Below are positions 1-32,000 of a stretch of DNA of 32,000 nucleotides, piece by piece. The DNA lies in assembly GCA_965219535.1 (NCBI GenBank), contig CBDCNV010000002.1, forward strand, positions 510,001 through 542,000. The letters run 5' to 3'. The position numbers and the translations under genes were made by a program. The notes beneath the pieces were generated by a model. It was given only the letters and a program-made list of their open reading frames with translations. It made no database searches and was not told where the DNA came from. This stretch comes from Opitutales bacterium (lineage in GTDB: Bacteria; Verrucomicrobiota; Verrucomicrobiia; Opitutales; PNEW01). Position 1 is the stretch's first letter, and the number at the start of each line of letters is the position of its first letter.

Positions 1-1
1 T

Positions 2-580
2 AAAAACACCGCGGTTAATATCATGATCCTAACAACCTATATCAGTTTCCTTCTCTACCGGCGAGGGAACAAAGTGGCTACGGTTTCATGGGCGCCGCTT
101 GGTCACACAGCCCAATTTCTGATTTTCGCGGTTACGATAATTTTTGTTATTATCATTGGTGTCGTTGGTTATTTCGTCGAAGCCTCAGTACGGATCGGAC
201 TTTCCGTTCCCCAGGTTATCTCTGTGCTATCCGCGATGATCGCCGTTACAATGATTGATGTATTCCTCTTTCGCAATGCGCGCATTGTCGGTCAGATTAG
301 ATGGGGAGAGATCCCCGCCAGGGCGCAATACATGCTATTTTTCCTCGCTGTCACTTTTACCTGGCTGATGGGACTCATGGGCTACGTCCGTTCCGGCCTC
401 CGCCTGCATTGGCATGTATACGAAGTGATGAAGGATACATCCGTTGACGCCTTTACCCCGACATTGGGATTCGCCGCCACCGTGGTTTCCAGTATCGTTA
501 TCATCTTCTTCATCTTTATCATGTTTAATTTCTGGCTTACCGGGCTTCTTCACAAGAAAGATTGGGAACCCAAAACTTGA
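2..580 (+). CDS. Polytopic membrane protein, 5'-truncated by the window edge; tentatively the C-terminal part of a cytochrome bd subunit I (CydA)-like protein
   Basis: The frame is open from nt 2, with no stop before the first ATG at 23, so the gene continues upstream. About 5 hydrophobic helices are present. The segment MGYVRSGLRLHWHVYEVMKDTS plus a final TM helix resembles the conserved GW..E.GRQPW...EVL + last-TM end of CydA. It is the first gene of a tightly spaced same-strand operon with three c-type cytochromes. Confidence 0.45.
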   Translation, partial: KNTAVNIMILTTYISFLLYRRGNKVATVSWAPLGHTAQFLIFAVTIIFVIIIGVVGYFVEASVRIGLSVPQVISVLSAMIAVTMIDVFLFRNARIVGQIRWGEIPARAQYMLFFLAVTFTWLMGLMGYVRSGLRLHWHVYEVMKDTSVDAFTPTLGFAATVVSSIVIIFFIFIMFNFWLTGLLHKKDWEPKT

Positions 581-589
581 TCTGCAGAG

Positions 590-1408
590 ATGAAGAATGT
601 AATTAATATATTTGTCTTAACGATCTTAACCACTCTCTTTTATTGGTATGTGGCGCAAATGGTCCCGCAAAAGGAGACACATCCACCTGAAAGTGCAGAA
701 GTTCGGGAAGACATGAGCACTGCAGAAATGATCGTTGCCGGGGAAAAGATATCTACGGGTAAAGGGACCTGTTTTCTTTGTCATACGATGGGTTCTGAAG
801 GCTCACGCGCACCGGATCTAGCTGGTGTAGGGCAGCGAGCGACTACGCGTATAGAGGGCTATAGTGACATTGACTATTTAGCTGAATCCCTTTTTGAACC
901 GTCAGCCTATGTCGTGGATGGCTATAACCCCATTATGACACCCGCGCATAAAGCACCGATTAGTTTAACCCAACCGGAAGTTTTAGCGGTAGTCGCATAC
1001 CTTCAAAGTTTAGGGGGTTCCCCAACCGTTACGATGAAGACAAAATTGAAATACTCAGCCGATGCATCAGCGACTCCGGCACCAACGGCAGTGGCGAGCA
1101 GTGATGGAACTGCGGTTTCCTATGATCATCTCAGCGGGGAGGAGCTATTTAATAAGTACGCCTGTATGGCTTGCCACAGCCTGACTGACCCGATTCAACT
1201 GCTCGGCCCAAGTCTCTATGATGTAGGCAATAGATTGAGCAAGGCGGAAATCTATGAAGCTATTATCGATCCCGATGCGGTGGTTAACGAGGGTTTTGTT
1301 AAAGGAATAATGAGCGCCACGATCCAAGGGGCTGGATTTGATAAGGATGTTACTCCCCAACAACTGAGAAAAATGGTGGAATTTCTATCGGAGAAAAAAG
1401 GCAGTTAG
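590..1408 (+). CDS. Membrane-anchored diheme c-type cytochrome
   Basis: N-terminal hydrophobic anchor. Two CxxCH motifs: CFLCH at aa 61-65 and CMACH at aa 192-196. Each is followed by a GP(D/S)L..VG.R...DP pattern, which is typical of PVC-type heme-binding domains. The gene starts 9 nt after the upstream stop. Confidence 0.85.
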   Translation: MKNVINIFVLTILTTLFYWYVAQMVPQKETHPPESAEVREDMSTAEMIVAGEKISTGKGTCFLCHTMGSEGSRAPDLAGVGQRATTRIEGYSDIDYLAESLFEPSAYVVDGYNPIMTPAHKAPISLTQPEVLAVVAYLQSLGGSPTVTMKTKLKYSADASATPAPTAVASSDGTAVSYDHLSGEELFNKYACMACHSLTDPIQLLGPSLYDVGNRLSKAEIYEAIIDPDAVVNEGFVKGIMSATIQGAGFDKDVTPQQLRKMVEFLSEKKGS

Positions 1409-2242
1409 ATGAATTACATTATCATACCCCTGGTCTTGTTCGTTTTATTGGTCTTACATTTACTCAGCAGGTATAAAAAGTTCTCCTTCATTAACTCACT
1501 CTTTTGGGCAGTAGCGTGGTGGATTGCTATTTATGTGATTTTAAAAAACGCGATTTTACCACCGCTTCCATCCTCTATTGTACAGATGTTTATGGCGATC
1601 ATTACGATTGCGCTCTTCTTTTATATCACGGCAGATACCCAGCGATTAAAGGAAACCATTCATCCGATTATTCAATTTCTCGTTAATCGAAAATTTACAC
1701 TACCTCTAGGTATCGTGATTATAATCATTCCGTTGCTTGTCGCGGGGAAGGTTTATTTGGGTTCCCAGGTAAAAATTGTTGCCCCGGTATTTGGTCGAAG
1801 TATCCATCCCGCACCGCCAACGGAAATTAATTATCAAGGCAGACAGTTAATGCTTAATGACCTTGAAAATCCGTATCGTCATTTAGAGACGGATAACCCC
1901 GCCGAGTTTCAGGAACACGTTGAAGAAGGCCGTAAAGTATATTACAATAATTGTGTTTTCTGCCATGGTGACACCTTGGACGGGAAAGGAATTTTTGCCC
2001 ATGGATTCAATCCGATACCTGCCAATTTTGCTGACGTTGGCACGATTGCGCAATTGCAGGAATCCTATGTCTTCTGGCGGGTGGCCAAGGGAGCGCCCGA
2101 TCTCCCTGACGAATCAGGACCCTGGAGCTCTGCCATGCCCGCGTGGGAAAAATTCCTAACCGAAGATGAAATTTGGGACGTCATTCTTTTCATTTACGAT
2201 TTTACCGGGCACAAGCCTAGGGCGAAAATGGAGCACCACTAA
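1409..2242 (+). CDS. Integral-membrane (about 4 TM) monoheme c-type cytochrome
   Basis: Four N-terminal hydrophobic helices, then a class-I cytochrome c domain (NNCVFCHGDTLDGKG ... SAMPAW ... EIWDVILFIY). The ATG directly abuts the upstream TAG (1406-1408), which suggests translational coupling. Confidence 0.8.
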   Translation: MNYIIIPLVLFVLLVLHLLSRYKKFSFINSLFWAVAWWIAIYVILKNAILPPLPSSIVQMFMAIITIALFFYITADTQRLKETIHPIIQFLVNRKFTLPLGIVIIIIPLLVAGKVYLGSQVKIVAPVFGRSIHPAPPTEINYQGRQLMLNDLENPYRHLETDNPAEFQEHVEEGRKVYYNNCVFCHGDTLDGKGIFAHGFNPIPANFADVGTIAQLQESYVFWRVAKGAPDLPDESGPWSSAMPAWEKFLTEDEIWDVILFIYDFTGHKPRAKMEHH

Positions 2243-2258
2243 TCTTGAATGGTAAGTA

Positions 2259-3869
2259 ATGAAATCAAGCATGCAATTTTCTAAGAAGAGCAGTTCGCGA
2301 CAGCTTTCATATGCCCTGACTTTCATCGGTTTATTTACAACCGGTATCGTATACTCTGGCGAAGTGAACCTGGGAACAGAAGTGGAGCTAGCGGCAGGAA
2401 AAAAATTGTATACTAATTATTGTGCTCATTGTCATGGGGTTGATGGAGACGGTAAAGGATCCGCGAGTCGGTACTTTCATCCCAAACCAAGAGACTTTAG
2501 GAGAGGGATATATAAACTGCGCAGTACGGATAGCGGTGAACTACCCACCGATGAGGACATCATTCAAGTTATTAAAAGAGGCATGCCTTATACCGGGATG
2601 CCCGCGTTCACCGATTTTAGTGAAGAAGAATACCAAAATCTCACCTATTATTTGAAAACTTTCAATGAAGATTTTACCGATCCGGATTTTATCGTAGATC
2701 CACTCACTTTTCCTGAAGCCCCTCCTTACAGTGAAGAATCAGCTTTGAAGGGAAAGGAGATTTACACTATCAATGAGTGCTATGGCTGTCATGGTGAAAA
2801 TGGGCGAAGTGATGGGGTATCGGCCCTCAAGCTTGAAGATGGATTTGGTAAGATAAAATATCACATCCGGCCAGCTGATTTAACAAAAAGATGGACATTC
2901 AGACGAGGGGCAACACGCGAAGACATGTATCGAGCCTTTACGACTGGCTTGAATGGAACGCCGATGCCATCCTATAAAGATTCGATAACTCCTGAAGACC
3001 GGTGGCATCTTGTAGATTATATTTATTCACTTTCGGACAAGGATGAACCGAACTATTCTACGACGATAATCGCGGAGTATACCGAAGAAGAAATTGATCT
3101 TTCACAAGGTAAGGCTTTTTTTGAAAATAGCGAAGCTGCGCTCTTTCCCCTTGTCGGGCAAGTCATCGAGCCAGGGCGGGAGTTTTTCCCGTCGGCAAAT
3201 GCGATCGAAGTCAGAGCGGTCTACAATCATGAGGATATTGCATTTATGCTATCCTGGAATGACATGAATGCGGAAATCGAAGGTAGTAACGCTCCCGACA
3301 TTGCAGTTGAGAAATTCCATCTCGATAAACCGGAAAGTCAGGAGAAAACATTGGTTGTTGAAGATAGCGTGAAAAAGTATTCCGATGCAGTTGCGTTACA
3401 AATTCCCAGTGTCATGCCTGAGGGATTTAAAAAACCCTATTTCCTGTACGGTGATAAAAAGAAAACCGTTGATGTATCCTTTCTAGATCTGGCCACTAAA
3501 AATGTTGTAAAACAATATACAGGTTATGGCTATAATCGGCTTACAGCTGTAGACAATGAGACTGTAACTGCGCACTCGAATTACGATAACGGTGAATGGT
3601 CAGTAATCTTTAAATACAATCGCAATTTGGTTGCTGAAGAAGGTCTATCCTTTATCGAGGAAAGTTTCATTCCGCTTTCGTTTTATGTATGGGATGGCTT
3701 TAACAACGAAAGGGGCGTTGATAGTAGTATTACCGCATGGTACAGTCTATATTTAAAGTCTTCGGTTGAGGAATCTCCGATAATCCCAATGCTTATATAC
3801 GGACTCCTCACTCTCTTTATAGAATTAATTATTGTCTTCCTGATGAGGAAGAAATTTTCCACCGCTTGA
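2259..3869 (+). CDS. Diheme cytochrome c fused to an ethylbenzene dehydrogenase gamma-type (EB_dh / DOMON-like) heme-b domain, with a C-terminal TM anchor
   Basis: Signal/anchor at the N-terminus. CAHCH and CYGCH motifs sit in two cytochrome c domains (PRDF..G.YKLRST.SGELPTDEDI...GMPAF). The C-terminal half (IEVRAVYNHEDIAFMLSWND... YSDAVALQIP ... GEWSVIFKYNR ... FYVWDGFNNERG) fits the EB_dh fold family. The final 25 aa are hydrophobic. Confidence 0.7.
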   Translation: MKSSMQFSKKSSSRQLSYALTFIGLFTTGIVYSGEVNLGTEVELAAGKKLYTNYCAHCHGVDGDGKGSASRYFHPKPRDFRRGIYKLRSTDSGELPTDEDIIQVIKRGMPYTGMPAFTDFSEEEYQNLTYYLKTFNEDFTDPDFIVDPLTFPEAPPYSEESALKGKEIYTINECYGCHGENGRSDGVSALKLEDGFGKIKYHIRPADLTKRWTFRRGATREDMYRAFTTGLNGTPMPSYKDSITPEDRWHLVDYIYSLSDKDEPNYSTTIIAEYTEEEIDLSQGKAFFENSEAALFPLVGQVIEPGREFFPSANAIEVRAVYNHEDIAFMLSWNDMNAEIEGSNAPDIAVEKFHLDKPESQEKTLVVEDSVKKYSDAVALQIPSVMPEGFKKPYFLYGDKKKTVDVSFLDLATKNVVKQYTGYGYNRLTAVDNETVTAHSNYDNGEWSVIFKYNRNLVAEEGLSFIEESFIPLSFYVWDGFNNERGVDSSITAWYSLYLKSSVEESPIIPMLIYGLLTLFIELIIVFLMRKKFSTA

Positions 3870-3888
3870 GCGGTCGGGAATTAATATT

Positions 3889-4659
3889 CTAAGAATTATC
3901 TTGTATCGCCTGTCGTGCCGCTTTCGACGTCTGATCCGAAGCATTCGTGAGAAACACTGTATCAGCACCAGAGGCCAACATATTAAAGCCGATTGAATGG
4001 GCGTATTTTATAATCTCTGGGGAGTGTGCGGGCATAACAGAGAATTTACCTGATTTTTTACTTGCTTGAGCTACTGCCTCCATATCATTCCCCAACGTTT
4101 CTCTTGTACGTGGAACACCCATGGACACCCCTCGTCTTAAGAGGATGTCATCGGGGCCAAGAAATAGCGCATCTATGCCATCAAGCGCAACGATGGCTTC
4201 AGCATTCTCTACCGCCTCTGGTGTTTCGATCTGGGCAATGAGCATCGTGTCTTCATTCGCGTTTTGAGAAAAATCACGGCTTTTCATGTCGATTATACGA
4301 CGTCCACCAAAAGATCGCTCTCCGAGGGGAGGGAACTTCGCGGCACTAACGATAGCTTTTGCCTCTTCTACGGTGTTAACGAGGGGGACAATAATGCCGT
4401 TTGCGCCCGCATCGAGAAACATACCAATATTGCTCGATTCATGCGAGGGAACGCGAGCAATTGCCGGTAATTCCATGAGCTCACAAACTCTTATCAGATC
4501 TAACACATCCTTATAAGCAAGTTGTCCGTGTTGTCCATCGATCCATACCCAATCCCAATCCTTGCCGATCCGCTCAAGGATACCAGGTGCTGGATAACTA
4601 ATCGCGAAACCGAACTGAGTTTTCCCCGCTCTTACATTTTCTATAAATTGTTTCATCAT
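3889..4659 (-). CDS. HpcH/HpaI family aldolase (2-keto-3-deoxy-acid aldolase class II)
   Basis: Length is 256 aa. Family-typical blocks are present: WVWIDGQHG, ARVPSHE, GANGIIVPLVNT.EEA, PP.G.RSFGG, IAQIET.EAV.N...I....GIDALFLGP.D. Confidence 0.8.
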   Translation of the reverse strand: MMKQFIENVRAGKTQFGFAISYPAPGILERIGKDWDWVWIDGQHGQLAYKDVLDLIRVCELMELPAIARVPSHESSNIGMFLDAGANGIIVPLVNTVEEAKAIVSAAKFPPLGERSFGGRRIIDMKSRDFSQNANEDTMLIAQIETPEAVENAEAIVALDGIDALFLGPDDILLRRGVSMGVPRTRETLGNDMEAVAQASKKSGKFSVMPAHSPEIIKYAHSIGFNMLASGADTVFLTNASDQTSKAARQAIQDNS

Positions 4660-4713
4660 AGTCCCTATCTATGTATGACCGTTTTATTTAAGCAATACCA
4701 AACAGAATTCGAG

Positions 4714-5607
4714 TCACTGATCTTTCGTTGTGATCACGCAGTACTCAGTATAACTTTGTGTTTTTCTAAAACTGATCGTCTCTAGAAAAGAGAAATCAAC
4801 TTCATGAGTGGATAGCTTAGGGATTTCTATCGACGAGCTGATTGTAGTGGATAAATGTTTTATCAGAAGACCCAATAGCATCGTTTCCTTTTCCCGGTTT
4901 TTACACCCGAGACCTAAAATTTTTAATGGTGAATGACCGTCAACATTATCAGATTCGTCTTCAACATAGAATAGATAAGCGGCAATTCCATCTACGTCTG
5001 GGATGCCGATCCCTTTGATTTCTTTTTTTCGATTATTGAGCGTTTGTGTTCTACGATCCCATGCAAGCAGGGTTTCATCAGAAAGCGTATCCTTCGCGGT
5101 TTTCTTAAGGTAGCGATCCTCAAGATCGTCAAGTTCAACTGGAATGACCCATTGAGATGAAGTGGGTGGGGTTAAAGGAGTTGTGGTCGAAAAGTCCGAA
5201 TAATTTCTGTGCGCTGCAAATTCAAGTTTCTCAAAAAAAGCAGCTAAGTCTTTTCGTTTATCTGGAATCACGACAGTCAACAACGGAGGACCCAATACGG
5301 CCATTTTATCGATCAAAGAAGTCACGAGATGATGTCCGTAATCATGCCCCCCGTAGTTGGGATGAATGCCCAACCTCAATATTAACGAAGAAGCCTCTCT
5401 CTTCGCCGCTATTAAAACACCAACAGGATCTTTATCATCCAGTGCAAGCATGCATGAACTGGACCAAAGATTGAGCTGTTTAATTTCCCTCTTAATACCC
5501 CCTAAAGTGAGTGAGGCAGCATCGGGAAAATGAACGTCGTAACACCGGTTTACGGCATCGACGAGTAATGGAATATCATCAGGGCGACAAAACCTGAAAG
5601 AGGGCAT
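4714..5607 (-). CDS. GNAT-family N-acetyltransferase-like protein with an extra C-terminal domain
   Basis: The N-terminal 150 aa have the GNAT layout. An acetyl-CoA loop-like segment is present: LGIHPNYGGHDYGHHLVTSLIDK (compare V.P.yrG.GiG..L). The C-terminal half is not recognisable. Confidence 0.5.
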   Translation of the reverse strand: MPSFRFCRPDDIPLLVDAVNRCYDVHFPDAASLTLGGIKREIKQLNLWSSSCMLALDDKDPVGVLIAAKREASSLILRLGIHPNYGGHDYGHHLVTSLIDKMAVLGPPLLTVVIPDKRKDLAAFFEKLEFAAHRNYSDFSTTTPLTPPTSSQWVIPVELDDLEDRYLKKTAKDTLSDETLLAWDRRTQTLNNRKKEIKGIGIPDVDGIAAYLFYVEDESDNVDGHSPLKILGLGCKNREKETMLLGLLIKHLSTTISSSIEIPKLSTHEVDFSFLETISFRKTQSYTEYCVITTKDQ

Positions 5608-5613
5608 GCACGA

Positions 5614-7662
5614 TTAATAGTCGGAACGTTTTTTATCCAATTCTGACATAACGCTGACCTCATTGAGGTTTTCCTTCGGAGGCTGATTGGGGGGATAGTC
5701 ATTCACTTCTTCACTACCATAAACCGGTGGCGCAGCGGTTCTTGAATTGCCGTTACCATTGCTTTGCGAAGTGATCATTTCCTCCATCATCATGCGACCA
5801 ATTTCGATACCTTTTTCGACAAGATCGAGATCGATCGTTATTACCTTACTTTCCAAAGCTACGCTCTCTATTCGTTCCTGCACCTTATCGCGCATAAAAC
5901 CTGAGGGGACACGCAATATTCGTTCTGTGGCATCCGGAGTCCATTCAAACACTGATTTTAAAGGTGTGCCTTTTGTATCCCGGGCAATTAATTTAACCCC
6001 ACCGTCAATTTCATGCTCAAGAAGTGTGTTCAGATCTTCGGGTGAGGAAGATTGAGCTTGTTCTTCCAGGCTGTCTTCATGACCGAGCTCCTTTAAAATT
6101 CCCTCGGCGAATTCTAAAGTTACTGCACTCAAGCGCCGCATCCGGGCTGCTTTTTCAATGTACGCTTTTGCCCGTCTTTTCTGATAAGCGTCTTTAATCG
6201 CAGGTAAGAGTTTACGGGCTTCTTGGGTCCAGGTTAGTTTTTTTCCATCATAGGTGGTTTCATCTTTTGCGCCCCCTTCCGATGCAACAATTTTTTCTAT
6301 TGTTTCCGGAGTAATGATTTCAAAATTTGCCGATCCGCAAACGGCGCACTTTACAGGGTTTTCCTCTTTAGCGGTGGTTCCGCAACCTATACAAAGTGCG
6401 GTGTTCCCTTTGCGCGCTTGATTAAAAGCTAAAGTTTCCGCGAGTTTATCAGTTGCTTTCGCTGCTTGTTTGGGCATGAAACGATCAATCGCTTCATCGA
6501 TTAAAGAGTTGGTAACGACACTGTGACCTTTTTCCACCGCAAGCCGTAATATCCCGGTGCGGGCAATGCCTTTCACGAGCGGAGGAACCCTGGTCATCCG
6601 CTCTTCGGCTTCCTGTGTCCATTGAATACTCTCTTCCGCTTTACGGTCGAGTTCCGGATGGACCAAAACTGAACTGAGTAAAATATCACAGGGGGCCATG
6701 CGTAAAAGATTATCCGTGTTGCTTCCCAAACCGGAGTCTTCAAGGTCACTATGAACCCCGATTCTGCCTACGATCAACAGCCAGGGAGGATTTTTGCGCG
6801 CGTAATCCAGAATCTTTTGAAAGGCTTTCCCGTCGAGTAAAACTTTTTCCGCTTCTATGCCTTTTTCTTTCAGCATCTTTTCCGCGACCTCAAGATGTGA
6901 CTGGTAGATCTGCGCGAGTCCAGTGTCGATTATCTCCTCATGCAATTGGTTCTGTTCTTCAAAGCGGAAAACCTTAGCGGCTTTATCGGTAAGGACATCG
7001 ACGATCCCATTGAATACCATGTAATGGAGATAGGGGTCATATATACCAATGAGGGTAATTTTTTTATTAAATTTTTCTGCCAACTCGGCGGCCGTCATCA
7101 GTGCTCCAAACGACTGTGGGCTACCGTCAATCCCGACGAGGATCGTATCGCGCTCCGGCTCATCCTCCTTGGGGACATGTTTTACAACCCAGATATCACC
7201 TTTTCCATGACGGGTAACACCCTGACAAACTGCGCCGATCTGGCTGTCTTTGGTTTTCCCAATACCCTTAATGCCGAGAACCGTAAGATCATAATCGGAA
7301 GCTTCCATATCGTTTAAGATTTGTTCATGGTGCTTCCCATCTATCATTTTTCGTTCCATTTCCAGCCCCTCCGCTTGGCAGAGCTTATCCATCTCATTGA
7401 GATAGCAATCGGAAATGAGCTTTAACCCCATTGTAATTAAACTGTCGTGAATCTTCCGCTGCCTTTCTAATTCCGTCTCCTGAAGGTATTCGCCGGGCAG
7501 TGTAAACTCCATTTGCTTGAATCGATAATCATGCATCTTGGCGGCATAAACATGATTGCCGGTCATTGAGGAGTTGAATTTCTTCCCAATTTGAATCGCG
7601 ATATTGATCGCTTGATTTGAATAGTCAGAGTTATCTACAGGAACGAGAATCGATTTAAACAT
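5614..7662 (-). CDS. Tandem universal stress protein (USP) domains fused to three PCP_red-like modules and a Zn-ribbon
   Basis: USP signatures: ILVPVDNSDYS, then ILVGIDGSPQS ... LLIVGRIG...GLGS. Three W-T-x-(E/D)-A ... P ... modules follow (IQWTQEAEERMTRVPPLVKGIA..., LTWTQEARKLLPAIKDAYQ..., FEWTPDATERILRVPSGFMRDKV...). CIGCG...CAVCG lies between modules 1 and 2. Confidence 0.7.
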   Translation of the reverse strand: MFKSILVPVDNSDYSNQAINIAIQIGKKFNSSMTGNHVYAAKMHDYRFKQMEFTLPGEYLQETELERQRKIHDSLITMGLKLISDCYLNEMDKLCQAEGLEMERKMIDGKHHEQILNDMEASDYDLTVLGIKGIGKTKDSQIGAVCQGVTRHGKGDIWVVKHVPKEDEPERDTILVGIDGSPQSFGALMTAAELAEKFNKKITLIGIYDPYLHYMVFNGIVDVLTDKAAKVFRFEEQNQLHEEIIDTGLAQIYQSHLEVAEKMLKEKGIEAEKVLLDGKAFQKILDYARKNPPWLLIVGRIGVHSDLEDSGLGSNTDNLLRMAPCDILLSSVLVHPELDRKAEESIQWTQEAEERMTRVPPLVKGIARTGILRLAVEKGHSVVTNSLIDEAIDRFMPKQAAKATDKLAETLAFNQARKGNTALCIGCGTTAKEENPVKCAVCGSANFEIITPETIEKIVASEGGAKDETTYDGKKLTWTQEARKLLPAIKDAYQKRRAKAYIEKAARMRRLSAVTLEFAEGILKELGHEDSLEEQAQSSSPEDLNTLLEHEIDGGVKLIARDTKGTPLKSVFEWTPDATERILRVPSGFMRDKVQERIESVALESKVITIDLDLVEKGIEIGRMMMEEMITSQSNGNGNSRTAAPPVYGSEEVNDYPPNQPPKENLNEVSVMSELDKKRSDY

Positions 7663-7772
7663 GTATCTTACCTATCGGGTTTTAGTATGAATTAAACTGT
7701 CTTAGTAATGGATTTCGCAGCGTCAAAATCATTCGAATAATTGGATATGATGTCAATGCAATGTGGTTACAT

Positions 7773-9107
7773 TTAGTGTTTTCCAAAGATTTTCGGGGTC
7801 GGCATTTTCTTGCGTATTTCAGAAAGAACATCACCCGTCACCCGGGAGATATTGTTTTTTTGACAATAGGATTCTACGGATTTCTTTACCATGCCGCGAA
7901 CGAATGCGGGAATCTCTTTCATCCGGTCCTTCGCATCATTTCCCCATTCAATCGCATCTGATTCATTGAGATTGTGGGGGAGGCCGTATACCAATCCGGG
8001 ATAGTTGTTGATTGACTCGCGTGAATATTTTCCCGGTGTAAAATCACAGAGCGGATCCTCAGCCATGTAATCTCCGGTCGCTCCGAATGAGCGGGCACGA
8101 CAACCCCCGCATACACCGTTAAATTCACATGCCCCGCAACGATCGCCTAGCTCATTGCGGCGGCGAATTTTTATAAACAGTTCGGAGTCATTCCAAACCT
8201 CAGCCATTGTTTGCTTTTGCAAATTACCTCCAAATACAGGGAGATAGGGACAGGGAGTCATGTCACCATTAGGGCGAATACCCATATATTGAGTTCCCGC
8301 TGGGCAACCTCCCGCTCCACCGGTAAAGGACTTTAAAAACTTCGAATCGGGAGCTTCCTCATATAGGTGTTTAATATAATGGGGAGCACATTTCGCATTG
8401 GTGACCATTTTCCCGTCATATTTTTTCTGGATATGTGAAAGTGTCTTTAAAACTTCATTATATTGGTCCTGGCTGATTTCAGAGACGAACTGTCCACGAC
8501 CTGTGGGTACGAGAAAATAGAGATTAAAAACCTTGGCACCCATTTCCTGGTAAGCGTAATCGGCTATAGCTTCTATTTGATCAAAATTATGTTTTCCGAC
8601 CGTCGTTTGGACGATGAAGGAGAGGCCCGTGCGATGCAAAACTTTCGCTCCGTTAACCGTATTTTCCCAAGCGCCTTTTACCCCGCGAAATCTGTCGTGG
8701 AGTTCAGGATCGAGAGCGTCAAGCGAGAGCGACAGCCCTCGCAACCCGCTGTCTTTTAATATTCTCGCCAGGTTTTCTGTGATGAGGACACCATTTGTTC
8801 CACAGACGACCCAAAGATCTTTTTCACTGCCGTATTCTATGATCTCGAGAATATCCTTTCGCAGCAAAGGTTCGCCTCCAGTGAGGATGGTCAAAGCTTC
8901 GGGAGCAAAGTCAGCGATCTGATCAATGATTTCTTTACATTGAGTGGTGTTAAGTTCACTGCGATCAGCAAATCCATCGGTTGATAACCGGCGAACATCT
9001 TTTCCTCCCGCATCGAGGTAACAATGCTCACATTTTAAATTACAACGGTTAGTTAAATTCCATGAAATAACATAGGGCCGCTGAAATTTATTTACGTCTG
9101 TGTGCAT
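7773..9107 (-). CDS. Radical SAM / SPASM-domain enzyme with a C-terminal PCP_red-like module
   Basis: CNLKCEHC (C22/C26/C29, CxxxCxxC) preceded by ISWNLTNR. GGEPLL is present. A Cys-rich SPASM-like region follows (GGCPAG...MTPCPY...CGACEFNGVCGGCRARS). The C-terminal tail is IEWGNDAKDRMKEIPAFVRGMVKKSVESYCQKNNISRVTGDVL. Confidence 0.85.
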   Translation of the reverse strand: MHTDVNKFQRPYVISWNLTNRCNLKCEHCYLDAGGKDVRRLSTDGFADRSELNTTQCKEIIDQIADFAPEALTILTGGEPLLRKDILEIIEYGSEKDLWVVCGTNGVLITENLARILKDSGLRGLSLSLDALDPELHDRFRGVKGAWENTVNGAKVLHRTGLSFIVQTTVGKHNFDQIEAIADYAYQEMGAKVFNLYFLVPTGRGQFVSEISQDQYNEVLKTLSHIQKKYDGKMVTNAKCAPHYIKHLYEEAPDSKFLKSFTGGAGGCPAGTQYMGIRPNGDMTPCPYLPVFGGNLQKQTMAEVWNDSELFIKIRRRNELGDRCGACEFNGVCGGCRARSFGATGDYMAEDPLCDFTPGKYSRESINNYPGLVYGLPHNLNESDAIEWGNDAKDRMKEIPAFVRGMVKKSVESYCQKNNISRVTGDVLSEIRKKMPTPKIFGKH

Positions 9108-9128
9108 TTATAATGATTTTTGATTAAA

Positions 9129-9150
9129 CACGAATGAACACGAATAGACG
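9129..9150. repeat. Left terminal inverted repeat of GxxExxY cassette 1 (two tandem 10-nt units, cacgaatgaa / cacgaataga)
   Basis: cacgaatagac (9139-9149) is the exact reverse complement of gtctattcgtg (9591-9601). Over the full 20 nt, 17/20 positions are complementary to 9582-9601. Confidence 0.75.
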
Positions 9151-9154
9151 CTAA

Positions 9155-9586
9155 TTAAAGAACGATACGTTCCCACTCTAAAATTGGATTTGAAAAATTC
9201 AAAATCACGCCTACACGCAAACGAGTTATTTTCAAATAATTAATCATTTGGCCTCTTTCGCGGTCAGAAATGCATTCAATAACCTTTGTGTCCACAATAA
9301 CTGAATCGTAGACAATAAGGTCAGGAACATAATTTCCAACATTATTATCTTTATACGAAATTTCAAAAGCGGGCTGTTGAAGGTGAGGTATTTTCCGCAG
9401 TTTAAATTCAACTGTTAATGCGTTTTCATATGGCTTCTCATGAAACCCATGCCCAAGAAAATTTAAAACTTCGATAGCACAGCCAACAATTGCATACACC
9501 TCATCTTTCAAAAGAATATCTTTAGATAATGTTCGGTTGACCCCAGATAAATCGGTTAAGCTTGAATCATGTTCATTGGTGTCCAT
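9155..9586 (-). CDS. GxxExxY family protein (PD-(D/E)xK nuclease-like, PDDEXK_3)
   Basis: GFHEKPYENAL matches the GxxExxY signature. VPDLIVYDSVIVDTKV supplies D...(D/E)xK. Its size and C-terminal GVILNF are typical of the family. Confidence 0.8.
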   Translation of the reverse strand: MDTNEHDSSLTDLSGVNRTLSKDILLKDEVYAIVGCAIEVLNFLGHGFHEKPYENALTVEFKLRKIPHLQQPAFEISYKDNNVGNYVPDLIVYDSVIVDTKVIECISDRERGQMINYLKITRLRVGVILNFSNPILEWERIVL

Positions 9587-9602
9587 TCGTGTCTATTCGT
9601 GG
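9581..9602. repeat. Right terminal inverted repeat of GxxExxY cassette 1
   Basis: gtccattcgtgtctattcgtgg is the reverse complement of two cacgaatNNa units. The cassette gene's ATG (9584-9586) lies inside the repeat. Confidence 0.75.
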
Positions 9603-9628
9603 TTGATTTCCAGGTGTGGATACTTTTC

Positions 9629-10135
9629 TCACATTTCGAATTCTTCTTTTGCGCGGTCAAGGCATTCTTCGGTCACTTGGGTGAAACCCTTTTCGTGCGC
9701 GAATTTTTCTATGCCTTTTTTTGCCATGGGGCGGGCAAATTCGGGAATATTCTGTAAACGGACCATCGCCTGAGCCGTCCAGGGAAACTCGTCTTCATTC
9801 TTATTCGCGGAGTCGGTCTCTGAAGCTTCCATCATAGAATCGCGGGCCATTTGAGAAAAAGGACACTTAGCCGCGGGCTCCGAACTCGCATCGGTCATGT
9901 TCCCGCTTTCATCAAGGGTTATGCCCTGGGATTTCGATACTGTTTCTCCGCCGATTTCTACTCCCATCGAAGTGACCATCTGTGTTTCAAAGGCATTGGT
10001 CAGCATCGCGATCTCCATCAGGCAGTCCGGACATTCATAGCGAATGGATAGAGACCCATGATCATCAGGTTTTAGGGGAGCTTCATTTTTTACCAGTTTC
10101 ATCTGGGTGTTACAGGATGTGCATAAGAATTTCAT
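9629..10135 (-). CDS. Small Zn-ribbon protein with a C-terminal PCP_red-like module
   Basis: CTSC ... CPDC pair at the N-terminus. The C-terminus is FPWTAQAMVRLQNIPEFARPMAKKGIEKFAHEKGFTQVTEECL. The start codon lies 1 nt after the stop of the upstream Mrp-like gene. Confidence 0.65.
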   Translation of the reverse strand: MKFLCTSCNTQMKLVKNEAPLKPDDHGSLSIRYECPDCLMEIAMLTNAFETQMVTSMGVEIGGETVSKSQGITLDESGNMTDASSEPAAKCPFSQMARDSMMEASETDSANKNEDEFPWTAQAMVRLQNIPEFARPMAKKGIEKFAHEKGFTQVTEECLDRAKEEFEM

Positions 10136-10136
10136 G

Positions 10137-11018
10137 TTAAGCTTCCAGGGTATTCATTATTTTTGTTGCGATCTTTTGAAGAGAAATGTTGGTGGGAGAA
10201 CTGCTGGCACTGGCGGTAATCGTTCCTCGATCACATTGTTCAGCCACCGCGGGATCAAATGGGACTGAGCCCAGCAAAGGGATATCCAATTTGGCGTTAC
10301 CCGAAGGAAACAAGGGTTTTACTTCTTTGGAGTCGGCACAGTAATAGCCGCTCATGTTTTCGATATACCCGATAATGGGAGATGGAGTTTTCTTAATGGC
10401 CGCGATTGAACGCGCGACAACACCTTGCGAAACTTCAGAGGGGATGGTGATAAGTATGAACGACGTTTTGCTGCCAAAAAATTCTGCGAATTGAAAACAC
10501 CGTTCGGCACCGGGGGGAAGATCGATAAGGAGAAAATCTAATTGTCCCCAATCGGTATCAGCGAGGAAATCGGCGAGGGTTGAAAACTCTTTAGTCGCTC
10601 GCCATACATGGGAATCACCACTGGCCACACTTTTAAAATCTACCGCTTCCGATTCCGGCACCAAGGTACCAAAGGAGATGACGCCAATGCCAGATTTTGT
10701 TTTCGGGACGATAAGTCCATTCTGCCCGGGTATGAGCGGAACGTCAGTGAGACCGGCAAGACGTGCCAGGGCTGGACCGTTAACATCTGCATCGAAAAGG
10801 GAAACGCGTTTTCCTAAACGGTTAAATGCTGATGCAAGATACATTGAGATCGTGCTCTTACCCACTCCTCCTTTACCTGATCCAACTGCAATGACATATT
10901 TGATCCCGGATAGGTTTGCTTCAATTTTGGCTTTGTGCGCGACGACTTGTCCCATAATATTGGAACCGCCATCTCCAGCAAGGTCGGAGTAGGTTTTTAG
11001 TTCTTTCGAATCGTCCAT
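10137..11018 (-). CDS. Mrp/NBP35/ApbC-like SIMIBI P-loop ATPase, divergent (no CxxC cluster-binding motif)
   Basis: Deviant Walker A GSGKGGVGKST. DADVNGP and WGQLDFLLIDLPPG are present. IENMSGYYCADS occupies the position where canonical members have ENMS..(C..C). Confidence 0.8.
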   Translation of the reverse strand: MDDSKELKTYSDLAGDGGSNIMGQVVAHKAKIEANLSGIKYVIAVGSGKGGVGKSTISMYLASAFNRLGKRVSLFDADVNGPALARLAGLTDVPLIPGQNGLIVPKTKSGIGVISFGTLVPESEAVDFKSVASGDSHVWRATKEFSTLADFLADTDWGQLDFLLIDLPPGAERCFQFAEFFGSKTSFILITIPSEVSQGVVARSIAAIKKTPSPIIGYIENMSGYYCADSKEVKPLFPSGNAKLDIPLLGSVPFDPAVAEQCDRGTITASASSSPTNISLQKIATKIMNTLEA

Positions 11019-11124
11019 ATTAACAAAAAGATTGTCATCGAAATCTGTCGACTCAACTCAAATTTAATAATTTGATTATCTAACATGCTTTTATGCCAGT
11101 TTCAGGTCAAATTCGGGTTGATTT

Positions 11125-11466
11125 ATGCTTAGCTACAGCCTGTTAAAAACATTTCATCTTGCGGGGGTTTTCCTGTTTCTTACCGCACTGGCGATATTAT
11201 TTTTTTCCGATAACTTCAGCCGTCTTTTCAAGGTCATTTCCCATGTAGCGTTGTTTATTATTTTAATTACCGGTTTGGGGCTAGTCGTGCATTTAAGTAA
11301 TGGTGTGCCCCCTTGGGTAATAGGGAAATTTATCCTTTGGCTGCTATTATCTGCGGTCGGGATATTTGCAACCACCCGCCTCAGAAAATATCGATTAACC
11401 GTCTATAGCTTTTTAATATTGATGGCTTCTCTCGCAGCGTTTCTAGCTATTCATAAACCTTTTTGA
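11125..11466 (+). CDS. Small integral membrane protein (4 predicted TM helices), function unknown
   Basis: 113 aa, almost entirely hydrophobic helices. It is the only plus-strand gene between 3.9 and 28.9 kb. No confident family assignment can be made; any SirB2-like resemblance is weak. Confidence 0.5.
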   Translation: MLSYSLLKTFHLAGVFLFLTALAILFFSDNFSRLFKVISHVALFIILITGLGLVVHLSNGVPPWVIGKFILWLLLSAVGIFATTRLRKYRLTVYSFLILMASLAAFLAIHKPF

Positions 11467-11518
11467 ATTTGGAACTCAGGAACTCAAGTTGAGATTAAAT
11501 TTGGGACTCAGGAACTGA
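11466..11518. repeat. Left terminal repeats of GxxExxY cassette 2 (two direct copies of a 21-nt element containing ggaactca ggaactca)
   Basis: aatttggaactcaggaactca (11466-11486) is the perfect reverse complement of 11969-11989. A second copy, aatttgggactcaggaactga (11498-11518), matches at 19/21. The first copy starts on the last base of the upstream TGA stop. Confidence 0.85.
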
Positions 11519-11557
11519 CATATTACCCTGGAGTGGATGTAGTTTCATCTAGCGCCT

Positions 11558-11866
11558 TCACAGAACTAGATTCTGACCTTCTCTACCGACGCGTTTGATG
11601 GTGAGAGGCATCGTAGCAAAATTAAAAAGTAGACCGCTCTCGACTCCGGTTGCTTTCATGTATGAGCGAACCATAGTAAAATGTATAGCTTCCAAAGCTT
11701 TAATGGCCTTAAGTTCAATTACCACACTATTGTCTAAAAACAAATCTAACCGGTGCTCACAAATTCTTCTACTACGGTAATAGAGGGGAACACGTTTCTG
11801 CCTTTCAAAACTGATCTGCAGCCAATCCAGTTCAATACAAAGTGCCTCTTCGTAAAGTGATTCCAA
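11558..11866 (-). CDS. GxxExxY family protein (PD-(D/E)xK nuclease-like), N-terminally truncated or interrupted
   Basis: LDLFLDNSVVIELKA supplies D...ExK, and a C-terminal GLLFNF is present. The ORF as given starts at a TTG inside the signature. The same frame continues upstream as TSKIIAAAIAVHRDLGPGFLESLYEEAL, preceded by an in-frame TAA (11924-11926) and a possible GTG start at 11953. Confidence 0.7.
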   Translation of the reverse strand: MESLYEEALCIELDWLQISFERQKRVPLYYRSRRICEHRLDLFLDNSVVIELKAIKALEAIHFTMVRSYMKATGVESGLLFNFATMPLTIKRVGREGQNLVL

Positions 11867-11968
11867 AAACCCAGGCCCTAGATCCCGATGAACGGCTATT
11901 GCAGCAGCTATAATTTTGCTTGTTTACTCCCCATCATTCAGGCTGTTTTCCACATCACTAATAATTCA

Positions 11969-11989
11969 TGAGTTCCTGAGTTCCAAATT
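11969..11989. repeat. Right terminal inverted repeat of GxxExxY cassette 2
   Basis: tgagttcctgagttccaaatt is the perfect 21-nt reverse complement of 11466-11486. Confidence 0.85.
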
Positions 11990-12024
11990 AAAATACGTCT
12001 TATATATTTTATTCTTAAATATAA

Positions 12025-12900
12025 TTAATTAGTGTGATGTAATTGCGCGAGTTCCTGAAGAATTTCATCGGGGGTCCACTCGTTTCCACGAAGCACTTTA
12101 ACCAATTTTCCGGAAGCATCAGCGATAACAGTTCGCAATGAATGGGCGATTTCTTCAGGGGAACTTTCATTTTGCACGACTGTTATTCCAAAATGCTCTG
12201 CAAAATTTACGATCCTTTTTCTTTCACCGGTAAAAAAACTCCATACCTCATAATCTGCATTGAGTGCATCACCATGTCGTTTAAGAACTTCTGGAGTATC
12301 ATAATCCGGATCAAAGCTTATCGAGATGAGCCTGGTTGTTGATTTTAAATCTTTGCTCTCGAGGAATGTTTTTTGCAGCGATTGAAAGTGAATATCCATA
12401 AGAGGACAAAAATTGGGCAGTGGGCAACGCGTATAGATAAAGGTCAGGATCAAATGCTTCCCTCGATACGCTTTAAAATGCTGCACGCTATTATCCTGGT
12501 CGATAAAAGCAGTATCCGGTAGAAGATCGCCTTTACGGAGTTGGGTGATACCATTTAGCGAGTTCTGTAAGGATTCATTGTTTATCAGCTCTTCAAACCC
12601 GATTTTTACAATAGCGGTGAGATAGGCTTCATTATCGGTCACTATAAGTTTCGCTTCGATAAAATCCCCCGGCATTCTCCCTTCAAGCAGGGTGACATCC
12701 TTTACTTTAAAAGGCATGGTCATTGCGGGCATAAAACCAGGTATTTCCTCATGTTTTAATGTGATTTCATTCTTCACTGAATAAATGGATATTACCTGTC
12801 CACGCAGATCGTAGATGACTTCTCTTGGAGCCGGGCGGCAGGATAGACAAAGGGTGATGAGAATAAAAATCGCAGGAAAGCTATGAAGCTTGGACATCAT
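12025..12900 (-). CDS. SCO1/SenC-family copper chaperone fused to an N-terminal CusF-like Cu(I)-binding domain
   Basis: N-terminal signal or lipoprotein-like peptide. ITLKHEEIPGFMPAMTMPFKV is a CusF-type Met/His motif. It is followed by a thioredoxin-fold SCO block, LILTFIYTRCPLPNFCPLM ... ISFDP..DTPEVL ... AHSLRTVIADASGKLV. Confidence 0.8.
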   Translation of the reverse strand: MMSKLHSFPAIFILITLCLSCRPAPREVIYDLRGQVISIYSVKNEITLKHEEIPGFMPAMTMPFKVKDVTLLEGRMPGDFIEAKLIVTDNEAYLTAIVKIGFEELINNESLQNSLNGITQLRKGDLLPDTAFIDQDNSVQHFKAYRGKHLILTFIYTRCPLPNFCPLMDIHFQSLQKTFLESKDLKSTTRLISISFDPDYDTPEVLKRHGDALNADYEVWSFFTGERKRIVNFAEHFGITVVQNESSPEEIAHSLRTVIADASGKLVKVLRGNEWTPDEILQELAQLHHTN

Positions 12901-12916
12901 TATGAATAAATCTTAA

Positions 12917-12983
12917 GGTGGAGCGGGCTGTCCCAGCACGCTTTGATTAAAATTATAAACGCGCTGGGACAGCCCGTTCCACC
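12917..12983 (-). terminator. Long hairpin (21-bp stem, 1 mismatch, about 25-nt loop) downstream of the ABC operon; putative terminator or palindromic repeat element
   Basis: ggtggagcgggctgtcccagc (12917-12937) pairs with gctgggacagcccgttccacc (12963-12983). It lies 85 nt after the stop of the last ABC gene and 17 nt upstream of the SCO1 start. The trailing sequence is only weakly U-rich. Confidence 0.35.
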
Positions 12984-13067
12984 CTATAAAATCATAAATT
13001 GTTTTAAAAAAGGAGAATTCCGGGTGCATGAATCCCCTTAAGGAAAATCCAAATTAGTTTCGAACGA

Positions 13068-13934
13068 TCAATTTTCGGTCGGTTCGCTTATTGGAGTAAA
13101 TACCAGTTTTACATCGGGATCGGGGTGCGGAATTGCAGAAAGGAGCATGCGGGTGTAGGCGTGCTGCGGGTTTTCAAATATCGTTTCCGTCTCTTCTATC
13201 TCCACGATTTTTCCCTGATGCATCACGGCAACTCGGTCGCTAATGTGTCGAACCACACTTAGGTCATGAGCGACAAATATATAAGTTAAATTTAATTCCT
13301 CCTGAAGGTCTTCAAGCAAATTAATAACCTGGGCTTGCACCGAGACGTCGAGCGCGGAAACGGCTTCATCACATACGACAAGAGACGGGCTCATTATAAG
13401 TGCGCGTGCGATGCCGATACGTTGTCGCTGGCCACCACTGAAAGCATGGGGATATCTTTGCCGGTGCTCCGGTTTCATTCCCACTTTGACCAGCATGTCA
13501 TCGACGCGGTCGATCAATTCCTTCCCCTTTGCCAGTTTGTGGATGTACAATGGCTCACCCACAATATCTCCAACCGTCATCCGGGGGTTGAGGGAAGAAA
13601 ATGGGTCCTGGAAAATCATTTGCATTTGCGTGCGCAATGGCTTGAGCTCCCTCTCCGTTAGTTTGACCAAGTCGATTGCTTTCCCATTGGTTCTGAATAT
13701 CACTTCACCGTTAGTGGGTTTGAGGGCGCGCAAAATCGTTCGCGCGCAGGTTGTTTTTCCTGAACCGCTCTCTCCGACCAATCCCAGGGTTTCCCCTGGA
13801 AATATATTGAAACTTACATTGTCGACAGCCTTGACGACATCGATCTGCTTTCTGCCAAACCCCTGACTGTATATAGGAAAGTGCTTGCTGAAATTTTTAA
13901 CCTTTAGGAGAGGTTCTACTCCATGATCATTCAT
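13068..13934 (-). CDS. Opp/Dpp-type ABC transporter ATP-binding protein (OppF/DppF-like)
   Basis: Walker A GESGSGKT, signature FSGGQRQR, Walker B LVVCDEAVSALD, H-loop FVAHDL. The start overlaps the upstream gene by 4 nt (ATGA). Confidence 0.9.
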   Translation of the reverse strand: MNDHGVEPLLKVKNFSKHFPIYSQGFGRKQIDVVKAVDNVSFNIFPGETLGLVGESGSGKTTCARTILRALKPTNGEVIFRTNGKAIDLVKLTERELKPLRTQMQMIFQDPFSSLNPRMTVGDIVGEPLYIHKLAKGKELIDRVDDMLVKVGMKPEHRQRYPHAFSGGQRQRIGIARALIMSPSLVVCDEAVSALDVSVQAQVINLLEDLQEELNLTYIFVAHDLSVVRHISDRVAVMHQGKIVEIEETETIFENPQHAYTRMLLSAIPHPDPDVKLVFTPISEPTEN

Positions 13935-14962
13935 ACCTTTATCGCTCCTTTAAATTTTCTTGCCCCGCAGCAGGATACCTGTCGACCGTTAGGTAACATC
14001 TCCATAATAGGATTATCTCCCACGTCACAGACGCCAGGTATCGAATCGGGACAGCGTGGATGAAAGGGGCAGCCGGCGGGTAGATGGGTGAGGGAGGGGA
14101 CATTTCCTATAATAGAAGGCAGACGAGCTTGTTTTGTTTCATTTCTCGGCAATGACTTTAGCAGTCCAACCGTATAGGGGTGAAGAGGATCTTTTAAGAC
14201 CTCTCGCACCGTGGCCTGTTCAACCAGTCTCCCCAAATACATAACAGCGACGTCATCAGCGATCTGTGCGACGACTCCCAAGTCATGAGTAATAAATATT
14301 ACCGAAGTCCCGAGATCTCGCTGTAAGCTTTTAATCAAGTCAAGAATCTGAGCCTGGATCGTGACATCAAGCGCGGTGGTCGGTTCATCGGCGATGAGCA
14401 CTTCCGGCTGGCAAACCAGAGCCATTGCGATGACCACGCGTTGACGCATGCCTCCACTAAATTCGTGAGGATATTGTTGAAGTCGACGTTCGGGTTCAGG
14501 GATGCCTACCTTGCCGATCATTTCGATCGCCAGTTTTTCGGCTTCCTTAACAGTGACATTCTGATGCAAAAGGATAGCTTCACAGATTTGATTTCCGATC
14601 GTGTGCACCGGGCTTAGTGCGGTCATTGGTTCCTGGAATATCATACTGATGAGCCCGCCCCGTACCTGGTAAAGCATATCCGATTTTTCGGTTAATGCCG
14701 TAATATCGATTGGGCTTTTATTTTTCGGATAGAGAGTGATCTTACCCCCCGCGATTTGACCGGGTTTCTGAATCAAGCGGAGAATGGAAAAGGCGGTTAC
14801 ACTTTTTCCACACGCACTTTCCCCTACGATGGCAAGAACCTTACCGCGCTCTAATGAAAATGTTACTCCATCCACCGCCGAGAGCACACCCTCCTCAGTA
14901 GTGAAGGTCACCTTGAGGTCATTGACACTTAGAACAATATCTTTTTTTTCGTCTTCGGCCAT
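13931..14962 (-). CDS. Opp/Dpp-type ABC transporter ATP-binding protein (OppD/DppD-like) with a Cys-rich C-terminal extension
   Basis: Walker A GESACGKS, signature FSGGMRQR, Walker [13 protein letters not shown]-loop FITHDL. The C-terminus is PYT..LL.S.P ... CPFHPRCP...C...CC. Confidence 0.9.
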
Positions 14963-14963
14963 T

Positions 14964-16142
14964 TTATCGGGTTACATGAGAAGAATAGGGATCGGCTGCA
15001 TCGCGTAAGCCATCACCCATAAAGTTATAGGCGAGGACAGTTAAAATAATAGATATCACAGGCATGAGAAGCCAAGGGTAATTAGCGACAACTTGCAGAT
15101 TCATGCATTCCTGGAGCATGACGCCCCAACTTACAATGGGCGGTCGCAACCCCAACCCCAGAAAACTCAATGCGGTCTCACCCAGGATCATGCCCGGTAC
15201 GCTCAAGGTAAGGGTGACAATAATATGACTGGTAAATCCGGGCAAGAGATGGCGGAAAATAATTCGCCCATGGCTGGCCCCTATGAGATACGCTGCGACC
15301 GCGTAATCCTCTTCGCGCAGCGAGAGAATTCTCCCGCGAACGACTCGGGCGAGCCCCGTCCAGGAGAGGAGGCTGAGGACAATAGTAATGGCAAAATATA
15401 CCCTTAAAGCCGGCCAGTCACTTGGCATAATAGCGGCGAGGGCGAGCCATAACGGTAACTGTGGGAAGGCGTTTACAATCTCAATCGTTCGCTGAATCAA
15501 ATTATCGACTCGACCGCTGAGATATCCGGAAATACCACCGATTGTAACACCTAAAATAAATGTGATGACAATGGCAACGATCCCAATGGATAGGCTGATC
15601 CGGGAACCGTAAATGATACGGCTGAAAATATCGTGACCAAATTTATCGGCACCGAGAAAATAGAAAGTTGGCAGCGGTGTTTCCTCCTCGCTATCTGGTG
15701 GTACGTAAGCGTTGTGATCAACACCCAAAAAACGGCGCTCCATCGGGATCAGCCCCCAGAGCTTGTAAGGTTCGCCTTTAGCGAAAAAACTCAGGGGTAT
15801 GAAATCTTCCTTTTGTTCGATATAATATTTTTTAAAAGTGATAGGATCGATATTGCGATGCATGGCATTGACGTTGATACCATGACTGAAATTAATCTTT
15901 GGGAGTTGTGGTGGACAATAAGCGTGATCGAGGTCACGCCAATCTCGGCCATAAGGTGCGAAAAATTCCGCAAAGATGGCCATGAGGTAGAGAACAATTA
16001 AAACATAAAGTGAGGCGACCGCCAAACGATGTTTGGAAAAGCGTAAACGGATAAGCTGCCACTGGGAGAGAGTCGCGGTGCTCAGTTCAATCAACTCTTC
16101 ATCACCATTTAACGGGGGAGAAGGTGTTGGTTTCTCTGCCAT
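14964..16142 (-). CDS. Opp/Dpp-type ABC transporter permease (OppC/DppC-like)
   Basis: Six hydrophobic segments. EAA-type loop EEDYAVAAYLIGASHGRIIFRHLLPG. C-terminal GDGLRDAADP. It is 1 nt from the downstream gene and 2 nt from the upstream gene. Confidence 0.9.
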   Translation of the reverse strand: MAEKPTPSPPLNGDEELIELSTATLSQWQLIRLRFSKHRLAVASLYVLIVLYLMAIFAEFFAPYGRDWRDLDHAYCPPQLPKINFSHGINVNAMHRNIDPITFKKYYIEQKEDFIPLSFFAKGEPYKLWGLIPMERRFLGVDHNAYVPPDSEEETPLPTFYFLGADKFGHDIFSRIIYGSRISLSIGIVAIVITFILGVTIGGISGYLSGRVDNLIQRTIEIVNAFPQLPLWLALAAIMPSDWPALRVYFAITIVLSLLSWTGLARVVRGRILSLREEDYAVAAYLIGASHGRIIFRHLLPGFTSHIIVTLTLSVPGMILGETALSFLGLGLRPPIVSWGVMLQECMNLQVVANYPWLLMPVISIILTVLAYNFMGDGLRDAADPYSSHVTR

Positions 16143-16144
16143 AA

Positions 16145-19100
16145 TTAGCGGCTACCTCCTTCCATGCGTATTCGAGGATCCAACCAGAGAAGCAACAGAT
16201 CACTGACCAGTGTTCCCAACACACCGAGTAGACTTAAGATCATGAGCATCGATCCGGCCAAATACATATCTTCCTTCATCAAGGCATCCAGCATTAACGG
16301 CCCAACCGTAGGTAGGCTGAGGACCATCGCGACGATCGCGCCCCCAGAGACTAGTGACGGGAAAATTCCCCCAATTCCCGAGATAAATGGATTAAGCGCT
16401 AAACGCACAGGATATTTCATTAAGAGCTTAAACGGTCGCACCCCTTTGGCCATAGCAGTAATGACATAGGGTTTTTTCAACTCGTCAAGCAAGTTGGCGC
16501 GCATCACCCGAATCATGCTAGCTGTTCCCGAGACTCCCAAAACAACTACAGGCACCCAGACATGCTGTAAAAGGTCAATTATTTTACCCCGCGTCCACTC
16601 TGGTTGGACTGAATATTCGGGTGAAAAAAGGCCGGAAATGTTAATACCTAGATATTTACCACTCCAATAAAGCAGGATTAAGGCGAGTAAGAAGCTGGGA
16701 ACACTCATTCCGATAAAGCCGATTAAGGTAAATAAATAATCGCTTAAGGTGTATTGACGAACCGCAGAAAAAATACCGATAGGGAGGGCTACCGCCCAGG
16801 TAAATAAAATCGTGCCCAGTGAGATAAGGAAAGTAAGAAGAACGCGATCACCCACCACTTCATTGACCGTGTTCTGGCTCTCCATCGACAATCCCATATG
16901 GCCCTGCAGTAAGCCCTGGTCTTTATTTTCAAAAGAGGTAAACCAGTTAAGGCCTAGCCAGCGGGTATAGCGTTCGGCGACGGGTTTATCGAGATGAAAA
17001 ATCTCGCGCAGCTCATTAGCCTCATCAATGGAACTTGTGCCACCTTTTAGCTGTAGTTCTAATATCTTGGTCTCGATATAATTTCCTGGTGGTAACTGGA
17101 TGATAATAAATGAAATCACCGAGATGATGAGCAGGGTGGGAATCATAAAGAGTAGCCGCCTGCCGATGTAGGGATGCCGCAACCCGATCATTATCATTCC
17201 GCATGTGAAAATGCCAATAATCATGTACTTTATAAGTCTTGCCAATCGGATCTCACTGTTCACTTCACGGTTGAAGGAAGCTTGGCTGTAAGGAGCAGGG
17301 GTGACTTCAATCATTTCCTTTTTGATCTGCGCAATCGAGCCAGGAGAATCATAAGGTTTATCAAAATAAAAGGTTTCCATTCCCGCATTGGGAGGCGGAC
17401 TATAGAGTGCGCCATAAAATGCGTTGCGTGGAACATTCTTAAACCCGTTTTTGACTATGACGAGATGTTGCGGAGGTGTTGCAATATTGATCGTCCAGAG
17501 ATTCTCCGCCGCAATATCGAATACCTCATTGAATATTTTACGTTGGTCACCGCGTTCGGTTTTGCCGTACGCTTCATCAATGAGTTTCATCGATAACCGT
17601 ATGGGATGATCTATCGGCGGTGCGATGCCGCCAAATTGAGTGGCTTCAGGATTATCGTAATGCCCCCCTCTTAAATACCAGTTGTAGTAGCCGTAAGCCT
17701 GTTGTTGTGATAAGGCCATAAAATTTTCAGGGCGCACGATAGGATTGAATTCACACTGCGCGGAATAAACAGTAAATTCCAGTTTTCGTGAATTTATTTC
17801 AACTGTATATAGCGAGATCGTTGGTCTACGACGGATGGCGAGAATACCCACACGGCGCCAGTCTTCAATGATGAGCTCAGTCGGCCCCTCGTCTTCCATC
17901 TCCGGCAGGGTATAACGCCAGGCCATGCGTGTCCCGTCTTTAAACGTACGGTAACCTTCGCCATCACGCCGCGTAAGACCAATCTCATCGAGCATTCGAT
18001 TTGCGCGCTCGGGGTCATACTCGGTAAAACTTTTATGTAGCTTTTCATGGTGGAAAAACGAATCCCTGCCGGGTGATAACTGTGCCGGCTCTCCCATACT
18101 GTTATAAACCGTTTCGATAATTTGCTGGCGATTGATGGCGAGTGAAAGAGCCTGACGGAAGCGTTTATCATTTAGGAGATCATGCTTCATTTGGGTAACC
18201 GGATCTTCGGGATCGATTAAAAGATTGAGATTTGGATAAATAAGATAGCGCGAACGGGTCGCGGGAAACCAATGATAAACTTCATAATCTCCATTAACAC
18301 GTTCTGACATGAGCAAGGTGTATTGAAGGTCCATGACAAATGTTTGGAGGGTAATAGCCCCGCTAGCTGCTGCTATTTGTAAAAGCTGCTGATTTTTTAT
18401 TTCAAAGTGCAATTGGTTTACATAGGGGAGCTGATTGCCCTCAGGGTCGACAGCCCAGAAGTAGGGATTCCGCACAAATACCTGGGGTGGATTGGCTTTA
18501 TAGGTACGGTAAATCCAGGGCCAAAGTCGCGGGTGTTCAGGATTGTTCCATTTTTGTAACGCCATATAGAGGCTTTTTCGTGAGGGGAGTCTTCTTTCCT
18601 CGAGGGTAGTAGTGATTAGCGCATCGTCACCCAGTTCCGGGTGATATTTTTCAAGATAATGTCGAGGCGAACAAAATGCCCAGGCTCGAGCTAACTTTTC
18701 GAGAAACGTTCCATGGGGCTGAGAAAATAGAAACTTTACGGTGTGATCATCGATTTTAATAATCTCCCCTTGTTTCCCTCCCATGTTCATCCAGTCCGGT
18801 GGCACATTCTCGAATAAATCATATTTAACCACATCGTTCCACCAGTAGAGGATATCGTCAGCAGTAAAAGGGTGACCGTCAGACCATTTCATCCCTCGGC
18901 GTAAGTAAAATGTCCATTCCTTCTTATCGGAACTGGATTGCCAACCCTTGGCGATGTAAGGCACGATCGGGTAACCGAGCGGAGACCAGCGAACCAGTGT
19001 GGAACCAGTCAAAAAATTCCGTAAGAAATCTAATTCCGTCTGAGAAGCATACACCCTGAACCAGGTGCCCCCGTATTTGCCAATTCCATCCACCCCATTG

Positions 19101-19444
19101 AGCACCACCGGTTCAGGACCCACGCGCTCTGCCACGGGTAGCAGTTTATCCTCTTTCACCAGTTCGCCAAGAATGGGAGACTCATTTTTGGGGTACCACG
19201 GGGCGGATTCTCCCTCCCCATAGTCGACGTCCTGTTGTATCTTGAAAAGATCATCCTCGGTAAAACTGACGTCCCTTAATTTTTTCGTATAGTCAATTAC
19301 CTCCTCACTATAGAAAATGGGTTCCTCCTCCAATTCCGGTTTTAATATATCACCCCAAAAATAAAGGAATCCAAATACGAGACAGCCGGTAAGAACAGTG
19401 AACAACAGGAAGTTGAAACTTTTTTTCATGTCCTTATTTTTCAA
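16145..19444 (-). CDS. Fusion protein: N-terminal TM anchor + family-5 substrate-binding domain + linker TM + OppB/DppB-type permease
   Basis: aa 10-30 are hydrophobic. An SBP_bac_5-like core runs from about aa 110 to 690 (LVRWSPLGYPIVPYIAKGWQSSSDKKEWTFYLRRGMKWSDGHPFTADDILYWW). A TM helix follows at about aa 727-741. A complete OppB-like module begins at YIGRRLLFMIPTLLIISVISFIIIQLPPGN, with the EAA loop YVITAMAKGVRPFKLLMKYPVRLALNP and a LDPRIR end. Confidence 0.85.
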   Translation of the reverse strand: MKNKDMKKSFNFLLFTVLTGCLVFGFLYFWGDILKPELEEEPIFYSEEVIDYTKKLRDVSFTEDDLFKIQQDVDYGEGESAPWYPKNESPILGELVKEDKLLPVAERVGPEPVVLNGVDGIGKYGGTWFRVYASQTELDFLRNFLTGSTLVRWSPLGYPIVPYIAKGWQSSSDKKEWTFYLRRGMKWSDGHPFTADDILYWWNDVVKYDLFENVPPDWMNMGGKQGEIIKIDDHTVKFLFSQPHGTFLEKLARAWAFCSPRHYLEKYHPELGDDALITTTLEERRLPSRKSLYMALQKWNNPEHPRLWPWIYRTYKANPPQVFVRNPYFWAVDPEGNQLPYVNQLHFEIKNQQLLQIAAASGAITLQTFVMDLQYTLLMSERVNGDYEVYHWFPATRSRYLIYPNLNLLIDPEDPVTQMKHDLLNDKRFRQALSLAINRQQIIETVYNSMGEPAQLSPGRDSFFHHEKLHKSFTEYDPERANRMLDEIGLTRRDGEGYRTFKDGTRMAWRYTLPEMEDEGPTELIIEDWRRVGILAIRRRPTISLYTVEINSRKLEFTVYSAQCEFNPIVRPENFMALSQQQAYGYYNWYLRGGHYDNPEATQFGGIAPPIDHPIRLSMKLIDEAYGKTERGDQRKIFNEVFDIAAENLWTINIATPPQHLVIVKNGFKNVPRNAFYGALYSPPPNAGMETFYFDKPYDSPGSIAQIKKEMIEVTPAPYSQASFNREVNSEIRLARLIKYMIIGIFTCGMIMIGLRHPYIGRRLLFMIPTLLIISVISFIIIQLPPGNYIETKILELQLKGGTSSIDEANELREIFHLDKPVAERYTRWLGLNWFTSFENKDQGLLQGHMGLSMESQNTVNEVVGDRVLLTFLISLGTILFTWAVALPIGIFSAVRQYTLSDYLFTLIGFIGMSVPSFLLALILLYWSGKYLGINISGLFSPEYSVQPEWTRGKIIDLLQHVWVPVVVLGVSGTASMIRVMRANLLDELKKPYVITAMAKGVRPFKLLMKYPVRLALNPFISGIGGIFPSLVSGGAIVAMVLSLPTVGPLMLDALMKEDMYLAGSMLMILSLLGVLGTLVSDLLLLWLDPRIRMEGGSR

Positions 19445-19469
19445 CCATGAATTAACTTACTGCTACCGC

Positions 19470-22400
19470 TCATCTGCGACCGCGCTCCATACGAATACGG
19501 GGGTCGAGTATCATCAATAAAAGATCACTGACAAGTGTGCCAAATACGCCGAGCAGGCTCAGCACCATAAGCATCGAACCTGCAAGATACATATCTTCAC
19601 TCATGAGCGCGTCCAGCATCAACGGACCCACCGTGGGAAGGCTCAATACCATGGCGACGATCGCGCCACCGGATACGAGTTGAGGAAATAAAACTCCGAT
19701 CCCGGAGATAAAAGGATTTAGCGCGATACGCACCGGGTACTTTATTAGCAGTTTGAATGGGCGTACGCCTTTGGCCATCGCGGTAGTTACATAAGGTTTA
19801 TTCAGTTCATCAAGGAGGTTACCGCGCATCACTCGAATCATGCTCGCGGTGCCGGTTAATCCCAGAACAATCACCGGCACCCAGATGTGTTTCATAAGAT
19901 CGGTTACCTTGCCTGCTGACCACTCTGGCTGACCTGCGTATTCCGGTGAAAAGAGACCCGTCATACTGATACCAAAGTAAAGGTTACCCCAGTACATAAA
20001 GAGAAGAGCGAGAAGAAAACTCGGTACACACATTCCGATAAAACCAAGGAGCGTAAATATATAGTCACCGATAGAGTACTGGCGCACCGCGGAATAAATG
20101 CCTATCGGTAAAGCCATTGACCAGGTTAAAAGAATCGATCCCAGGGTGATAAGAAGCGTGAGAAGGATGCGATCTCCGACGACCTCGTTGACAGGCCTTC
20201 GGCTCTCCATCGAGTAACCGAGATGTCCCTGGAGTAGGCCTTCATCCTCGGAATTAAACGAACCGAACCAGAATAGACCGAGCCATTGCAAATATTCCTC
20301 AATACCAGTTTGATCGAGCGGATAGAGTTTAAGGAGTTGCTCCGCTTCGATGATTGCCTGCTGATCGCCATCCATTTCTGCTTGTAATATTTTTGCCTCT
20401 ATAAAATTGCTAGGTGGAAGCTGGATAATAATGAAAGTAATAACCGAGATAATAAAAAGCGTGGGCACCATGATAAGCAAGCGGCGCCCGATATAGGGAT
20501 GCCTCACCCCTGAAAGTAGCAGCCCTAAAAGAGCAATACCGATGCAGAGATTACGCACTAGTCGATTCAGGGTTTTTCCCTTATCTGTCTCTAAAGTTAC
20601 CGTATCTACAATCTGAGGCATTGGGTTGATATCAGTAATTTCTTTTTTTATCTGAGCAGTCGTTCCTGGCGAATCTCGCTTACTCATAAAGTAAAAAGTT
20701 TCCAAACCACCATTGGAGGGAGATAAAAATTGTTGGCCGTATATTGCTTTGCGCGGTACGTTTTTCAGGTCTTTGTCGACGATTACAGGAGAAGGAGCCA
20801 TTGTCGCAATACTGATCGACCAGACATTCTCTGCCGCGATGTCCTGAATTTCATTATATATTTTTATTTGCTCCTCTATATTGGGGGCTAAATAAGCAGC
20901 TTCGAGCAATTCCATGCAATGCCTCAATGGGTGATCCATCGGGGGTTCAAGATTGCCGAATTTCAGTGACAATGGATTGCCATAGAGTCCGCCGTCGCGG
21001 TACCAATTATCAAACCCTCTGGCAATGCTTTGACCAACACTACCCGGCACATATTGGCGTGGTGCTGACAACGGATAGGTAACCGCAACCCCCCAGACAC
21101 CAAAATCCGTGACCCGTCCTCTACCTTCAGCGGCATAGAATAACATCGAGCGCTCTTTTGCGATCGCACGGATACCGACATTTTTCCAGTCTTCAATAAC
21201 AAAAGGGCTGGGTCCACCGCTAAAGTTGGGAATGAAACTGAGGATCCACACCATGCGTGTGCCATCTTTAAAGGTGCGATAACCTTCGCGGTCGCGCTGA
21301 GTCAGACCGATCGCGTCGAGCAGTTGACTGGCACGGTCGGGCGCGTAGTCAATAAAACTTTTAAACAGTTTTTTATTATGAAAAGGAGATATTTTTCCGG
21401 GCGTAGCTTGCCCCGGTTCACCCACGCCGTAGTAAACCGCATCAATAATTTGCTGACGGTTAATCGCCAGAGAGAGCGCTTGCCGAAATCGTTTATCATT
21501 GAGCAATTCCCATTTCATGAAAGAGACCGGATCGTCGGGATCAACGCGTCGATTTATATTGGGGAAGATAGACCAGGGGGAGCGGGCATGAGGATACCAG
21601 TGGTAAACTTCGTAATTGTTAGCTTCACGCTGGGACATAAACAAAGTGTAATATTTAAAATAAATGTGTCGGCCTTGCATCGAAAGACCACCGCTGGCTG
21701 CGGTTATCGGGACAAGTTTCACGGTTTTAACATCAATCATCACGCGATCGATATAGGGGAGCTGATTGCCTTTAGGATCGACAGCCCAGTAATAGGGGTT
21801 GCGGACAAAAAAGTGGGGTGGATTTGCTTTGTAAGTGTGATATACCCAGGGCCAGATACGCGGACACTCGGGATTAATATGATCTTTCATTTTGAGATAA
21901 AGCCCTTGTCGCGTTGGAATATTCATTGCTTTCATCGTGGACTCGATAAGGGCGTCATCACCCAGCCCGGGGTGGTACTTTTCTAAATAATGCTTTGGCG
22001 AGTAGTACTCGAAGGCTGACGACATGCGTTCCAGCAATAGCGAGTGAGGTACGGGAAAAACAAATTTTACAGTATGAGAATCGACTTGAATAATATCACC
22101 GACTTGCCCCGCGATTTTCATCCAATCGAGATGAGTATGTTCGATAAACTCACTCTCACCCTCCCACCAGTAAAGGATATCTTCAGCGGTAAAAGGGTGA
22201 CCGTCGGACCACTTCATCCCTTTGCGCAAATAAAAAGTCCATTCCTTTTTATCCGGTGAAATCTTCCAGCCTTTAGCGACGTGAGGAACTATGGGATATC
22301 CTAATGGCGACCAGCGGACGAGGGCAGCGCCAGACATCACATGTCTTATTACATTGACTTCATTCGGGCTGTTTGAAACGTAGTTCCAGGTTCCCCCGTA

Positions 22401-22754
22401 TTGACCAATGCCGTCCACTCCTTCAATAACTACCGGCTCCGGCCCCACCCGTTCCTCTACCGGTGGTAATTTTCCTTCCTCAACCAGTTCCGTGAAGATC
22501 GGTGATTCGCTTTTTGGATACCAGTGTGCGGATTCACCCTCTGAGTAGTTGACCTCTTTCTGAACGGCGTATTCATCCTCGGGGCTAAAAGTAATATCCC
22601 GTAATTTTTCAGTTTCCTCGATTAATATCTGACTATATTGGATAGGTGCTATTGGAAGTTCCGGCTTCAATACTCCACTCCAATAATAGAGAAAACAGAA
22701 TAATCCGGCACCTGTAAGGAAGAGAAAGACCAGGGGCTTGAATACCTTTTTCAC
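19470..22754 (-). CDS. Paralogous fusion protein: TM anchor + family-5 substrate-binding domain + linker TM + OppB/DppB-type permease
   Basis: Same architecture and colinear similarity to 16145-19444 along the whole length. The permease part is nearly identical in long runs (GGAIVAMVLSLPTVGPLMLDAL), while the SBP core is more diverged. It lies 25 nt upstream of its paralog. Confidence 0.85.
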   Translation of the reverse strand: MKKVFKPLVFLFLTGAGLFCFLYYWSGVLKPELPIAPIQYSQILIEETEKLRDITFSPEDEYAVQKEVNYSEGESAHWYPKSESPIFTELVEEGKLPPVEERVGPEPVVIEGVDGIGQYGGTWNYVSNSPNEVNVIRHVMSGAALVRWSPLGYPIVPHVAKGWKISPDKKEWTFYLRKGMKWSDGHPFTAEDILYWWEGESEFIEHTHLDWMKIAGQVGDIIQVDSHTVKFVFPVPHSLLLERMSSAFEYYSPKHYLEKYHPGLGDDALIESTMKAMNIPTRQGLYLKMKDHINPECPRIWPWVYHTYKANPPHFFVRNPYYWAVDPKGNQLPYIDRVMIDVKTVKLVPITAASGGLSMQGRHIYFKYYTLFMSQREANNYEVYHWYPHARSPWSIFPNINRRVDPDDPVSFMKWELLNDKRFRQALSLAINRQQIIDAVYYGVGEPGQATPGKISPFHNKKLFKSFIDYAPDRASQLLDAIGLTQRDREGYRTFKDGTRMVWILSFIPNFSGGPSPFVIEDWKNVGIRAIAKERSMLFYAAEGRGRVTDFGVWGVAVTYPLSAPRQYVPGSVGQSIARGFDNWYRDGGLYGNPLSLKFGNLEPPMDHPLRHCMELLEAAYLAPNIEEQIKIYNEIQDIAAENVWSISIATMAPSPVIVDKDLKNVPRKAIYGQQFLSPSNGGLETFYFMSKRDSPGTTAQIKKEITDINPMPQIVDTVTLETDKGKTLNRLVRNLCIGIALLGLLLSGVRHPYIGRRLLIMVPTLFIISVITFIIIQLPPSNFIEAKILQAEMDGDQQAIIEAEQLLKLYPLDQTGIEEYLQWLGLFWFGSFNSEDEGLLQGHLGYSMESRRPVNEVVGDRILLTLLITLGSILLTWSMALPIGIYSAVRQYSIGDYIFTLLGFIGMCVPSFLLALLFMYWGNLYFGISMTGLFSPEYAGQPEWSAGKVTDLMKHIWVPVIVLGLTGTASMIRVMRGNLLDELNKPYVTTAMAKGVRPFKLLIKYPVRIALNPFISGIGVLFPQLVSGGAIVAMVLSLPTVGPLMLDALMSEDMYLAGSMLMVLSLLGVFGTLVSDLLLMILDPRIRMERGRR

Positions 22755-22839
22755 CTTGAGAAAGGTATCACGAATTTTCCCAGAGTGTAAACGTGTTTAA
22801 AAAAATTAGCCGCTTTTGGCCCATGAAAATGCGCTTACT

Positions 22840-23472
22840 TTACCTCTTAGAATACCGTAGGAGCGCAGCTTCATAATCATTGGGTGTATCGATATCAATA
22901 ACTAGCCCGGGATCATCGCAAGGAAGGACTGATATATCTTCTTTAAAATAATTCAAGACCTCTCTTAAATTATTGTGACTATCGTGGGACACTTTCTCAG
23001 CTATATGACGAGGTATTATAACCGGATGTCTTCGCCTGTTTTCGAAAATCGGTTGACAGATATTCTTCGGGTTTTGCTTCGCGTGAGCTATTAAATTGGC
23101 AATCGTTTTTTCACGGATCAGCGGCTGATCACCGAGCGCGACTGCGAGGTGAGATACCTCGTGTTGCCAACCGTCCCAATGGAAGCCGCAAAGGACGGAA
23201 CTAAACATCTCCGGCGTTACCTGGGGGTTGAAAATACGACTTTTCTCTGGCCATGCCAGTCGGTCGAGTTCTGAGATTATATTTGTGTCCCCATGACTAC
23301 ATACAACCGCGACTTGAGACGTGTTGACATTTTTATACAGGTGCAGGAGGTGGCCTAAAATGGAAGTGTCACCCCATGGCAGTAGCAACTTGGGTTTTCC
23401 CATACGGAGTGAAGCACCTCCTCCAAGAATAATCACACCCAGGTGAAAGCTGTTCGGTGGTTTAGTCGTCAC
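22840..23472 (-). CDS. MobA/MocA-like nucleotidyltransferase (molybdenum cofactor cytidylyl/guanylyltransferase family)
   Basis: The N-terminal GVIILGGGASLRMGKPKLLLPWG motif is typical of NTP_transf_3 (MobA-like). GDQP and a C-terminal IDIDTPNDY are present. It has a GTG start. Confidence 0.7.
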   Translation of the reverse strand: MTTKPPNSFHLGVIILGGGASLRMGKPKLLLPWGDTSILGHLLHLYKNVNTSQVAVVCSHGDTNIISELDRLAWPEKSRIFNPQVTPEMFSSVLCGFHWDGWQHEVSHLAVALGDQPLIREKTIANLIAHAKQNPKNICQPIFENRRRHPVIIPRHIAEKVSHDSHNNLREVLNYFKEDISVLPCDDPGLVIDIDTPNDYEAALLRYSKR

Positions 23473-23535
23473 GTCCAGGCCGATCCATACTGAAAATTAA
23501 TCTCCGCTGGCAAAAGTTGAGAGCGGTTAACCTGG

Positions 23536-24378
23536 TCAACTGGATTCTACTTCAAAAGGCAGTTTTTTCAAACGCATATGCTCACCAGAAGCTTTGCGCT
23601 GAACTTTAATAACTTCACCTATTACACTGACGGCAATTTCTGCCGGAGAATCGGCGCAAATATCCAAGCCTATTGGGGCGTAAATTCTTTCCAGGTCCAC
23701 GGGATTGGAACCTTCAGCAACCAATTCTTCGAATACACGAAGCACTTTGCGATTACTGCCAATCATCCCAATATACCCGATAACATGTTGCGGTAATAAC
23801 ACGCGCAAAGCTTCTTTATCGATCATATAATTTCGGCTGACAATAACGACAGAATCCGAGGGTTGCCATGTTTCTTTTTCAAATACTTCCTGTGCCGATA
23901 CATCACTAATTCGTTTTTCGACGTGAGAATAATATTGGTCACTCAATAATTCAGCGCGATCATCGATAACTGTGACATGAAAGCCACAGTCATGGGCTAA
24001 ACTCGCGATTGCTTGAGAGCAATGGCCGGCACCGACAAGGATGAGTCGGGAGGCGAGCTTTTGCGGTTCAATTAACACTGTTACTTCGCCGCCGCATATG
24101 GCACCGAATGAATCCGGTTCATCCTCACGAAGCGGATATCTTTTTAAGAGAGGTTCACCGTTCGAATTGATAGCTTTAATCGACTCTTCAATAACCAATG
24201 ATTCGAATTTACCTCCACCTATAGTGCCGGATATTCTTCCATCACTATAGACGATCATTTTAGATCCCGGTTCGCGTGGCACGGAGCCCTTAATAGAGGC
24301 TACTGTAACTAAGGCACAATTTTCCCTGTTTTTACGGGCTTGAAGGAATTCTTCAATGATCGACTCGGTCATACCCAA
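23536..24378 (-). CDS. XdhC/CoxI-family molybdoenzyme maturation (sulfurated-Moco insertion) protein
   Basis: The N-terminal XdhC_CoxI block is ALVTVASIKGSVPREPGSKMIV...GTIGGG. The C-terminal Rossmann-like block is LILVGAGHCSQAIASLA...G..VTVIDDR, then AEIAVSVIGEVI. The track start is a TTG; the ATG at 24372 (MTESII...) is the more likely start. Confidence 0.8.
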   Translation of the reverse strand: MGMTESIIEEFLQARKNRENCALVTVASIKGSVPREPGSKMIVYSDGRISGTIGGGKFESLVIEESIKAINSNGEPLLKRYPLREDEPDSFGAICGGEVTVLIEPQKLASRLILVGAGHCSQAIASLAHDCGFHVTVIDDRAELLSDQYYSHVEKRISDVSAQEVFEKETWQPSDSVVIVSRNYMIDKEALRVLLPQHVIGYIGMIGSNRKVLRVFEELVAEGSNPVDLERIYAPIGLDICADSPAEIAVSVIGEVIKVQRKASGEHMRLKKLPFEVESS

Positions 24379-24463
24379 TAAGTCTTGTCACCATTTTGCA
24401 CAGGTCAAGACCGTAGCCAATGCACGCGCCAGGCAGATAACTTGAACAGTGAAATAAAGATAT

Positions 24464-27400
24464 CTAATTCCGCGACTGCGATTTACGGATCAGTTTAAGC
24501 AGACGACGGCGTTCGCGCCAGCCGATCAGGGTCAGGATTAAACCTGCTCCCAGGTAAGTGGAGGGCTCGGGAACCGGTACGATTTCGTTCCCCTCAAAGC
24601 GCGCTCCCAAGGTCAGGCCCGAACCCCATGGATTGACAAAGCGTATCGCGGCTAACTGTGAATTGGTTAACCCCTGCGCTGCAAAAATAATCTGGTCAAT
24701 ACCTCCTCCATTGGTGTCCCCCGTGTAGTCGAGTATTGAGAGGATCTGCCCCGAGGTCGTCCAAGCTACTTCCAGTCCACTACTGTCGGCAAATTCTAGG
24801 ATGCTGGCTCCAGTGCGCACATCGATTGAAGAGTCCGAAGAGAGGGTCAATGTCCCGAGCACATCATCATTGCCATCCGTGTCAAAGATGCCTCCATCCA
24901 AGTCCATGTTCGCGGTGTTGACGATCTGGTTGTCGCCACTTAACAAAAGACTTCCGCTGTTAATGACGATATTGGCGGTTCCGTCGAGGGCATTGCCCGA
25001 TCCGTTATTCAATTCTAATATGCCCGCGTCAATCGTTGTATCTCCGGTAAAGGTGTTAGTTCCAGTCAGGGTGAGGGTCCCGGTGCCCGCTTTGACGATA
25101 TCACCGGTCTCGGAGATCACCCCGGCAAAGGTCGTGCTCGTGGCATCCCCGACGGTCAGTGTTCCGGCACCTAAGAATACTTCAGAAGTGGCGCTGCCGC
25201 TGGTCAGTGATCCGATCGTTTCGGTGAAACTGTTTACGTCGAGGCGTCCGGTCGAGTTGATCGTTACCGCGGAGGTATCGGTGATTTGTTCGTTGCTTCC
25301 GACAAAGGCGATCGCGCTGTTATTGATGATCAAGTCACCTGGGACTGAGGTGCCTCCAGATACATTCATGTTCAAGATGCCAGCGTTTACTGTTGTGCTG
25401 CCGGTGTAAGTGCTGCTGCCCCCGGTGCCCGCTCCCATAAACCAGGTGCTTGTTCCTTCTTTAATAAAATTACCCATCCCGCTGATCGCTCCTCCATTGA
25501 TAATTCCCGCGAGGGCGGCGGTGTCCACGGTGAGGGTGGATCCGTTGAGGTCGATATCACCGGAGATACGCATCGTCGATCCTGATGAGTTCGCGATTGT
25601 GGCATTCGATCCCAGGGTGATGTCCCCGGTCCATTCTTCCAAGCCGCTGTTGGTCCAGAAAAGCGATCCCACTCCCCCTGCGCCAGTGCCATTAACCGTC
25701 AGTGGCTCAGCAGCCATATCGGCGCTGATACTGGAAATTTCAAGGGTTGCTCCGGACTGCACCACCGTCCCGCTGCCCGTGCCACCCAGTGCGTTGGCAT
25801 CTGTAACTTCAAGGGAGCCCGCTTGTACCGTCGTTAAACCCGTGTAGGTGTTGACTCCATCTAATATCAACGTCCCGGTCCCGGTCTTATCGAAGGTACC
25901 GCTTCCCGCCATGATCCCTCCATAGGTCAGCGTCGTTGCGGCGTCGGTTTCGATCGTGCCCCCGCCAGCGTTTAATGCGATCCCCCGGTTGCTGTCTAAA
26001 GTAAAGGTAGCGGTTGTATTAAGCGTGCCGCCGTCAAAGGTGAGATGTCCGGGAGTTGCTGCACCGGGGGCTGCTCCCAGGTTGCTGTCTGCGCTGATGC
26101 TTAGGGTACCATCATTGATCGTAGTCGATCCGCTGTAGGTGTTGACACCCGATAAAGTCAGCGTACCCGTTCCGTCTTTAGTTAAATCTCCGGTCCCCGC
26201 CATGACTCCCCCGTAGGTCAGGGTCGTCCCAAAATCGGTATCAAAAGTGCCGCCGCCGGCTTGGAGATCGATTCCCCGGTTGCTGTCTAAAGTGAAGGTA
26301 GCACTGTTGTTGAGCGTACCGCCGTCAAAAATCAAGTGTCCGGGTGTCGCTGCTCCCGGGGCCGTGCCCAGACCGCTGTCTGCGCTGATGCTCAATGATC
26401 CATCATTAATTGTCGTCGTTCCCGTGAAAGTGTTAACACCTGACAAGGTCAGTGTTCCGGTTCCTTCTTTGACTAGGTCACCGGTCTCAGAGATGATTCC
26501 GGCAAAAGTAGTACTCGTGGCGTCACCGACCGTTAATGTCCCGGTGCCTAAGAATACTTGTGCGGTTGTCGTAGCACCCGTTAACGAACCGATCGTTTCG
26601 TTGTTATCATTAAGGTCGAGTCTACCCGTCGAGTTAATCGTCACCGCAGAGGTATCGACAATGTGGTTAGCTGTACCAAGTATCACTCGATCGGCTCCCG
26701 TTGCCCCAACGCCGTCGCCAATAAATAGATCACCCGTTATTTTGGTCGTTCCTGCTGCGCCCCCCAGCCTTATTCTTCCGGTGTTCACCGTGGCGTCACC
26801 GACGTAATCATTGACTCCGCCAGCATCAAATCTGAATGTGCCGGTCCCTTCCTTAATAAAGTTTCCCGTGCCGGTTAAAATCGCGCCGCCGTTCATGCGT
26901 GCTGTGACATCGTTATCCATCGTGAGATCATTTCCGTTCAGGTCTATGTCTCCGGAAAATCGCATATTACCCGCATCGACGACAATAAGTGAATCGGAGC
27001 CCAACGTGATAGCGCCCGTCCATTGTTCTGTTCCTGTGCCGTCAGTCCAATGCAGGGCGCCATTGACTCCACCCACTCCTGTGCCGTTGATCGTGAGTGT
27101 TTCGGCTGCCATGTTACCGGTAATGTTAGATACCTCTAAAGTCCCCCCAGACTGAACGACTGTACCGGTACCGGTTCCTCCTAGTGCATCGTTGTTTTGG
27201 ATGTCCAGTGTTCCGGACTGTACCGTGGTGGTGCCCGTGTAGGTGTTCGTTCCGCTTAGGGTCAGGGTTCCGCTTCCCGTTTTATCCATGTCACCGGCGC
27301 CAGCAATTTCACCACCGTAAGTCAATGTCGTCGCAGCGTCGGTGTCGATAGTACCATCACCTGCATTTAGAGCAATCCCGCGATTGCTGTCTAAAGTAAA

Positions 27401-28321
27401 AGTAGCAGAAGTGTTGAGGGTACCACCATCAAAAGTGATGTGCCCGGCAGTTGCTACACCAGGCGCTGTACCCAACCCACTGTCAGCACCGATGCTAACG
27501 GTCCCATTGTTAATCGTCGTAGAACCATCGTAAGTATTTACTCCAGATAAGGTAAGCGTACCTGTGCCGTCTTTGATCAGATCGCCGGTGTCAGAGAGCA
27601 CGCCGCTGAAAGTTGTGTCCCCAGCTCCACCTACAGTCAGATCGAAAGTTTGGTTATCAATATTTCCGCTGATCTCTAAACTGCCCGCGTCAGAGTTGAT
27701 CGTCACTGCTGATCCGAGGTCGACTGTTCCCTGCCATTCGTTGGTGCCACCGATGTTTTGTAAAGCCCCAGCTGTTCCCGCTTCTCCAGTCCCGTTTAAA
27801 GTGAGTCCCTCACCCGCAACTGTGGTGATCCCCGTATCGAGGGCTAAGGTACCTCCGCTATTAACTGTTGTGTCGTTGGTGGTGTCGCCGAGGGCACCTG
27901 CGTCTTCGATTTCCAGGACACCATTATTGATCGTGGTAGTTCCGTCATAGGTGTTGTTATTGGTTAAAGTCCAAGTGCCGTCACCCTGTTTGACAATATC
28001 ACCCCGCTCCGAAATCACGCCGTCAAAAGTTGCGTTCGTCGCATCGCCGACCGTCAGCGTTCCCGGTGCCGCGCCACCCAACATCACTTGTGCGGCTGTG
28101 CTCGAACTGGAGAGCGAACCGATGGTGTCGTTCTCATCGGTGAGGTCGAGCAATCCATCGGCGAGAATGATTACCGCGCTCGTGTCAGAGATCTGATCAT
28201 TATTATTGCCGTAATCGACAATTGCGCTGCCGGCCGCTCCAACACCGTCACCGATCGTAAGATCGCCGCTGATGCTACCATTGGCACTAGTTCGTGCTAA
28301 ACGCAGTTGTCCGTCTTCCAC
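24464..28321 (-). CDS. Giant surface protein of autotransporter-associated beta-strand repeats with a C-terminal PEP-CTERM anchor (downstream segment of a gene split by an in-frame TAG)
   Basis: Dozens of G.GTLTLSG.NTY.G.TTIN.GTL units. The C-terminus, VPVPEPSTYLGAGLILTLIGWRERRR, is PEP-CTERM motif + TM + basic tail. There is no signal peptide on this segment. It is in the same frame as 28379-28855. Confidence 0.85.
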   Translation of the reverse strand: MEDGQLRLARTSANGSISGDLTIGDGVGAAGSAIVDYGNNNDQISDTSAVIILADGLLDLTDENDTIGSLSSSSTAAQVMLGGAAPGTLTVGDATNATFDGVISERGDIVKQGDGTWTLTNNNTYDGTTTINNGVLEIEDAGALGDTTNDTTVNSGGTLALDTGITTVAGEGLTLNGTGEAGTAGALQNIGGTNEWQGTVDLGSAVTINSDAGSLEISGNIDNQTFDLTVGGAGDTTFSGVLSDTGDLIKDGTGTLTLSGVNTYDGSTTINNGTVSIGADSGLGTAPGVATAGHITFDGGTLNTSATFTLDSNRGIALNAGDGTIDTDAATTLTYGGEIAGAGDMDKTGSGTLTLSGTNTYTGTTTVQSGTLDIQNNDALGGTGTGTVVQSGGTLEVSNITGNMAAETLTINGTGVGGVNGALHWTDGTGTEQWTGAITLGSDSLIVVDAGNMRFSGDIDLNGNDLTMDNDVTARMNGGAILTGTGNFIKEGTGTFRFDAGGVNDYVGDATVNTGRIRLGGAAGTTKITGDLFIGDGVGATGADRVILGTANHIVDTSAVTINSTGRLDLNDNNETIGSLTGATTTAQVFLGTGTLTVGDATSTTFAGIISETGDLVKEGTGTLTLSGVNTFTGTTTINDGSLSISADSGLGTAPGAATPGHLIFDGGTLNNSATFTLDSNRGIDLQAGGGTFDTDFGTTLTYGGVMAGTGDLTKDGTGTLTLSGVNTYSGSTTINDGTLSISADSNLGAAPGAATPGHLTFDGGTLNTTATFTLDSNRGIALNAGGGTIETDAATTLTYGGIMAGSGTFDKTGTGTLILDGVNTYTGLTTVQAGSLEVTDANALGGTGSGTVVQSGATLEISSISADMAAEPLTVNGTGAGGVGSLFWTNSGLEEWTGDITLGSNATIANSSGSTMRISGDIDLNGSTLTVDTAALAGIINGGAISGMGNFIKEGTSTWFMGAGTGGSSTYTGSTTVNAGILNMNVSGGTSVPGDLIINNSAIAFVGSNEQITDTSAVTINSTGRLDVNSFTETIGSLTSGSATSEVFLGAGTLTVGDATSTTFAGVISETGDIVKAGTGTLTLTGTNTFTGDTTIDAGILELNNGSGNALDGTANIVINSGSLLLSGDNQIVNTANMDLDGGIFDTDGNDDVLGTLTLSSDSSIDVRTGASILEFADSSGLEVAWTTSGQILSILDYTGDTNGGGIDQIIFAAQGLTNSQLAAIRFVNPWGSGLTLGARFEGNEIVPVPEPSTYLGAGLILTLIGWRERRRLLKLIRKSQSRN
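25022..27604 (-). repeat. Large intragenic super-repeats (module of roughly 385-465 aa repeated) inside the surface-protein gene
   Basis: aa ~240-640 and ~705-1100 of the 1285-aa segment are colinear near-copies (for example TFTLDSNRGIALNAGDGTIDTDAATTLTYGG vs TFTLDSNRGIALNAGGGTIETDAATTLTYGG). aa 1-110 recur at ~520-615 and ~990-1075. Near-identical antisense ORF peptides at 25956, 26247 and 27342 show the repeats persist at DNA level. Boundaries are approximate. Confidence 0.7.
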
Positions 28322-28378
28322 GACCGTGTCCCCGGTATAGCTATTGACTCCACCGCTTTGGAAGGTTAGACGTCCACC

Positions 28379-28855
28379 CTATTGCGTTATCCCTCCGGTG
28401 CCTGAGACGTTCCCCTGGATGCGAAAGTTTTGTGTGTTGGCGTTAAAGAAATCGAGATCGTCATTGAGAACTATAGGAGCCAAAATTCTGCTTCTGTCCT
28501 GCATGTCAACGGTGAGCGAGGCATTCCCGCTGCTTACATCAAAAGTAATGGTGTTGCCACCAACGATATTGTATTCCCTGTTCCCGGTGTTGTGAAAGAA
28601 ATCCATCTGCCCGACCGTGACATTGATGTCGACCGTGATAGTGCGATTACCGGTTATGACCGTTCCAAAATTTGCGGTGTCATCAATCGCGTTAGGGGGA
28701 CCACCACCCGGTGTCCAATTGCCGGCACCACTCCAGTTGCCATTGCTGTTCACGTTCCAATCGAAGACTTGCGCCTGCAGCATGGGAGATAAACAGCAGC
28801 TAAAGAAAAACAGCATCAATGCTTTTGCTTTAACGTTTTGGTTGGCTTTTTTCAT
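28379..28855 (-). CDS. Signal-peptide-bearing N-terminal segment of the same beta-strand-repeat surface protein
   Basis: MKKANQNVKAKALMLFFFSCCLSPMLQAQ is a signal peptide. It is followed by W..N..G.W....NW.PGG.P....D.A.F, the usual N-terminal lead-in of these proteins. The segment ends at a TAG (28379-28381) in the middle of a repeat unit. Confidence 0.8.
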   Translation of the reverse strand: MKKANQNVKAKALMLFFFSCCLSPMLQAQVFDWNVNSNGNWSGAGNWTPGGGPPNAIDDTANFGTVITGNRTITVDINVTVGQMDFFHNTGNREYNIVGGNTITFDVSSGNASLTVDMQDRSRILAPIVLNDDLDFFNANTQNFRIQGNVSGTGGITQ

Positions 28856-29184
28856 CTATCGCTAGTTCACCGCAATTATTTATATATATAATATTAGTGG
28901 GAATAGAATATCAGTCAATAATTAATAGGTGAAAATACTGGAAAATATATGAGGTATAAACCCTATTTATTCAATATTCCTACACCCTAGCTCTACAAAT
29001 ATATGAATAACAGTATCTTATTATCATAATTATTGCTCGCTGCTAACAATAGATTGAAAATTTCTATTGTACGCGGGGCGCGTGACGACGCTCAATAAGG
29101 GGGTAATTACAAAGGAGGTTAAAGAAAATAAATTCAAAATTCAAGTCATAAATTTATATCGATATTTTTGAATCTGACCTCTAT
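28856..29184. promoter_or_regulatory. AT-rich divergent intergenic region (probable promoters for the surface-protein gene and the PhyH genes) containing a small palindrome
   Basis: 329 nt with no ORF, markedly AT-rich (ttatttatatatataatatt...). It sits between divergently transcribed genes. An 8-bp inverted repeat, acaataga (29046-29053) / tctattgt (29063-29070), has a 9-nt spacer. No specific promoter consensus was confidently identified. Confidence 0.35.
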
Positions 29185-29970
29185 ATGAATGAACATATGA
29201 ATGAGAGAGAGAATCAACAGAAATTGAAAGCGGACTTTGATCGCGACGGGTATGTTTTTATCCCTGGATTTTTAAAAGGTGAAATATTGCAGGAGCTATT
29301 GGACAATATAGATAGATTCATAGAAACGATTGTTCCAAAGATGCCGCGCGGTACCGTTTACTATGAAGACCTAAACAGACCTGAGACTTTGAAGCAGATA
29401 CAAAGGCTGCATAAATATGATAGTTATTTTGAAAATTTATATTATGGAAATTGTTTTGAAGAGCTGGCGGAGGTTCTTCTCGGGGGTCCGGTAAGCAAGG
29501 AAGCGGATAACTTTCAGTATTTCAATAAACCGCCAAAAGATGGATTGCCGACTCCGCCTCATCAGGATGGTTATTACTTCAAACTTGAACCCTGTGAAGC
29601 CTTGACGATGTGGCTGGCGTTGGAAGAAGTGGACGAAGAAAACGGTTGCGTTCGTTATGTGAAGGGATCTCATCTTCGTGGGATGCGGCCTCATGGCCGA
29701 TCGGGAACGCTGGGATTTTCTCAGGGGATTACGGACTACGGCACGGATGAGGACAAAGCGAATGAAATAGGATTTCACGCCCAAGCCGGTGATTTGCTTG
29801 TACACCAGGCGATGATGATTCATCTTGCCGGAGCAAATACCTCAGCAACGTGCACGCGCAAAGCGATAGGTACGATTTATTATTCCCAGCGCGCCAAAGT
29901 GGATCATGAAGCAAAAGCGGCCCATCAACGTAAAATGAATGAGGATCTAAAAGCGGCGGGAAAAATTTAA
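29185..29970 (+). CDS. Phytanoyl-CoA dioxygenase (PhyH) family Fe(II)/2-oxoglutarate-dependent oxygenase
   Basis: An F.RDGYVFIPGFL opening, the HQDGYY (HxD) iron motif, W.ALE.V..ENG, and a distal His (MMIHLAGAN). Confidence 0.75.
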   Translation: MNEHMNERENQQKLKADFDRDGYVFIPGFLKGEILQELLDNIDRFIETIVPKMPRGTVYYEDLNRPETLKQIQRLHKYDSYFENLYYGNCFEELAEVLLGGPVSKEADNFQYFNKPPKDGLPTPPHQDGYYFKLEPCEALTMWLALEEVDEENGCVRYVKGSHLRGMRPHGRSGTLGFSQGITDYGTDEDKANEIGFHAQAGDLLVHQAMMIHLAGANTSATCTRKAIGTIYYSQRAKVDHEAKAAHQRKMNEDLKAAGKI

Positions 29971-30038
29971 TCACCGTGTTTTACTGCTTGATTGCAGTCA
30001 GTTTTTGAAATATTGATTAGAGATAATTTTATTAAATT

Positions 30039-31013
30039 TTGAAAACAATGTTTACGACTGAAGAGATAGAACAATTTCACCGGGACGGGAATATCGTGGT
30101 GCGCGGTGTTTTTAAAGGCCGGGAACTCGAGGCGTTACAAGAAGCGAGCAAAAAAGTAATGGAGGAAGGAATCACCGGTGAGGGTGAGTTTCATATGTAT
30201 AAGGACAAACCGGATGGGACGAAAACATATTTCCGCAGTGAAATGATGTGGGATCGAGACCCGATTTTTAAAGCAGCTTCTGTCCATCCGGATCTTCTGA
30301 CCTGTTACGGGCAGCTTTTAGGGCATTCCTTTATCCCGTTCGTGGACTCCTTCGTCTGCAAAATACCACGCGGTGAAGTACCAGTTCCCTGGCACCAGGA
30401 CCCACCCTATGGAGTGAAGAAACCGGGCACAGTAAGTGTAGAAAGAAAAGATACTTATGGTATGCCGAATCTCGATGCAGACATCTATCTCGACCGGGCG
30501 ACAATAGAAAATGGGTGCCTATGGGTCATACCCGAACACCACATTGTCGGCCATGTTGAAGTTGTGAGATATTCCGAGGATGAACTCTTTAACAAACTTG
30601 GGGCAATCCCCGTCGAATTGGAACCGGGCGACGTCAACTTCCATTGCCTCTCTGCTCCTCATGGTTCAATCGGGAATAAGACCAACGATCTTCGTCGAAC
30701 ATTTTACATTCACTACATGAATGAGGAGATCTATAAAAATCTCTATGCTGGAATCGACACACCGGGTTATAGAAGGCTCGAATCACGCGGACTTTACACG
30801 GAAAAAGGTATCGCTTTTGCGCACCAAATGGTAGAAGTCCGTAAGGAATTGGGATTGGATGGCCTTGACGACAGTGATATTGAAATGACGAATGAAGGGT
30901 TTGAATTTATCGGTGAACCTAAGACCCCGCCTCGGTACTGGGAGAAACTCATCGGTGAGATGAGCGAAGAGGAGAGGGAACAAAAACGCAAATTACAATC
31001 GGTGATGGTGTAG
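30039..31013 (+). CDS. Phytanoyl-CoA dioxygenase (PhyH) family Fe(II)/2-oxoglutarate-dependent oxygenase (second, divergent copy)
   Basis: FHRDGNIVVRGVF, the WHQDPPY (HxD) motif, IENGCLWVIP and SAPHGS. The track start at 30039 is a TTG; the ATG at 30048 (MFTTEEIEQF) is the more likely start. Confidence 0.7.
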   Translation: MKTMFTTEEIEQFHRDGNIVVRGVFKGRELEALQEASKKVMEEGITGEGEFHMYKDKPDGTKTYFRSEMMWDRDPIFKAASVHPDLLTCYGQLLGHSFIPFVDSFVCKIPRGEVPVPWHQDPPYGVKKPGTVSVERKDTYGMPNLDADIYLDRATIENGCLWVIPEHHIVGHVEVVRYSEDELFNKLGAIPVELEPGDVNFHCLSAPHGSIGNKTNDLRRTFYIHYMNEEIYKNLYAGIDTPGYRRLESRGLYTEKGIAFAHQMVEVRKELGLDGLDDSDIEMTNEGFEFIGEPKTPPRYWEKLIGEMSEEEREQKRKLQSVMV

Positions 31014-31238
31014 GGATAGGTAAAATTTCGATAATGGGTATATGCGTGTAAGCGATTAGGTGGATCGGGTTGCCTGTCGATATAGGTTTAGCGACGGGTG
31101 ATACCCAGCACGCTATGGTTTAAATCATTCTTGTGATTCCATAAAAATGTCGCTGTTCTCAGTTGTTCCTCTTGCATGCCAGGTATAATCCACCTGCAAA
31201 TACGGGACTACTGCATTCTTTAAAATTAATTACAGCCG

Positions 31239-32000
31239 ATGAATTCAGCGTTTGAAAATTTACCCGAAGAATGGCCGGAAGAATTAGGAAATCGATTAGA
31301 GGAAAGTATAAGGCAAACCGACACAAAAGTGGTTGTCATTGATGATGATCCGACGGGGACACAAACGGTCCATGGAATTAACGTGCTGACCGCATGGCCG
31401 GTCGCAATGCTTAAAGAGGAGTTATCCAGCGACCGGCCGGCCTTCTACCTGCTATCGAATTCGAGAAGCGTGGCTTTAGAGAAGGCACAGGAGATGAATC
31501 GGGAAATCGCGATGAATCTTAATCAGGCAGCGCGTGACACCAAATGTGATTTCGCAGTCGTGAGTCGAAGTGATTCTACGCTTCGAGGACATTACCCAGG
31601 TGAAGTAGAGGCGTTAGCAGAATCATTAGGGGAACGATTCGATGGAATTTTTATTATACCGGCATTCATCGAGGGCAATCGAGTCACAGTCGATTCTATA
31701 CATTATATTATCGAGGGTAACTGTTTGGTCCCCGTCAATGAAACAGAATTTGCGAAGGATGCGACGTTTGGTTATATGAATGCAGACCTCGCAGCCTGGG
31801 TAGAAGAAAAAACACAGGGTAGGGTGCGTGAGGCAGAGGTGACGCGCATCACGCTCGATGACTTGCGTAAGGGTGGTCCCAGCGTGGTAGAGCAAAAAAT
31901 GTTAGAGATGAAAGAGGGATGCGTTGGTGTCGTCGATACGGTTACTTATCGTGATCTCGAAGTATTCACCACGGCATTGATTGATGCTGAAGAAAGGGGG
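31239..32000 (+). CDS. Four-carbon acid sugar kinase family protein (DUF1537-like, N-terminal domain), 3'-truncated by the window edge
   Basis: An open frame of 254 codons runs from ATG 31239 to the end of the window. It is absent from the ORF track because there is no stop. VVVIDDDPTGTQTVHG near the N-terminus and SRSDSTLRGH fit my recollection of this kinase family. The antisense ORF at 31626-31895 is therefore spurious. Confidence 0.55.
   Translation, partial: MNSAFENLPEEWPEELGNRLEESIRQTDTKVVVIDDDPTGTQTVHGINVLTAWPVAMLKEELSSDRPAFYLLSNSRSVALEKAQEMNREIAMNLNQAARDTKCDFAVVSRSDSTLRGHYPGEVEALAESLGERFDGIFIIPAFIEGNRVTVDSIHYIIEGNCLVPVNETEFAKDATFGYMNADLAAWVEEKTQGRVREAEVTRITLDDLRKGGPSVVEQKMLEMKEGCVGVVDTVTYRDLEVFTTALIDAEERG

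Follow-up and report, generated by a model that had tools for sequence, protein, structure and literature searches.

The window analysed here, a 32,000-nucleotide stretch of an Opitutales contig, contains a block of same-strand genes in which three different proteins carry the PCP_red module (PF08369): a radical SAM/SPASM enzyme with one copy, a small four-Cys protein with one, and a tandem-USP protein with three. Four of the five modules are strong and one is weak (Table 1). No PCP_red module was found in the other open reading frames of the window. Genes for an Mrp-like ATPase and a GNAT-like protein lie on the same strand at either end of this set, and aerobic oxidase genes lie next to it.

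Table 1. Features of the PCP_red gene block and its flanks; positions are those of the window.
Feature	Position	Strand	Evidence
CydA-like membrane protein (subunit I, OR-N2-type cytochrome bd-like oxidase), C-terminal third, cut by window start	2..580	+	62% identity over 191 aa to L002 protein
Dihaem cytochrome c with N-terminal anchor, operon gene 2	590..1408	+	Cytochrom_C, Cytochrome_CBB3; CxxCH at aa 61 and 192
Membrane-anchored monohaem cytochrome c, operon gene 3	1409..2242	+	One CxxCH, several hydrophobic segments
Dihaem cytochrome c fused to EB_dh (EbdC/NxrC-like haem b), operon gene 4	2259..3869	+	Cytochrome c and PF09459
GNAT-like protein, 297 aa, N-terminal half YpeA/RimI-like	4714..5607	-	Acetyltransf_1 22.5 bits; 6 nt past USP stop
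Tandem USP - PCP_red - four-Cys knuckle - degenerate PCP_red - PCP_red protein, 682 aa, soluble	5614..7662	-	Two Usp domains 116.8 bits; PCP_red 78.1 bits (two stretches)
PCP_red module 3, USP protein (aa 572-615)	5818..5949	-	24 bits, independent HMM
PCP_red module 2, USP protein, degenerate (aa 475-525)	6088..6240	-	10 bits, E 3e-5 (single-sequence search space), collinear over full length
CxxC...CxxC knuckle, USP protein (C424, C427, C439, C442)	6337..6393	-	All four Cys invariant, 36 sequences
PCP_red module 1, USP protein (aa 344-396)	6475..6633	-	43 bits, independent HMM; Pfam stretch 348-391
Radical SAM/SPASM enzyme, 444 aa, AhbD/NirJ2-like group, C-terminal PCP_red tail	7773..9107	-	Radical_SAM 87.9, SPASM 42, PCP_red 45.2 bits
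PCP_red tail, radical SAM enzyme (aa 388-431)	7815..7946	-	Pfam 45.2 bits
GxxExxY/PDDEXK_3 gene, not a system member	9155..9586	-	Domain matches
Small PCP_red protein, 168 aa: N-terminal four-Cys knuckle, conserved KCPF, C-terminal PCP_red	9629..10135	-	PCP_red 52.8 bits
PCP_red module, small protein (aa 119-163)	9647..9781	-	Pfam 52.8 bits
Mrp/NBP35/ApbC (NUBPL)-type P-loop ATPase, 293 aa	10137..11018	-	PF10609 189.5 bits
Four-helix membrane protein, 113 aa, divergent from Mrp-like gene	11125..11466	+	Weak SirB match below cutoff
CusF-SCO1/SenC copper chaperone, loosely associated respiratory neighbour	12025..12900	-	In 10/82 related loci

The assignment of the modules to PCP_red, proposed in an earlier note on this DNA, is borne out by scores above the Pfam gathering score of 32.5 bits in all three genes, and by an independent HMM, trained solely on the radical SAM and small-protein family tails, with which the USP protein shows three collinear modules. 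Of the three copies claimed for that protein, two are clear and the third is degenerate (module 2), going unreported at the thresholds of the window-wide search of open reading frames. In the radical SAM tail, W388, A392, R395, P400, F402, R404 and G405 are invariant (24 sequences), and the copy in the small protein is similar to the C-terminal part of ChlB and to 2L09, a stand-alone domain. This helical module of ~45 aa is truly homologous to the C-terminal domain of BchB/ChlB, to 2L09 (Asr4154) and to 2KRU, with the motif W..A..R...P.F.R kept between ChlB and the PCP_red proteins of the window. The setting is different: here the bearers of the module are a radical SAM enzyme, a tandem-USP protein and a short protein rich in Cys, the hosts are non-phototrophs, and the block lacks both BchL and a nitrogenase-like BchN/BchB core. 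The BchB model reaches 42.9 bits where its cutoff is 490, in agreement with the earlier view that DPOR is absent. In the accessible DPOR literature we saw no role assigned to PCP_red.

Profile matches place the radical SAM/SPASM enzyme in the AhbD/NirJ2 group, whose members modify tetrapyrrole propionates. Its top seven NCBIfam matches are AhbD (311.6 bits), NirJ2 (300.5 bits), TIGR04053 (a family of unknown function), a haloarchaeal pseudo-SAM family, AhbC, NirJ1 and NirJ, whereas peptide maturases score 90–134 bits (PqqE and MftC about 120–134); by E-value, the tetrapyrrole enzyme profiles stand at 1e-93 and those of PqqE and MftC at 1e-35 to 1e-39. These scores favour the tetrapyrrole link suggested previously, yet they remain below every curated cutoff (500 for both AhbD and NirJ2), and at 311.6 bits the AhbD match therefore leaves the substrate unfixed. 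The enzyme shares with AhbD and NirJ2 the radical SAM core, a CX3CX2C motif (C22/C26/C29) invariant among relatives, and a full complement of seven SPASM Cys (268, 286, 324, 327, 333, 336 and 354), all invariant in its family, and the matches span the whole models (TIGR04545 positions 1–339, TIGR04055 1–324). It departs from AhbD in its PCP_red tail of ~60 aa, undescribed for AhbD in the reviews consulted and missing from the nearest tail-less relatives, which are likewise sub-threshold AhbD/NirJ2-like proteins, and in its constant partners, an Mrp-like ATPase and PCP_red proteins rather than AhbA, AhbB and AhbC; the hosts, moreover, are aerobes with oxidases. A rough neighbour-joining tree contains a single split with all 31 PCP_red-tailed cores (31/31) and 8 tail-less cores on one side, four of the latter matching the query only partly and possibly being fragments, and 81 tail-less cores on the other.

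The Mrp-like ATPase has the deviant Walker A GKGGVGKS and PF10609 domain of Mrp/ApbC/NBP35/NUBPL carriers such as MrpORP, scoring 178.6 bits for MrpORP and 123.4 bits for ApbC, both under the equivalog cutoff. The ENMS...CxxC motif of these carriers is kept in 65/67 orthologues; in the window copy, as in L001 and L083, the second Cys is lost and the motif reads C-A-D-S. Instead of a DUF59 or ferredoxin-like N-domain the protein carries a short conserved K.Y.D..GDGGS peptide, and it is obligately paired with a PCP_red protein. At the junction, read directly, the TAA stop of its gene is parted by one base from the ATG of the small PCP_red gene, upholding the translational coupling noted earlier. 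In the small protein, C5, C8, C35, C38 and C91 are kept in 97–100% of 32 orthologues; the Zn ribbon of the earlier description is a putative one, deduced from four conserved Cys.

At least 4678 homologues of the USP protein exist, about 60% identical across phyla, one relative being wrongly labelled 'protochlorophyllide reductase subunit B' by NCBI. The fold is similar to that of ATP-binding tandem USPs, by analogy with which the protein may be a nucleotide sensor. A GNAT gene lies directly 3' of the USP-PCP_red gene in 10/16 loci, and against the PDB its family profile matches YpeA (E 1.3e-9) and RimI (2.8e-8). A mycobacterial USP is reportedly acetylated by a cAMP-dependent GNAT lysine acetyltransferase, and both systems encode a USP and a GNAT side by side as an apparent regulatory pair, although the GNAT here has no cyclic-nucleotide-binding domain and the USP, with its three PCP_red modules, belongs to an oxidase operon.

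Pfam matches confirm the cytochrome c and EB_dh genes that had been noted on one side of the block (590–3869) and the SCO1/CusF copper-delivery gene on the other. The broader claim of haem genes on both sides holds in that respiratory flanks exist, and can be sharpened to a single partner, an OR-N2-type cytochrome bd-like oxidase operon; no haem biosynthesis gene was found within the window. The CydA-like fragment corresponds to the C-terminus of a 570-aa CydA-like protein in L002, and the L002 and L015 proteins match Pfam Cyt_bd_oxida_I at profile positions 2–238 of 418 only. In 73/80 related loci the dihaem cytochrome c gene comes after the CydA-like gene, and the overall order of CydA-like protein, three cytochromes c and EbdC-like haem b is of the OR-N2 type, whose CydA-like protein likewise matches the CydA profile at its N-terminal end alone and precedes cytochromes c and a haem b subunit resembling EbdC/NxrC (Murali, Gennis and Hemp 2021). 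This OR-N2 type corresponds to the 'bd-like' cluster reported from Nitrospira and anammox genomes, and the operon content is that of 'bd-like_3' with alt_NxrC (Nitrospira) and 'TO_1' (Ca. Manganitrophus). Radical SAM, USP, Mrp and GNAT partners go unmentioned in the papers on OR-N2, bd-like_3 and TO_1, and we found no published account of the PCP_red gene set; the accessory genes are the new element relative to the published operons.

Co-conservation of these genes extends to at least ten phyla, the order being kept across Verrucomicrobiota, Acidobacteriota, Bdellovibrionota, Binatia, Poribacteria and others. An Mrp-like gene lies just upstream of the radical SAM gene, on the same strand and within 2.5 kb, in 54/74 related loci; the other 20 have no ATPase gene upstream. 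USP-PCP_red is encoded within 10 kb of the enzyme in 34/55 long loci. A reverse search from the CydA-like protein finds USP-PCP_red in 19/22 loci, directly after the fourth oxidase gene in 15, making it the usual fifth gene of the OR-N2-type operon. This operon lies within 10 kb in 19/33 long loci with enzymes at least 50% identical to that of the window and in 0/22 with enzymes below 50%, mainly from Poribacteria, so the tie may be to oxidases or haem generally rather than to OR-N2; 13 of these 22 loci nevertheless have USP-PCP_red near the enzyme. A single same-strand array in L015 (Bdellovibrionales) comprises genes for CtaA-like, haem o synthase, Mrp-like, small PCP_red, radical SAM and CydA-like proteins, three cytochromes c, USP-PCP_red and GNAT. 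Genes for haem o synthase, scoring over the equivalog cutoff, directly border the set in L013 and L015, in keeping with a tetrapyrrole link, and occur nearby in three Poribacteria loci; HemQ-like (HemQ/ChdC-like, in six Poribacteria loci) and CopD/HemJ-like genes, both weak matches, also occur near.

We tentatively read the block as a conserved accessory module of cytoplasmic proteins serving the haem cofactors of terminal oxidases, attached here to an OR-N2-type cytochrome bd-like oxidase operon. On sequence grounds, a haem maturation and delivery module appears the best reading, and the gene set probably supplies or inserts the haem cofactor of the bd-like oxidase. Its proximity to AhbD suggests that the radical SAM/SPASM enzyme would perform AhbD-type chemistry on the propionate side chains of an iron tetrapyrrole, most likely converting coproheme to haem b, with a variant haem also possible. 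The Mrp/ApbC-type ATPase would bring [4Fe-4S] clusters to this three-cluster enzyme, its small, translationally coupled PCP_red partner being a putative adaptor. The PCP_red modules common to enzyme, adaptor and USP protein would provide a shared recognition element for a common partner or ligand, and the adjacently encoded tandem-USP/3xPCP_red and GNAT proteins could couple or regulate supply by nucleotide or energy state. The lone AhbD of coproporphyrin-pathway organisms (PMC13564367) is one precedent. A functional analogy is offered by HemW, a radical SAM protein that puts haem b into a respiratory enzyme (PMC10114771), the membrane-bound respiratory nitrate reductase, but HemW is HemN/CgdH-like, of an unrelated radical SAM subfamily, and has no SPASM domain, PCP_red module or dedicated ATPase. 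In many bacterial phyla this conserved, uncharacterised gene set adjoins the 'cytochrome bd-like' oxidase, itself poorly understood. The PCP_red homology and the absence of a DPOR core proposed in the earlier note are upheld, as is co-conservation, a check that it set, and its tetrapyrrole link is favoured; the anaerobic role suggested there is not supported, the neighbouring genes being those of an aerobic oxidase. The note had missed the GNAT gene, the GxxExxY gene and the lost Mrp Cys. Weighing against the accessory-module reading are the occurrence of the Mrp/small-PCP_red/radical-SAM trio among unrelated genes in L164, the sub-cutoff AhbD score together with the lack of haem biosynthesis genes in the window, and the replacement of CxxC in three Mrp-like proteins.

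The L164 locus also agrees with a rival reading of the radical SAM-PCP_red protein as a housekeeping enzyme, an AhbD isozyme that decarboxylates coproheme without oxygen in the coproporphyrin-dependent pathway and makes haem b for all haem proteins, with oxidase proximity reflecting general haem demand and USP and GNAT belonging to the oxidase. We consider this rather unlikely, even though the enzyme has its best family matches in AhbD and NirJ2, AhbD is found without other AHB enzymes in coproporphyrin-pathway organisms (PMC13564367), an AhbD-like enzyme may stand in for ChdC without oxygen (PMC10114771), and the HemQ/ChdC-like genes in Poribacteria are as expected of an aerobic/anaerobic isozyme pair. 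The same rare module on the enzyme and on an oxidase-operon USP protein argues for a physical or functional tie; USP-PCP_red is kept near the enzyme even in loci with no bd-like operon close by; the enzyme also scores well under the AhbD cutoff, and no hemY/hemH-type family appears in the subset of recurrent neighbour clusters that was annotated.

Tight linkage to a multi-subunit respiratory complex would also suit a protein-modifying maturase that, like QhpD, anSME and PqqE, puts a cross-link or protein-derived cofactor into a bd-like subunit or a small neighbouring protein, with PCP_red proteins recruiting the substrate. SPASM enzymes commonly modify peptides and proteins, and the nearest solved folds among PDB matches are PqqE, SuiB, SkfB and CteB, a ranking biased by the absence from those matches of AhbC, AhbD and NirJ, the closest profile families. 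The profiles themselves favour tetrapyrrole enzymes by a wide span of E-values, and no conserved small precursor-like open reading frame was found beside the enzyme across phyla, making a maturase improbable. We give similarly little credence to PCP_red as a docking site of SIMIBI ATPase dimers, BchL in the case of DPOR and the Mrp-like protein in this block. One ATPase would then have the PCP_red proteins as its alternative clients or regulators, and the system would serve to deliver Fe-S or electrons under ATP gating, not to handle tetrapyrroles. Both module contexts do pair with a SIMIBI ATPase gene, coupled here to the small PCP_red gene, and the module motif is shared with ChlB; but more than a quarter of the loci have no ATPase gene upstream, Brocadia-type radical SAM enzymes carry three modules with no ATPase gene adjoining, and such a contact is not reported in the accessible DPOR literature. 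ATPase docking and the accessory-module reading can both hold. Accidental adjacency of unrelated genes sharing a common small domain, with which only the separate occurrence of cluster parts agrees, is scarcely credible and already contradicted by the Mrp-like and USP-PCP_red neighbourhood counts, the order being kept across phyla at 35–75% within 10 kb against well below 1% for a random family pair (a rough figure, taking about 20 genes out of the thousands in a genome).

The GxxExxY gene is not a conserved part of the block: its slot, between the small PCP_red and radical SAM genes, holds a 23S_rRNA_IVP gene in L001 and is empty in L003. Homologues of the four-helix membrane protein adjoin the Mrp-like gene in L001, L002 and L003 only, making it a possible member in close relatives.

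The cluster is encoded entirely on the minus strand; the Mrp stop codon is followed after a single base by the ATG of the small PCP_red gene, and the GNAT gene starts six bases after the USP stop codon.

Features of the PCP_red cluster and of the adjoining bd-like oxidase operon (window positions)
Feature	Position	Strand	Profile match or similarity
Mrp/NUBPL-type P-loop ATPase	10137-11018	-	PF10609, 189.5 bits (cutoff 27.1)
Small 168-aa protein, final 45 residues PCP_red	9629-10135	-	PCP_red, 52.8 bits
GxxExxY/PDDEXK_3 protein	9155-9586	-	Pfam and NCBIfam
444-aa enzyme, Radical_SAM + SPASM + PCP_red	7773-9107	-	PCP_red, 45.2 bits
682-aa protein, two Usp + PCP_red	5614-7662	-	PCP_red, 78.1 bits in two stretches
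297-aa weak GNAT protein	4714-5607	-	PF00583, 22.5 bits (cutoff 20.7)
CydA-like protein, C-terminal third	2-580	+	62% identical to the orthologue in related locus L002
Three genes 3' of the CydA-like gene: dihaem cytochrome c; membrane-bound monohaem cytochrome c; dihaem cytochrome c-EB_dh haem b fusion		+	

The PCP_red module (PF08369), known from the C-terminus of the DPOR subunit BchB/ChlB, exceeds its Pfam gathering threshold (32.5 bits) in the USP protein, the radical SAM tail and the small protein, and a scan of all ORFs found it in no other protein of the window. An HMM trained solely on the radical SAM and small-protein tails detects the module three times in the USP protein, in collinear matches: the copy at aa 344-396 scores 43 bits, the degenerate one at 475-525, visible only to this family-specific model, 10 bits, and the one at 572-615 24 bits. 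The five copies in three genes described in the earlier note are therefore real, four of them strong and one degenerate. Its statement that the window holds no DPOR also stands: TIGR01278 is matched only at model positions 446-512 (42.9 and 42.7 bits vs an equivalog cutoff of 490), without the nitrogenase-like core, and profile searches found no BchN, BchB or BchL genes in the window. As none of the five cluster proteins contains a hydrophobic segment, all should be cytoplasmic. A promoter and terminator scan of the window gave no enrichment over shuffles, and a TTGACA-17-AATGAT site 5' of the USP gene (7756-7728, minus strand) is only a lead.

The best explanation of the cluster, which we hold tentatively and rate somewhat short of an even chance, is a haem-related mechanism predicted from sequence. 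An AhbD-type radical SAM enzyme would act on iron-porphyrin propionates, and an Mrp/ApbC-type carrier would supply the enzyme's clusters; PCP_red, common to the enzyme, the small adaptor and the USP protein, would link these to a shared partner or ligand, and the USP/GNAT pair of the oxidase operon would tune or target the process. The established reactions of this enzyme group are the conversion of coproheme to haem b by AhbD and the removal of propionates by NirJ. Precedents exist for a stand-alone AhbD in coproporphyrin-pathway organisms (PMC13564367) and for a radical SAM protein, HemW, that loads haem b into nitrate reductase (PMC10114771).

The seven NCBIfam models scoring highest on the enzyme are AhbD, NirJ2, TIGR04053, a haloarchaeal pseudo-SAM family, AhbC, NirJ1 and NirJ, and none of their cutoffs (395-650 bits) is reached. 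The enzyme scores 311.6 bits against AhbD (TIGR04545, equivalog cutoff 500), with its PCP_red-tailed relatives at 279-315 bits, and 158, 300.5 and 167.1 bits against NirJ, NirJ2 and AhbC (equivalog cutoffs 500, 515 and 650 bits). The enzyme has the cysteines required of AhbD: the radical SAM CX3CX2C motif (C22/C26/C29) and all seven auxiliary-cluster residues of the SPASM domain (C268, C286, C324, C327, C333, C336 and C354) show no variation across 24 sequences. It should therefore hold three [4Fe-4S] clusters, the number reported for AhbD (PMC13564367). AhbD as the best-scoring model would also suit a plain housekeeping AhbD isozyme; the enzyme's score lies well below the AhbD cutoff, and we consider this reading unlikely, if still a serious one. 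No ahbA/B/C or coproporphyrin-pathway genes were found in the window. The enzyme might also be a protein-modifying maturase. The best Foldseek matches of its moderate AlphaFold model (pLDDT 76) are PqqE, SuiB and other SPASM enzymes. These were returned because no AhbC, AhbD or NirJ relatives are among the PDB matches, and they say little about the substrate; the peptide maturases MftC and PqqE score about 120-134 bits on the enzyme, and we regard this alternative as quite improbable.

Among 1.84 billion cluster representatives searched, almost every full-length top relative of the enzyme (36-48% identity) has between one and four PCP_red tails, and tail-less relatives, themselves sub-threshold AhbD/NirJ2-like proteins, start at about 265 bits. 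A rough neighbour-joining tree of 120 cores, which has no support values and is read as bipartitions, places all 31 tailed cores and 8 tail-less ones opposite 81 tail-less ones in a single bipartition; four of the 8 matched the query only partly and may be fragments. A "clade" obtained by midpoint rooting was meaningless, and the bipartition analysis was used instead. The radical SAM-PCP_red proteins define a large AhbD-like family whose current annotation is only "radical SAM protein"; it has more than 6000 matches with E-values down from 1e-10, of which the top 120 are 61-87% identical and every one is tailed. In Brocadia and related Planctomycetota the enzyme itself bears three PCP_red modules. 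At three such loci (L075, L076 and L082) the enzyme, of 629-696 aa, has genes for a histidine kinase and a response regulator behind it, not Mrp or USP genes. Literature searches combining PCP_red or PF08369 with radical SAM, and AhbD with anammox, returned nothing relevant.

The Mrp-like protein matches PF10609 and has an invariant deviant Walker A motif (GKGGVGKS); it reaches the cutoffs of neither MrpORP (178.6 bits vs 450) nor ApbC (123.4 bits vs 348). An ENMS...CxxC motif is kept in 65/67 orthologues. In the window protein and its orthologues at L001 and L083, the loci of the closest relatives, C-A-D-S (residues 227-230) stands in place of the CxxC that characterises Mrp/ApbC/NBP35 carriers, where it is the presumed ligand pair of a bridging [4Fe-4S] cluster. 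A family-wide loss of CxxC was ruled out, as it is absent only in the window's lineage, in which either serine would substitute as a ligand or the carrier function would have changed. The family also conserves an N-terminal peptide, K.Y.D..GDGGS.I..QV (residues 8-25); its likeness to the autoinhibitory DGEGSVQVH peptide that covers the [4Fe-4S] cluster of BchL is faint, too weak to use, and may be coincidence.

In the small PCP_red protein, four N-terminal cysteines and a KCPF motif are conserved, and alignment matches its PCP_red with the C-terminal 50 residues of ChlB and with 2L09, a solved cyanobacterial domain that stands alone. The KCPF motif (residues 89-93) lies in the linker, its cysteine is invariant in 32 orthologues, and we take it to resemble the Cys-Pro haem-regulatory motif. 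PCP_red might above all be an ATPase-docking element, a role that the position of the small gene directly behind the ATPase gene would suit and that is partly compatible with the haem mechanism; as the main function of PCP_red we find docking improbable. The portion of the DPOR literature covered states no role for the C-terminal domain of BchB.

That these genes belong together was borne out by gene-neighbourhood conservation, assessed at locus level in a scan of one genome per species that yielded 80 loci. These come from Opitutales (the closest, at 77% identity), Acidobacteriota, Poribacteria, Nitrospiraceae, Brocadia and other Planctomycetota, Myxococcota, Bdellovibrionales, Binatia, Gemmatimonadaceae and Anaerolineales. 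An Mrp-like gene lies on the same strand within 2.5 kb 5' of the radical SAM gene in 54/74 loci; within 10 kb of it are a USP-PCP_red gene in 34/55 long loci and a bd-like operon in 19 of the 33 long loci whose enzyme is at least 50% identical. The USP-PCP_red family itself has more than 4600 matches at E 1e-5 or better and is about 60% identical across phyla. The reverse test, seeded with the CydA-like protein on metagenome contigs, recovered the order CydA-like, cytochrome c, cytochrome c, cytochrome c-EB_dh, USP-PCP_red, GNAT. The USP-PCP_red gene is immediately 3' of the oxidase genes in 15/22 informative loci (present in 19/22), the GNAT gene follows it in 10/16, and 5 of the 11 loci of at least 18 kb also contain the radical SAM gene. 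The neighbourhood counts from both seeds thus reveal two units, a trio of Mrp-like, small PCP_red and radical SAM-PCP_red genes and a USP-PCP_red/GNAT pair within the oxidase operon, often found side by side as in the window. At L015, a Bdellovibrionales locus, one strand of the contig carries a single array of, in turn, CtaA-like, haem o synthase, Mrp-like, small PCP_red, radical SAM, CydA-like, three cytochrome c, USP-PCP_red and GNAT genes. Chance adjacency is barely credible.

The slot between the small PCP_red and radical SAM genes holds a 23S_rRNA_IVP-family gene in L001 (9555-9941) and is empty in the related locus L003, so the GxxExxY gene of the window is an intruder in the cluster. 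A second GxxExxY/PDDEXK_3 gene (11558-11866, minus strand) is 25% identical to the first (E 1e-10), and each lies in a gap between genes of the cluster. Between the small PCP_red and radical SAM genes there seems to be a hot spot for small ORFs that may be mobile.

The operon beside the cluster agrees with the OR-N2 class of Murali et al. in several respects. It contains several cytochromes c and an EbdC homologue (compared with their supplement file 1), and the CydA-like orthologues of L002 and L015 match Cyt_bd_oxida_I at positions 2-238 of 418 only, that is, over the N-terminal helices and without the quinol-binding part, the window holding only the C-terminal third of its own copy. A crude hydropathy scan of the CydA-like protein counted 10 hydrophobic segments, several long enough for two helices, vs the 14 transmembrane helices of OR-N2. 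The same layout is found in Nitrospira moscoviensis, in a highly transcribed cluster of a bd-like oxidase, two cytochromes c and alt_NxrC that is conserved in Nitrospina and anammox bacteria (Mundinger et al.), and the window operon probably corresponds to "TO_1" of Ca. Manganitrophus. Radical SAM, USP and Mrp genes are unmentioned in Murali et al., Mundinger et al. and the Ca. Manganitrophus papers; we found no description of the cofactors and assembly of bd-like complexes in the papers on the Nitrospira and Ca. Manganitrophus complexes, and nothing relevant in the literature on radical SAM with bd-like oxidases. In the closest relatives a COX2-family gene (L001 20340-21131), whose product has a CuA-like C-x3-C-x3-H-x2-M motif, is immediately 5' of the CydA-like gene, a position outside the left edge of the window, and a CusF-SCO1 copper chaperone is encoded at 12025-12900 of the window. 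The bd-like complex may include a CuA subunit. An HpcH/HpaI aldolase gene (3889-4659, minus strand), which separates the GNAT gene from the convergent oxidase operon, is kept only in L001 and L083 and is therefore not part of the system.

Two Usp domains are recognised in the USP protein (PF00582, 116.8 bits in two stretches). In its moderate AlphaFold model (pLDDT 74, pTM 0.56) the N-terminal half resembles ATP-binding tandem USPs in Foldseek searches, namely 3AB8 (E 4e-16, TM(target) 0.83) and also Rv2623. Against the reference ATP motif G-2x-G-9x-G-(S/T), domain 1 reads G130-x2-G133-x9-G143-A, with Ser for Ala in most orthologues, and domain 2 reads G299-x2-G302-x10-G313-S. The fold and acetyl-CoA region of the GNAT protein are picked up by PF00583, and a profile built from its family matches YpeA (E 1.3e-9) and RimI (E 2.8e-8) in the N-terminal half, over aa 43-154 only. 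A USP-PCP_red protein of "Candidatus Moanabacter tarae" (P0130, 70% identical) is named "Light-independent protochlorophyllide reductase subunit B" at NCBI, a misannotation due to the PCP_red tail.

In Poribacteria, a bd-like operon lies within 10 kb of the enzyme in 0/22 long loci, with USP-PCP_red present in 13/22 and Mrp-like genes in 14/22. The enzyme is flanked there by a CopD/HemJ-like membrane protein (a weak match), a further small PCP_red protein and a Zn-ribbon/HEAT protein with phycobilin-lyase-like repeats. Some of these loci also encode COX3, COX4 and SCO, a DUF420-like membrane protein (called by sequence reading, without a profile match) or a haem o synthase that clears its cutoff (258.9 bits vs 210), and six have a weak HemQ/chlorite-dismutase-like gene. 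Haem o synthase occurs near the enzyme in five loci overall and, in one of them (L013), abuts the radical SAM gene. These Poribacteria neighbours, together with L013, suggest a tie to terminal oxidases and their haems broadly, OR-N2 being the commonest partner in the lineages closest to the window. The suggestion that the modification or trafficking is anaerobic is left without support, since the neighbours are oxidases. The window's 113-aa membrane protein was tested as a relative of the CopD/HemJ-like protein found 5' of the enzyme in Poribacteria and is unrelated. Some Poribacteria loci have PhyH-family genes beside the radical SAM gene, and two adjacent PhyH-family dioxygenases are encoded at 29185-31013 (plus strand) of the window.

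Returning to the haem mechanism, a bolder joint reading can be framed, which we judge distinctly unlikely. The enzyme would then be not simply a maker of haem b; it would make or hand over a modified iron tetrapyrrole specific to the OR-N2 bd-like oxidases of nitrite oxidisers, anammox bacteria, Acidobacteriota, Verrucomicrobiota and others. PCP_red would be a portable module for carrying tetrapyrroles or handing them off, employed a single time in chlorophyll synthesis, as the BchB tail, and repeatedly here, and the Mrp-like ATPase and the nucleotide-sensing USP scaffold would gate delivery to the membrane complex. The components are of known kinds; for their combination, a BchB-tailed AhbD-like enzyme with Mrp-like and PCP_red partners and a USP-3xPCP_red/GNAT pair in a bd-like operon, we found no published description. 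In Nitrospira, Nitrospina, anammox bacteria and Ca. Manganitrophus, the bd-like complexes have been proposed to serve as terminal oxidases or as key complexes of respiration, and they are also widespread among Acidobacteriota from soil. An accessory set around a haem-synthase-like radical SAM enzyme offers a handle on which haem these complexes carry and on its route, and with the cluster the C-terminal module of BchB gains its first setting outside photosynthesis.

Elsewhere in the window, two tandem genes (16145-19444 and 19470-22754, minus strand) each encode a protein of ~1095 aa in which a family-5 solute-binding domain is joined to an ABC permease domain, an unusual architecture present twice, and lie 5' of OppC-like, OppD-like and OppF-like genes (13068-16142). 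A MobA-like nucleotidyltransferase gene adjoins one for an XdhC-type molybdenum-cofactor insertion factor (22840-24378, minus strand), with no molybdoenzyme gene in view in the window. The gene at 24464-28321 (minus strand), for a protein of 1285 aa that contains eight PATR (passenger-associated transport) repeats, lies in a stretch that may be horizontally acquired, since its G+C content is raised (0.50-0.56 vs about 0.45 elsewhere).

Follow-up and report, generated by a model that had tools for sequence, protein, structure and literature searches.

The canonical OppABCDF/DppABCDF importers of the PepT family (TC 3.A.1.5), with E. coli DppABCDF (8z1y) and M. tuberculosis OppABCD (8j5q) as structural references, are composed of five functional parts, and the same five parts are encoded by the locus described here. 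Importers in which the substrate-binding domain (SBD) is fused to the membrane subunit are known from other families, such as OpuA (OTCN family) and GlnPQ (PAAT family), where the fusion provides a high local concentration of the binding domain and delivery in cis, and the present fusions are alike in this respect. We have analyzed an operon that combines both principles: the substrate-binding protein of an Opp-type system is fused to the N-terminus of its B-type permease, and two such fusions stand in tandem before a single OppC-OppD-OppF set. The locus as a whole is, on balance, probably explained by a fused-SBD Opp-type importer that forms single-fusion complexes, shares one OppCDF core and most likely takes up oligosaccharides.

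Organization of the operon and of the two fusions

The window, a stretch of 32,000 nucleotides from an Opitutales bacterium, carries five tightly packed genes on the minus strand between positions 13068 and 22754. ORF calling places them in the order fusion 2 (F2), fusion 1 (F1), OppC, OppD and OppF, exactly as read in the first-pass annotation from the bare sequence. F2 (19470-22754) is a single ORF of 1094 aa with a GTG start, encoding an N-terminal TM segment, a family-5 binding domain, a tether, a linker TM helix and an OppB permease. F1 (16145-19429) has the same four-part layout and counts 1094 aa from the ATG at 19429, or 1099 aa from the TTG at 19444; most likely it starts at the ATG, since the gene calls of public assemblies use that start and close homologues all begin with MKK. 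F2 and F1 are separated by 25 nt (40 nt with the ATG start of F1), F1 and OppC by 2 nt, and OppC and OppD by 1 nt, while OppD and OppF overlap by 4 nt. None of the window's ORFs of 150 aa or longer encodes a free family-5 binding protein, and neither do the two shorter scanned ORFs (113 and 102 aa), so that the absence remarked upon earlier holds. The immediate neighbors in the window (MobA/XdhC, a PATR protein and SCO1/CusF) are uninformative on the substrate.

Both fusions match the Pfam profiles SBP_bac_5 (PF00496; E-values of 1e-46 and 2e-51), BPD_transp_1_N and BPD_transp_1 (about 2e-24 to 4e-25), with PF00496 spanning residues 155-510 and PF00528 residues 881-1088 of F2. Hydropathy analysis indicates TM segments at about residues 4-26 and 730-750 ahead of the six helices of OppB, and the AF2 model of F1 (pLDDT 81.9, pTM 0.78) has helices at residues 2-29, 724-749 and 753-778 onwards. 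Pfam and NCBIfam profiles, hydropathy and AF2 thus agree on the proposed succession of a TM anchor, a family-5 domain of ~600 aa, a linker TM helix and an OppB permease.

On the minus strand, the N-terminal hydrophobic helix of F2, a predicted signal anchor, comprises residues ~4-26 (22677-22745; Kyte-Doolittle peak 2.04). It is followed by the cluster C / SBP_bac_5 binding-domain core (residues ~82-690; 20685-22511), which aligns end to end with the free binding proteins 5ipw and SPH1118, by the linker TM helix (residues ~729-750; 20505-20570; peak 2.02) leading into a cytoplasmic turn, RHPYIGRR, and by the OppB-type core (residues 754-1094; 19473-20495), which contains six TM helices, a scoop motif and an EAA loop and has NCBIfam and PDB matches. 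The corresponding elements of F1, also on the minus strand, are the N-terminal hydrophobic helix (residues ~5-29; 19343-19417), seen as a Kyte-Doolittle peak and in the AF2 model, the binding-domain core (residues ~82-691; 17357-19186), supported by phmmer and Foldseek, the linker TM helix (residues ~730-750; 17180-17242; peak 2.03; AF2 helix 724-749) and the OppB-type core (residues 754-1094; 16148-17170) with Pfam, NCBIfam and PDB matches, inside which the scoop motif lies at about residues 780-812 (16994-17092). The PDB matches of the OppB part are DppB (8z1v) and OppB (8z21).

The NCBIfam profiles Opp4B, Opp2B and OppB cover residues 754-1088 in each fusion, the alignments running from position 4 of the profile through to its end, and residue 4 of free OppB proteins aligns at F1 residue 759 (YIGRR). 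The fusion point therefore corresponds to the canonical OppB N-terminus, as the first-pass annotation had stated. A single alignment spans the junction between binding domain and TMD in about 20 full-length clusters at 50% identity, 74 of the 76 family members have hydrophobic segments at both tether positions, and the RHPYIGRR turn is conserved.

Based on these elements, the chain would start with a cytoplasmic N-terminus and be exported by the first TM helix, after which the cluster-C binding domain of ~610 aa would fold on the periplasmic side of the membrane; a flexible stretch of ~15-30 aa serving as tether (in F1, residues 715-730 ahead of the linker TM are modeled at low confidence, with pLDDT <50) and the second TM helix would then return it to the RHPYIGRR turn and an ordinary six-helix OppB. 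If the N-terminal helix is retained, which is plausible, the binding domain is tethered at both ends. We consider it unlikely that the domain has a single tether, i.e., that the N-terminal segment acts as a lipoprotein signal or as a signal peptide that is cleaved off, and that the domain is held by the linker helix, together with a lipid anchor in the case of a lipoprotein. GlnP-type fusions use a cleaved signal peptide, the N-terminus is laid out like a signal sequence with positive residues before the hydrophobic ones, and a lipobox-like LTGC occurs inside the N-terminal helix of F1, as does L-T-G-C or a similar motif in many Opitutales members. This motif is not family-wide, however, the cysteine being absent from F2 and from distant members, and in addition 13 hydrophobic residues follow the cysteine, the hydrophobic run of ~25 aa lacks an Ala-X-Ala-type site, and AF2 gives one continuous helix over residues 2-29 (pLDDT 84-93).

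The remaining three genes complete the translocator. The OppC-type permease (392 aa; 14964-16142, minus strand) matches OppC_N (PF12911) and BPD_transp_1 (PF00528) as well as OppC/DppC structures in the PDB, and presumably pairs with F1 and F2 alike. Compared to canonical OppC, including OppC and DppC of E. coli, it has a periplasmic, beta-rich insertion of ~85 aa (residues ~71-158; 15669-15932, minus strand) that is conserved in 64 homologues and is modeled by AF2 as beta strands at residues 82-141 (pLDDT 84-94). The OppD-type ATPase (343 aa; 13931-14962, minus strand; NCBIfam OppD, 352 bits) matches ABC_tran and has a full C-terminal oligo_HPY domain (PF08352, positions 1-63 of 65) with five cysteines, a pattern read from the sequence that is similar to that of the [4Fe-4S] sites of DppD/DppF. 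In the OppF-type ATPase (288 aa; 13068-13934, minus strand; ABC_tran; NCBIfam OppF, 339 bits), the oligo_HPY domain is truncated (positions 1-33 of 65) and lacks the cysteine cluster. The locus thus has the features of a PepT (Opp/Dpp/Nik) type I importer: a cluster C binding protein, OppB- and OppC-type permeases and two oligo_HPY ATPases, that of OppF being truncated.

Substrate class

The designation peptide/nickel transporter used in the first-pass annotation stands as a family label but not as a substrate class, for which the closest binding proteins and the gene neighborhoods point to carbohydrates. Sequence and fold searches both identify SPH1118, MelB/AgpA and 5ipw as the closest solved relatives, with peptide binders ranking lower in both. 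SPH1118 of Sphingomonas sp. A1 (PDB 7veq-7vew) and 5ipw of T. maritima are large cluster-C binding proteins that match the F1 binding domain end to end (E-values of 8e-67 and 1e-86, respectively), yet both are free periplasmic proteins, whereas here the domain is fused to OppB. SPH1118 binds pectin oligosaccharides and shows no peptide binding, and MelB/AgpA binds alpha-galactosides. The best Foldseek fit of the F1 binding domain is SPH1118 in its ligand-bound form (7veu, GalUA), with a target TM-score of 0.91 and an rmsd of 2.3 Å, and the domain shows the ~600-aa cluster C fold with an extra domain that characterizes the SPH1118-like proteins, which close on a sugar ligand. Residues R294, R466 and R496 of SPH1118 are kept in the ancestral single-copy fusions; F2 has two of them, R294 and R496, and none is present in F1, whose ligand may thus be of another class. 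The SPH1118 contacts Arg57, Arg438 and Trp594 are not conserved in the fusions. Genes next to related fusion loci encode GH2, GH130, GH52, GH127, GH78, AXE1, sulfatases, SASA and LacI/AraC regulators. Since the nearest characterized binding proteins bind sugars and the neighbors are carbohydrate-active, the substrates are most likely oligosaccharides rather than peptides, and anionic ones for the ancestral type.

It is accordingly rather improbable that the operon encodes a classical oligopeptide, dipeptide or nickel importer in which the fusion is a mere anchoring variant and the substrate class is unchanged. All five proteins do match Opp/Dpp/Nik profiles, the source annotations of the homologues name components of dipeptide, oligopeptide or nickel transport, and Peptidase_S9 matches occur near three single-copy operons. 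Yet the NCBIfam equivalog scores are all far below their cut-offs (e.g., 184 bits against 450 for Opp4B and 40 against 947 for OppA), so that an assignment as OppB, DppB, NikB, GsiC etc., with the peptide, nickel or glutathione substrate it would imply, is not reached. Moreover, the Peptidase_S9 and AXE1 matches may represent one and the same set of esterase-fold proteins, in neighborhoods that consist mainly of carbohydrate-active enzymes and sulfatases.

Composition of the complex and expansion of the fused module

In 48 fetched loci the fusion adjoins OppC, and most of these loci encode one fusion with OppC, OppD and OppF, which is the ancestral unit. The working complex would likewise consist of one fusion, OppC, OppD and OppF, and would then have just one binding domain, which acts in cis. 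F1 and F2 may serve as alternative B-type modules with different clefts and scoops that compete for one OppC-OppD-OppF core.

The divergence between F1 and F2 follows the domain boundaries. They are 59% identical overall, with 54% identity in the binding domain, where it drops to 26-36% at residues 500-575, and 73% in the OppB core, where it rises to 80-94% over the last 150 aa; the by-eye impression that the permease halves are more conserved than the center of the binding domain is thereby put into numbers. Of the 14 positions alignable to SPH1118 ligand contacts, 13 carry different residues in the two clefts; F2 keeps R362, W554 and R566 of an ancestral R-R-W-R signature. At the four positions of this signature, 46 operon-linked orthologues show hardly any variation (0.15-0.6 bits), while 12 paralogues of one genome reach 1.8-2.9 bits, despite a less diverse binding domain overall in the latter. 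The least conserved segment of the TMD is the scoop, with 39% identity between F1 and F2 and 57% among the 12 paralogues, compared to 76-90% for the TM helices. Cleft and scoop distances correlate (rho 0.80), but the cleft correlates equally with the rest of the TMD (0.80), so that this figure shows no coevolution over and above what a common phylogeny produces.

In E. coli DppABCDF, the scoop of DppB enters the cleft of DppA (PMC12136057). If the B subunit of the present system supplies a scoop in the same manner, it must suit its own binding domain, and a binding domain and a B permease that have to match would be fused and duplicate as a unit while the C, D and F subunits stay generic.

Fused modules are numerous in related Opitutales genomes. 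In OY829953.1, a minimum of 12 intact fusions is spread over 10 loci, and most of them are orphans with no OppCDF set beside them; among the fusion loci fetched from this genome, OppCDF was seen only at L019, the locus syntenic to the window. A closed genome of 4.98 Mb has at least six orphan fusions in three loci with no OppC within 10 kb, and in total 30 fetched loci have a fusion but no OppC within 8-10 kb. OppC has no paralogue radiation comparable to that of the fusions and is the most constrained component (dN/dS 0.035-0.044); where OppC shows 98.7% identity (ω 0.035), the fusions show ~89% (ω 0.12-0.15). Single-fusion operons, orphan fusions and cleft divergence together strengthen the earlier suggestion of alternative B-type subunits with different specificities on one OppC/D/F set. 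In Opitutales, the locus may thus be a hub whose core is probably used by a dozen or more SBD-OppB modules scattered beside catabolic genes. In its most extended form, this reading has a dozen or more interchangeable half-translocators, each a doubly tethered SBD-OppB with a matched scoop, competing for one constitutive OppC-OppD-OppF core to import (anionic) oligosaccharides in polysaccharide degraders of the PVC group, a proposal that we put forward tentatively, at slightly less than even chances. Uptake specificity would then be set by which SBD-OppB module is expressed with its neighboring catabolic genes.

The same 30 loci could be taken to mean that orphan fusions, possibly including F1 or F2, are OpuA-like homodimers with two binding domains and borrowed ATPases but no OppC core, and homodimeric fused-SBD importers do occur in other ABC families. 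We regard this as very unlikely. The C-terminal TMD half of the orphans shares 80-95% identity with its counterpart in the operon copies, as expected with common partners, although cross-phylum orthologues show the identity gradient from binding domain over N-terminal to C-terminal TMD just as paralogues do, so that it is not specific evidence for a shared partner. Orphans of this kind would also depend on ATPases from other loci, which amounts to a degree of sharing in any case, and the operon as well as 48 related loci encode a distinct OppC-type partner, which is at odds with a homodimeric TMD of the OpuA/GlnPQ kind. B-B homodimers are, to our knowledge, without precedent in the PepT family.

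Even less probable is a joint complex of F1 and F2, e.g., a TMD heterodimer with two different binding domains in which OppC plays an accessory role or belongs to a larger assembly. F1 and F2 do lie next to each other, probably on one transcript, with a gap of 25-40 nt between them, and OpuA and GlnPQ, the known fused-SBD importers, carry more than one binding domain per complex. Across phyla, however, the commonest operon has a single fusion with OppC, OppD and OppF, implying that one B-type and one C-type subunit suffice; furthermore, this highly constrained OppC is kept beside the fusion in the 48 loci, and the solved PepT-family translocators are all B-C heterodimers. The unusual stoichiometry offered as the second option in the first-pass annotation is disfavored on the same grounds, and we retain the complex with one fusion.

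Distribution and comparison with known systems

The fusion design is undescribed yet widespread. A full-text literature search returned no description of an SBP5-OppB fusion, in agreement with the earlier remark that such fusions are not a described feature of family-5 (peptide/nickel) systems, while sequence databases hold them in abundance under generic names. Our phyletic survey yielded 418 full-length relatives in species-representative genomes, from Verrucomicrobiota, Kiritimatiellia, Lentisphaerota, Planctomycetota, Armatimonadota and others; the best 80 cover nearly the entire query, every member seen in these best 80 loci coming from a MAG, and nearly all of the best 120 homologues have ~1090-1100 aa with both domains present. 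The tandem locus has been assembled independently at least five times, being found also at loci L001, L019, L005 and L083. Fusion dN/dS values are 0.07-0.15 in the binding-domain and permease parts alike, orphans included (0.116 for F2 against its orthologue in L019 and 0.145 for F1), indicating purifying selection on both halves. That a frameshift or mis-assembly merely joins separate oppA and oppB genes, or that the ORFs are pseudogenes, has a negligible chance of being true: split copies occur in a few related long-read MAG loci (L005, L011, L030), but against this stand the ORF preserved over its full length in hundreds of independently assembled genomes, the recurring tandem locus, the selection on both halves and the conserved linker helix and RHPYIGRR turn, which have no counterpart in separate genes.

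Compared to canonical Opp/Dpp systems, the fused OppB retains the scoop region between TM1 and TM2 of the B subunit. The differences are that the binding protein is joined to the OppB N-terminus via an additional TM helix and begins with a TM helix of its own, that two tandem B-type fusions face one C-type subunit, and that the binding domain groups with the ~600-aa sugar-binding branch and not with the peptide binders. Whereas OpuA and GlnPQ use cluster F SBDs (OpuAC, GlnP SBD1/2), we find a cluster C / SBP_bac_5 domain with an OppB-type TMD. Their TMDs are homodimers with two or four SBDs per complex; here only one of the two TMDs is fused, and the genes suggest one SBD. In addition, the binding domain has a TM helix on either side, and many paralogues of the fused module have arisen.

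Similar to the translocators served by several binding proteins (P. aeruginosa DppA1-A5 with DppBCDF; OppA and MppA of E. coli), several specificities would rely on one energizing core. Here, however, the exchangeable module includes half of the translocator, a B-type TMD with its scoop, and only OppC and the ATPases would be shared instead of an entire BCDF. In this regard the system would be a type I counterpart to the shared-module logic of group II ECF transporters, in which scattered S components share EcfAA'T; in both cases scattered membrane modules presumably compete for an energizer encoded in one operon. The analogy is functional only: ECF transporters have an unrelated fold and mechanism without a binding protein and with an S component that topples in the membrane, while the sharing proposed here would let doubly tethered SBD-OppB modules compete for an Opp-type core.

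Architecture and conservation of the fusions

ORF calling returns five minus-strand genes at exactly the positions of the first-pass annotation: fusion 2 (F2; 19470-22754, 1094 aa) and fusion 1 (F1; 16145-19444, 1099 aa from a TTG), each joining a family-5 binding domain to an OppB permease, followed by OppC (14964-16142, 392 aa), OppD (13931-14962, 343 aa) and OppF (13068-13934, 288 aa). The start of F1 is more likely the ATG at 19429, giving 1094 aa, because public gene calls place the start there and close homologues all begin with MKK. From F2 to OppF the junctions measure 25-40 nt, 2 nt and 1 nt, and the last is a 4-nt overlap. Promoter and terminator scans over 12800-23600 gave counts equal to the shuffle expectation and therefore no transcript boundaries can be claimed for the operon. 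Pfam assigns SBP_bac_5, BPD_transp_1_N and BPD_transp_1 to both fusions, OppC_N and BPD_transp_1 to OppC, and ABC_tran with oligo_HPY to OppD as well as to OppF. As already noticed by eye, a free family-5 binding protein is absent from the window ORFs scanned (all of at least 150 aa and two shorter ones).

By hydropathy, a TM segment at ~4-29 precedes some 700 hydrophilic residues, and a second TM segment (~730-750) is followed by the six helices of OppB. The AlphaFold2 model of F1, based on an alignment of 76 family members (mean pLDDT 81.9, pTM 0.78), comprises a helix at 2-29, the binding domain with most of its pLDDT values above 90, a tether of low confidence (715-730), a helix at 724-749, a three-residue turn and a helix at 753-778, from which the permease continues. 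Residue 4 of free OppB aligns to F1 residue 759 and OppB-type NCBIfam profiles match the fusions from profile position 4. OppB is thus complete and is joined at the cytoplasmic N-terminus that it normally has, so that it is the additional helix which brings the chain back to the cytoplasm. Both the N-terminal and the linker helix are hydrophobic in 74 of the 76 family members, and conservation is strong in the turn RHPYIGRR. The first helix is a predicted anchor, a reading favoured by its length of ~25 aa and the lack of a cleavage motif; given an LTGC motif in the Opitutales subgroup, it may instead be a lipoprotein signal or a signal peptide. A lipobox-like L/F-T/A-G/S-C sequence lies in the middle of the N-terminal helix in F1 (19343-19417, minus) and in many Opitutales members, as seen among the homologues P0001-P0020, and is found neither in F2 nor in distant members.

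A search of 5.8 billion proteins yielded 5942 matches, the best 120 of which are nearly all 1030-1127 aa long and contain both domains. Scanning one genome per species confirmed 418 fusion relatives. The best 80 of these cover nearly the full query and belong to the Verrucomicrobiota (Opitutales, Puniceicoccaceae, Chthoniobacter), Kiritimatiellia, Lentisphaerae/Victivallales, several classes of Planctomycetota, Armatimonadota, Hydrogenedentota and one spirochaete. With a query spanning the junction, an exhaustive search returned only ~40 strong 50%-identity clusters. In ~20 of them the proteins are full length and a single alignment runs through the junction, and the fusions thus form one fairly tight family. 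The tandem locus was found again in four fetched loci (L001, L019, L005 and L083). L019 belongs to OY829953.1, a related Opitutales genome to which the window organism is close, and its proteins are 89-99% identical to those of the window. Between orthologues, dN/dS is 0.145 for F1, 0.116 for F2 and 0.07-0.14 for three pairs of orphans (fusion genes without adjacent OppC/D/F), and purifying selection acts on both parts of the fusions, binding domain and permease. The full-length relatives, the recurring tandem locus and this selection dismiss a frameshift or assembly artefact. The architecture is real, conserved and previously uncharacterised.

Elsewhere in the window, three consecutive multi-haem cytochrome c genes lie at 590-3869 (plus), the last matching an ethylbenzene-dehydrogenase-type (EB_dh) domain. 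Three PCP_red (PF08369) proteins at 5614-11018 (minus), namely a radical SAM/SPASM fusion, a two-Usp fusion and a stand-alone form, are adjoined by a NUBPL/ParA-type Fe-S P-loop NTPase, an unusual combination. Upstream of XdhC/MobA genes, a 1285-aa protein (24464-28321, minus) carries eight PATR (passenger-associated transport) repeats, the kind named by Pfam for autotransporter passengers, in a region with a GC content of 0.50-0.56 vs ~0.45 elsewhere.

Probable working unit and orphan modules

OppC adjoins the fusion in 48 of 78 fetched fusion loci, and the usual order outside Opitutales is a single fusion, OppC, OppD and OppF, the two ATPases being fused as OppDF in some cases. Since such single-fusion operons with OppC are usual, the basic pair would consist of one B-type fusion and one C-type permease, the same pairing as in all solved Opp/Dpp translocators, and F1 and F2 are therefore probably alternative B subunits. 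This is the reading preferred in the first-pass annotation, in which the two subunits may have different specificities, and the divergence of their clefts (see below) argues for it as well. Its other option, F1 and F2 together in one complex of unusual stoichiometry, is disfavoured by the usual operons. In a Brocadiaceae MAG (L060, 2894-14322) the order is fusion-OppC-fusion-OppC, followed by one fused OppDF ATPase of ~707 aa; at this locus the duplication included OppC as well as the fusion, and sharing is confined to the ATPase.

The genome OY829953.1 (4.49 Mb) contains at least 12 intact fusions in 10 loci, in addition to a split copy and another truncated by the end of its locus, and OppC/D/F occur within 8 kb only at the locus syntenic to the window. 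In a closed 4.98 Mb genome, L004 contains three fusions, L081 two and L082 one, with no OppC within 10 kb of any of them; two further fusion clusters (P0038, P0059), whose longest contig is given as equally long (4,980,372 bp), are probably also located on this genome. The search for OppC homologues revealed no radiation matching that of the fusions, with identities of 97-99%, one of 83%, and then at most 75% in other lineages. Between the window and L019, OppC is 98.7% identical (ω 0.035) and F1 and F2 are ~89% identical. In the simplest reading, the scattered binding domain-OppB modules would use the OppC-OppD-OppF core encoded in the window. The conservation of the C-terminal TMD was also considered as a sign of a shared partner (86% among paralogues within a genome) and was dropped as specific evidence because cross-phylum orthologues (80%) show the same gradient.

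Compared to E. coli OppC/DppC, the OppC of the window carries an insertion of ~85 aa in its first periplasmic loop (residues ~71-158; 15669-15932, minus), which is kept in 64 homologues and modelled by AF2 as a small beta-rich domain (strands 82-141, pLDDT 84-94). The model is poor in the C-terminal TM region (pLDDT <50 at 275-337). A fold search with it retrieved OppC/DppC chains only, and the insertion alone was unmatched; the tethered binding domain may dock on it. The C-terminus of OppD (13931-14100, minus) has five Cys, in a ten-residue stretch and the motifs GVCD and SCCG that follow it, a pattern resembling the reported [4Fe-4S] sites of E. coli DppD and DppF. In OppF (13068-13934, minus) oligo_HPY is truncated and the Cys cluster is absent, so only one ATPase would carry the putative cluster.

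In some fusion copies from long-read MAGs, the binding domain and the permease lie in separate ORFs (L005 11390-15995, L011 4468-7743, L030 8170-11256), through sequencing frameshifts, pseudogene formation or true fission of the gene. Module decay through IS insertion is exemplified by L003 (7664-9792), where an IS1595-family transposase replaces the binding-domain part of the fusion present in the sister genome (L004 6529-9792), leaving a 388-aa permease-only gene.

Proposed divergent specificity and probable substrate

F1 and F2 are 59% identical overall. Identity reaches 73% in the OppB core and drops to 54% in the binding domain (26-36% at residues 500-575), 37% in the tether and 33% in the linker helix, in line with the earlier impression that the permease halves are the more conserved ones. 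We mapped the ligand-contact residues of SPH1118, a pectin-binding protein of Sphingomonas sp. A1 (PMC9314435), onto the fusion family alignment. F1 and F2 are unlike at 13 of the 14 alignable positions. Four contact positions (R, R, W, R) are near-invariant in 46 operon-linked orthologues from many phyla (entropy 0.15-0.6 bits), three of them corresponding to SPH1118 Arg294, Arg466 and Arg496. In the 12 OY829953.1 paralogues the same positions reach 1.8-2.9 bits, whereas the overall diversity of the binding domain is 0.98 bits in these paralogues vs 1.41 bits in the orthologues. F2 retains R, W and R of this signature, while F1 reads F, I, Y, E.

In E. coli DppABCDF, a scoop following TM1 of DppB enters the DppA cleft and pairs with ligand-binding residues (PMC12136057). 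Within the OppB core, conservation is lowest in the equivalent segment of F1 (~780-812), modelled as two short helices: its identity is 39% between F1 and F2, and 57% among the 12 paralogues vs 76-90% for the TM helices. Its loop occurs in distinct types, LKGGTSS for F1, MDGDQQA for F2 and TGDEAA for single-copy fusions. This pattern would fit a need for each B subunit to be matched to the binding domain it carries, with C, D and F staying generic. Distances in the cleft correlate equally with those in the scoop and in the rest of the TMD (rho 0.80 each), so that coevolution is inseparable from shared phylogeny.

NCBIfam equivalog scores are all far below the cut-offs. The nearest solved relatives of the binding domain are T. 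maritima 'OppA' (5ipw), whose structure shows no ligand, the alpha-galactoside binder MelB/AgpA, and SPH1118, which binds galacturonate oligosaccharides and gave no response to peptide mixtures (PMC9314435). The F1 model fits best to GalUA-bound SPH1118 (target TM-score 0.91, rmsd 2.3 Å), followed by alpha-galactoside and chito-oligosaccharide binders, ahead of peptide and nickel binders. A Pfam census of operon neighbours in a reduced set of loci found AXE1, GH130, GH2, GH52, GH127, NamZ and LacI/AraC-type regulators beside single-copy operons. Around orphans, PhyH dioxygenases (14/103 ORFs) and sulfatases (6/103) are enriched; the usable PhyH figure is this Pfam count of 14/103, since the diversity of the family is too great for BLAST, which retrieved no more than 8 ORFs with the window PhyH proteins. 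One orphan is surrounded by a GH78 rhamnosidase, a sulfatase, a SASA esterase, three PhyH proteins and an HpcH/HpaI aldolase.

Based on the nearest solved binders and these neighbours, the substrate is probably a carbohydrate, and we infer oligosaccharides, anionic for the ancestral type. Of the earlier designation as a peptide/nickel transporter, the Opp/Dpp family thus stands by architecture and the substrate probably does not. The immediate neighbours of the window operon are uninformative in this respect. Genes for PhyH-family Fe(II)/2-oxoglutarate dioxygenases are the commonest orphan neighbours, often together with sulfatases and HpcH/HpaI aldolases (L004, L011, L017, L082 and others), and the window itself has two PhyH genes (29185-29970 and 30039-31013, plus) and an HpcH aldolase gene (3889-4659).

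Position among ABC importers

The first-pass description and its preferred inference are retained, amended by a probable carbohydrate substrate and a system that includes many orphan modules. A full-text literature search found no description of a family-5 SBP-permease fusion, as had been assumed; 'SBD-TMD' strings in a C. difficile ABC inventory refer to the order of genes and not to fusions. The names given in source annotations are generic, such as 'ABC transporter permease subunit', 'substrate-binding protein' or a dual IMG component name. Hundreds of genomes of Verrucomicrobiota, Planctomycetota, Kiritimatiellia and Lentisphaerota encode the fusions under the labels 'peptide/nickel permease' or 'substrate-binding protein', although they are likelier oligosaccharide importers tied to polysaccharide degradation. 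This change of annotation matters for the interpretation of carbon uptake in MAGs of environmentally important degraders.

To our knowledge, the fusion of binding domains in ABC importers has been studied almost only in OpuA and GlnPQ, with small cluster-F domains and homodimeric translocators. The principle is extended here to the Opp/Dpp family with its large cluster-C proteins and to a translocator predicted to be heterodimeric. The predicted topology is distinct, with the binding domain between two TM helices, and exactly one binding domain is predicted per complex. Mechanism beyond this architecture is proposed by comparison: if a single OppCDF core serves all modules, specificity could be changed by swapping one half of a type I translocator, and the genetic rationale would be that the B-subunit scoop must match the binding cleft. 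For transporter specialists, a heterodimeric, doubly tethered cluster-C fusion with orphan modules would be surprising, and the hypotheses are directly testable.

By all architectural features tested, the importer belongs to the PepT family. OpuA and GlnPQ likewise have a tethered, cis-acting binding domain, but theirs is of cluster F, their TMD is homodimeric and they belong to the PAAT or OTCN families, and the fusions differ in each of these respects. Systems in which several free SBPs serve one translocator are similar, yet here half of the translocator belongs to each module, while the proposed sharing of OppCDF resembles that of group II ECF transporters in logic only.
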